A DNA stretch of 43,714 bases, taken from positions 1 to 43,714 of IMG/VR virus record IMGVR_UViG_3300011443_000012; one strand, written 5' to 3'. Made by a program: the position numbers and the translations under genes. Source of the DNA: a virus (Duplodnaviria > Caudoviricetes). The number at the start of each line of letters is the position of its first letter. The first letter of the stretch is position 1. Below are positions 1 to 43,714 of the stretch, in pieces. The notes beneath the pieces were generated by a model that saw only the letters and a program-made list of their open reading frames with translations, searched no databases and was not told the origin of the DNA.

Positions 1-123
1 AGCAGCGCGCTGAGCGCGCATGCCAGTCATCGGGCACATGACCCTGAAAGCCATGTCGCCTCGCACTGGCTCCTCGTGAAGCTCGTCCACGAGCTGCTCG
101 AGGCCGACCCGACCCTCATGGCC
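1..123. repeat. Terminal direct repeat, left copy (assembly circularisation overlap)
   Basis: agcagcgcgctgag...ctcatggcc at 1-123 is identical to 43592-43714. Confidence 0.95.
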
Positions 124-276
124 GAGGAATCGGAACTCGCGGACCGGCTGAAGACCCGCGTCGCGCAGCTCGGCGTCTTGCCCGCGGTCGAGGGCTGGGC
201 CGCCGGTGCCGAAATCTACAAGGCGATTGAGTCCGCCCTGGCGCAGCGGGCGCTCCCGCCGGCGAGGTCCGCATGA
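1..276 (+). CDS. 3' part of the replication initiator-like protein that starts at 43112 and crosses the circular junction
   Basis: 43592-43112=480 nt, so the frame continues without a stop into frame 1 of the window start and ends at TGA 274-276 (251 aa total). Confidence 0.85.
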   Translation, partial: SSALSAHASHRAHDPESHVASHWLLVKLVHELLEADPTLMAEESELADRLKTRVAQLGVLPAVEGWAAGAEIYKAIESALAQRALPPARSA

Positions 277-551
277 GCGAGCCGCAGATCTTCACCGTGT
301 TCGCGCGGTCGCATCTCCTCCGCAGCTGCAAAGCCTGCCGGGCGCCGATCGAGTTCTACCAGAACGCCACGACCGGGCGCTGGATGCCGTTCGATCCCGG
401 CGTGGAGATTCGCCGCAGCTTTCAGCGGGAGCCCGACCACGTCGTCTGCCACGAGGTCGCGGGCGTGTCGCATTTCATCACGTGCCCGGATGCCCAGCAG
501 TTCCGGAAGACCCCGGCGCCGAAACCGCCGGAGAGCGGAAGCCTGTTCTGA
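273..551 (+). CDS. Small Zn-binding hypothetical phage protein
   Basis: CKAC and SHFITCP motifs; ATGA and TGATG overlaps with neighbours. Confidence 0.75.
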   Translation: MSEPQIFTVFARSHLLRSCKACRAPIEFYQNATTGRWMPFDPGVEIRRSFQREPDHVVCHEVAGVSHFITCPDAQQFRKTPAPKPPESGSLF

Positions 552-928
552 TGGCGAAGCATCCGGAACGGGCAATCCAGTCGCACATCGTGCAACTCCT
601 CCGCTCACTGGGCGGCGACGTCTGGGAGCTCGGGACCACGCGATCGACGCGGGACTTTCACATGGGCACCCGTCAAACACCCGGGCTGCCCGACGTCATC
701 GCGTTCCTGCCCGTGCGGCCCGCGGCGAAGCGCATGCTCATCGTCGAAGCGAAGGCGCCCGGCGGCCGACTGCGGCCGCAGCAGAAGCTCTTTCGCGAAT
801 GTTGTCAGGCGTCGAGCGTCGACCACGTGGTCGGCGGGCTCGATGAGGTTATCGCCTGGTTGATCGTGTACGGCTATCTCAAGCGCGACCAGGTCGCCCA
901 CTTTAGGATTCCGGTGCCTCATGAGTGA
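551..928 (+). CDS. VRR-NUC / PD-(D/E)XK nuclease (resolvase-like)
   Basis: ATG 551; ERAIQ...GLPDVIAF...IVEAKAPGGRLRPQQ matches the VRR-NUC pattern. Confidence 0.85.
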   Translation: MAKHPERAIQSHIVQLLRSLGGDVWELGTTRSTRDFHMGTRQTPGLPDVIAFLPVRPAAKRMLIVEAKAPGGRLRPQQKLFRECCQASSVDHVVGGLDEVIAWLIVYGYLKRDQVAHFRIPVPHE

Positions 929-1331
929 GTACTGTCAGACGACTCGCAACGGTCGGCGAGTCTACACGCATCACACCATCGTCGAACGAGCGATCGGGAA
1001 GCGCTTGCCGGCTGGTGCGGAAATTCATCACGTCAATGAGGACAAGAAAGACAATCGCCACAGAAACCTTGTGGTCTGCCAGGACCGCGCCTACCACGCC
1101 CTTCTTCATGTGCGGGCTCGCGTCCTAAGGCGCGGCGGGAATCCCAACACCCAGCGCATTTGTAGCAGTTGCAAGGCGCTTTGCTTGATCTCGGAGATGA
1201 ACCACTCGCCCCGGCGTCGAAGTTTTATTTGTAAGCCATGCGTCAGCGCCTCTTCGACCGAGGCGCATCGTCGTCATCGCGTGCACCAGGAGCCGCGTAC
1301 CCCCGCGGCGGAACAGGAGCTCAAGTCATGA
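921..1331 (+). CDS. HNH endonuclease with C-terminal Zn finger
   Basis: EIHHVNEDKKDNRHRNL HNH motif; CSSC...CKPC downstream. Confidence 0.88.
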   Translation: MSEYCQTTRNGRRVYTHHTIVERAIGKRLPAGAEIHHVNEDKKDNRHRNLVVCQDRAYHALLHVRARVLRRGGNPNTQRICSSCKALCLISEMNHSPRRRSFICKPCVSASSTEAHRRHRVHQEPRTPAAEQELKS

Positions 1332-2800
1332 GTGTTGTCGACTCCCCGATTGCGACGTCTGGCATCTTTCATCCCGCGATCGCGCTGGACGCGCTGAAAC
1401 CCTCGAAGACCAACCCGCGCAAACATTTCGATGCTATGAAGCTCGACGAGCTCGCGGCGAGCCTCCAGGAGCACGGCGTCCTCGAGCCGCTGATCGTGCG
1501 TCCGAACGGGGGGGCGCACAGCTACGAGATCGTCGCGGGCGAACGCCGGTACCGGGCGGCGAAGAAGGCGGGCCTCATCGACGTGCCGGTCATCGAGCGC
1601 GAGCTCACAGACGACCAGGTCCTCGAGATCCAGCTCGTCGAGAACCTGCAGCGCGACGACCTGACCCCGCTCGAGCAGGCGCGCGGCTACAAGGCCTTGA
1701 TGGACGCCAATCCGGATAAGTACACGCTGGCGGCCGTGGCCCGCACGTGTGGGATGTCGGAGGCCTGGGTCTGGGATCGACTCAAACTCAACGACCTGAT
1801 TCCGGACGCGAAATTACTCCTCGAAGACGCGCGCATGTCCACTGGCCACGCAATTCTCATCGCCCGTCAGAAGCCGGCCGACCAGCAGCGCATCCTTCGC
1901 GTGGACACCAGCGCGGGCTATAACCGCCAGCACGGCGGATTGTGGCAATCGACCACGGCTACTCTGGTCGAGACGGGGAAACCCAGCAAATACGACGGCG
2001 TCAAAACCGTCACGGTCCGCGAGCTCGAGCGATGGATCGCCGACCATATTCGGTTCGACGTCGCCCATGCGGCCAAGGCCATGCCGCTGCAGTTTGCGGA
2101 CACGGCCTCCGCCATCGAACACGCCCAGGCGCAGCCGGGTCGCGGTAAGAAGCACGTACCGATCACGTTCAGCTATCACGTGCATGACGACGCGCGTGAC
2201 CAGGACGAGCGTACCTACGGCGTGCAGTCGTGGAAGCGCGCCGACGGCCTCAACAAGTCGAAGACGTGCGAACACTCGATTCTCGGTGTCGTCGTCGCGG
2301 GCAGCGAGGGCTATGGAACGACCTTTCAGGTCTGCATCGCCCGAGACAAATGCACAGTGCATTGGGCGACAGAGCTGAAGGCACGGGAGAAGAACAAAAA
2401 ACTGCGCGAGAGCGGACAGGGAAAGCGCGCCGCGGCGAACGAGCACGCGGCCGAGAAGAAACGTCAGGCTGAGGCCTCAAAGGAAGAGGCTCAGCGGCGT
2501 CGGTACAACGTGTACAAGCCAGCCCTGCAGAAGGCCGCACAGGCCGCCGCGCAGAAGCTCAAAAAACTGACGCCAGCGCAATTCAAGGCCGTGTTGAAGA
2601 GCTTCCACCTTCCCACGTCGACCACACTCGCCACGTTGCCGAAGGCGTTGCTGCTTAGAGCGATCGACCACGACTTCCGTGAGTCCTACTTCTGGCAGGA
2701 CCGCGATGGCAAGAAGCTTGAGACCTGGCCGAAGCTGCTCGGGGTCAACGTCGACGCGCTGGAGCCGAAATCCCCGGACAAGGAAGGCGAGGCAGCATGA
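1328..2800 (+). CDS. ParB/Spo0J-like protein with long C-terminal extension
   Basis: NPRKHF...GVLEPLIVR...[11 protein letters not shown]...ENLQRDDL followed by an HTH; ATG 1328 overlaps the upstream stop. Confidence 0.88.
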
Positions 2801-3222
2801 GCGTCGAACGACGAACGGAGTTCGCGTGGGCCGCTGGACTGATCGATGGCGAAGGGTCGATTGATGTCACGCGGCACCAGTCGCGAACAGGGTGTCGCTT
2901 CTATCCGCGGCTGCGCGTCCACATGACCAGCCGCATCGCTGTCGAACGATTGCAGCGCATCTTCCACACGGGCACTGTGACGATGCGCACGCCGAAAGAC
3001 GGGATTCGTCAGCGCTCGTATTGCTGGGCGGTTGAGAACCGCGAGGACCTCCAGCGTGTCCTGCGCGGGCTCATGGATTTTCTCATCGTGAAACGGTGGC
3101 AGGCGGCACTCGCCTCCGCCCTCCTCAACGACGCGAACGCACTCAAGGCATCCGACCGGGCGGCGATCACGGATGAAATCAGACGAGCGAAACGGCCCGT
3201 GTGTCACAAGGAGGTCGCATGA
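2797..3222 (+). CDS. Free-standing single-motif LAGLIDADG endonuclease-like protein
   Basis: N-terminal WAAGLIDGEGSI motif and the typical downstream pattern ending FLIVKR. Confidence 0.85.
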   Translation: MSVERRTEFAWAAGLIDGEGSIDVTRHQSRTGCRFYPRLRVHMTSRIAVERLQRIFHTGTVTMRTPKDGIRQRSYCWAVENREDLQRVLRGLMDFLIVKRWQAALASALLNDANALKASDRAAITDEIRRAKRPVCHKEVA

Positions 3223-3662
3223 AGGGGACCTGTCGCTACTGCGGCTGCACGAAAGACCACGGCTGCGAGGGCGGCTGTTCCTGGGCCGATGAGGACGAAA
3301 CCCTCTGCACGCGGTGCGAGCTCGCGATGACCTTCGCCGCGTCGACGCTGCCGGTGATGGTCGCGCTCGCCGAGAAAGCGCCGGCCCACGCGAAGGACTG
3401 GGACGGCCTCGGCCTGCTCCACCAGACCGCGCTCGTCAAAGCCTTCCGGATGCTGTCGGACGCGGTGAGCACGCACTTCATGGAGCAGCTCGGCGACGAG
3501 GTGTTCAACGCGGCGATGGATCTGTCGATCCTCGCGCAGATGCTCTATCAGAAATTCCCGGAGGAAATGAAAAAGGCGGATGCGGAGGGCGAGCCGGCGA
3601 TGTCGGTCGCCCTCGAGTTGCTCGGCCGTGTGTCGCAGACGCGCATCGTACTGCCGCACTGA
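3219..3662 (+). CDS. Hypothetical protein with Cys-rich N-terminus
   Basis: CRYCGCT..GC..GCSW....LCTRC; RBS AAGGAGG before ATG 3219. Confidence 0.75.
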   Translation: MKGTCRYCGCTKDHGCEGGCSWADEDETLCTRCELAMTFAASTLPVMVALAEKAPAHAKDWDGLGLLHQTALVKAFRMLSDAVSTHFMEQLGDEVFNAAMDLSILAQMLYQKFPEEMKKADAEGEPAMSVALELLGRVSQTRIVLPH

Positions 3663-3679
3663 TGGTATGAGGAGGCGTG

Positions 3680-3751
3680 ATGGCGCGCGTCGTGCACGAA
3701 CGAACGAACGAACGAACGAACGAACGAACGAACGAACGAGTGACGTCGTGA
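3680..3751 (+). CDS. Putative 23-aa leader peptide containing the (ACGA)11 tract
   Basis: AGGAGG at 3670-3675 precedes ATG 3680; its TGA (3749-3751) overlaps GTG 3748 of the next gene. Confidence 0.4.
   Translation: MARVVHERTNERTNERTNERVTS
3696..3739. repeat. Perfect tetranucleotide microsatellite (ACGA)11
   Basis: Read directly: 44 bp, 11 perfect units. Confidence 0.95.
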
Positions 3752-4206
3752 GCAGCCGGTTTGCGTCGGCGATCGCGGAGCTGCGGCTGCAGCGCGATGT
3801 CATCGATCGGACGATCCGCAATCTCGAGGTGCTGAGCCATCTCGAGGTCGGGAGCGTGGCGACGGTCGTATCACCGTCGACGTACACCGCCGTGGCCGAT
3901 CCGCCCCAGCGCGCGCTGCCGCCGGCGAGGTCGTCCACGTCGCGGCCGATCCGCCGGGTGAAGACGACGCGCACGTCCAGGGCGGCGACGGCGCCACCGA
4001 CCGACGACACCGAGCTGCTTGCGCAGGTGAAACGTGCGGGCGGGTCCATCAAACCGAAGGACCTCGCGACCGCGCTGCACTGCACGCTGTTCGTGCTGCG
4101 GCAGCGCACGGCGCCGCTGCTCAAGAGCGGACAGTTGGTCGCCACGGGGGCGACGATGTCGCGACGGCTGTCGCTGCCGGGCAAGTCGGCGAAGGAGGCG
4201 CCCTGA
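3748..4206 (+). CDS. Putative DNA-binding protein (N-terminal coiled coil, low-complexity linker, C-terminal winged-helix-like domain)
   Basis: AIAELRLQRDVIDRTIRNL coiled coil; IKPKDLATALH...LLKSGQLVATG wHTH-like. An alternative in-frame ATG lies at 3667. Confidence 0.65.
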   Translation: MSSRFASAIAELRLQRDVIDRTIRNLEVLSHLEVGSVATVVSPSTYTAVADPPQRALPPARSSTSRPIRRVKTTRTSRAATAPPTDDTELLAQVKRAGGSIKPKDLATALHCTLFVLRQRTAPLLKSGQLVATGATMSRRLSLPGKSAKEAP

Positions 4207-4346
4207 ACGCCAGGACGAGCCGACCAGCTGGCACGAGGAAGCCACGCGGCCGCGACGCCGGCACGACGATCCGGAATTCGAGGTCGTGTTCGATGGCGGG
4301 AAGGGTCAGAGCCTGATTGGCGAGCGAGAGAGTCGAGGGTGACGCC

Positions 4347-4589
4347 ATGAGCGAGACGAAGCCACCGCGCTGCCGACACGACATCGGCTGGCTGAGTGTC
4401 GGCCAGGTCGCCGTCTACATCTGGAATGAGTACGGTCGGTCGAACGTGCGTGTAAGCGACGCGGTGTGGTTTCGCCGTGCGAAGGTCGTCATGAAGTGCA
4501 ACAACAGCGAGTGCACCGCGCACCGCAACGTCTACTTCGATCGCACCGGGAAGCTCGTGACGATCGGACGCATTCGGTGGTTTGCCTGA
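4347..4589 (+). CDS. Hypothetical protein
   Basis: ATG 4347 after GAGGGT; TGATG overlap with the next gene. Confidence 0.55.
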   Translation: MSETKPPRCRHDIGWLSVGQVAVYIWNEYGRSNVRVSDAVWFRRAKVVMKCNNSECTAHRNVYFDRTGKLVTIGRIRWFA

Positions 4590-5305
4590 TGTCCGCAAAT
4601 AGCGCCGTGTTTTATCGCGGGCCGTCCGAGCTCACCGGCGAGCCCATCATGGCTGTGCTGACGGGCCTGCGGCGGGAGTCGCGGAACCCGAAGACCGGGC
4701 CGATGCTGCAGACCTACATCCTGCGCAGCGATATGCCGCCGAACCAGGCCGTCGCGACCGGCGCCGACGCGGCCGTCTGCGGCACCTGTCCGTTGCGCGG
4801 CGACGGCCGCTACGGGCGCACGTGTTACGTGACGTGGTGGATGGCACCGGTGAACGTGTTCAAGGCAACGCGCGCCGTGGCCGCGATCGCGCCGGCCGAG
4901 CTCGCGCGCCAGGTGCGCGGCCGCTTCGTGCGCGTGGGCAGCTACGGCGATCCGGCGGCCGTGCCGTTCGCGGTGTGGGACCGGGCGCTCGCGTCGATCG
5001 CCGGCTGGACCGGGTACACGCATCACTGGCGCACGTGCGACCCACGCTTGCGCGATCTCCTCATGGCCAGCGTGGAAAGCGAGGCCGGCGCCGACGAAGC
5101 GCAGGCCCGCGGCTGGCGGACGTTCCGTGCGCGGCGTCCCGGGGACGAGCTCCGTGCGCACGAGGTCATCTGCCCCGCGAGTCACGAAGCCGGGAAGAAG
5201 CTGACGTGTCAGCAGTGCGGGTTGTGCCGCGGCGGGGCCTCACGGTCGACGCGGTCGATTGCCATCATCGCGCATGGGCGCTTTGCGAATCACCTGCCGG
5301 GATGA
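4589..5305 (+). CDS. Cys-rich GP88/DUF7227-like phage protein (possible Fe-S enzyme)
   Basis: SRNPKTGP, CGTCP...CY, RVGSYGDP, WTGYTH, MASVES, CPAS...TCQQCGLC motifs. Confidence 0.65.
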   Translation: MSANSAVFYRGPSELTGEPIMAVLTGLRRESRNPKTGPMLQTYILRSDMPPNQAVATGADAAVCGTCPLRGDGRYGRTCYVTWWMAPVNVFKATRAVAAIAPAELARQVRGRFVRVGSYGDPAAVPFAVWDRALASIAGWTGYTHHWRTCDPRLRDLLMASVESEAGADEAQARGWRTFRARRPGDELRAHEVICPASHEAGKKLTCQQCGLCRGGASRSTRSIAIIAHGRFANHLPG

Positions 5306-5580
5306 ATACCTGTCCACATTGTCACCGCGAGATTCGGGCCAAGGACCGCGATGCGGCGAGACGCGGGCAGTTGCGGGCACGCGGGCTGTGTCCGACGTGC
5401 GGTGGGAAGAACCCGGACTTTCGCACGCGCGCGAATTGCCGGGACTGTCGGCTCGCCGCGGCGCAACGCGCGGCAGACTCCTATGCGAGACGGCGCGGAC
5501 ACCTCGAGCCGGTGGCCATGCGCGATGCCGACGGGCGCTTACGGATGGCGAAGGCCACACTCACGAACGAGACACCATGA
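5302..5580 (+). CDS. Zn-finger hypothetical protein
   Basis: CPHC, CPTC and CRDC pairs; ATGA overlaps at both ends. Confidence 0.65.
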   Translation: MNTCPHCHREIRAKDRDAARRGQLRARGLCPTCGGKNPDFRTRANCRDCRLAAAQRAADSYARRRGHLEPVAMRDADGRLRMAKATLTNETP

Positions 5581-5807
5581 CACCGATTGAATTCCCTGAG
5601 CAGACCGTCGTGTGGGCGAAGAACCAGCCCCCCTATCTGCCGCTGCCGGCGTACACCGATGACACCCAGACCATCAGCTGCTGGCGGCTCACCTGGCGGG
5701 AACGCTGCGTGCTGCTCTGGCGCGGGCGGATCTGGCTGCGACAGCTGAATTTCCGCGAGCGACTGCAACCACAGTCCCCCTCCATCGAGTCGCCGTTTCA
5801 GTCATGA
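5577..5807 (+). CDS. Small phage hypothetical protein
   Basis: MTPIEFPEQ...NQPPYLPLPA...ISCWRLTWRER resembles a common phage family; translationally coupled. Confidence 0.7.
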   Translation: MTPIEFPEQTVVWAKNQPPYLPLPAYTDDTQTISCWRLTWRERCVLLWRGRIWLRQLNFRERLQPQSPSIESPFQS

Positions 5808-6001
5808 CGCCGGCGCCGCACAAGCTCTTGCGCCTCTCGGTCGTCGCGCAGCGCTGCGACGTCAGCGTGCAGACGGTGCGCAACTGGATCAACGCCGGCA
5901 AGCTGCGCGCCGAACGCACGCTCGGCGGGCATTTGCGGGTCCGCGAAGAGGACGCCGAAAAAATAACGCTGCAAAACACCCCAAAACGCTTCGAATCGTA
6001 A
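5804..6001 (+). CDS. Xis/MerR-like helix-turn-helix protein (HTH_17 type)
   Basis: VAQRCDVSVQTVRNWINAGKLRA..TLGGHLRV. Confidence 0.85.
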   Translation: MTPAPHKLLRLSVVAQRCDVSVQTVRNWINAGKLRAERTLGGHLRVREEDAEKITLQNTPKRFES

Positions 6002-6149
6002 TCCTCCCGCTCTTCCCTTCTCTGAACGCTGTGTGCAGTCTTACGAGACATGTAGTCGAAACCCCACGTCCAGGGGTGTGATGGAGGCTCCACGGGTTGG
6101 CGTGGAGCTGACGGCCGGTCATGCCAACCACAGAAAGGACGACCCGGTC

Positions 6150-6677
6150 ATGTTTGCAGAACTGTTCGGAATTTTCCCGGTGCGGAACGCGGAGTTGCGG
6201 AGCGTGGCGGATTTCTGCAACGAGTGCGCCCACAACGTCGCCGAGGAGCCCAGCGCCGGGCTGACCATCGGCTTCGACGAGCACGCCATCAAGCGCATTC
6301 AGGGGTGGCTGACCAATCTGGTCGAGCGCGCCGACGCGCTCATCGCGCGGCCCATTCCCGATCTGCCGACGACGCACCGCATCAAGTTCGACTGCCAGCA
6401 CGACGAAGTGCCGTCGCTGAAGTCGATCGACGGCAAGGCGGTCAACGGCGACGCGGAAGCGCTGGTCATCATGTTCCAGACCATTGCCTACGAACTGTCG
6501 CATTCGAACTCGGCGGCCATCGGCGGCGGCGTCATCGAGGCCGACGGCATCCGCCTGAAGGCGAATCTGGGGGCCATCGAGCAATTCCTCTCCTCGATCG
6601 AGGAAGGCAGCGAAGTCGACTTCCCGAACACGGCGGCGCCCGAAGCGACCGCCGAGCTGACGTCACGCAGGAAGTAG
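6150..6677 (+). CDS. Hypothetical helical protein with internal duplication, immediately upstream of terS
   Basis: AGAAAGGA upstream of ATG 6150; typical high-GC codon usage. Confidence 0.75.
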   Translation: MFAELFGIFPVRNAELRSVADFCNECAHNVAEEPSAGLTIGFDEHAIKRIQGWLTNLVERADALIARPIPDLPTTHRIKFDCQHDEVPSLKSIDGKAVNGDAEALVIMFQTIAYELSHSNSAAIGGGVIEADGIRLKANLGAIEQFLSSIEEGSEVDFPNTAAPEATAELTSRRK

Positions 6678-6692
6678 GCGCCCGCGCGCGTG

Positions 6693-6724
6693 CACGTGGG
6701 CCCGCGCGTCTCGCGGGCCCCGTG
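6693..6724 (+). terminator. GC-rich hairpin between the 6150 gene and terS
   Basis: GGGCCCGCG-cgtct-CGCGGGCCC extended by CACG/CGTG; the T-tract is weak. Confidence 0.4.
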
Positions 6725-6746
6725 ATTTCACAACAAGGGTTGATCA

Positions 6747-7040
6747 ATGCCATTCCAGGCAGGCAAGTCCGGGAATCCCGGCGGCCGGCCGAAGGGACTC
6801 GGCGCCGCGCTTCGTCAGCGGTACGGCGAGGACGGCGGGAAGCTGATTGCACGACTGGAAGAGTTCGCCTTCGGTCGCGTCAAGCGGTGTTCGCACAAGG
6901 TGCAGGTCCAGGCGCTCAAGGAACTGCTCGAGCGTGGATGGGGCAAAGCCCCGCAGGAGGTTGTCGGTGATCCGGATCGGCCGATTCAGCACCGCGTCAC
7001 TTTTGGCGGTCGCTATCGTCCTGATGGCTCCTCGTCCTAG
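6747..7040 (+). CDS. terS: Terminase small subunit (DUF5681-like N-terminus)
   Basis: FQAGKSGNPGGRPKG motif; lies directly before TerL. Confidence 0.8.
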   Translation: MPFQAGKSGNPGGRPKGLGAALRQRYGEDGGKLIARLEEFAFGRVKRCSHKVQVQALKELLERGWGKAPQEVVGDPDRPIQHRVTFGGRYRPDGSSS

Positions 7041-8457
7041 CACGGGCGAGGGCATGGCCGCGTTCTGGGCCCATGTCCTCGAGCCCACGCCCGAGGCGCC
7101 GCCCGAGGAATTTTCCATCTGGTGGGGCCCGATCCCGGGGACCGCGCAGGAGTGCTTCCTCGACGATGACACGCCCGATGCCGCGCTGCTCTTCTGCGGC
7201 GGCTGGGGATCCGGCAAGACGATGACGCTCTGGGGCAAGGTCCTGAAGCTCAGTGTCATCAACTACCCGCTGCCGCTCATCTGGGTCGTGCCGCAGTACG
7301 ACCATATCGAACACACGCTGCTGCCGAAGCTCGAGGAGCTCGACCCACGGACCGGCCATCCCTGGTTCCTGCGCAGCGACATGTACCGGTATCACCAGAC
7401 GAAGCACGAGCTCCACTGGGAGCTGGGCGGCCCGATCTGGTTCAAGTCCGGCGAACACGCGGAGGCGATCGCGGGGCCGAACGTCGCGGCGGCCGCCGTC
7501 GACGAGCCGTCGCTCATCTCGCAAAAAGGGTGGCGCAACACCACGGCGCGCGTGCGCCACACGAACGCCCGCCTGCGTCAGAGCGTGGCTGCCGGCACCG
7601 CCGACGACCTGTCCTGGATGCAGGACTACTTCTTCGATCCCGAGCGACCCGACCGGTACAAGCGCTACGAGATGGCGACGACTGACAACCGCGAGCTGCT
7701 CGAGTTCGATCCGACCTACGTGCAGCGCGTCATGGAGAACGCGACCGAGGCCGAGATTGCCGCGTTCGTCCAGGGCAAAGGCGTGCTCCTCGAGGGGCAG
7801 CCCGCGTATCCGCCCTTTCTCGACACGCTGCACTGGACGAAAGACGTCCCCGAGGCCGATCCCGCGCAACCGCTCGTGCTCTGCTGCGACTTCAACGTCG
7901 CGCCGATGTGCTGGGTCATCGGCCAGAAACGCGTCGGGCAGCACGGCCCTGAGCCGCACGTGCTCGAGGGCATCACGCAGGATGTTGCCACCACCGACAG
8001 CGCCTGCGACGAATTCCTCCGGAAGTTTCCGAGCTGGCCGGCGGGCATTCACGTCTATGGTGACTGCAACGGCCGGAACCGCGATGTCCGTTCGCACAAA
8101 TCGAACTACACCATCATCCAGGAACGCCTCAGCCAGGTCGGCCCCGTCACGCTCGTCGTGCCGCGGCAGAACCCGCCGGTCCAGAGCCGCCTCAACGCGG
8201 TGAATCGCCTCTTGAAGAACGCGAACGGCGTGACGCGCCTCTGGATTCGCAAGTGGGATCCGGCGCGCACCTGTCCGACCCGGCAGCTCGTGCGCTCGCT
8301 GCAGCGCTCGAAGATGGCGGCCGGCAAACAGGACGTCGAGAAGAAGTCCGGCGAGACCATCACGCACGCCGGCGAAGCGCTCGGGTACTGGGTTCATCGC
8401 GAGTGGCCGGCGGATAAGCCGCAGGTCGCCTTCGGCAGCACCTCACTCGATTACTGA
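7024..8457 (+). CDS. terL: Terminase large subunit
   Basis: Walker A GGWGSGKT, Walker B AAAVDE, nuclease motif CCDFN; start could be 7024 or 7054. Confidence 0.93.
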   Translation: MAPRPSTGEGMAAFWAHVLEPTPEAPPEEFSIWWGPIPGTAQECFLDDDTPDAALLFCGGWGSGKTMTLWGKVLKLSVINYPLPLIWVVPQYDHIEHTLLPKLEELDPRTGHPWFLRSDMYRYHQTKHELHWELGGPIWFKSGEHAEAIAGPNVAAAAVDEPSLISQKGWRNTTARVRHTNARLRQSVAAGTADDLSWMQDYFFDPERPDRYKRYEMATTDNRELLEFDPTYVQRVMENATEAEIAAFVQGKGVLLEGQPAYPPFLDTLHWTKDVPEADPAQPLVLCCDFNVAPMCWVIGQKRVGQHGPEPHVLEGITQDVATTDSACDEFLRKFPSWPAGIHVYGDCNGRNRDVRSHKSNYTIIQERLSQVGPVTLVVPRQNPPVQSRLNAVNRLLKNANGVTRLWIRKWDPARTCPTRQLVRSLQRSKMAAGKQDVEKKSGETITHAGEALGYWVHREWPADKPQVAFGSTSLDY

Positions 8458-8468
8458 GGAATCGCATC

Positions 8469-9158
8469 ATGAGTCAGACCGCACACAAACTCGCCGTCGC
8501 CGGTGCCGTCACGCCGTATCTGATTCCGAAGCACGGGTTCTACGCGGCCAAGGATGGACGCGGCGCGACGGTGTTGCCGGACGACCTGCCGCTGCGGCGT
8601 CGGCTCGCCGGCGGGTGGCTCGAAACCTGTCTGCGCGTGCGCCTGTGTCTGAAAGGGTTCTGGCGCGGCCTGACGCAGGGGCTGGGCGTCATCGGCGTGG
8701 GCCGCCTCTACATCTCGGTGATTCGTGCGAACGGCCGCATTGAACATCTCGGCCTGGTGAGCACGCAGGTCATCACCGATGCCGGCGTGGCGTTCCTGGT
8801 GGATGACTGGGACAGCGATGCCCAGGACATCACCACGCTCCACTTTCACGGCTGCGGGACCGGCACGAACGCGGAGGCCGTCGGGGATACCGCACTGCAG
8901 ACGGAGAGCACGACCGCCCTCAACCCGGATTCCACACGCGCGACGGGCACGGAGTCCCAACCGGCCGCGAATCAGCTCCGCACGGTGGGGACGCTGACGT
9001 TCGACGCGACGGCGGCGGTGACCGAGCACGGCATTTTCTCGCAGGCCGCGACGGGCGGCGGCACGCTGTGGGACCGCAGCGTGTTCAGCGCGATCAACGT
9101 GGGGTCGGGGGATTCGATTCAGTTCACCTACACCTGCACCGTGAGTAGCGGCGGATAG
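8469..9158 (+). CDS. Virion fibre subunit resembling the tail-collar/fibre N-terminal (DUF3751-like) domain
   Basis: ITDAG...GTGT..E...DTAL..E...VTEHGIF...GTLWDR pattern. Confidence 0.6.
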   Translation: MSQTAHKLAVAGAVTPYLIPKHGFYAAKDGRGATVLPDDLPLRRRLAGGWLETCLRVRLCLKGFWRGLTQGLGVIGVGRLYISVIRANGRIEHLGLVSTQVITDAGVAFLVDDWDSDAQDITTLHFHGCGTGTNAEAVGDTALQTESTTALNPDSTRATGTESQPAANQLRTVGTLTFDATAAVTEHGIFSQAATGGGTLWDRSVFSAINVGSGDSIQFTYTCTVSSGG

Positions 9159-9168
9159 CGCGGCTGAC

Positions 9169-9612
9169 ATGGCGTGGACACCACCAGCCCGGAACCGGAC
9201 GGGGATTCAGTTCGCGGCGATCCGCGATGGCTTCGATCAGCGATTCGAAGCCGTCCATGATGCCTTGTCGGCGGCGTATTACGACTTCTGGCGACAGGGG
9301 GACGCGCAGGCGGTGACGATTGGCGATCTCCTCTTCAACGTGGTGGGCGGCACGCCGCGCATCCGTCGCATCTCGACCAACAATCTGCGGACGTTTCCCA
9401 GCGTGACCGCGAAGCAGTTCTTTGATCGGCTGCATGCGCGCATTCACCGGGAATATACCGTGCGGTTTCATCAGCGAGTACTCGATCTCCCATTGGCGGA
9501 ACGGCCTGCGGCTGAGAAGTACGACCTCACCGAACAGCAGGCGCGTGCGGATGCGGAGCAGGCGGAACTCGACGCGGACACGGCCGCCGGGTTCGATTTA
9601 GAGATCCCGTAA
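9169..9612 (+). CDS. Hypothetical protein in the fibre block
   Basis: ORF fills the gap between neighbours exactly; no motif recognised. Confidence 0.6.
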   Translation: MAWTPPARNRTGIQFAAIRDGFDQRFEAVHDALSAAYYDFWRQGDAQAVTIGDLLFNVVGGTPRIRRISTNNLRTFPSVTAKQFFDRLHARIHREYTVRFHQRVLDLPLAERPAAEKYDLTEQQARADAEQAELDADTAAGFDLEIP

Positions 9613-10581
9613 GTGGGCTGGACGCAGATCACGCCCGTGGACATCACGCCCGGATCGGGCGCGGGCGCCTGGACGGATGTCGATGTCACGGCGTATGTGC
9701 CGGCCGGGACGAAGGTCGTGGGGTTGCGACTGGTCAACACGTCGGCGTCAGCGGCGGCGATGGGGGTGCGGCCTAACGGCTCAAGCGACAACCGCACCAC
9801 GGGCCTACAGGCGACCGATCATCAGGGCTGCATCATCGGGCTCGATGGTAGCTTGATTTTCGAGGTGAACTTCGCGTCGATGACGGCGCAAGACGTGTAT
9901 CTCATCGGCTACGGCGACAGCGACTTTGTCGCCTTCACGAATGCGCCCGACAAATCGGCGGCCGGGACCGGCGTGGAAGACATTGACGTCTCGGGCGATA
10001 CGGGCGGAGACACCGCGGTCGGGATCGGGTTGGAGTTCATCGGCGGCACGTCGTCGAACTGGATGGTCCGCAAGAACGGGAGCACGGACAACCGCTCGCA
10101 GGACAACGTGCAACAGCATTGTTTTGTGGCGATCGGCGTGGACGGGTCGGAACTCGCCGAGCAGCAAGTCGGGGCGACGACGATTGATTGTTTCCTGAAC
10201 TGGTATGTGACGGCGCGGGCCACGTTCAACACGAACGCCACCGATGTGAGCACGGGCACGACGGGGAGTTACGTGGACATGACGGCGCTCGCGGCTGGAG
10301 CGGTGGCGGCGTGGTACGAATCGTTCTCCGCGTCGGGCACGACGGCGAAGGCGTACCGCGACAAGGACGACAGCGCGTGGGACATCTACCCGGCGTCACA
10401 ATCCGGGAAACACGCCTTTTACATCATCGGGCTCGACAGTGCGCGCGTGGGGCAACAGAAGATCAGCGGGACCGGCGGCGACACGTATGAGATCGGGTAC
10501 TACACGGCACCGGTGGCTGGTACGACGATGCGGCCGCCGCCGACGGTTGTGACGCAAGCGGTCACGCGGGCGGCCGCGTGA
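9613..10581 (+). CDS. Beta-rich structural protein with three ~100-aa internal repeats
   Basis: VRPNGSSDNR/VRKNGSTDNR; IIGLDGS/AIGVDGS/IIGLDSA; YLIGY/FLNWY/YEIGYY. Confidence 0.7.
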   Translation: MGWTQITPVDITPGSGAGAWTDVDVTAYVPAGTKVVGLRLVNTSASAAAMGVRPNGSSDNRTTGLQATDHQGCIIGLDGSLIFEVNFASMTAQDVYLIGYGDSDFVAFTNAPDKSAAGTGVEDIDVSGDTGGDTAVGIGLEFIGGTSSNWMVRKNGSTDNRSQDNVQQHCFVAIGVDGSELAEQQVGATTIDCFLNWYVTARATFNTNATDVSTGTTGSYVDMTALAAGAVAAWYESFSASGTTAKAYRDKDDSAWDIYPASQSGKHAFYIIGLDSARVGQQKISGTGGDTYEIGYYTAPVAGTTMRPPPTVVTQAVTRAAA

Positions 10582-10595
10582 GGAGAGGCAGATAG

Positions 10596-11057
10596 ATGGC
10601 TGCGCGCTACACCGCAGAAACCACCGGCGACATCGCGCTGAGCGCGGCGACCGCGAAGACGATCCTGAACGTCATCGCGGGGAGCAACGCACTCGTGCGG
10701 CTGATTGAGTTGGGCGTGTCGTTCGATGGCGTGACCGCCAGCGCCGAGCCCGTGACAGTCGAGCTGTGTTCCTCGACACAGGCCGGCGCCGGCACCTCGA
10801 CGAGTCACACCATCGTGCAGAGCGGCGGTCCCACGCGGACCGTGCAAGCGACCGCCCAACGCAATTACTCAGCCGAACCGACGACGCTGACGGTCCTGAA
10901 GCGCTGGCTCGTGCCGGCTTTTATGGGGTCGCTGGTCCTGCAGTTCCCGCTCGGGCGCGAGCCTGAGCAGGTGACGACGGCAGATGGGCTGTGTCTGCGC
11001 TGCACGGCGCCGGCCACCGTGAACGTCCAGGGCTATATGGAGTTCGAAGAAGGCTAA
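10596..11057 (+). CDS. Small beta-rich structural protein
   Basis: RBS GAGGAGAGG; Thr/Ala-rich beta-sandwich-like sequence. Confidence 0.7.
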   Translation: MAARYTAETTGDIALSAATAKTILNVIAGSNALVRLIELGVSFDGVTASAEPVTVELCSSTQAGAGTSTSHTIVQSGGPTRTVQATAQRNYSAEPTTLTVLKRWLVPAFMGSLVLQFPLGREPEQVTTADGLCLRCTAPATVNVQGYMEFEEG

Positions 11058-12583
11058 TGGCGCAACACGGACGCAGTTTCGTCTATCGGGCTCTGGCGAC
11101 GGTGGTGCGTGTTGCCAGCGTGCTGTTCGTGTCGACGCTCGACGGGACCCTGAGCACCGCCGGTGCGCTGCTCACGCTGGCGCAGAAGGTCCTCGCGGGC
11201 ACCGTCACGACAGCCGGCGCGGTGCTGACGCAGACCGCGACGCACCTCACCGGGACGCTGACGAGCAGTAGTGCGCTCGTGAAGCAGACGGCGACCGCGT
11301 TCACGGCCACCCTCCCCACGGCCGGGGCGCTCGTGCGCCAGGCGCAGAAGGTCCTCGCCGGCACGGTCAGCGCGACGGGTGCGCTGGTCGGGCAGGCCCT
11401 CAAGGTCCTGGCCAGCACGCTGACCACGGCCGGCGCCGTCCTGAAACACACCAGCACGTTCCTGACGGGGACGCTGACGACCGCCGGCGCGTTGGTGGCG
11501 GTCCGGATCGTGTTGCAGTCCGTGACGGGGACGCTGACGAGTGCCGGCGCCCTGCTCATCCAAACCCAGAAGACGCTGACGGGGACGCTGACGACCAGCG
11601 GCGCCCTTCTAAAACTCACGAGCACGTTCCTCGCCGGTACGCTGACGACGGCTGGCGCGCTGGCGGCGATCAAGATTGCCCTCCAATCCGTCGCGGGCAC
11701 GCTGACCACCGCCGCCGTCTTGACCACGCAGACGGCAAAGCTGCTGACGGGGACGCTGACCACGGCCGGGGCCCTCGTTCGTGAGACGCGGCGCGCCTTT
11801 ACTGGCGCCCTCACGACCAGTGCCACGCTGCTGAAGCAGACGAGCACGTTCCTGACCGCGACCCTCACGACCGCGGGCGTCTTGGCGGCCGTCAGGCTGG
11901 TGGTCGCGTCGGTGAGCGGCACCCTCACGACGGCGGGCGCGCTGCTCATCCAGGCGCAGACGCTCCTGACGGGCACGCTCACGAGCGCCGGCACACTCGT
12001 GCGCCAAGCGCAGAAGGCGCTGAGCGGCACGCTGACCACGGCCGGCGTCCTCGCCTCGGTCAAGATCGCGCTGTTCTCTGTCGCCGGCACGCTGACGACG
12101 GCGGGCGCGTTGCTGACGCACACCAGCACACTCCTGACAGGCGCGCTCACCACGGCAGGCGCCCTGGTCAAGGAACCGCGGCGCGCCCTCACGGCCACCC
12201 TGACCGCCGCCGGGGCCATCGTCGCGCTGGGGCAGAAAGCGCTGACCGGCACGCTGACGAGCGCGGGCACGCTCGCGCGCGCGGTGTCGTTCGCGCTTCT
12301 GGCGACGCTGACGCCCACGGGCACGCTCGCGAAGGCGACGACCCACAGCGTCGCCGCATCCCTCGTGATGGCTGGCGTGCTCACCGCCGTCATCCCGGGT
12401 GCGAGCCTGGGCGCGATCGAGCACACCGAGGCGGTGGCCGCCCTGGCGACCCGCACGGTCGATGCAGCGGTACGCCTCCGGGACACGACGATCACGCTGC
12501 CGGCGCGCACGGTGTCCGCCTCCGTGCGCCGGCGCGAGACGGTGCCGAGCCTGCCAGTCCGCACCACGGAGCAGCTCCCATGA
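11057..12583 (+). CDS. Thr/Ala/Leu-rich tandem-repeat protein (~23 repeats of 18-20 aa, consensus GTLTTAGAL-x9)
   Basis: TAATG overlap gives ATG 11057; the repeats are read directly from the translation. Confidence 0.8.
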   Translation: MAQHGRSFVYRALATVVRVASVLFVSTLDGTLSTAGALLTLAQKVLAGTVTTAGAVLTQTATHLTGTLTSSSALVKQTATAFTATLPTAGALVRQAQKVLAGTVSATGALVGQALKVLASTLTTAGAVLKHTSTFLTGTLTTAGALVAVRIVLQSVTGTLTSAGALLIQTQKTLTGTLTTSGALLKLTSTFLAGTLTTAGALAAIKIALQSVAGTLTTAAVLTTQTAKLLTGTLTTAGALVRETRRAFTGALTTSATLLKQTSTFLTATLTTAGVLAAVRLVVASVSGTLTTAGALLIQAQTLLTGTLTSAGTLVRQAQKALSGTLTTAGVLASVKIALFSVAGTLTTAGALLTHTSTLLTGALTTAGALVKEPRRALTATLTAAGAIVALGQKALTGTLTSAGTLARAVSFALLATLTPTGTLAKATTHSVAASLVMAGVLTAVIPGASLGAIEHTEAVAALATRTVDAAVRLRDTTITLPARTVSASVRRRETVPSLPVRTTEQLP

Positions 12584-12897
12584 GCGCGCCCCTCAACCTG
12601 ATCGAAGGCTGGACGGGCGATTTGGACTTCACGCTGAAGGCCGACGGCAGTGCCATCAACGGGACGGGCACCACGCCGACGCTCGTCCTGCGCGATCGGA
12701 ACGGCGGGACGGTGGATATGACGGGCAAAGTGGCCTGGATCTCGGCGGCGGCGGGCACGGTGCGCTATTCCCCGGCCGCGACCGATCTGAAAGCCCAGCT
12801 CTCGCCGTACGAAGCTCGATTCAAAGTGACCGATGCGAGTAGCAAGGACGTGTTCTTTCCCAACGGGGCCGCGGATGTCTGGACGGTGAGGACGTAA
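12580..12897 (+). CDS. BppU N-terminal-like adaptor domain protein
   Basis: LDFTLKADGSAIN.TG...GTVRY....TDL....YEARFKVT...FFPN resembles the BppU_N pattern. Confidence 0.65.
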   Translation: MSAPLNLIEGWTGDLDFTLKADGSAINGTGTTPTLVLRDRNGGTVDMTGKVAWISAAAGTVRYSPAATDLKAQLSPYEARFKVTDASSKDVFFPNGAADVWTVRT

Positions 12898-14537
12898 TGG
12901 CGCGCGCGACGACGACCTCGAAGACGCCGGCGGCCCCCAAAGCGCACCCGCTGTACGCGGACTTCCAACCCGAATGGGTGAAGCTCGCCCACGTGCGCGA
13001 GGGCACGGGCGGGTTCATGGACGGCACCTACCTCATCGCGCATCCGCGCGAATGGGAAGACCACGAATCGCCGACGCCGCGCGTCCCCACGAAGAAGCTC
13101 AAGGCCCGCCGCGCGCTCGCCTGTTACGAGAACATCGCCGCCACGATTATCGAGGCGAAGAAGTCGGCGCTCTTCCGCGAGACCGTGACGCGTCGCGTGG
13201 GGGATGCGCCCGACACGCCGATCGCGCCGGCCGTCCCACCGCCGAAAGATCCGACCAAGCCGAAGGCGGCCGGCGGCGCTGCTGAGGACGAGCCGCCGGA
13301 ACCAACACCCGCGCCGGCGCCGGTCCCGACGAAAAAGCCGAAGACACCGGTCGAGCTGTGGTGGGAGAACGTTGACGGACGCAAGACGGGCATCGACGAC
13401 TACATCAAAGCGGCCTGGGATCCCGGCGCGACCTTCGGCTACATGGTGATCTACATGGACCGTCCGAAAGGGCCAGAGCCGCAGACGGCCGCCGATCAGC
13501 AGATGCCGATCCTCCGCGCGTACACGCCGATCGACCTGGTCGACTGGGCGGTCGACGACAACGGCGAGCTGATGGAGGTCAAGCTGCTCGAGGCGGCGCC
13601 GCGCACGCTGAACGACCCGGCGTCGCAGCAGCTGAACTATCGCGTGCGCTATATCACCCGTGAGACGTGGCAGCTGCAGGACAAGGACGGCACGGCGCTC
13701 GAGCAGGGCGATCACCAGATGGGCACGCTGCCCGTCGTGCTGCTCTACACGCAGCGGCGGCCGCTGACGCCCATCATCGGCCAGTCCGTTCTCGGCCAGG
13801 CGCAGCTCTACATCGACGTGTACAACCTGCGGAGTGAGACGCGCGAACTCCTGCGGAATCAGGTGTTCAGCATTCTCAACGTCCCGCTGGGCAGCGGGCC
13901 CGACGCGATGAGCGTCGAGGACGCGAAGAAGCTGATGGGCACGAAGATCGGTACCGACAACGTGCTGTTCTCCGGCCTGGCGGCGAGCTTCATCACGGCC
14001 GCGGCTGAAAACGTGGAGGTCTACCAGAAAGAAATCGCCGACCGTCTCCGCACGATCTATCGGTGTGCGGGCGTCCCGTGGGAAGCGGACAGCCGCGATG
14101 CCGAAGCCGAAGGGTCCCATAAGCTCAAGCGCGAGGAGCTGAATCAGCGCTTGTCGTCCTACGCCGACGAAATCGAAAAGGCGGAATACAAGCTGGTCGA
14201 GCTCTTCTATCGCGCGATGCACGGTGCCGACGCGTACGAGAAGGCGCTCGAGAAGGACCAGGTCGTCATCCGCTACCCCGATACGTTCGACATCACGCCG
14301 TTTGCGGAAGTCCTCGAGCAGGCGCAGGCCGCCATCTCGCTCGGCATGCCGGCGCTCTTCCTGAAGGAGCTGCGCAAGCGGCTCGTGTCGAAGTTCATGC
14401 CGGATCTGCCGCCGGCGACCGAAGCCGCGATCACCGCGGCCATCGACGGCGCGCCCGATGACCTCACGCCGGCGGAACGGATGAAGGAGCGCATCAAGGC
14501 CACGAGCCAGGCGCTGAAGGAGGAAACCGCCGCATGA
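12897..14537 (+). CDS. Portal protein
   Basis: 546 aa; YLIAHPRE, YENI, WWENVDG...IDDY, AEAEGSHKLKREELN resemble SPP1-type portals; precedes the head genes. Confidence 0.85.
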   Translation: MARATTTSKTPAAPKAHPLYADFQPEWVKLAHVREGTGGFMDGTYLIAHPREWEDHESPTPRVPTKKLKARRALACYENIAATIIEAKKSALFRETVTRRVGDAPDTPIAPAVPPPKDPTKPKAAGGAAEDEPPEPTPAPAPVPTKKPKTPVELWWENVDGRKTGIDDYIKAAWDPGATFGYMVIYMDRPKGPEPQTAADQQMPILRAYTPIDLVDWAVDDNGELMEVKLLEAAPRTLNDPASQQLNYRVRYITRETWQLQDKDGTALEQGDHQMGTLPVVLLYTQRRPLTPIIGQSVLGQAQLYIDVYNLRSETRELLRNQVFSILNVPLGSGPDAMSVEDAKKLMGTKIGTDNVLFSGLAASFITAAAENVEVYQKEIADRLRTIYRCAGVPWEADSRDAEAEGSHKLKREELNQRLSSYADEIEKAEYKLVELFYRAMHGADAYEKALEKDQVVIRYPDTFDITPFAEVLEQAQAAISLGMPALFLKELRKRLVSKFMPDLPPATEAAITAAIDGAPDDLTPAERMKERIKATSQALKEETAA

Positions 14538-15388
14538 GTCGGCCGACCCTCCGCCTGGTGAAAGGCGCCCGCAAGGTCGCGACGACGGTCGACCAGGCCG
14601 CGCGGACGTTCGAGCGCGAGCTCGCGCGCGTGTACCGCGAGCTCAGTCGACGCCTGGCCACGACGATCGAACAGGCCGCCGCGGGGTCGCGGACGGCCAT
14701 TGTGCAGGCCAGCCAGGCGGCACAGCTCCGGCGGGACCTAGCACGCGCCATGAGCGAGGCCGGCTATCGCCAGCTCGCCGATGTGGCCACGGGCGATCCG
14801 CTCGATCGCGTGGTCCGCGACGTCCTGGCGACGCGTCGGCTCGCCGGCGCCAGTGCGCAACTCTCCACAGGCGCCCGTGTCCGTCTCGAGGCGCTGCGGG
14901 GCCTCCAGTTGGAAGACTTGCTCGACGAAGGCGCCGAGGCCGCGCGTGCGTTGTGGCAGGCGACGACGCGCGGCATCTTCGGTAGCCGGCCGGTCGATCG
15001 GATTCTTGACGACCTCGAGGACGTGCTCGACGGCTCCGCGGCTGAGATTCGCACGCTCTACGACACGTCGGTCTCGATCTACGGGCGCCAGGTGGAAGCG
15101 CTGCAGGCCGGGGACGACGCCGACACAACCTTCGCCTACCTCGGGCCCGCGGACGAGGTCACGCGACCGTTCTGCCGGAAGCACGTCGGCCGCGTCTACA
15201 CGCGCGCGCAAATCGATCGGCTCGACAACGGGCAGCTCGACAACGTGTTCCTGACGGGCGGCGGGTACAACTGCCGACACACCTGGATTGAGATCGCGAA
15301 GTCGAGCGAGCTGCAGGACCTGGTCGGCACGAAGGACCGCATCCCCGAAGTGGCCGAGCAGCTCGACGAGCTCGAGGAGGCCGCCTGA
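14534..15388 (+). CDS. Minor head protein (Mu gpF / SPP1 gp7-like)
   Basis: YLGPADEVTRPFC...GGYNCRH C-terminal motif; follows the portal. Confidence 0.8.
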   Translation: MSRPTLRLVKGARKVATTVDQAARTFERELARVYRELSRRLATTIEQAAAGSRTAIVQASQAAQLRRDLARAMSEAGYRQLADVATGDPLDRVVRDVLATRRLAGASAQLSTGARVRLEALRGLQLEDLLDEGAEAARALWQATTRGIFGSRPVDRILDDLEDVLDGSAAEIRTLYDTSVSIYGRQVEALQAGDDADTTFAYLGPADEVTRPFCRKHVGRVYTRAQIDRLDNGQLDNVFLTGGGYNCRHTWIEIAKSSELQDLVGTKDRIPEVAEQLDELEEAA

Positions 15389-16008
15389 TGGAGCGGCTCC
15401 CATGGACGTACGAGCAGGGCGACCCGGCGATCGCGCTCTTCACGAAGGCGTACGAGCGCTGGCCGATGCCGTTCCTGCCTGGGCAACGCATCATCGAACT
15501 CGGCTGCGCCGAGACCGACTGGCTCGAGCGGATGCACGCGCTCGACCCGACACTCGACCTACACGGTGTGGATGCCCGGCGCGATCGCGACCCGCATGGC
15601 TGGAGTCAGTACCACGCGAGCGCGATCGACGCGCAGCTCTTCCGTGAGGGCACATTCGACTGGGTGGTGATGCTGGGCGCCCTCGAACACTTCGGCCTCG
15701 GCTACTACGGCGACCCGGTCGACGACGCCGGCGACGTGAAAACAATGCAGAACGTCGTGCGCTGGCTGAAGCCCGGCGGGCACGTGTACTTCGATGTGCC
15801 GTTCAACCCGACGTATCGCGTGACCGAGAACCGGCACTTCCGCATCTACAACACCGACGCCCTGGCGCTGCGGCTGATTGTGCCAGGGCTGATGGTGCGC
15901 GAGCACGCATTCTCGCTGCCCGAACCGGATGCCGGCACATGGATCCCCGAACCGACCGAGGACCGCGAGCCGTATCACTTCGTCGCGGTCTGGGCAGAGC
16001 GGTTATGA
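15388..16008 (+). CDS. Class I SAM-dependent methyltransferase (DUF268-like)
   Basis: IIELGCAE motif I, FDWVV, LEHFGLGYYGDP (DUF268-like signature), LKPGG. Confidence 0.85.
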   Translation: MERLPWTYEQGDPAIALFTKAYERWPMPFLPGQRIIELGCAETDWLERMHALDPTLDLHGVDARRDRDPHGWSQYHASAIDAQLFREGTFDWVVMLGALEHFGLGYYGDPVDDAGDVKTMQNVVRWLKPGGHVYFDVPFNPTYRVTENRHFRIYNTDALALRLIVPGLMVREHAFSLPEPDAGTWIPEPTEDREPYHFVAVWAERL

Positions 16009-16301
16009 GCGTCAAGGTCAACAAGAACTTTGGGCGGCTGGAGGACATTCCGCTGTCAAACCGCGAGCTCATCCGCGAGCTGCTGTTGCTCGCGCGCGAG
16101 CGCGTGATTCGCCGCACGCTGGCCGGGCAGTCGTCCGAGGGCGTGGCGTTTGTTCCCTACTCGCCCGGGTACCTGAAGGCGAAGCGGAAGGCGCTGGGGA
16201 CGTCGGGGCGGCCGAACCTGCAGGCCTCGGGCCGGATGCTGAACGAGATCACCATCGTCGAGCTCACCGACACGCGCGGGACGCTCGGGTTCAGCAGCTG
16301 A
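16005..16301 (+). CDS. Virion morphogenesis (Mu gpG / tail_S-like) protein, N-terminal half
   Basis: RRT..G...G..F.PYS..Y...K......PNL..SGRML..I pattern. Confidence 0.65.
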   Translation: MSVKVNKNFGRLEDIPLSNRELIRELLLLARERVIRRTLAGQSSEGVAFVPYSPGYLKAKRKALGTSGRPNLQASGRMLNEITIVELTDTRGTLGFSS

Positions 16302-16501
16302 TGGCGAAGAAGCGGCGGACCACGTTCAATCAACGCAGCCGGGCGAAGAGCTCGGCGGAAAAGGCGGCGTATCACGATGTCAGCGGGGCCGGCCGGAGTA
16401 AGGTGCGGCGGCCGTTTTTCAGTTTGACCGAGTCGGATGAAGAGGTACTGAGCGAGCGGTATCGCCAGTTCCTCGATCGCACGACGCAGTCCTCGCGCTG
16501 A
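16301..16501 (+). CDS. Virion morphogenesis protein, C-terminal half
   Basis: KAAYHD..G.....RPFFSLT..D resembles the usual C-terminal motif; TGATG coupling. Confidence 0.6.
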   Translation: MAKKRRTTFNQRSRAKSSAEKAAYHDVSGAGRSKVRRPFFSLTESDEEVLSERYRQFLDRTTQSSR

Positions 16502-16523
16502 GGACGTTGGAGGGATAGGAGCC

Positions 16524-17297
16524 ATGGAGAAGAAAACCTTCGAACTGCCCACGGACGAGAAGGGCGCCGTGTTCATTCCGGACGAGCTGTTGCCGAACTT
16601 TCAACCGGCGATCGATCGGCTGACGGCGAAGCGCATCAACGATGTGCGCACCGAAGCCCAGAAGGAAATCGATGCGCTGAAGAAGAGCGCGGCGAACCCG
16701 GCCGACCTCGAGCGCCTGCGACAGCTCGAGGAGAAGGAAAAGGCGCGCGCGATCGAGGACGAGGAGAAGGCGAAAAACTACAAGGAAGCCCTGGCGCTGA
16801 AAGACAAGGACATCACCGAGAAGCTCGGCGCCAAGGACCAAGAGATCAAGCGCCACCGTGACGCGCTGCAGTCCGGCCTGCGGGCCGAGATTCGCGCGGC
16901 CGCGGCCAAAAGTGGTGCCCGCGATGAATCCATCGCGGAGCTCGAACAGTTGCTCATCGGGCGATTGGACCTCGACAAGGACTTCGCAGTGATCGTGAAA
17001 GGCGCCGACGGGCAGCCCGCTGTCGACGCGGAGAAGAAGCCCTTAACGGTCGAGGGAATGGTCAGCACGTACCTGGACGCGAATCCGCATCATCGCAAAG
17101 CGGCCGGCGGGACCGGCGGCGGCGCACGGGGCGGCGCGTCTCTCCACACCAATCTGCCGCCGGCAGCCAGGGCGGCTTACGACAAGGTCGTCGCCGCGCA
17201 AAAGCGCCTCGACGATGGCGATCGCTCCGATCAGGCCATCACCGACCTCTTCGAAGCCAACCGGGAGCTGACGCGGGCGAAAGCGGGAGTCAAATAG
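16524..17297 (+). CDS. Capsid scaffolding protein
   Basis: Charged coiled coil, YLDANPH plus Gly-rich linker; directly before the major capsid gene. Confidence 0.8.
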   Translation: MEKKTFELPTDEKGAVFIPDELLPNFQPAIDRLTAKRINDVRTEAQKEIDALKKSAANPADLERLRQLEEKEKARAIEDEEKAKNYKEALALKDKDITEKLGAKDQEIKRHRDALQSGLRAEIRAAAAKSGARDESIAELEQLLIGRLDLDKDFAVIVKGADGQPAVDAEKKPLTVEGMVSTYLDANPHHRKAAGGTGGGARGGASLHTNLPPAARAAYDKVVAAQKRLDDGDRSDQAITDLFEANRELTRAKAGVK

Positions 17298-17299
17298 CC

Positions 17300-18448
17300 A
17301 TGCCATTTTCAGGACTGAGCACGAATCGTCTGTTCATCCCCAACCTGGTCGGTGAGGACATCTCGCCGATCATCACCTCGCTCGCGCCCGTCGAAGCGCC
17401 GGTCCTCGACTGGCTCGGCGACGCGGCGGTGTTCGCGCAGCAGCCCAAGCACGAGTACGTGATGGACTTTCTGCGGCCGCACTACATCGTCGCGTCGACG
17501 GCGATCAACTCGGCGACCGCGGCGACGGCGTTCCAGACCAACGGCCTCGGCGAAGCGCTGGTCGTCGGGACTCTGCTCGAGAACGAATCGGCGGCGCCGG
17601 AAATCGTGCAGGTGACCTCCATCGTCGGCCCGAACTCGATCGTCGTGAGCCGCAACTACGACGGGTCGGGCATCGGCTCGCTCGCCGCGGGCGGGCAGCT
17701 CTACGTGCGCGGGCCGGCCGGCATCGAAGGTCAGGAGCACTCGGGGCAGCACACCGCGCGCCCGGGCGTCCGGACCGCGAACACGGTCGGGCTGTTCAAC
17801 ATCCCGATCGCGGTCTCGGGCACGCAGGATGCGATTCAGCGCCTGACGCTCGGGAACGAGTCGTTCGAAGCCGCCCGCGCGAAAATCTTCCGGCAGGTCC
17901 CCTCGGACCTCGAGAAGGAAGTGCTCCGCGGCGTGCTGAACGCGACGAACTCGCTGGGCACGTCCACAGCGAGTCGGTCGATGAAAGGCATCCGCGGCCA
18001 CATCACGACCGTCAACTCGACGATCGCCGCGGCGTCATTCAACGCGAACCCGCATCTCTACATCGGCAACGTCTGGCAGCAGGTCTACAACAACGGCGCG
18101 TCCGAGAACGAGACCTGGGGCATCGTGGCGGGCGCGACGTTCTTCCGCGACATCTCGAACATGAACGACTCGAAGGTGCAGGACACCAACGCCCGCGAGG
18201 TGTTCAAGCGGGTGATCCGGAACTACGAGGGCCCGTTCGGCCAGTGCACGGTGTTCCTCAGCCGCGTGCTGCCCGCCACGGAGCTGCTGCTCCTGCCGCG
18301 GGAACGCGTCCGGGTGCTGCCGTTGAACGGCCGGAGCTTCGGGTATCAGGAGATGGGCCTCTCGGGTGACAACCGGAAGGGCCACGTCGTCGGGGAGTAC
18401 ACCGTCGAAGTGCACCACGAAAGTGCGATGGCGCGCCTGCGCGTCTGA
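17300..18448 (+). CDS. Major capsid protein (SU10/DUF5309-like HK97 fold) with an inserted beta domain
   Basis: EDISPII....P.EAP...HEY..D; VSGTQDA; DLEKEVLRG; YEGPFG; GDNRKGHVVGEYTVEV. Confidence 0.88.
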   Translation: MPFSGLSTNRLFIPNLVGEDISPIITSLAPVEAPVLDWLGDAAVFAQQPKHEYVMDFLRPHYIVASTAINSATAATAFQTNGLGEALVVGTLLENESAAPEIVQVTSIVGPNSIVVSRNYDGSGIGSLAAGGQLYVRGPAGIEGQEHSGQHTARPGVRTANTVGLFNIPIAVSGTQDAIQRLTLGNESFEAARAKIFRQVPSDLEKEVLRGVLNATNSLGTSTASRSMKGIRGHITTVNSTIAAASFNANPHLYIGNVWQQVYNNGASENETWGIVAGATFFRDISNMNDSKVQDTNAREVFKRVIRNYEGPFGQCTVFLSRVLPATELLLLPRERVRVLPLNGRSFGYQEMGLSGDNRKGHVVGEYTVEVHHESAMARLRV

Positions 18449-18461
18449 GCGTGCGTCTGGA

Positions 18462-18487
18462 GGCGGGGGCGGGTGACCGCCCTCGCC
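18462..18487 (+). terminator. Stem-loop after the major capsid gene
   Basis: GGCGGGGGCGG-GTGA-CCGCCCTCGCC: 11-bp stem (one G-U) with a GNRA loop; U-tract is weak. Confidence 0.55.
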
Positions 18488-18504
18488 GTTCGGTGGGAGG
18501 ATCG

Positions 18505-18684
18505 ATGGATCCGGTCATTCAAGAAATACAGCGGGCTCGCGCGGGTGACATCCGTCCGGATGTCTTTCGGCGCTGGGCGCGCTATCTGCGCGAGCAGATT
18601 CAGCCGCAGCTCGACGAGCTCGCCGAGCTGAAGCAACACCCGCAGGCGGCGAAGGCGCCGTCGAAGAAAAAGGAGACCGTGTGA
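18505..18684 (+). CDS. Small hypothetical protein
   Basis: GGGAGG RBS, ATG 18505; GTGA overlap with the glycosyltransferase gene. Confidence 0.65.
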   Translation: MDPVIQEIQRARAGDIRPDVFRRWARYLREQIQPQLDELAELKQHPQAAKAPSKKKETV

Positions 18685-21600
18685 GCCCGTTGACGATTGG
18701 CTTCTTTATCGACTCTGTCGTCTTTACGCCCGGCGTGGTGTCGGGCGCGGAGTCGCTCGGCGGGTCGGAGTCCGCCTGTCTCGGTCTCGCGCGCGCGCTG
18801 AAAGCCCGCGGGCATCGCGTCTACATCTTCGCGACCAAGCTCGACCCGGCGGCCGCGAAGACCGACCATGCCGGCGTCGAGTGGCATCCGCTCGAGCACG
18901 TCGCCGTGCTGAACCAGTACATCGAGTGGGACGTGTTCGTCTCGCTGCGGATGCCGGGCTTCTTCGCCGGCCACAGCGTGAACGCGCGCCTGAAGCTCCT
19001 CTGGTCGCAGGACCTGATGACCGGCGAAGACATGAAGGCGCAGACGATGGCGGCCGCCTGGCAGGTCGACCACTACGTGTACGTGTCCGAGTTCCATCGC
19101 CGGCAGTGGGAGGCGAACGCGCCCGAGCTGGCTCCGCGCGGGTACGCCTCGCGCAACGGGTTCGACCCGGCGCTGGTGCCGGCCGATGTCACGAAGAAGC
19201 CGAATCAGATCATCCATATCAGCCGGCCCGAGCGTGGGCTGAAACCCCTCCTCGCGATCTGGCCGAAGATTCGCGCTGCCCACCCGCACGCCGAACTCGT
19301 GCTCTGCCGCTACAGCTCGATGTACGACCCGGGGGGCTGGGGCGAGATCTGCAAGCACTACGACCGTCAGGTCGACGCCGTCAACCAACAGACCGGCGGC
19401 CTCACTTTCCTCGGCGAGCTCGGCAAGCCCGCCCTCTACCAGGCGCTCGCCGAGTCGGCCGTGATGCTCTACCCCGGCGTGGCGACGTTCGCGGAAACGT
19501 CCTGCATTGCCGCGATCGAGGCGCAGGCCTGCGGGACGCCGTTCGTGGGGTCCTACAAGGGCGCGCTGCCCGAGACGGCGGCGCCGGCCTATCGACACGG
19601 GCATCTGCTCCGCGGCGATGCGGAGCGTGACGACACATACCACGCGGCCGCGGTGGCGGCCGTGGTCGCGCTCCTGGACGGCTGCGCCCGCCAGTCGAAG
19701 GACTACCGCCGGCTGCAGCTCGAGGGGCGCACGCACGTGGCGCGATATGCCTACGACGTCATCGCGGCGGAGTGGGAGACGCAGATCGAGACATGGTTCA
19801 GCGAACGGTACGAGGCGAACCGGATCCGCGTGATGCGACAGCTGCTGCACGAAGACGACCACGTCGCCGCGAAGGCCGTGGCTGAGGACATCGTCGAGTC
19901 GACCGGCCATTGCTGCGTCGATGGCGTGCTCGAGGCGCCCACGAATTCTCCAGAGCTGTTCGAGGCTGTTGGCGCGGTGAAATTCTGTGATTACGTCATC
20001 GCCGGCAAGGACCACACTGCCGAGAACTATGCGGCGCACGCGGCCGACCCGCTGATGGAGGCGGAGTACTCCGAACGCTTCAAGGCCGTGGTGCCGATGT
20101 TCAAGGACTGCACGCGCGTCCTCGACGTTGCCTGCGGCAACGGATCGTTCGCGCTGAAGCTCGCGAAGACCCATCCGACCATTCGCGTCGTCGGCCTCGA
20201 CTACGCCGAGGGCAATATCGCCGTCGCGCGCGCGGCCGCCGAGCAGCTCGGCCTGGCGGACCGCTGCACGTTCATCGCGCTACCGGTCTACGACTTCGAC
20301 ACGCAGGGCCTGACGGACGCCTGGCAGGCGTTCGCCCGAGAGAACCAAGCGGCCTACGACGGCCTCTTCGTTGGCGAGTTCATCGAACACTGCGCCGGCT
20401 ACCAGGCCGTCATCGACGGCCTCGAGGTCGCCCTGCAGCCAGACGCGCTCGCCATCTACACGTGCCCGAACGGCCCGATGGTGGAGATCATCGGACGGCA
20501 CGTCCCGATTCACCGTGGCCACGTCCACCGCTTCGCGTCCGACGACGTCGAGGCGGTGTGGGGCCCGAAGTCCGATTGGAACGCCGCGTACGTGTCAGCT
20601 GGCTACACCGTCCGCGGCAAGCCGCTCGGCAACTGGATTATCAGCTACCGGCATGAACCCGGGCGGCCCGCCGGTCAGCGGCCGCTCGAGGCCCGCATCG
20701 CCCGCACGCGGCCGCAGCAGCGGCTGTCGGTCATGCTCATCGTGAAGGATGCCGAGCAGGACCTGGCACGCTGCCTCGACAGCGTCTGGAGTATCGCGCA
20801 CGAGATCATCGTCGGCGACACCGGGTCCACCGACCACACGAAGGCGATCGCGCGGGACTACGGCGCAACGGTCCTCGACCTGGCGCCCGTCGAAGAACAG
20901 GCCGAAGGCTTCGCCGGCGCGCGCAACGCTGTCCTGGCCGCGGCGACCGGCGACTGGGTGCTGTGGATTGACGCCGACGAGATGGTGGTCGGCGCCGAGC
21001 ACGTGAGCAAGTACACCGAAACGGGCGTGTTCCAAGGCTACGTGCTGCACCAGACGCACCTCTACATGGACATGGCACCGAGCTATGACATCCCGGTGCG
21101 CCTCTTCCGCCGCGAGCCGCAGATTCGCTTCTTCGGTTGCGTGCACGAGCAGCCCGGCAACGGGGACGCGAACACGGACCTCTTCCCCGTCCTCGAGGTG
21201 ATGCACGAGCTCGCGATCGCGCACACCGGGTACCTGACCGAACTCACGCGGCGGCAGAAGATGCTGCACCGCAACCTACCGCTGCTCGTGAAGGACCGCC
21301 AGGTCTTCAAGGAGCGGACGCTCGGCATCGTGCTGGTCATCCGCGACTACGTGAACCTCGCCGACCACGACCGCGAGCAGCACGGGGGTCGCGTCGACGG
21401 GCGCGCGGTGGGCTGGTACCAGCAGGCGATCGCGCTCTTCGAGCAGCACTTCGCCGACCCGGCGCACAAGTTCCATCAGATCGCCCGGCCCTACTACGAG
21501 ACCGCCATTCGCACGCTCGGCCGCGCGTACGAGATTCAAATTGCGCTCGGCGGGCGCTACGGCGGCATGGAAAACCGGCGCGCGACTGTCGAGTCGATCT

Positions 21601-21764
21601 GGGTGCAGAACTCCGCGGAGATCCGGCGGATGCTGCTGCACAAGCTCGACAGCATCGAAACGAAGATGCACCCGCTGCCGCTGCACGTCGATCCGTTCGA
21701 GGACCTGGTCCCTGTGACCCAGCCAGTCACGACGGCGGAACCGATGGCGGAGGTGTCGGCATGA
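18681..21764 (+). CDS. Fusion of GT4 (GT-B) glycosyltransferase, class I methyltransferase and GT2 (GT-A) glycosyltransferase with helical C-terminus
   Basis: SLGGSE and ETSCIAAIEAQACG (EX7E, ~aa 272); VLDVACGNG (~aa 480); LSVMLIVKD..DTGSTD..ARN..WIDADE..VHEQ..HTGY (~aa 680-860). Confidence 0.92.
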   Translation: MSPLTIGFFIDSVVFTPGVVSGAESLGGSESACLGLARALKARGHRVYIFATKLDPAAAKTDHAGVEWHPLEHVAVLNQYIEWDVFVSLRMPGFFAGHSVNARLKLLWSQDLMTGEDMKAQTMAAAWQVDHYVYVSEFHRRQWEANAPELAPRGYASRNGFDPALVPADVTKKPNQIIHISRPERGLKPLLAIWPKIRAAHPHAELVLCRYSSMYDPGGWGEICKHYDRQVDAVNQQTGGLTFLGELGKPALYQALAESAVMLYPGVATFAETSCIAAIEAQACGTPFVGSYKGALPETAAPAYRHGHLLRGDAERDDTYHAAAVAAVVALLDGCARQSKDYRRLQLEGRTHVARYAYDVIAAEWETQIETWFSERYEANRIRVMRQLLHEDDHVAAKAVAEDIVESTGHCCVDGVLEAPTNSPELFEAVGAVKFCDYVIAGKDHTAENYAAHAADPLMEAEYSERFKAVVPMFKDCTRVLDVACGNGSFALKLAKTHPTIRVVGLDYAEGNIAVARAAAEQLGLADRCTFIALPVYDFDTQGLTDAWQAFARENQAAYDGLFVGEFIEHCAGYQAVIDGLEVALQPDALAIYTCPNGPMVEIIGRHVPIHRGHVHRFASDDVEAVWGPKSDWNAAYVSAGYTVRGKPLGNWIISYRHEPGRPAGQRPLEARIARTRPQQRLSVMLIVKDAEQDLARCLDSVWSIAHEIIVGDTGSTDHTKAIARDYGATVLDLAPVEEQAEGFAGARNAVLAAATGDWVLWIDADEMVVGAEHVSKYTETGVFQGYVLHQTHLYMDMAPSYDIPVRLFRREPQIRFFGCVHEQPGNGDANTDLFPVLEVMHELAIAHTGYLTELTRRQKMLHRNLPLLVKDRQVFKERTLGIVLVIRDYVNLADHDREQHGGRVDGRAVGWYQQAIALFEQHFADPAHKFHQIARPYYETAIRTLGRAYEIQIALGGRYGGMENRRATVESIWVQNSAEIRRMLLHKLDSIETKMHPLPLHVDPFEDLVPVTQPVTTAEPMAEVSA

Positions 21765-22615
21765 GCTGGCATCCGAGCGACCTCGTCACCAACGCCGACC
21801 TGGCCGCCTATGAGAACCAGGTGATGCAGCGGTTCGGGCAGTCGGATTGGTCGGCGAAGGTGACCAAGGCGCTCGAGGACTGGCTCTTCCCCACGCTGAA
21901 GGCGCGGGGATTCGATCCGTTCCGGTTGCGGACGCGGCTCGAGCCGGCGCTCGTGCTGACGTACACAAGCAGCGCCTTCGCCGATCGGACGGCCGACGCG
22001 CGTTCCACCGATGCCGATGATCTGAACCTCGCCACCATTCTGGCGGCGTCGACGGATTACCTCTACGTCGGGCTGACGCAGCCGTTCCGTGGCGTGCATG
22101 TCCGGATGCTCGACCAGGTCTCCTCGGCCGCGGCCGTGCTCACCGCGCAGTACTGGGCGGATGCCTGGACAGCGCTCACGGTGGCCGACGGCACCGCGAA
22201 AACCACCGGCAAGCCGTTCAGCGGGGGCGGGTCACTTACGTGGGGGGTGCCGACGGACTGGAGCGTGCGCAAGGTCAACAACAGCGCCGACCTGTACTGG
22301 GTCCGGCTATCGCTCTCGGCCGCACCCACCGGCGCGAAGGCGACGCAGCTCGGGGGCGTCCGCGCGTCGGTCTTCCGGGCGCCGGTCGCGCTGCGCACGT
22401 TGCAGCTCATCTTCCGCGAGGCGCCGACTGGGCAGGACGGGCCCTGGCTCGAGAAGGCCGAGTTCTACAAGGACGAAGCGGACGCGGCGCTCACGCGCGC
22501 GCTCGAGATTTGCGGCGGCGAGTTCGACACCGATGCGAGCGATCAGATCTCCGCCGATGAAGCCGACCAGACGCCGGAAGAAGCGGGCGGCGGCTGGCAG
22601 ATGGAGCGCGGCTGA
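21761..22615 (+). CDS. Putative head-tail adaptor with an inserted beta-sandwich domain
   Basis: Helical N- and C-terminal parts flank YLYVG...YW...W...DGT...LYWVRL; lies after the head genes. Confidence 0.55.
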   Translation: MSWHPSDLVTNADLAAYENQVMQRFGQSDWSAKVTKALEDWLFPTLKARGFDPFRLRTRLEPALVLTYTSSAFADRTADARSTDADDLNLATILAASTDYLYVGLTQPFRGVHVRMLDQVSSAAAVLTAQYWADAWTALTVADGTAKTTGKPFSGGGSLTWGVPTDWSVRKVNNSADLYWVRLSLSAAPTGAKATQLGGVRASVFRAPVALRTLQLIFREAPTGQDGPWLEKAEFYKDEADAALTRALEICGGEFDTDASDQISADEADQTPEEAGGGWQMERG

Positions 22616-22803
22616 TGGAGTTGAAGGGCGACATTCACGTGATGCCTGTCGACGATCTCTGGGAGCACGTCGACTCCGACGACTGCTGGTGTGAGCCACG
22701 CCTCGAGGGTGAGAGTCGTCCGTTTGTCGTCGTACACCACAGCGCCGATCGACGCGAGTTCTTCGAGGGGCGCATCATGCCGCTCGATGGAGTGAGCACG
22801 TAA
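22615..22803 (+). CDS. Small His/Cys-rich phage hypothetical protein
   Basis: HVMPVDD..EH....CWCEP...VVHHSAD.RE. Confidence 0.65.
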   Translation: MELKGDIHVMPVDDLWEHVDSDDCWCEPRLEGESRPFVVVHHSADRREFFEGRIMPLDGVST

Positions 22804-23097
22804 ATGCGACGCGCCTGGCGAGACTTTTGGGCGGCGTTCTGGCTGGCCTTCGAGGCCGCGCGGAACCGCGCGCCGCGGTGCACGCCCAATCCTGCACCGG
22901 CCGCCGACGTGCCGCGCGAGATCGTGTGGCCGGACTCACGCATCGTCTGCACCTTGCTGATCGACTGCGAGCTCTGCGGCGAGTCGTTCGTCCAGACGAC
23001 GGAAGGCTGGCTCCTCGACCACGCCGGCCAGCATCTCGTCTGCCCGATTTGCACGCTGCCGACGCCGCAGGTCATCTGCTATGAGGCGCGCGCCTGA
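22804..23097 (+). CDS. Small Zn-binding hypothetical protein
   Basis: CELC and CPIC; abuts both neighbours. Confidence 0.5.
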   Translation: MRRAWRDFWAAFWLAFEAARNRAPRCTPNPAPAADVPREIVWPDSRIVCTLLIDCELCGESFVQTTEGWLLDHAGQHLVCPICTLPTPQVICYEARA

Positions 23098-23528
23098 TGG
23101 CCGCGAATCGCGCCGAGCTGGTCTGGGCCCGCGTGAACTCGGTGTGCGCGAGTGCGCCGTTCGACTTCATCCAGGCGCCGTCGCCGTTTTCGTTCAGTCA
23201 GACGCCGACCGGCCTCATCGATCGGGCGTTTCGGATCGAGATGGAAGAAGCCGGGGTCATCGGCGGCCTCAGCTACACGGAAGATCGGACGGACCTCGTG
23301 CACATCTGGGTCGCGCGCGCGCTCGCGAGTGCGCCGCAGGACACCTATCGCAGCCTCCTGACGGACGCGACGTCGCTCACCGCGGCGGTCGTTCGGGACG
23401 GGGCGGAGCTCGGCGGCGACTACGACGTGCCTGATGACGGGCGCGGGAAGACCCTCGAACACGATCGAACCAACGAATTTGCGCTGCTGCGCCTCACGTT
23501 GCCCGTGAACTACGAGGCCGCGCTGTAA
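23097..23528 (+). CDS. Putative tail terminator/completion protein
   Basis: 143 aa, directly before the tail tube; C-terminal LTLPVNYE strand. Confidence 0.6.
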   Translation: MAANRAELVWARVNSVCASAPFDFIQAPSPFSFSQTPTGLIDRAFRIEMEEAGVIGGLSYTEDRTDLVHIWVARALASAPQDTYRSLLTDATSLTAAVVRDGAELGGDYDVPDDGRGKTLEHDRTNEFALLRLTLPVNYEAAL

Positions 23529-23540
23529 AGGAGTTTCATC

Positions 23541-24608
23541 ATGGCGGGAGTCACCGGCCGACAGGCCGACATCGCGTTTGCGAAATTTGCGACGAACTCG
23601 TGGGGCGTCGCGGCGAGCGTCACGAAGGGGATCTACTTTTCCAGTGATGGCGGGCTGAAGTTCTCGCCGTCGATTGTCGTTGACGACGCGTTCGGCCAGG
23701 TCTTCACCGAGCAAGCCGAGGTCGGCAACGTGCCGCCGGTCTCCCCGAACTTCGGCGGCGTCGATCGATTCGACGATTACAACTACGTCTGGGAAGCCCT
23801 CGCGATGGGCTCGCCGGCGACGGTGACGATCTCGACGTCGGCCGGCGGCCAGACGACGAGCTGGCAGCACATCATCGACCTCGCACCGAACACGGACGGC
23901 CTCGGGTTGACCGCGGCGATCGACAAGGTGGCCTACGTTGACGAACTCACCAGCGCCAAGGTCACCGGCTGGCGCGAGGAGCTCGGCGACGGCGGCATGA
24001 TGCGGCAGACCTACAAAACGATCGGGACGTACCCGACGAACATCTCGAGCACGAACACCCGCTCGACCGTGGCCGGGGCCACCTATCCCGCACTCGGCAA
24101 CCGCATCTTTGCCAAGGGCGGCACGTTCCGTATGAACCTGAATACCGCCGGCGCGCTGGGGGCCGGGGACGTCGTGAAGATCGAAAGCGTCGCCTTCGAG
24201 TGGGATCGGCCGCAGGATGCGCCGAACGTCTTCGGGCAGAACTTCGTCGACGAGCCGGCCGACAACGGGTTCCCGACGTTCCGGGTCGAAGTGTCGTACC
24301 CGCGCCTGACGGCGAACCTGGCGAATTCGCTGCATGCGGGTCTCCGGGCGGGCACCGCGTTCAAAGCCGATCTGACGTTCCTCGGGAACTTCATCAACTC
24401 GACGGACCAGTACAAGAAGCTCTACCAGTGGCCGTACCTGCAGCTCGCGCAGGATGGCTTCGAAGCACCGCTCGTCGGCGCGAACCAGGTCAAGCCGAAG
24501 GCGATCTTCGAGGCGCGCATCGCCCAGACGTCGCCGACCGGCATGGCGTTCATCAATCCGTTCCGGTTGACCCGCACGATGGTCAACTCGGTGCACGCCT
24601 TCTCGTAA
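23541..24608 (+). CDS. Major tail tube protein
   Basis: RBS AAAGGAG; 355-aa beta-rich protein followed by chaperone and tape-measure genes. Confidence 0.8.
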   Translation: MAGVTGRQADIAFAKFATNSWGVAASVTKGIYFSSDGGLKFSPSIVVDDAFGQVFTEQAEVGNVPPVSPNFGGVDRFDDYNYVWEALAMGSPATVTISTSAGGQTTSWQHIIDLAPNTDGLGLTAAIDKVAYVDELTSAKVTGWREELGDGGMMRQTYKTIGTYPTNISSTNTRSTVAGATYPALGNRIFAKGGTFRMNLNTAGALGAGDVVKIESVAFEWDRPQDAPNVFGQNFVDEPADNGFPTFRVEVSYPRLTANLANSLHAGLRAGTAFKADLTFLGNFINSTDQYKKLYQWPYLQLAQDGFEAPLVGANQVKPKAIFEARIAQTSPTGMAFINPFRLTRTMVNSVHAFS

Positions 24609-24623
24609 CCGTTCGCAGGTGGA

Positions 24624-24644
24624 GGCCCCGCCTGGTGCGGGGCC
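24624..24644 (+). terminator. Hairpin after the tail tube gene
   Basis: GGCCCCGC-ctggt-GCGGGGCC. Confidence 0.45.
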
Positions 24645-24663
24645 GTTCGACAAGGAGCCAGAC

Positions 24664-25065
24664 ATGGCGTTGGAACTGCTCGACGAAAACGATCGCATCG
24701 AAGTGAAGGACAGCGAGCTCGAAGACGTGAACGACCCGGACCAGGACGCGGCGTACACGCTGCGGCCGATTTCAACCACGAAGCAGCGGGAGATTACGAA
24801 GCGCCACACCGACCACGTGCTCAACCGACATACCGGCCGGAAAGAGCCGAAGGTAGACGGCGATAAGGTTGCGGATGATCTCCTCGACTTCGCCTTGGTG
24901 AGCTGGAGCGGCATCGTGCACAAGGGCAAGTCGTTGCCCTGCGAACGCGAGTACAAGCTCCAGCTCGATGCGGTCAGGAAGAGCGGGCTCCTGATCATCG
25001 CCGGTTTGAATCGGACGGAGCGGGAGGCCCAGGCCAAGGCCGAGTCCTTTCGTAGCCCTGCGTAG
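24664..25065 (+). CDS. Tail assembly chaperone (gpG-like)
   Basis: AAGGAG RBS before ATG 24664; LVSWSGI...LPC..E.K; lies between tube and TMP. Confidence 0.8.
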   Translation: MALELLDENDRIEVKDSELEDVNDPDQDAAYTLRPISTTKQREITKRHTDHVLNRHTGRKEPKVDGDKVADDLLDFALVSWSGIVHKGKSLPCEREYKLQLDAVRKSGLLIIAGLNRTEREAQAKAESFRSPA

Positions 25066-25390
25066 CTTTTGCGACTACTGGGTCGAGCAGCGGCCGTCCG
25101 CCGCGTGTTGTTTGTTCTGTGACGATGAGACGCTCGAGACCGATCCCGAGCAGTTCGAGTGCAGCACCTGTGAGGTGCGTCAGCAATTAGACGGGCTCAG
25201 TTCGGAGAACGCCGAGGCGTGGCAGCTCTATCAACGGCTGCTGTCGCGGTTCCTCGTCGACCTCCTGCTGGTCCCGGACATGTTTCGGCACCTGACAGCG
25301 GACTGGACACACGAACAGATCGTGGACCGGCTCGAGCGGCTGATGGTGATGTACGACATCCTCAGCCCCCCGCCGCCGAGTCCTTCCTAA
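25049..25390 (+). CDS. Tail assembly chaperone extension (gpT-like), probably reached by a +1 frameshift
   Basis: The +1 frame is open from TCC_TTT_CGT (25045-25053) to TAA 25390; CxxC...ENAEAWQLY motif; no good independent start. Confidence 0.65.
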   Translation, partial: FVALRSFCDYWVEQRPSAACCLFCDDETLETDPEQFECSTCEVRQQLDGLSSENAEAWQLYQRLLSRFLVDLLLVPDMFRHLTADWTHEQIVDRLERLMVMYDILSPPPPSPS

Positions 25391-25399
25391 ATCATTGAT

Positions 25400-28300
25400 A
25401 TGCGCGAGATGCGAATTGTCGTCGACGTCGAGACGCTGAAGGCGAAGGCGGAATTCCGCACGCTCGACGGCATCATCGCCGGCACGACCCAGCAGGCGCA
25501 GGCACTGGGCACGCAGACGTCGAAGCTCGTGGACCAGTACGGGCGCGCGGTTGAGCCGACGCGGCAATTCTCGAACGAGCAGAAAAAGCTCGGCGAGGAA
25601 AAGAAAAAGACCGCGGGCGCGTCGGAGATGCTCGTCGGGTCGATTCTGAAGTACGCCTCGTTCGCCGTCATCGGCACGGCGATCCAGCGCACGATCAATT
25701 ACGCCTCTTCCCTCGAGAAGCTCGCGAACTCGGTGGGGACGACCACGCGCGGGATTCAGGTCTTCGAGAACATCGCGGCCCTGAGTAACACGTCGGTAGA
25801 AGCCCTCACGAATGCGATCTATCAGATGTCGCTCCGCCTCGAAGGCGGCGACAAGAGCGCGCTCGCGGCCCTCAAGAAACTCGGCATCGAACTGCACACG
25901 TTCATGCGGCTGCCCGCCGAAGAGAAACTCGTCACGATTGCGAAGGCGCTCGGGCAGGTCACGAGCGCCGAAGAACGCAACCGGCTCGGGACAGACCTCA
26001 TGGGCCGCAGCTTCCGCGACGTGACGGGCGCCATGCGGTCCGACATCGACCAGCTCCGCGACAGCGTCCACACCATGACCGACTCGACGGTCAAGGACCT
26101 GAACGTCGCGGAGAGCTGGTGGAAACGCCTGGCCCTCGCGGCACAGCGGTACTTCGGGGACGTGCTGGCGATGGCGGTGCCGAAAGGCGCCTCACCCTGG
26201 CTCGCGGCCGCCACGGGGCGGATGCAGGACGCGGCCTTTCTGGGCGGCTGGGGTGGGGCGCCAAACCTGCCCGGAGCCCCGGCGGCGCCGCCCTCCTGGT
26301 TGGTCGGAGGCCTGCGCGAGTCTGGACCACGTCCCATCGCGCCAACTGGCGTGAACGACTTCATCGCCCAGGGCGAAGCGCGACGGGCGCGTGAAGAGAT
26401 GTTCCGTCGGTTGCAGGAGCAAGACGCCGGCAACGTCCTCAACCCGCGGTACAACCAGAGCGCCTGGTCGGCGTGGATGGCCACGCAACAGAAAGGCTTC
26501 GACGAGGGGCCGCTCGGCGTGTTCCGACCGGGCGCGTTCGGCGAGCCGGAGCGCGGTGGCGCGGGCTTCACGCCGAGTTATGGCTTCGGTGGGATTCAGC
26601 CAGGTTTTCAAGCGCGACTCCCAGGGACGGCCGTGGCCGGTCCAGGCTTCTGGGGCCGTACGGGTCTCACCGGCGCGGGCATCGGACAGACGGCCATCGG
26701 CGCCATGATGGGCGGCGGGAGCGTGAGGGAGTCGGTGGGCGGTGTCGTGGGCGGCGGCCTGATGCAAGGGCTGTTCGCCGAGAAGGCGGGCGGGATCGCG
26801 GGAAAAATCGGCGGGATGGCGGGCATGGCGCTCGGCGGCATGGCGACGATGGGCATCAGCCTCGCAGCCCCTCTCATCATGGCCGGCATTAAGAAACTCG
26901 CGGGGAAGGGCCATGGCGACGACAAGATCGACGCCGAGCAGGACAAATACATCGCCGGCCAGGGCGGGCTCGACGCGCTCAACCGGAAGGTCTCGCTGAT
27001 GACGGGCGGCACCGGCGCGGTGCAGAAGATGCTCGACGCCCAGAAACCGAAAGAGTTTGCCGCGGCGATGGCAGAGGTCGAAGCCATCGTCGCGAAGTTC
27101 GAGCAGACGCAGGCGGCCTTCAATGAGCAGCTCGCGCGGTCCACGGAGCTCTACGGCGAGGTGTCGGCCAAGCTGGGAAACATCACGACAGTCACCCCCG
27201 ACGTGCAGGCGGCCCTGGAGGCGGCCTGGTCGGCCGACACCCCCGAGGCGTACGCCGATTCGCTGTTGAAGGTCAACGGGATCCTCGACGAGCAGGCGCA
27301 ACACCAGAAGCGGCTCGACGAGCTGGCGCAGAAGTACGGCTTCACCCTGCAGGAGATGGGCCCGAAGTTCGCGCAGGGCAAGCTCGACCAGGAGTGGAAA
27401 AAGATCATCGCGGACCAGAAAGACCTGCAGGCCCTCGGCATGGATAACGACACCATGCTGCGAAAAATGGCGGGCTCGTTCAACAAACTCGTCCAGGAGT
27501 CCATCAAGAGCGGCGCCGAGATCCCAGCCTCGCTCAAACCCTCCCTCGAACGCCTGCAGCAGCTGGGCCTGTTGACGGACGAGAGCGGCAAAAAGCTGAA
27601 GGACCTCGGCGGGCTGAAGTTCGGCACCACCCTCGAAGACACGATGACCAAAATGGCGGATACCCTCGGCCGCCTGCAGGAGACGCTCGAAAGCCTGCCG
27701 CAAGCCTTCGAACGGGTTGCGCGGGGCGGCGCGGCGTCGGCCGGGACGATTCGTCGCGACTTTGGCCAGGCTAACGAGGTCCTGAGCGACACCGGTGATG
27801 CCGTCGATCGCATCACGTTCGGCGAATCCCCTGGCGGCTTAAAGGAGATTCCGACAGCCGCCGCGCGGGCCGGTGCCGCGCTCGACAAGATGGGCGGCCA
27901 GGCCTCCGACGTCCTGACCAAAGCCAGCAAGGACGTGGACAAGTTCGCGAAGAAGCTTGGCGACGTGAAATCGCCGAAGCCGATCTCGATCGACCCGTTC
28001 AGTAAGGAAGCCCGGGACGAGAAGCGGGACCTCGAGCGCCAGCTCGCCATTCTGCGCGCGCCGACCGAGTTCCTCAAGGACAAGCTGCGCCTGCAGTTCG
28101 ATGAGCAGGACGAGATCAAGGCGCTGAACGACAAGAAGAAAGAGCTCGGGCCCGCGCTCGGCATGCTCATCGAGATGGTGAAGCAGAAGTACGCGCTCCT
28201 GTTGCAGCAACTGATCGCCAGCCAGGCCGACACGTTTCACACCGGTGGCATCATCGGCCGGCTCTTTCCGATTGCGCACAATGGTCTCGCCATCGACGAG

Positions 28301-28543
28301 CGCGTCATCATTGGCCAGACCGGCGAAGGCGTCTTGAGCCGTCGCGCGATGGCCAACATGGGCCGCGGGACGTTCGACGCCTGGAACCGAGGGGAACGAC
28401 CGGGCAGTGGATCGACGGTGCACGTCACGGTGAATGTCGATGGGTATCTCGATTCGCCGAAGGCGCAAGCCAACCTCGTCCGTCTCGTGCAACAAGGGCT
28501 CGACCGGCAACTCCGCGGCGACCGCCTCATGGGAGCGCGCTAG
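25400..28543 (+). CDS. Tape measure protein
   Basis: 1047 aa, helical and Gly/Ala-rich; C-terminal FHTGG...GEGVL motif. Confidence 0.9.
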   Translation: MREMRIVVDVETLKAKAEFRTLDGIIAGTTQQAQALGTQTSKLVDQYGRAVEPTRQFSNEQKKLGEEKKKTAGASEMLVGSILKYASFAVIGTAIQRTINYASSLEKLANSVGTTTRGIQVFENIAALSNTSVEALTNAIYQMSLRLEGGDKSALAALKKLGIELHTFMRLPAEEKLVTIAKALGQVTSAEERNRLGTDLMGRSFRDVTGAMRSDIDQLRDSVHTMTDSTVKDLNVAESWWKRLALAAQRYFGDVLAMAVPKGASPWLAAATGRMQDAAFLGGWGGAPNLPGAPAAPPSWLVGGLRESGPRPIAPTGVNDFIAQGEARRAREEMFRRLQEQDAGNVLNPRYNQSAWSAWMATQQKGFDEGPLGVFRPGAFGEPERGGAGFTPSYGFGGIQPGFQARLPGTAVAGPGFWGRTGLTGAGIGQTAIGAMMGGGSVRESVGGVVGGGLMQGLFAEKAGGIAGKIGGMAGMALGGMATMGISLAAPLIMAGIKKLAGKGHGDDKIDAEQDKYIAGQGGLDALNRKVSLMTGGTGAVQKMLDAQKPKEFAAAMAEVEAIVAKFEQTQAAFNEQLARSTELYGEVSAKLGNITTVTPDVQAALEAAWSADTPEAYADSLLKVNGILDEQAQHQKRLDELAQKYGFTLQEMGPKFAQGKLDQEWKKIIADQKDLQALGMDNDTMLRKMAGSFNKLVQESIKSGAEIPASLKPSLERLQQLGLLTDESGKKLKDLGGLKFGTTLEDTMTKMADTLGRLQETLESLPQAFERVARGGAASAGTIRRDFGQANEVLSDTGDAVDRITFGESPGGLKEIPTAAARAGAALDKMGGQASDVLTKASKDVDKFAKKLGDVKSPKPISIDPFSKEARDEKRDLERQLAILRAPTEFLKDKLRLQFDEQDEIKALNDKKKELGPALGMLIEMVKQKYALLLQQLIASQADTFHTGGIIGRLFPIAHNGLAIDERVIIGQTGEGVLSRRAMANMGRGTFDAWNRGERPGSGSTVHVTVNVDGYLDSPKAQANLVRLVQQGLDRQLRGDRLMGAR

Positions 28544-30139
28544 ATGGGCATCAGTGGATCCGATCTCGCGCCCACACAGGCCCGCTTCGGCGTGATGCGC
28601 TTCGGCGCCTTCCGCTTCGGGTACTACCGGCCGAACGTCGTCATCAAGATCGGCGGCGTGCAAACCAATAAGGTGATCGAGGACTCGCTCGATATTTACG
28701 ACCGGCTGAATGGGCGGCGGAACGAGGCGATCTTCACCGTTCGCGCGGGCGTGACGGTGACGGAAGGCATGACGGTCACCATCGCCCTCGGCGCCGATTC
28801 GATCTGGGGCACGCGCCTGTTTGCCGGCACCATCGTGCGCGTGCGGACCGTGCAACCGCATCTGCATCAGGACGCGCGCTACCAGGTGTCGGCGCTCGAC
28901 TTCAGCTGGCTCCTCGACCGGCGACCCATCAGCGCTGAATATCGGAGCGAGTCGGCGACGGCGATCGCGCGCGATCTCGTCACGACCTATGTCTGGTCCG
29001 GGTTCACCGCGAATCACGTCGAGCCGGACTTGCCCAGCGTCGATCACTTTCCCGTCACCAACGTCCGACCGAGTGAAGCACTGAACCGGCTGGCTAAACG
29101 GGTCGGCGCCTCGTGGTACATCGATGACACGCGCGACCTGCATTTTTTCACCGACGAATCGGTGCGCTATCCCAACCCGCCGTCCCTGACCAGCAGCAAC
29201 CACGATTACTGGGACTTCCGGGTCGAGAAGGATCTATCGCAGGTCCGGACGCGCATCATCGTCGAGTACAAATCGACGCGCGTCCTCGGGACGGGCGTCC
29301 CCGCCGGCGCGACCTCCGTCCCGATTCTTGACTGGACCGGCTTCAGCGGGATCACGACGGCCCGGATCGGGCCACAGCTCATCACCTACGCGGGCCTCAA
29401 CACGCTGTTTGAGAGTGCGGGGGAAAATCCCCTCGGTGGCACCGTGGATGCGGATGCCGCCGTCGGCGCGACCACGCTCGACGTCAACATCGGCTATACC
29501 GGCGGCACGCCGTTCCTCATCGTCATCTCGTGGGTGAAGGTCGGCGACCAGGTCATCTCGTTCACCGGCGTGGACTTTCCCGGCGGGTCGGCGGATCCGG
29601 TGCGGCTGACCGGGATCCCGGCGAGCGGCTACGGATCGATTCGCGCCGCCGTTGCCGCCGGCACAGCGTTTCACGGCGTGAGCTCGCTGGAAGGCGTGAC
29701 CGACCTCAACATCGCCGTGCCGGCCGACACGATCGTCGTTCCGCGACTCACCGTCGACGACGCCGGGGCGCAGGCCGCGCTCGCGGCACTCGATGGCACT
29801 GACGGGATCCGCGTGCTGTTCCTCCAGGACGGCCGACTCACGCAGGACGGCGCGCAGGAACGGGCCGAGGCGGAACTGGCCGCGCACAGCACGGCCATCA
29901 TCACGGTGCAGTACAAAACGCGCGACGTCCGCACCCGAAGCGGCCGCACGGTGAGTGTCAACGTCGCTGGCATTACTGATGATTTCCTGATTCAGGAAGT
30001 CCGGCTCACCGGATTTGATCAACTCGCTCCGATCACCAGCCGGAGTCCGATGGCGTTTCCGGTCAAGGACGTGTCTGCACTGCCGCTACGGCTCACCGGG
30101 TTGATCGATTTGCTGAGTCGCGAGGAAGACACCTTATGA
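28544..30139 (+). CDS. Tail tip/hub protein with inserted surface domains
   Basis: Follows TMP; RLFAGTI, SEALNRLA...WYID...LHFF, RSGRTV...DFLIQEV hub-like motifs. Confidence 0.7.
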   Translation: MGISGSDLAPTQARFGVMRFGAFRFGYYRPNVVIKIGGVQTNKVIEDSLDIYDRLNGRRNEAIFTVRAGVTVTEGMTVTIALGADSIWGTRLFAGTIVRVRTVQPHLHQDARYQVSALDFSWLLDRRPISAEYRSESATAIARDLVTTYVWSGFTANHVEPDLPSVDHFPVTNVRPSEALNRLAKRVGASWYIDDTRDLHFFTDESVRYPNPPSLTSSNHDYWDFRVEKDLSQVRTRIIVEYKSTRVLGTGVPAGATSVPILDWTGFSGITTARIGPQLITYAGLNTLFESAGENPLGGTVDADAAVGATTLDVNIGYTGGTPFLIVISWVKVGDQVISFTGVDFPGGSADPVRLTGIPASGYGSIRAAVAAGTAFHGVSSLEGVTDLNIAVPADTIVVPRLTVDDAGAQAALAALDGTDGIRVLFLQDGRLTQDGAQERAEAELAAHSTAIITVQYKTRDVRTRSGRTVSVNVAGITDDFLIQEVRLTGFDQLAPITSRSPMAFPVKDVSALPLRLTGLIDLLSREEDTL

Positions 30140-30966
30140 GCATCACCCGCACGTCCGTCACCGATGATGACGGCTCCGGGACCACCGGGACGATCGGCAA
30201 TAACGCCTGGCTGCAGGCGCTATTCGACACGCTCGATGCCCGCTGGTCTCGGGTGACGATTACGTCGACGGGCACGCAGAACAACCTCAGCGTGTCGGAC
30301 GCTGACCTGGTTCTACTGAACAACGCGTCCGCGCTGACGATCACCGGCATTGCGGCGCCCTCGTCGCCGGCGAAGCCCGGCAAGAAGCTCGTGCTCTGTT
30401 CGATTGGGGCCGGACAGGTCAACCTGGCCCAACAGAACGCGAGCTCAACCGCCGCGAATCGTCTTATCAATTTCGCCACGTCGGCAAACACGCCGCTCGC
30501 CGCCGGCAGTGGCATCGCCGTGTACGTGTATGACGACAATGCGTCGCGCTGGCGGCTGATCGGCCACGACCAGGGAGCGTGGATCACTCCGACGTTTTCG
30601 GCGGGCGATTTTACGGCCCAGACGGGGAACTGGACGGTCGACAGCGGCGATGTGCTGTGCATGAAGTACCGCCTCGATGGCCGATCGCTGTCGGTGATGG
30701 TGCAGATCGAAGACACCGATGTCAGTGCGACCCCGACGTACCTGCAGGTGGCGGCGGCGCAGTTTGGAGGATTCACGATCACGACGGCGGGCGTCACGCA
30801 CGCACTCATCAATAACGCCGGCGGCGGATACGGGATCGGCGTCCTGCAGCATGTCGCGAGTGGTGGGCTCCGCTTCTTTCGGAGCGACTTCGGGACATCA
30901 ACGTTCTCGACGACGTCGAGCGATAACACCGACGTCGCAGGTCAGGCGACGTTCGAGGTGACCTAG
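30136..30966 (+). CDS. Tail fibre / receptor-binding protein
   Basis: Ser/Thr/Gly-rich beta protein; AWITPTF...KYRLDG..L...FEV resembles fibre tip domains. Confidence 0.65.
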   Translation: MSITRTSVTDDDGSGTTGTIGNNAWLQALFDTLDARWSRVTITSTGTQNNLSVSDADLVLLNNASALTITGIAAPSSPAKPGKKLVLCSIGAGQVNLAQQNASSTAANRLINFATSANTPLAAGSGIAVYVYDDNASRWRLIGHDQGAWITPTFSAGDFTAQTGNWTVDSGDVLCMKYRLDGRSLSVMVQIEDTDVSATPTYLQVAAAQFGGFTITTAGVTHALINNAGGGYGIGVLQHVASGGLRFFRSDFGTSTFSTTSSDNTDVAGQATFEVT

Positions 30967-31218
30967 ATGCGACGACGGGACATTCGCCAGCTCTGGACCG
31001 TGTGCTTGGCCGTCCTGTGTCTGGCGACGACGGTCGTGACGATCGGCCAGAGCCAGGACTACATCAACGCCACGCTCACCGAACGGCTCAACGGCGTGGA
31101 GCTCCGGCTCGGCCGGCTCGAGACCGCCCTGATGGGGTTGGTCGCGACGGTGCTCGCCAATCTCGGCGCCCACATCATGGAAATCCGGTCACGCCAACGG
31201 GATCGGCAGGACGGATGA
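30967..31218 (+). CDS. Small membrane protein (holin-like)
   Basis: Two hydrophobic segments; directly upstream of the endolysin. Confidence 0.55.
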   Translation: MRRRDIRQLWTVCLAVLCLATTVVTIGQSQDYINATLTERLNGVELRLGRLETALMGLVATVLANLGAHIMEIRSRQRDRQDG

Positions 31219-31604
31219 GCCGCGCGCTGGACGACCTGTCGCCGGTGTTCAAACCGCTCGCGATGGCGCTGCTCGCGCGCTGCGTCGAAGCGCAGATCCC
31301 CGTCATCATCGTCGACACCCTGCGCACGCAGGCGGAGCACTCCGCGAATCTCGCGAAGGGCGTCAGCTGGACGAAGCACAGCAAGCACCTCGACGGACTC
31401 GCGATCGACATCTGCCCGTATGCGCAGTACGACCTGCATGGGCGCGACAAGCTGCAATGGGACGGCGGCGATCCGATCTGGTTTCGCATCGGCGCGATCG
31501 GCGAGAAGCTCGGTCTCCGCTGGGGCGGCCGGTGGTCGACCCCAGACCTCGGGCACTTCGAATACGTGGCACCGGTGGCGCCGACGCCAGGGCGGGTCGC
31601 ATGA
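31215..31604 (+). CDS. Endolysin, M15-family peptidase
   Basis: RT, SKHLDGLAIDI and WGGRW..PDLGHFE motifs. Confidence 0.92.
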   Translation: MSRALDDLSPVFKPLAMALLARCVEAQIPVIIVDTLRTQAEHSANLAKGVSWTKHSKHLDGLAIDICPYAQYDLHGRDKLQWDGGDPIWFRIGAIGEKLGLRWGGRWSTPDLGHFEYVAPVAPTPGRVA

Positions 31605-32635
31605 AGTTCGGGCTACAGACGCACTTCAACGCGCCGATCGGGACTGACACGCTGGGCCAGGTGCGCGCGCGTGGGTTCACGCTCGCGCGCATCGATTGTC
31701 AGACGGCCTCGCTCGACGACATGCGGCAGATGCTCGAGGAGACGCGGGCCTGCGGGATGCAGACCTTGCCCGTCGTCGACCTGCAGCGGCTGGAATACGT
31801 CCCCGCCGGCGAGTGGGCGGAGTTTGGGAACGAACCCGACGGCGACATCGAGCCGAAGGAGTACCGCCGCGAGCTCGAGGCCGCGTGTCGTCTCGCGGAC
31901 GTCCAAGGTATCAAGCTCTGGGCGCCGGCGATTTCGAATCTTGATGAGGACTCGCTGCAGTGGCTGAACGACGTCCGCGACGCCGGCGCGACGCCGGGCT
32001 GGCCTGCTGGTCTGTACGGCCTCAGTGTGCACCGCTACGGCGACGGGACCTTCGACCATCCCCATCGTGGGTTTTCGTCGCGCGGCCGCGAAGTCTACTG
32101 GCTCAAGCTCGCGATGCGGGCGGGCATGCCGTTCCTCGTCAGCGAGTTTGGCTATCCGACGATTGACGATTTGACGGACGCCGACCAGGCCGCGCGCATC
32201 CGCCAGGAATGGGCGTTCTGGCAGCAGCAGGGCGCCGAGGCCGCGGTGCTCTTCCAAATCAACGACGGCCCGGTCGATCACCGCGAACACCGCTACGGCA
32301 TTCGACGATGCCACCCTGACGGCACACTCGGCGACTGGAAGCCGAGCGCGTACACCGTTCCCCATTCTTCCCCTGCTGCAGAGGAGACCATGATGCAAGC
32401 CAGCTTCGTGTTGTCACGCCGTGATTTGATTCCCGTGCCCGGGCGCGCCGGGTTGTTCACCGTCCGCTATCCGACGGGGTCGCAGGACACGGTGTTGTCG
32501 GTCCAGCCCAACGGCGACCTCGACACGCGCCCCCTGGGCACGACCGGCCCGTGGGAAGTCTTGCGTGATGAGGGCACGCGCGCTGTGTTCCCGGAGACGA
32601 AGGGCGCCGTCTACGCGCTGCCCTTGGTGGACTGA
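31601..32635 (+). CDS. Clan GH-A-like glycoside hydrolase with C-terminal beta domain
   Basis: EFGNEPD (acid/base), SVHRY, VSEFGY (nucleophile), YGI. Confidence 0.75.
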   Translation: MKFGLQTHFNAPIGTDTLGQVRARGFTLARIDCQTASLDDMRQMLEETRACGMQTLPVVDLQRLEYVPAGEWAEFGNEPDGDIEPKEYRRELEAACRLADVQGIKLWAPAISNLDEDSLQWLNDVRDAGATPGWPAGLYGLSVHRYGDGTFDHPHRGFSSRGREVYWLKLAMRAGMPFLVSEFGYPTIDDLTDADQAARIRQEWAFWQQQGAEAAVLFQINDGPVDHREHRYGIRRCHPDGTLGDWKPSAYTVPHSSPAAEETMMQASFVLSRRDLIPVPGRAGLFTVRYPTGSQDTVLSVQPNGDLDTRPLGTTGPWEVLRDEGTRAVFPETKGAVYALPLVD

Positions 32636-33816
32636 TGAGTTTCCTCCTGCTCACCGACGCATCCCCGCGCGTGGTTGCGCTGCCCGACCTGAAGGCGCGC
32701 GGGCGTCTCATCTATGCCAGCGAGAACCCGTTCCCCTGGATTGGGGTGGACGGCTTCCTGCTCGGGGATCGGATTGCCAAGAACGAAGACGTCGATGCGG
32801 TGCTCGCCTGGTATGTCGCGCGGCGGTTCCGCATCGTGCGCGTGTTTGCGGCCATGTCGATCGTACCGGAGCAGCGCGGCCGCGCGCCGTTCATGCTGAC
32901 GCCCGACGAGGTCGCCCGCGTGGTCGCGGTGCTCAGCCGGCGCGGGATCTACGCCTGCATCACCGTGGGCGACATGCAGATCCTGATGCCGGACCACGAC
33001 CAGCAGCGCGCCTACCTGACGTCGATTGCGTCTCAGGTGGGCGAGACGTGCAACGAGCCGTTCAAGAACGGCGTCGACGTTGTTCGCATGGGGCGCACGG
33101 GGCATCGGTTCCAAGCCTCGGGCAACTACCGCTTGCGCGACGTCGTCACGAATGAGAAGGACAAGAACGGCCGCATCATCGTCCGCCAGTACCTCGACGG
33201 CGTGCTCGATGCGGTGTTCAACCACTCCGAGCGCAAGGCCGAGTTCGTCCGGACCCCACACTTCCTTGAAGAACTCTGGGACGGATGGAACGTGGTCGCA
33301 GAGTCGGGCCCCCACAAAGGCAAACGGGTCATCTTCGAGGGCGTCGAGGCACCCGGGGTCGAGGACGAGGGCACCGGGTTCGCCGAAGTGCGGAAGGGCG
33401 ACAGCCGGAGCGATTCCCCGGAACAGGCGTTCGACTACGCCGCGTGCGCAGCACTCTTCGGTCCTGGCGCGACATATCACTCCGACGCCGGCATCGACGC
33501 GGTGGTGCCGGGTCCGGTGCAGGACGCGTGCGCGCAGGCGTTCGTCGCGGGCCTGGAAGCGATTTCGGTGCAGGCGCCGGAGTGGGAGTACACGCGAGGC
33601 GGAACCAGCGCGTGCCCGATCGAACACGTCGACCGCTCGGTGGATCGCGCGCGCGGCGCCCTACGGACCTACGTGAAGTACACCGGCACCTTCGCCGTCG
33701 TCGTGGCCTTGGACCCGGGCCCGGAGTGGCGCTGCACGCCCGTGAACGGCTGGCGGGTTATTTCCGCGACGGGCCTGCGGCCTGACCGCCACAACATCGT
33801 CTATCTCGAACGCTAA
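32635..33816 (+). CDS. Second TIM-barrel glycoside hydrolase-like protein
   Basis: FRIVRVF, ETCNEP, NHSER, VEDEG and GATYHSD resemble a divergent GH-A fold. Confidence 0.5.
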   Translation: MSFLLLTDASPRVVALPDLKARGRLIYASENPFPWIGVDGFLLGDRIAKNEDVDAVLAWYVARRFRIVRVFAAMSIVPEQRGRAPFMLTPDEVARVVAVLSRRGIYACITVGDMQILMPDHDQQRAYLTSIASQVGETCNEPFKNGVDVVRMGRTGHRFQASGNYRLRDVVTNEKDKNGRIIVRQYLDGVLDAVFNHSERKAEFVRTPHFLEELWDGWNVVAESGPHKGKRVIFEGVEAPGVEDEGTGFAEVRKGDSRSDSPEQAFDYAACAALFGPGATYHSDAGIDAVVPGPVQDACAQAFVAGLEAISVQAPEWEYTRGGTSACPIEHVDRSVDRARGALRTYVKYTGTFAVVVALDPGPEWRCTPVNGWRVISATGLRPDRHNIVYLER

Positions 33817-33825
33817 AGGAGTCCC

Positions 33826-34170
33826 ATGCCTGAGATCACCACGATTGTGACCAAGCGCGACGACGGCGTCCCGAACAACACGCTGGCGGAAACGCCGAGC
33901 ACCATTCCCGACGTCATCGTGAAGGCACTCTCGCCGGCGCGGATTACGGTGACCCGGGTCCTGCGGGTCTACCTGCAGTCGCTCGCCGGCATGCTCACGG
34001 TCGTCATGAGCGGCATGGCGCCCGATGCGTTGATTCCGCCGGCCGACTTCGTCAGCAAGCTCCAGCTGGCCGCCGGCCTGGCGATCGCGCCGGCGACGAT
34101 GGCGCTCTTGCAGAATGCGGTCGAGCTGCTCACGAAGTTCGACGAATCCCATCCGCAGTTGAGAGCCTGA
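33826..34170 (+). CDS. Holin-like membrane protein
   Basis: RBS AAAGGAG; RVLRVYLQS followed by two hydrophobic helices. Confidence 0.55.
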   Translation: MPEITTIVTKRDDGVPNNTLAETPSTIPDVIVKALSPARITVTRVLRVYLQSLAGMLTVVMSGMAPDALIPPADFVSKLQLAAGLAIAPATMALLQNAVELLTKFDESHPQLRA

Positions 34171-34181
34171 AGGAGATCATC

Positions 34182-34562
34182 ATGTTGCGAAAACGTGCCC
34201 CCCGGTCCGTGGTCGCGCTCGTCCTCACGCTGCTGGTCGTGGCGTGCCGCCCGCCCGCCGGCGTGGTGACCGAGCCTGGCAAAGACGCGTACACCGCCGA
34301 TCAGATCCTGCAGCGAGTCGAGCGCTTGCAGAATGCGGCCATCGACGCGCACCAGAGTGGCAATCTCCCCACAGAGACCGCGCGCGCGATCGTGTTTGCC
34401 ACGGTGCAGATCGCCGAGTTCGCGGACGCGGCGCAATCGGATTGGCGCACGATGGTCCGGCAAGCCTGGACGCAGGCGAAGGCGGACGTGCCGGCGCTGC
34501 ACACCGAACGCTTTCGGATCTACGTGGCGTCGATCGATGCCTTACTCGGAGGGCTCCTATGA
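34182..34562 (+). CDS. Lipoprotein (possible spanin-like lysis accessory)
   Basis: Basic N-terminus, hydrophobic core and lipobox-like VVAC. Confidence 0.65.
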   Translation: MLRKRAPRSVVALVLTLLVVACRPPAGVVTEPGKDAYTADQILQRVERLQNAAIDAHQSGNLPTETARAIVFATVQIAEFADAAQSDWRTMVRQAWTQAKADVPALHTERFRIYVASIDALLGGLL

Positions 34563-34738
34563 TCGAAGCGATCATCACGCAGATTCTGATCCCAGAGATC
34601 GCGGCGTGGCTGCGGAAGGAACCGGATCTGACCGACGCGCAGATCATTGCGCGCTATCAGACGCGACGCGACGACATCATCGGAAAGGGCAGGGGGTTTC
34701 TGGCCGACACGGTAAACCCTACGCCGCCGACACCATAG
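34559..34738 (+). CDS. Small hypothetical protein
   Basis: ATGA overlap and GGAGG RBS; MIEAIITQILIPEIAAW. Confidence 0.6.
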   Translation: MIEAIITQILIPEIAAWLRKEPDLTDAQIIARYQTRRDDIIGKGRGFLADTVNPTPPTP

Positions 34739-34782
34739 CGCTCTGGCGACGCGTGGTGTACGAGGAATACGACTGAGACGCC

Positions 34783-34965
34783 ATGCCCCGGCGGTGGCTG
34801 ATGAAGCAGCTCCTCGATCGCCCGGTCGGCCTGTACCGGATTCGGGCGCCGTCACGGCTCACCCGCGCGGTCCTGTGGGTGGTGCACTTTCCGTGCGGGC
34901 TGGGCTGGCATCGGCCTGATCCCTTGGGCCGACAGTGCACGCGCTGCTGGACGGATCTGTGGTGA
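34783..34965 (+). CDS. Small hypothetical protein
   Basis: C.LGWH...CTRC motif; otherwise weakly supported. Confidence 0.4.
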   Translation: MPRRWLMKQLLDRPVGLYRIRAPSRLTRAVLWVVHFPCGLGWHRPDPLGRQCTRCWTDLW

Positions 34966-35051
34966 GAATCTGATCGTCGACGCCGGTAAAACCTTGGGGC
35001 CACGATGGAGTCGGACCATCATGGTGGAGGCGCCCGGCGTCGACGACTCAG

Positions 35052-35399
35052 TTACTTCAGATCGCGCGCGAGATTGCCGGCGAGCGATTGGGCCACGGAC
35101 TCCACATCCGCCGGATGCACGACCAGCACCGCGCTCGTCACGAACGTGCTCGCGCGTAGCAGCACCATCGAAACAACGATGCCCTCCTGGCACGGTGAGG
35201 GCGCCGTCACGAGGCGCACACGGTGCGGGGCGTTGGGCTCCCAGCCGGCCGTTGTCTTTCGCAATGCTGTGGCCAAGGTCGGCCCGAGTCGATTCTCGCC
35301 GACCTGTTCCACCGTCACGCGTGGCCGTTCTTGTGCCACGACTGCACGCCCCTCGAGCGACAGGGCACCCGCTACGACGCCGAGCATGATGAATCGCAT
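35052..35399 (-). CDS. Secreted/periplasmic moron-like protein
   Basis: Signal-peptide-like MRFIMLGVVAGALSL...VVA-QE; opposite strand to the late operon and next to attP. Confidence 0.6.
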   Translation of the reverse strand: MRFIMLGVVAGALSLEGRAVVAQERPRVTVEQVGENRLGPTLATALRKTTAGWEPNAPHRVRLVTAPSPCQEGIVVSMVLLRASTFVTSAVLVVHPADVESVAQSLAGNLARDLK

Positions 35400-35468
35400 G
35401 AGCCTGCCTTTCGCGCGGAAGTATCGGTCACCGCGAGATGGAAAACGAGATGGGGTTTGTCCTACGGC

Positions 35469-35714
35469 GACTGCCAGTCAGGACTGCCAGCCAAACACGT
35501 GGCGCGTTGCGGAAACGTGCGGTTTTCTTCGGAAATGTGCGGTCGGAGCATCGCGCGCACGTGATGCGCAGCAATCGCCGAAGTCGATAATTTCGGCCTG
35601 TTTTTGTTGGTTGCGGGGGGGGGATTTGAACCCCCGACCTTTGGGTTATGAGCCTGAGTCATCCAGCTTTCCTGGCCTTTTTTAGCGACTTCCAGCCAAG
35701 CCTGCCAGTCAAAC
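35469..35714. other. attP: attP region: core plus arm-type and accessory repeats
   Basis: tRNA-identical core flanked by paired GACTGCCAG(T/C)CA-like repeats at 35469-35493 and 35687-35711; adjacent to the integrase. Confidence 0.85.
35608..35654 (-). tRNA. 3' fragment of tRNA-Met(CAT), initiator-like (attP core, not a full gene)
   Basis: Minus strand reads GGCTCATAACCCAAAGGTCGGGGGTTCAAATCCCCCCCCCGCAACCA: anticodon loop, T arm and CCA; the 5' half is absent. Confidence 0.9.
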
Positions 35715-36723
35715 GCTCGCTCGTGGCCTTTAGGCGCGAGCGCAGCACGCCCGTATAGATGCGCGTCGTCTTGATGTCCGTGTGTCCGAGGAAGTCACGC
35801 AGGTCTTCCCATTGGGCGCCGGCCTCGCCGAGCGTGATGGCGACGCTGTGGCGCGCGTTGTAGGGCCGCACGGCGTTCCGTCGGCGTCGGCCGCCGGCGA
35901 TCCATTGCTGCGGCCAGCCCGCGGCGTACAGCGCTTTGTCGTACATGCTGACGTCGAACTTGCCCCACAGCTCGAGGTCGACGAAGCGCGTCCACGCCGC
36001 CTTCATGTCGTCGGTCAGATAGAGCGGCGTCGGGTGGCCGCCCTTCCCTGTTCGCACGATCCAGAGCCGACGCCGGAGGTCGACGTCGGTCGGTTGCGCA
36101 CGCATCAGCTCTGAGGGTCGGCGGCCAGTCGCCGTCAGCACCATGAACCGGGCGAGCACCTTCGCATCCGTGAGGGCGCGCGCGACCTTCTGAATCGTGG
36201 CGACCGGAATCAACCGCGGCTCGGCCGCCGGCGACGCGAGCTGCTTGATGCCGTCGCAGGGCGTCACGGCGTCCTTCCCGTCGAGCAGGTGATAGAGATG
36301 GCGCAACGCGCGTACACGATGATTGATGGTCTTCGGCGCGTATTTCGCCGCGAGCCATGTCTGGCGCGCCCGCAGAATGTCATCGGGAGTCAGATCCGCG
36401 CGGTTCGCCTTCGGGAAGAGTTTAGTCCAGGCCTCGATCTCGCAGCAGCGACTCTTCCAGCTCGCCAAGTGCTTCACGAGCTTCAGATATTTCCTCGCGT
36501 CGATCGTGAAGCGGCCGCGCGTCGGGCGGGCGTCCTTCGCCAGCAGCTTCTGCCGTTCCTCGCCCCGCGCGCGTTGAATCTTCTTCAGCTCGGTGCCGAA
36601 TGGGAAGCGGAGCTCCTTCTGCGGATGCGGACGCACGCGCACGATCGCCGAGATGCCGTACCGATCCCGGTACACGCCCTTCGCGATCCGTTTCCGTGCG
36701 CCGCGGTTCCCCTTCTTCGCCAT
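35659..36723 (-). CDS. int: Tyrosine integrase
   Basis: TGRRPSEL (R), GKGG (K), YNARHS and LGHTDIKTTRIY (H, Y) motifs. Confidence 0.95.
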   Translation of the reverse strand: MAKKGNRGARKRIAKGVYRDRYGISAIVRVRPHPQKELRFPFGTELKKIQRARGEERQKLLAKDARPTRGRFTIDARKYLKLVKHLASWKSRCCEIEAWTKLFPKANRADLTPDDILRARQTWLAAKYAPKTINHRVRALRHLYHLLDGKDAVTPCDGIKQLASPAAEPRLIPVATIQKVARALTDAKVLARFMVLTATGRRPSELMRAQPTDVDLRRRLWIVRTGKGGHPTPLYLTDDMKAAWTRFVDLELWGKFDVSMYDKALYAAGWPQQWIAGGRRRRNAVRPYNARHSVAITLGEAGAQWEDLRDFLGHTDIKTTRIYTGVLRSRLKATSERLTGRLGWKSLKKARKAG

Positions 36724-36822
36724 GCGTCAGTTCAATCCTGATCCCTGGACCTCGGCCGATGACGAGCTGGGGAGCCGCCGGCGGTGTCTTCGTTGGAAAC
36801 GGGAGCACGCGCGTCATGCGAT

Positions 36823-37101
36823 TTAGAGCTGCGGACCAGCGGCATCGCGGTCCGCGGCCATCTTTGCGAGTCGTGTCGGTGCTTCTGGACTCGTCGCTGC
36901 GACCTGTTTGTGTGTCGGCACGTTTCCGAATTCCTGGCACGCGCGCGCGAAAATGTACGGGAGGATGGCGCTGGCCGCGGCTAGGGCCATACCAGCGGCC
37001 TGCTGCGGCGCGCTGGTTGCCAGGGTGATCGTTTCCAGGTAGTTCCACCCTCCCACGACCGCCCCCACTATTGTCAGGAACCAGAGCAACTTCATCGTCA
37101 A
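36823..37101 (-). CDS. Small two-TM membrane protein in the immunity operon
   Basis: Two hydrophobic helices, SAPQQAA...ILPYIFARA; lies between repressor and integrase. Confidence 0.7.
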   Translation of the reverse strand: MTMKLLWFLTIVGAVVGGWNYLETITLATSAPQQAAGMALAAASAILPYIFARACQEFGNVPTHKQVAATSPEAPTRLAKMAADRDAAGPQL

Positions 37102-37125
37102 TTCCCCTTTCGTCTGCTCAAGGCC

Positions 37126-37506
37126 CTATCCCCTCTTTCGCTTCGACGGCCGCCCGGACGAGACCTCATCTAAGAACGTGCGTAGTGCCGCGACTCCCTT
37201 TTCTGACAGGTCCGGCCACCATTGCGTGATCGATTTTTGAGCATCCAGACTCTCGCCGGACTTACGACCATAGGCGCGCTCTAACAAATCTGCCTCTTCA
37301 TCTTTCCCAGCCACACGGAGAACCTGGCTGGGCGGCAGACCAGCAATCAAGGCTAAACGCAGGAGATTCGCGAAGCCGAGCGACTCCTTCGGGTCCTTCA
37401 TGATTTTGATGAGGCGTTCGAGCGAAATGCCGAGTTCTTGGGCTAATGCGGTTTTTGTACCGTAGGTCTGTAGGAGAGATTGCAGCAACTTCTGTAGGTC
37501 CGTCAC
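37126..37506 (-). CDS. CI-like HTH repressor lacking a peptidase domain
   Basis: TKTALAQELGISLERLIKI HTH; divergent from the Cro-like gene; GTG 37506 is the preferred start. Confidence 0.75.
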   Translation of the reverse strand: MTDLQKLLQSLLQTYGTKTALAQELGISLERLIKIMKDPKESLGFANLLRLALIAGLPPSQVLRVAGKDEEADLLERAYGRKSGESLDAQKSITQWWPDLSEKGVAALRTFLDEVSSGRPSKRKRG

Positions 37507-37566
37507 GCCGGACAACGGTAGCCCGAGGGCTGAACCTGCCGCTAGTTCTGATTGTTTCTTTTGTTC

Positions 37567-37595
37567 TTGACACGTTGTTAGGTTCACCTTATATT
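37567..37595 (+). promoter_or_regulatory. Sigma70-type early lytic promoter
   Basis: TTGACA (37567-37572), 17 bp spacer, TATATT (37590-37595), upstream of ATG 37617. Confidence 0.85.
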
Positions 37596-37613
37596 GACCC
37601 TGCGTTAGGGTCA
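37568..37613. promoter_or_regulatory. Putative repressor operators (19 bp, TGACCCT-N5-AGGGTCA type)
   Basis: Perfect inverted repeat at 37595-37613; degenerate copy at 37568-37586 overlapping the -35. Confidence 0.7.
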
Positions 37614-37616
37614 GAC

Positions 37617-37847
37617 ATGCACAGAGAGCTGATTGAACTCGGGCGGTACCGGCTAGATCGCGGGCTGACGTACCGGCGGTTGGCCGACGCCATCAACCGC
37701 GCCGCGAAGGCGCGGCGGAGCGCATTCACGATCTCGCACAGCCGACTCTACACGCTCCTGAACCATCCGAAGGATTCCGCGAACAGCCTCACGCTTCATG
37801 CCGTGCGGGAATTTCTCGGCAGCATCGCGGAGAAAAAAACGGCATGA
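37617..37847 (+). CDS. Cro-like HTH regulator
   Basis: RLDRGLTYRRLADAI...ISHSRLYTLL; first gene after the lytic promoter. Confidence 0.75.
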   Translation: MHRELIELGRYRLDRGLTYRRLADAINRAAKARRSAFTISHSRLYTLLNHPKDSANSLTLHAVREFLGSIAEKKTA

Positions 37848-38065
37848 CGCGCCTCGACGAGTGCGGTGACGTGCTCACCATCGACGAGCTCGCGGCCGTC
37901 CTGCAGCGCTCCGTCCGCTGGATCGAGCAGCGCCTGGCGAACGGCACCTTCCCCATTCCCCGTCTGGCCAGCCTCGGCGGCCGGCGCTGGGCCCGCGCCG
38001 ACGTCCGTCGGTTTCTCGAACACGACGCCACCTCGTCGCTGCCTGCACGAAGGAGAGTGTCATGA
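37844..38065 (+). CDS. Excisionase/AlpA-like HTH protein
   Basis: VLTIDELAAVLQRSVRWI....GTFPIP......RRWARADV. Confidence 0.8.
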   Translation: MTRLDECGDVLTIDELAAVLQRSVRWIEQRLANGTFPIPRLASLGGRRWARADVRRFLEHDATSSLPARRRVS

Positions 38066-38460
38066 GGGCAGATGCCACAAAAGGCAATCTTGCTGTCCGG
38101 CACGCCGAAGCCTCGGACAACTCACTTGTCCGACTGCGCGAGTGCTTCGGCCGCGCGCTCGACGATGCGAAGCCGCTCGGCTGGTGTCATGAGGCGATCG
38201 CCGCCGAGATGCGGCTCAAGGGCTGCGCGGTCGACCCGCCCTATCTGTCGAAGCTGAAGTCTGGTGAGAAGCCGATCACGGGCCGCATTCTCGATGCGCT
38301 GCCCGATGAGGTCGAAGCGATCTTCTCGCGCCACTACGCCGAGTCGTTCGGGCAGATCGTCATCACGCCCGTGCCTGAACAGGACGCGCAGCGGCACCTG
38401 GCGATCGGCCTCGTGTCGCTCCTCTCCACCGCCAAGCTGTCTATCAGGAGGTCCGAGTGA
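38062..38460 (+). CDS. CII-like HTH regulator
   Basis: HEAIAAEM...DPPYLSKLKSGEK; position in the early operon. Confidence 0.55.
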   Translation: MRADATKGNLAVRHAEASDNSLVRLRECFGRALDDAKPLGWCHEAIAAEMRLKGCAVDPPYLSKLKSGEKPITGRILDALPDEVEAIFSRHYAESFGQIVITPVPEQDAQRHLAIGLVSLLSTAKLSIRRSE

Positions 38461-38682
38461 ATGGAGTCCAAGGCCTCGCTGCGTTCGCAAGCCGAGTGCG
38501 TGCTGCGCTTCGGGGGCCACATGGTCTACGTGGAGCTGACGCGGCACGGGGCGTTCGAGCGGTGTCTGCGCTGCGGCCGCCTGTTCGGCCACGGCTGGTC
38601 GTGGGACATCAAATCGCCGTGGCAGCCGCGGAAACCGAACATCCGGCGGTTCGTGCGCGCCGGCTCGGCGTCGACGAGCTGA
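38461..38682 (+). CDS. Small hypothetical protein
   Basis: C....GH...CLRCG motif; AGGAGG upstream. Confidence 0.55.
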   Translation: MESKASLRSQAECVLRFGGHMVYVELTRHGAFERCLRCGRLFGHGWSWDIKSPWQPRKPNIRRFVRAGSASTS

Positions 38683-38735
38683 TTGTCGATTCGGAGTACT
38701 CGGGCTTCACGCGACGCTGGAAGGCCTAACAACAC

Positions 38736-38765
38736 GAAAGCCGGCTGCGGAAACAGCCGGCCTTC
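38736..38765 (+). promoter_or_regulatory. Intergenic stem-loop in the early operon
   Basis: GAAAGCCGGCTG-cggaaa-CAGCCGGCCTTC; no U-tract. Confidence 0.45.
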
Positions 38766-38785
38766 GCAATTCCTCGGGAGTGCTT

Positions 38786-38956
38786 ATGTCGAACAGAGTG
38801 TCAATCCACCGTTGGAAATTGTCAAGGCTGACGCGCGACGACGTGTGGCCGTTCTCGCGCCAGGAGTCCGTCATCCTCGGCCTCGCCGCCGCGCTCTGGG
38901 TGGGTGTGGCCCTCGGTGCGATGGGACAGATTGCGATCGCGGGAGGTTGCCGATGA
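38786..38956 (+). CDS. 56-aa single-TM membrane protein (absent from the ORF track)
   Basis: GGGAG RBS; MSNRVSIHRW...VILGLAAALWVGVALGAM...; ATGA overlap with the next gene. Confidence 0.6.
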   Translation: MSNRVSIHRWKLSRLTRDDVWPFSRQESVILGLAAALWVGVALGAMGQIAIAGGCR

Positions 38957-39855
38957 CGACCCCAAATCCCTCTGAGGCACTCGTGGTGCAGTCGCCTGAC
39001 ACGGCGGCGTTATCACCGATGGTGGACTCGCCGATGCCGGTCTTCACCGGCGAGCAGATGGCGCGCGCGCTCACGGCCTATCGCGATCTGCAGAACGCGC
39101 TCGACCGCTCGATGCCCGAGCAAATCATGCAGCTCGACGGCAAGCCGTTTCGCAAGAAGGGCTACTGGCGCGCGATCGCCGTCGCCTTCAACCTGACGGT
39201 CGAGCCCGTCGAGGAACGCCGCGAGGTCAACGGCCAGTTCCATGATGGCCGCGACAACTTCGGGTACATCGTCAGCTACAAAGCGACGGCGCCGAACGGC
39301 CGGTCGATCGTCAGTGACGGATCGTGCTTTGCCGTCGAGAAGGGCCGCCGGTTCAAGTGTCCACACCTGAAGCCCGGCAGCGACCGCTACACCGTGCACT
39401 TCCCGCATCACACGTGCCCGGACTTCGATCCGGAGTATCAGTGGCGCGTGCTGCCCGGTGAAGCCACCGAGCACAACGTGCGCGGTCATGCGCACACGCG
39501 CGCGTTCAATCGCGCCGTGTCGAACCTGGTCGGGTTCGGCGAGGTCTCGGCCGAAGAAGTGACGCGCGAGGACCTCGAACACCAGGCGCCCGCCGCGGCG
39601 CAGGCGCCACAGCGCCGAAGCGGGGCGCCGCTCCCGCTTCAACAGACCACGACCGGCACGACGAACGGGGCGGGACGGAAGATTTCCGAGGCCCAAGCGA
39701 AGCGCTTCTTCGCGATTGCGAAGGGCGCCGGCTGGTCGGATGACGAGCTGCGCGCCCTGCTGAAGACGCGCTATTCCGTGGACCACTCGCGCGACCTGCT
39801 GGTGACGGACTACGAGGCGGCGATCACGGCCGTGCAGGAAGGGTCTGGGTCATGA
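38953..39855 (+). CDS. Putative single-strand annealing recombinase (RecT/Sak-like)
   Basis: GKPFRKKGYW..IA..FNL, ATAPNGR...GSC, AHTRAFNRAVSNLVG.GEVSAEE; paired with an exonuclease. Confidence 0.65.
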   Translation: MTTPNPSEALVVQSPDTAALSPMVDSPMPVFTGEQMARALTAYRDLQNALDRSMPEQIMQLDGKPFRKKGYWRAIAVAFNLTVEPVEERREVNGQFHDGRDNFGYIVSYKATAPNGRSIVSDGSCFAVEKGRRFKCPHLKPGSDRYTVHFPHHTCPDFDPEYQWRVLPGEATEHNVRGHAHTRAFNRAVSNLVGFGEVSAEEVTREDLEHQAPAAAQAPQRRSGAPLPLQQTTTGTTNGAGRKISEAQAKRFFAIAKGAGWSDDELRALLKTRYSVDHSRDLLVTDYEAAITAVQEGSGS

Positions 39856-40559
39856 CGACATCCCTGCTCGCGCCGGTGAAGACGCCCTTTGACCCAGAAG
39901 GCCGTCTCCACTTCGACGAGATCACCCACCGCTACTGGCTCGATGAACGCGGCAACGAGGCGAAGGCGCTGTTGTCGGTCACGCACGTGCTCGAGGCCGG
40001 CCTGCAGGGCACGATGGGCGAAGAGTACTGGACGCAAGAGGCCCGCACGCGGGGCAAACACATCCACCAGGCGATTCTGTACCACGCCGAGGGCGACCTC
40101 GCCGCCGAGTCGGTGAGCGACCTCATCCGGCCGTACTTTCTCGGCTATCTGAAGTTCATCGAACACGAGCACCCCGAGACCATCTTCGTCGAGCAGCGCG
40201 TGTTCGACGAACCACTCGGCTACGCCGGTACGTTCGATCTGCTGGTGCAGCTGCGCGGCCCGAACGCGCATCGCGACGCCGTGCGCCCGGGTGTCGAGGT
40301 GCTCGACCTCATCGACGTCAAGACCGGCGGTCTGCCCTGGTGGGTGATGTATCAGTTAGCGGCCTACCGCCGTCGCATTCTCGTCGCGATGAAAAACGTC
40401 CTCGTGCGGTCGTGGGCCTTGCAGCTCACCGCGCGCGGCACGTATCGGCTGTGCCCCATGTTGAGTTTTCCTGGTGTGCGCTCAGCTGACTCTGAGCGTG
40501 ACTTTCTGTCCATCCTGCGCGTGGCGCAGCTGAAGAGGCTTCATGCGCGCCATGTGTGA
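39852..40559 (+). CDS. PD-(D/E)XK exonuclease (Cas4/RecB-like)
   Basis: SVTHVL, RGKHIH, VEQRV, YAGTFDL, IDVKTG, QLAAY. Confidence 0.88.
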   Translation: MTTSLLAPVKTPFDPEGRLHFDEITHRYWLDERGNEAKALLSVTHVLEAGLQGTMGEEYWTQEARTRGKHIHQAILYHAEGDLAAESVSDLIRPYFLGYLKFIEHEHPETIFVEQRVFDEPLGYAGTFDLLVQLRGPNAHRDAVRPGVEVLDLIDVKTGGLPWWVMYQLAAYRRRILVAMKNVLVRSWALQLTARGTYRLCPMLSFPGVRSADSERDFLSILRVAQLKRLHARHV

Positions 40560-40947
40560 ACGCACGTGCAAAGGGTGCGGCCGCACGTTCACCGTGCGTG
40601 AGGCCGAGGTGAAGCGCGGGAACGGCCGCTTTTGTTCAAAGCGGTGCAGGCTCACCGGTGAAGGAAACCCCTCGTGGAAGGGCGGCGTCAGTCACAGCAG
40701 CGACGGCTACGTCTCCATTCGCACGGAGCCAGGTCGGCACGTACGCGAGCACGTGGTCGTCGCGGAACGCGCGCTCGGCCATCGCCTTCCTCTCGGTGCT
40801 GAGGTTCATCACTTCAATGAAAACCGTTCCGACAACCGGAACCGGAATCTCGTGATCTGTCAGGACGTCGCGTATCACCGACTCCTGCACATGCTTCGGC
40901 GGCGTCAGCTCGCCGGCAAACCAATTTTTCAGGAGACGTCATGCTGA
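40543..40947 (+). CDS. HNH endonuclease with N-terminal Zn finger
   Basis: CKGCG...FCSKRC; NPSWKGG; EVHHFNENRSDNRNRNL; start may be 40552. Confidence 0.88.
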   Translation: MRAMCERTCKGCGRTFTVREAEVKRGNGRFCSKRCRLTGEGNPSWKGGVSHSSDGYVSIRTEPGRHVREHVVVAERALGHRLPLGAEVHHFNENRSDNRNRNLVICQDVAYHRLLHMLRRRQLAGKPIFQETSC

Positions 40948-41645
40948 ACGCCGCTGATCCCATGCAGATCGTGACCGAGCAAGCGCTGAGCTGGCCCGAG
41001 CAGGCCCAGCAGCTGCAGATCCTTGATGCGGGGACCTACACCCGCGCCGGCGAGATGCTGCGCAGCATCAAGGCGCTGCGCAAGGAAGTCGACGAGGCGT
41101 TCGACCCGATCATTCGAAAGGCCCACGACGCGCATCGCGAGGCCTGCGGGCAGAAGAAGCGGGCGGAGACGCCGCTGGCCGAAGCCGAGACCATCCTGAA
41201 ACGCGCGCTTGTCGCGTACGACACCGAGCAGGACCGTCTCCGTCGCGAAGAGGAAGCCCGTCTGCGCGAGATCGCCCGGCGCGAGGAAGAAGAACGCCGC
41301 GTCCAGGAAGCGGCCGCGCTCGAGACCGAAGCGGTCGAGACGAACAACCCAGAGCTGCTCTACGAAGCCAACGAGCTGATCGAGCGCCCGATTGAGGCGC
41401 CGATCGTCCAGCTGCCGAAAGCGACCCCCAAGGTCGAGGGCCTCAGCTTTCGCGAGAAGTGGGAAGCGGTCGTCACCGACAAGCTCGCGCTCATCCGCTA
41501 CGTTGCGGCGCATCCAGAGTTCCTGGCCCTGCTCGACGTCAACGCCACGAACCTGCGGAAGTTCGCCGAGATGCAGAAGGACAAGCTCGCGTTGCCCGGC
41601 GTGCGGCCGCGCATGGAGAAGATTGCCGCGAGCCGAGGCCGATAA
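40941..41645 (+). CDS. Coiled-coil phage protein of the recombination module
   Basis: E/R-rich coil; C-terminal KVEGLSFREKW...LPGVR. Confidence 0.75.
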   Translation: MLNAADPMQIVTEQALSWPEQAQQLQILDAGTYTRAGEMLRSIKALRKEVDEAFDPIIRKAHDAHREACGQKKRAETPLAEAETILKRALVAYDTEQDRLRREEEARLREIARREEEERRVQEAAALETEAVETNNPELLYEANELIERPIEAPIVQLPKATPKVEGLSFREKWEAVVTDKLALIRYVAAHPEFLALLDVNATNLRKFAEMQKDKLALPGVRPRMEKIAASRGR

Positions 41646-41854
41646 TGCAGCGCTTCGGTCGCACCTATCGCTCGGATCCTGACGCGCGCGCGCTGACGTT
41701 CACCGCCGTGCATCGCCAGGGCGAGCCGAAATTACAACCAAAGTCCATGCGGCGCTGGCGCTGTCCGAGCTGCGGGCTCGTATTTCGCTCAGACATCCGG
41801 CGCGGCGTGTGCCCGAAGCGCACCTGCACGGCGCGGCCGGTGGAAGTGTGGTGA
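41645..41854 (+). CDS. Small Zn-ribbon protein
   Basis: TAATG overlap; CPSCG...CPKRTC. Confidence 0.55.
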   Translation: MQRFGRTYRSDPDARALTFTAVHRQGEPKLQPKSMRRWRCPSCGLVFRSDIRRGVCPKRTCTARPVEVW

Positions 41855-42054
41855 GAGATCGACTCGATGGCGGGCCGGCGTTTCCGAACGACTTGGACGA
41901 AGGCCTGTCGCTCCGTGATTACTTCGCCGCGCAGGCGGTGCCCCAGCTCATTGACGAAGCGTTGCTCCACAGTCACGCAGATTGGTCTTGGGTCTCGAGG
42001 AAGGCCTACGACCTCGCCGACGCGATGCTCGCGGAACGGCAACGGTGCAAGTAG
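41851..42054 (+). CDS. Small phage protein of the GGPAFP...LRDYFA family
   Basis: DGGPAFP...GLSLRDYFAAQA...AYDLADAMLAER; GTGA overlap. Confidence 0.8.
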   Translation: MRDRLDGGPAFPNDLDEGLSLRDYFAAQAVPQLIDEALLHSHADWSWVSRKAYDLADAMLAERQRCK

Positions 42055-42066
42055 AGGAAGGAGCTT

Positions 42067-42960
42067 ATGACGAGCGTGCTCGATCTCGACCAGATTCACC
42101 TTGCAGCGGGCAGTCATGCGTCTCGGACCGAGGGCGTCTGTTTCATGGAAGCCGTCGCGTGGCTGGCCAACGAGCCGCACAGCGATCATCCCGCCTGCGT
42201 CTCCCCGGTGCTCGGCGCGTTCCTCCGTCGGTGGAACGACGACCTCGACCCCGAGGGTCGTCAACGGCTGAAGCCGTATCTGCGCCGCGTCATCGGTACC
42301 GCCGGCGATCCAGAGGCTGATGAACGCCGGGCGTGGTTGGCGACCGACTGGCTGGTGCGCGTGCACACGCCGGCCTGGCTCGAGCTCGCCGGTCTGACCG
42401 AGCAGGCCATCGCGTTACGCGCGTTGCCGCCGATCTTGTCGTCGACGTCTGCGACCGCGGCGCAGCCGACGATCGAGGCCGCGCGCACGAGCGCTGCCTG
42501 GGCCGCTGCCAGGGACGCTGCCTGGGACGCTGCCTGGGACGCTGCCTGGGACGCTGCCTGGGCCGCTGCCTGGGACGCTGCCAGGGACGCTGCCAGGGAC
42601 GCTGCCTGGGCCGCTGCCTGGGCCGCTGCCAGGGCCGCTGCCTGGGCCGCTGCCTGGGACGCTGCCTGGGACGCTGCCAGGGCCGCTGCCAGGGACGCTG
42701 CCAGGGCCGCTGCCAGGGCCGCTGCCTGGGCCGCTGCCAGGGCCGCTGCCTGGGACGCTGCCTGGGCCGCTGCCTGGGACGCTGCCTGGGCCGCTGCCTG
42801 GGACGCTGCCTGGGCCGCGACGACGCGTCGGCTGACGCCGACGCGTGTCTCGTTACAAGAGTCCGCGTTTCAATTGCTCGACCAGATGATCGCGTGCTCC
42901 AGTCCTGCGACGGTTGCCTCGCCGCAGGCCGATGGGCATCCCGGGAACGACGCAGCGTAG
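42067..42960 (+). CDS. AA(W/R)(D/A)-repeat protein with a globular N-terminal domain
   Basis: GSH...EGVCFMEAVAW..EPHSDHPACVSP...WND; 27 tetrapeptide repeats. Confidence 0.85.
   Translation: MTSVLDLDQIHLAAGSHASRTEGVCFMEAVAWLANEPHSDHPACVSPVLGAFLRRWNDDLDPEGRQRLKPYLRRVIGTAGDPEADERRAWLATDWLVRVHTPAWLELAGLTEQAIALRALPPILSSTSATAAQPTIEAARTSAAWAAARDAAWDAAWDAAWDAAWAAAWDAARDAARDAAWAAAWAAARAAAWAAAWDAAWDAARAAARDAARAAARAAAWAAARAAAWDAAWAAAWDAAWAAAWDAAWAATTRRLTPTRVSLQESAFQLLDQMIACSSPATVASPQADGHPGNDAA
42493..42816 (+). repeat. 27 x 12-bp tandem repeat GCTGCC(T/A)GGG(A/C)C
   Basis: Read directly; 324 bp with only two variable positions per unit. Confidence 0.95.
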
Positions 42961-43111
42961 CGCACTTTCGACCCCTCAGGCTCGGTGGATGGCGATTCCC
43001 CATCGTCGTCACAAGGACACCGTGTCCGAGTGGACATCCAGATGGACTCCGCGTGGACGTCCACCTGATCGGCGGCGGGACGACTCGGCTTCACGGAGAC
43101 ATCAACCGCGC

Positions 43112-43714
43112 ATGTGGCTCAAAGTCGATGACAGCCTCATCCACCATCCGAAGATCCTTCGGGCCGGGTCGATGCTCGAAGGCGTCGGTCGCCAGCGGGC
43201 CTTCTGTGTCTACCTGGAGGCCCTGAGCTGGGTGAACCGCCACCTCACTGATGGCTACATTCCGCAGTACGTCATCTGCACCTTCACCGCGGATCCGCAG
43301 CCTGCCCAGGTGGCCGAAGTCCTAGCCCATGAGTCGGTTCGCTTATGGGACGTCGTGAGCGACGGCTACCGGATTCACGACTATCACGACCACAATCCTG
43401 ATGCCGACGTCGTCAAGGCGAAGCTCCGGCGGGACCGGGAGCGGAAGCGTGCTGAGCGGCAACTGAGGGAAGTGTCCGTGCGGACGTCCACGCGGAATCC
43501 GCGCGGACAAGCCGTGGACGTCCACGAGGATTCCAGCGCGCTCGCGCGCGCGCGATCCAGATCCAGATCCCCTGTACAAGAAGAAGAGACAAGCAGCGCG
43601 CTGAGCGCGCATGCCAGTCATCGGGCACATGACCCTGAAAGCCATGTCGCCTCGCACTGGCTCCTCGTGAAGCTCGTCCACGAGCTGCTCGAGGCCGACC
43701 CGACCCTCATGGCC
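43112..43714 (+). CDS. Replication initiator / replisome organiser-like protein (continues at 124-276)
   Basis: MWLKVDD....HPK, LTDGYIP, GYRIHDYHDHN, then an R-rich coil; open frame checked codon by codon; absent from the ORF track because it crosses the window end. Confidence 0.8.
   Translation, partial: MWLKVDDSLIHHPKILRAGSMLEGVGRQRAFCVYLEALSWVNRHLTDGYIPQYVICTFTADPQPAQVAEVLAHESVRLWDVVSDGYRIHDYHDHNPDADVVKAKLRRDRERKRAERQLREVSVRTSTRNPRGQAVDVHEDSSALARARSRSRSPVQEEETSSALSAHASHRAHDPESHVASHWLLVKLVHELLEADPTLMA
43472..43534. repeat. Iteron-like TCC-N4-GGA boxes in the initiator gene (candidate origin)
   Basis: TCCgtgcGGA, TCCacgcGGA, TCCgcgcGGA, TCCacgaGGA; a similar triplet lies at 43022-43064. 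Confidence 0.55.
43592..43714. repeat. Terminal direct repeat, right copy
   Basis: Identical to 1-123. Confidence 0.95.

Follow-up and report, generated by a model that had tools for sequence, protein, structure and literature searches.

The window, by which we mean the whole 43,714-nucleotide stretch of tailed-virus DNA analysed here, is a complete temperate siphovirus-type genome. On its plus strand a major capsid gene (17300–18448; SU10_MCP, E 5.9e-40) is followed by a small conserved ORF of 59 aa (18505–18684) and then by a gene with a GTG start encoding a 1027-aa protein (18681–21764). The ATG at 18505 is the most likely start of the small ORF, as its relatives align from there; it has no Pfam match, and in many loci of lineage 1 a homolog sits between the capsid gene and the fusion. 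It overlaps the start of the large gene in a GTGA. An ATGA joins the large gene to the next one (21761–22615, plus strand), whose 284-aa product, a conserved protein of virion type, occupies the head-tail adaptor slot, has no Pfam or PHROG name and falls in Atlas clusters of viral hypothetical proteins. GC3 was 0.90 in the large gene and 0.86–0.92 in six operon neighbours. An earlier note on this DNA had described the large protein as a fusion of a GT4 glycosyltransferase, a SAM methyltransferase and a GT2 glycosyltransferase, lying one small ORF after the capsid gene and coupled to its neighbours. The position and coupling are as described, and Pfam, an AlphaFold model, superposition on MshA and conserved motifs together bear out the three domains.

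Pfam placed Glyco_trans_1_4 at aa 179–311 (E 1.6e-8), Methyltransf_31 at aa 477–549 (E 9.5e-12) and Glycos_transf_2 at aa 683–767 (E 1.1e-16), and the AlphaFold model of the fusion had a pLDDT of 94.4 and a pTM of 0.93. No transmembrane-like segment was found in the protein (maximum 19-residue hydropathy 1.51). The N-terminal domain (aa 1–376; 18681–19808, plus strand) has the two Rossmann domains, the EX7E motif (E272, E280) and the donor-binding arginine motif of retaining GT-B enzymes of family GT4, along with GGSE and RPERG motifs; aa 4–376 superposed on the GT-B enzyme MshA with Z 32.0 and rmsd 2.8 over 337 aligned residues. Motif conservation was read from two alignments, one with 119 close rows and one with 84 distant rows. 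E272 and E280 were present in 99–100% of both, and R182-P-E-R-G was also conserved.

The GT2 domain (aa 681–875; 20721–21305, plus strand) combines a GT-A fold with D764-x-D766-E767, H822-E823, H848-x-G-Y and R864-N865, followed by helices (854–996), which is the pattern of the GmaR/SunS type that the earlier note had proposed. D764, D766, E767, H822, E823, R864 and N865 were invariant (100%) in both alignments. Its best solved relatives were Listeria GmaR (PDB 22ao; E 8e-20 by sequence, 1e-40 by profile), ThuS (7msk; profile E 1e-24) and SunS (7msp; profile E 6e-22). These enzymes glycosylate proteins or peptides, which we counted in favour of a virion-protein acceptor. The domain lies outside the SunS family of peptide S-glycosyltransferases (TIGR04195; 53.1 bits against a cut-off of 350), and the best PHROG of the fusion is annotated beta-1,4-glycosyltransferase. 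LPS beta-1,4-glucosyltransferases share the DADE/VHE motifs, so these motifs by themselves are no proof of a protein acceptor. From the secondary structure of the AlphaFold model, the C-terminal domain (aa 880–996; 21318–21668, plus strand) is mostly helical; the TPR-like regions of GmaR and SunS suggest, by analogy, that it is likely to bind the acceptor.

Between the two glycosyltransferases, the class I SAM methyltransferase domain (about aa 465–660; 20073–20660, plus strand) has a Rossmann-like sheet, motif I (D482-x3-G-x-G), a second acidic residue (D507) and an E-F-x-E-H motif. D482, G486, G488 and D507 occurred in 100% of the close rows and in 93, 55, 79 and 85% of the distant ones, and E569 in 100% and 86%, respectively. 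The best PDB sequence matches were small-molecule and sugar O/N-methyltransferases, the top single-sequence match being a D-glucose O-methyltransferase (E 3.8e-7), and in profile comparison N- and C-methyltransferases scored like O-methyltransferases. A second class I SAM methyltransferase gene, encoding a DUF268-like protein of 206 aa (15388–16008, plus strand; DUF268 E 2.1e-11, Methyltransf_23 E 4.9e-9), overlaps the minor-head gene (TGATG) and the neck-like gene (ATGA). The earlier note had it built into the same operon. Its placement there stands, but not its fixity, as it was found in only 9 of 33 testable relative clusters and lies upstream of the terminase in L026 and L047. It is likely an optional, putative second tailoring enzyme rather than a fixed part of the operon. 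A sequence search for a solved relative gave nothing useful (best E 0.25).

A survey of gene neighbourhoods, suggested by the earlier note, found the fusion linked to the capsid gene in two unrelated head modules. A capsid homolog lay upstream of it in all 53 testable relative clusters, and a homolog of the 21761 gene downstream in 48 of 49. In the reverse direction, 29 contigs were obtained from the capsid search only; counted by hand, 20 carried the fusion and the other 9 ended within 921 nt of the capsid gene. The second module has a lambda-like capsid, unrelated by profile comparison (probability 0.25%). There, 63 capsid clusters were obtained; 6 were too short to test, and all 57 testable ones had the fusion, over a GC range of 30–69%. 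In 89–95 kb relatives the fusion has moved, still within the morphogenesis block and before the tail tube. Two observations count against the reading we favour, a role on the virion: among 52 distant clusters the fusion adjoins non-structural genes in one (L352), and the capsid gene is on the opposite strand in two. Conservation of the fusion (50%) was on a par with that of structural proteins (60% for the capsid, 54% for the tube and 44% for the portal). A full-length relative was present in 0 of 50,697 annotated phage records, with no cultured phage carrying the full gene, and the 34 phage records that tblastn matched included no mycobacteriophage. A single-sequence scan of viral contigs returned no relative; relatives were found only with alignments. 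The fusion behaves as a core morphogenesis gene.

This linkage bears on whether the fusion instead modifies the host surface (LPS, EPS, flagellin, pilin or S-layer), as a superinfection block or lysogen change, and merely hitch-hikes in the late operon. The phages are temperate, judging from an integrase gene (35659–36723) and an integrated copy in an Acidobacteriota contig; GmaR itself acts on flagellin, and the motifs shared with LPS enzymes would suit a surface role. However, the gene shares start/stop overlaps with both neighbours, and a scan of 5800–25400 found 0 consensus promoters against 1.5 expected, with a consensus that is weak for this host. A terminator scan was likewise at chance level. 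Typical conversion genes do get lost, whereas the fusion was never seen lost in relatives of 30–69% GC. It has no membrane segment, and the GtrABC serotype-conversion set (GtrA flippase, bactoprenol glycosyltransferase, membrane glycosyltransferase) was absent among the Pfam-scanned window ORFs. In favour of a surface target, the available text of PMC5207246 describes a GT2-methyltransferase fusion of Clostridioides difficile that modifies the flagellin glycan. Such a target would nevertheless leave the conserved capsid and tube serine motifs described below unexplained, and we regard it as unlikely.

Modification of phage DNA, which the earlier note had set against its own reading, would have the fusion glycosylate and methylate DNA bases. 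Phage GT-A and GT-B enzymes do hypermodify DNA, and such clusters can occur close to structural genes, according to the available text of 10.1101/2023.12.21.572611. A C5-cytosine methyltransferase was found in 6 of 26 relatives, but the other 20, including 9 of the 11 near-complete ones, had none. No hydroxymethyl-base pathway was found, with a thymidylate-synthase-like gene in 0 of 27 records (control positive in 10 of 14); a search for Tet_JBP (5mYOX/TET dioxygenase) also gave 0 of 27, with its control silent too. As the earlier note had observed, no sugar-nucleotide, GtrA/B or base-modification families were detected in the window by Pfam scans of 46, 9 and 21 ORFs (partly overlapping sets; 323 ORFs listed). 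Section 9 of 10.1101/2023.12.21.572611 (in its available text) considers action on DNA less likely for glycosyltransferases that lack such neighbours, and the methyltransferase domain best matches small-molecule enzymes, the exception being a weak match to one PHROG with the label DNA methyltransferase (E 4e-4). A DNA target is thus very unlikely.

If virion proteins are the acceptors, the sites may be legible in their sequences. The capsid protein is modelled (pLDDT 80) as an HK97 fold of SU10 type into which an all-beta segment is inserted (about aa 60–138), its best fold match being the phage VP1 capsid 9in6 (E 6.8e-23). The insertion was rejected as a mark of glycosylation, as Lietuvens and CB452P1 have it but carry no gene annotated as a glycosyltransferase downstream of the capsid gene. 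The tail tube gene (23541–24608, plus strand) was assigned through homologs that match Phage_tube_2, the window protein itself having no Pfam match. In both proteins Asn-Ser was the most strongly enriched dipeptide of the lineage, at 4.1 per protein against 1.6 expected in the capsid (45 rows) and 4.3 against 1.25 in the tube (34 rows); it ranked first in 0 of 16 other families. The pairs fall in conserved columns: S71, S113, S218 and S240 of the capsid (27, 35, 42 and 43 of 45 rows) and S20, S263, S287 and S350 of the tube (27, 28, 33 and 21 of 34 rows), with a fifth tube column near aa 175 (19 of 34). Homologs from phages without the fusion averaged 0.8 Asn-Ser, both in the capsid (9 rows) and in the tube (11 rows). 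In two sister phages, GT-A-like genes and a rhamnosyl O-methyltransferase-like gene occupy the slot of the fusion, and their tubes lack all five columns.

These columns, new here, suggest Asn-Ser as a candidate acceptor motif that is lineage-specific and was chosen post hoc. On the tree (for the capsid, a quick IQ-TREE run), the contrasts in capsid and tube each come down to one change, a single evolutionary event, so they provide no independent replication. Enrichment on the window proteins alone was weak (p 0.12 and 0.03), and in five distant fusion-bearing capsids Asn-Ser dropped to 1–3 sites. A family-wide motif was rejected, as in the second lineage Asn-Ser ranked 127 in the capsid and 284 in the tube; Ser-Gly as a motif fitted only the lineage-2 decoration protein.

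Turns often contain Asn-Ser, and the pattern could be a structural motif and no more, with the main acceptor a fibre or decoration protein, or with methyl transfer onto protein. Four Ser-Gly columns are conserved in the lineage-2 decoration protein, and the window encodes a Thr-rich repeat protein (11057–12583, plus strand; 28% Ser+Thr, no Asn-Ser), likely a fibre and an alternative candidate acceptor. That protein has no family match and no homolog in the relative loci shown, whereas the fusion is fixed; furthermore, homologous tubes and capsids, presumably of the same folds, manage without Asn-Ser at these columns. We consider this alternative quite unlikely.

With host-surface and DNA targets both unlikely, we think it probable, from domain content, conserved catalytic motifs, gene position and co-inheritance, that the putative activity of the fusion is to place a methylated O-glycan on the phage's own virion proteins, most likely the major capsid and tail tube proteins. 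The fusion would be a cytoplasmic assembly-line enzyme making a short methylated O-glycan. It would be expressed late, together with the structural genes. The inverting GT2 domain, assisted by the helical tail, would start the glycan by attaching a sugar from the host to serines at the surface (in this lineage, probably those of [IVAT]-N-S); the retaining GT4 domain would add a second sugar, and the internal methyltransferase would cap it. Priming by GT2, extension by GT4 and capping by methyltransferases on structural proteins had been proposed in the earlier note; the analysis supports that reading in part, through the three domains, the solved relatives of the GT2 domain, the linkage to capsid genes and the negative search for a hydroxymethyl-base pathway. 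Optional neighbours (DUF268-like, FkbM, TylF and CmcI-like methyltransferases, extra glycosyltransferases, a sulfotransferase and a radical SAM protein) might then vary the coat. No loss of the fusion was seen in either head module, so the particle probably depends on the modification for its assembly, stability or infectivity, and the glycan would not be an optional extra.

The GT4 domain raises a different possibility, that the product is a diffusible methylated glycoside or glycolipid serving as a signal, anti-defence compound or lysis aid. Its best folds (MshA, sucrose-phosphate synthase, BshA and PimA) use small-molecule or lipid acceptors, which counts against a virion glycan. However, those matches are generic (14–22% identity), the GT2 domain is of a protein-acceptor type, and a small product would give no reason for the fixed place between head and tail genes. 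This is very unlikely in our judgement.

More broadly, and with confidence a little short of even, we propose that the fusion is a fixed, probably essential gene in two or more large groups of uncultured tailed phages, coating capsid and tube with a methylated O-glycan. It would be self-contained, free of lipid carriers and guided by a predictable sequon, reading in this lineage an Asn-Ser motif that arose in two unrelated virion folds; glycosylated virions would then be common in environmental phages and no oddity of mycobacteriophages. According to the available text of citing papers, phage-encoded virion glycosylation is established for only a few mycobacteriophages. If the proposal is true, glycan-coated particles are a core trait of environmental phages in their hundreds, across unrelated capsids and hosts of widely differing GC, and this would bear on how virions persist, adsorb and recognise hosts in soil and water. 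With candidate serines named, the glycan claim can be tested without phage culture, and an enzyme that primes, extends and caps from one gene and reads a short acceptor motif would serve as a compact glyco-engineering tool.

The host of the window phage is probably Gram-negative (Acidobacteriota). MAG labels of Nitrospira (9.8 kb), Vicinamibacterales (9.1 kb) and Xanthobacteraceae (38 kb) were rejected as proof of host because the contigs are short. No tRNA genes were found in the window, and a tRNA-like stretch beside the integrase had no blastn match in 11 loci, so no host could be named from it. A sequencing-run search listed one DNA run carrying the window sequence, possibly its source, and no RNA run.

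The earlier note knew of no characterised example of this architecture. Precedents for the idea exist (PMC9614988, PMC4351075 and PMC11600133, in their available text). The fusion would work in the manner of two that the note did not name, chlorovirus A064R with A061L and the cluster O mycobacteriophage cassette, yet is neither. In chlorovirus PBCV-1, A064R joins two rhamnosyltransferases and a methyltransferase and A061L is a second methyltransferase (available text of PMC9614988). Like the window, this system pairs one viral polypeptide of two glycosyltransferase domains and a SAM methyltransferase with a separate methyltransferase, and A064R acts on the capsid protein glycan, the same target that we propose. 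It differs in belonging to a eukaryotic giant virus and in extending the pre-built core of an N-glycan, whereas the GT2 domain of the fusion would start the glycan. Domain order and length also differ: A064R is a 638-aa protein with a GT-A (GT34-like) domain, a glycosyltransferase of a novel family and a C-terminal methyltransferase, against GT4-methyltransferase-GT2 in 1027 aa, and PDB searches with the fusion returned no match to A064R.

In mycobacteriophages, virion glycosylation (Freeman et al. 2023) has the capsid and tail tube as reported acceptors, according to the available text of PMC12619734, PMC11256854 and PMC11600133. The cluster O cassette likewise places glycosyltransferase and O-methyltransferase genes within the head operon of a tailed phage. 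However, gp35–38 are separate single-domain genes between portal and protease (available text of PMC4351075), whereas the window has one fused, fixed core gene and neither gp35–38-like genes nor detectable homology to them. The mycobacteriophage glycans reportedly lie at the capsid and tube C-termini, unlike the internal candidate sites here, and the probable Gram-negative host is a further difference. GmaR, SunS and ThuS, the best sequence and fold matches of aa 681–875, share its DxDE, HE, HxGY and RN motifs and subsequent helices; unlike the fusion, each has a single glycosyltransferase domain with TPR-like regions and no GT4 or methyltransferase. The C. difficile type B flagellin GT2 (CDR20291_0242), compared by description only, is a glycosyltransferase-methyltransferase fusion proposed to add and methylate rhamnoses; in the available text of PMC5207246 it belongs to a bacterial flagellin locus in which a separate GT1 primes the glycan and no GT4 is described. 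Like the fusion with its putative acceptors, it is encoded beside its structural-protein substrate.

The earlier note had described a GT4, SAM methyltransferase and GT2 fusion within the capsid operon, and all three domains were confirmed in the 1027-aa product of the ORF at 18681–21764 (+ strand). Structure prediction from 119 aligned relatives produced a confident model of these domains (pLDDT 94.4, pTM 0.93), and structure comparison showed that the GT4 half has a complete GT-B fold. Sequence, profile and fold searches agreed on GmaR, ThuS and SunS as the best solved matches of the GT2 domain. The catalytic motifs of all three domains were kept in 119 close rows and also in 84 distant rows, those of the methyltransferase somewhat less so in the latter. 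The gene overlaps its upstream and downstream neighbours, and its codon bias matches that of the structural genes. An E-value of 1e-30 was reached by 254 of 7,999 scored candidates, and the 119 best non-self matches were 47–61% identical, almost all over the full length; 885 representatives at 50% identity passed the same E-value, with all three domains covered in most of the 150 matches listed. None of the 50,697 annotated phage records searched covered 80% of the fusion. Some relatives are longer, at 1264–1278 aa (protein P0110; L286:9998–13830; L328:10001–13830), and P0110 has intein and HNH Pfam domains; if inteins sit in the fusion gene, this would suggest that the gene is essential. One locus (L303:2122–7125) carries two GT4-GT2-like paralogs lacking the methyltransferase ahead of a full fusion, and in another (L384) the gene is split over two ORFs.

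The supposed linkage between fusion and capsid genes was upheld by gene-neighbourhood survey in two phage lineages. In lineage 1, which has the window-type capsid module, 111 loci formed 65 clusters at 90% identity. With the window's own copy excluded, a homolog of the SU10-type capsid gene (17300–18448, +) lay upstream of the fusion in 53/53 testable clusters (11 were too short), and a homolog of the gene directly after the fusion (21761–22615, +) lay downstream in 48/49. The reverse search by capsid gave 74 loci and 29 new contigs, of which 20 contained the fusion and the other nine ended ≤921 nt from the capsid gene (hand count). When the capsid search was broadened (best 80 of 237) and 44 records were then searched in full, the fusion turned up in eight of them, including 2 of 10 near-complete ones. 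A quick capsid tree (93 rows) has a branch with support 99 that separates all 51 rows bearing the fusion from nine fusion-less rows whose genomes are complete or nearly so, 33 fragment rows being unlabelled; this split is one event. In two 89–95 kb members the fusion is 10–22 kb away from the capsid gene, just ahead of the tail connector, tube and tape-measure genes. A 95-kb relative (L275:13666–19141; L276:513–14611) has about 10 basic ORFs scattered among its structural genes, each opening with a similar KKQLA-FA motif, and a small HTH plus E1_FCCH-like gene (L004:1927–2361 and 22 related ORFs) recurs at several points of the lineage-1 structural block.

More distant fusions (best 80 of 416) formed 52 clusters. 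A same-strand capsid gene lay upstream in 38, within 1 kb in 28 of these; two (L310, L342) had an adjacent capsid gene on the opposite strand, 11 showed only other structural genes, and in one (L352) the script recognised no structural gene. Most come from phages with a lambda-like head module of protease, decoration, phrog_1005 capsid, adaptor, neck and tube genes (lineage 2), whose capsid had no profile similarity to that of lineage 1 in profile comparison. The reverse test covered 79 loci, the best of at least 539 and including some re-cuts of loci already found: 68 had the fusion, 11 were too short and none lacked it, or 57/63 and 6/63 when counted as clusters (GC 30–69%). Further afield, Mu-like phages whose capsid and tube are related had no fusion (15 records, one complete; capsid, adaptor and tube contiguous in several). 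Two unrelated capsids thus each have the fusion gene as a fixed neighbour, an arrangement that shared ancestry of one head module cannot account for. A 186-kb record (L297:1–22940; L286) has several ADP-ribosyltransferase-like ORFs near its fusion, which NCBI labels Pacearchaeota.

From gene content, the slot occupied by the fusion has been filled repeatedly by glycan-building genes: accessory genes are inserted in or beside the structural block, sister phages carry replacements and an unrelated podovirus has a comparable gene. The DUF268-like methyltransferase (window 15388–16008, +) occurred in 9/33 testable lineage-1 clusters, and a Methyltransf_24 gene lay between capsid and fusion in four loci. 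Other relatives have GT2, TylF-like, FkbM-like, PF01973 (the Maf/DUF115 domain), extra GT4, sulfotransferase and radical SAM/SPASM genes inside or beside the structural block. The sister phages L466 (259–6919) and L468 (5385–9015) share with the window lineage the tube and homologs of the genes starting at 21761 and 23097, and have a different capsid; the fusion's slot holds GT-A-like genes together with a gene resembling CmcI/rhamnosyl O-methyltransferases (E 4e-50, 2e-57). The GT-A-like genes had Pfam matches at E 3e-5 to 0.03 in L468, and the two in L466 had none. In the podovirus MW202524 (L169:1656–11978), a GT2-TPR-GT4 gene lies two genes past an SU10 capsid gene, with a 165-aa gene between; it has further GTs and methyltransferases, and its capsid has three Asn-Ser. 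A 782-aa PF01973 (MptE/Maf-like) and methyltransferase fusion (L176:279–2624) and a TylF-like, PF01973 and methyltransferase cluster (L189:6848–9576) precede structural genes, and radical SAM/SPASM genes of ~240 aa, often paired, occur in the lineage-2 head operon (L293:5434–6156 and 18 related clusters). Were the fusion to modify phage DNA instead, precursor enzymes might be expected; no thymidylate-synthase-like gene was found in 27 records (control found in 10 of 14), and a Tet_JBP search of 27 records, whose control was silent, gave no match.

We identified candidate acceptor serines in the virion. Among 18 lineage-1 protein families, Asn-Ser, a motif chosen post hoc after looking at the data, was the top dipeptide in two: the capsid, at 4.13 per protein against 1.62 expected, and the tail tube protein (window 23541–24608, +), at 4.32 against 1.25. 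In the other 16 it ranked 72 or lower, or was absent. Asn-Ser exceeded the row's own expectation in 45/45 capsids and 33/34 tubes, compared with 5/27 portals, 3/17 terminases and 22/51 fusions; tests on the window proteins alone gave P = 0.12 and 0.03. Asn-Ser columns kept in at least half of rows numbered four in the capsid, five in the tube and zero in eight other families. Fusion-less capsids averaged 0.8 Asn-Ser (9 rows) and fusion-less tubes 0.82 vs 0.95 expected (11 rows), these contrasts with fusion-bearing proteins being single evolutionary events; the five tube columns had no Asn-Ser in the 11 fusion-less tubes or in L466 and L468. Capsid S71, S127, S240 and S246 were invariant (48 capsids) while the residue preceding S66 and S71 varied, which favours candidate O-linkage. 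Conserved Ser columns were 12/188 in lineage-1 capsids vs 2/171 in an outgroup of like divergence. The four capsid Asn-Ser sites (S71, S113, S218, S240) map to loops or to the edge of a strand in the predicted model. Five distant fusion-bearing capsids had 1–3 Asn-Ser sites, with Asn-Thr at some columns. Lineage 2 had no Asn-Ser excess; its conserved Ser columns were 12/89 in capsid, 5/29 in decoration and 7/58 in tube vs 2/75 in protease and 4/99 in portal.

The putative enzyme probably builds a methylated O-glycan on virion proteins. Host-surface conversion would suit a temperate phage, but fits poorly with the virion serines and with a gene that overlaps its late-operon neighbours and is not seen lost. 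The mode of working proposed for the fusion resembles chlorovirus A064R plus A061L (PMC9614988) and the cluster O cassette, whose genes lie between portal and protease and whose products were not found in purified virions, capsid modification being proposed (PMC4351075). Later papers name the capsid and the tail tube as targets of such phage enzymes (PMC11600133, PMC12619734, PMC11256854, citing Freeman 2023). Flagellin is the reported target of a GT-methyltransferase fusion (PMC5207246), and GmaR is described as GT plus TPR (PMC3150276). The fusion does not belong, by gene content or homology, to any of these compared systems or to the clusters of 10.1101/2023.12.21.572611. No description of a GT4-methyltransferase-GT2 phage protein was found in titles and abstract openings, a coverage outside which most subscription journals fall. 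What is new here is the fixed inheritance beside two unrelated capsids, the finding that sister phages carry other glycan genes in its place, and the named candidate serines.

The window is an entire phage record, with 123-nt direct terminal repeats and a completeness rating of 100%. It encodes terminase (6847–8457), portal (12897–14537), a minor head protein, tape measure (25400–28543), an endolysin and a tyrosine integrase (35659–36723). Its host is likely to be Acidobacteriota, because a fusion-bearing relative whose integrase is 39% identical is an integrated element within an Acidobacteriota MAG contig of 225 kb, where Xaa-Pro dipeptidase, LigD, Ku, TreS and GlgX are among the flanking host genes, and the capsid of this relative is one of the five nearest rows in the capsid tree. 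A tRNA-like stretch on the reverse strand (35610–35655) adjoins the integrase end and is likely attP; it resembles the 3′ portion of a tRNA with a CAT anticodon. ARAGORN found no whole tRNA there, and blastn no match in 11 loci. Between terminase and portal (8469–12897) is a block of unnamed Ser/Thr-rich genes, likely virion, among whose products are a TLTTAGAL-repeat protein of 508 aa and a BppU-like adaptor. A 297-aa protein (42067–42960) with a long AAWDAA/AARAAA repeat tract matches unnamed PHROGs.
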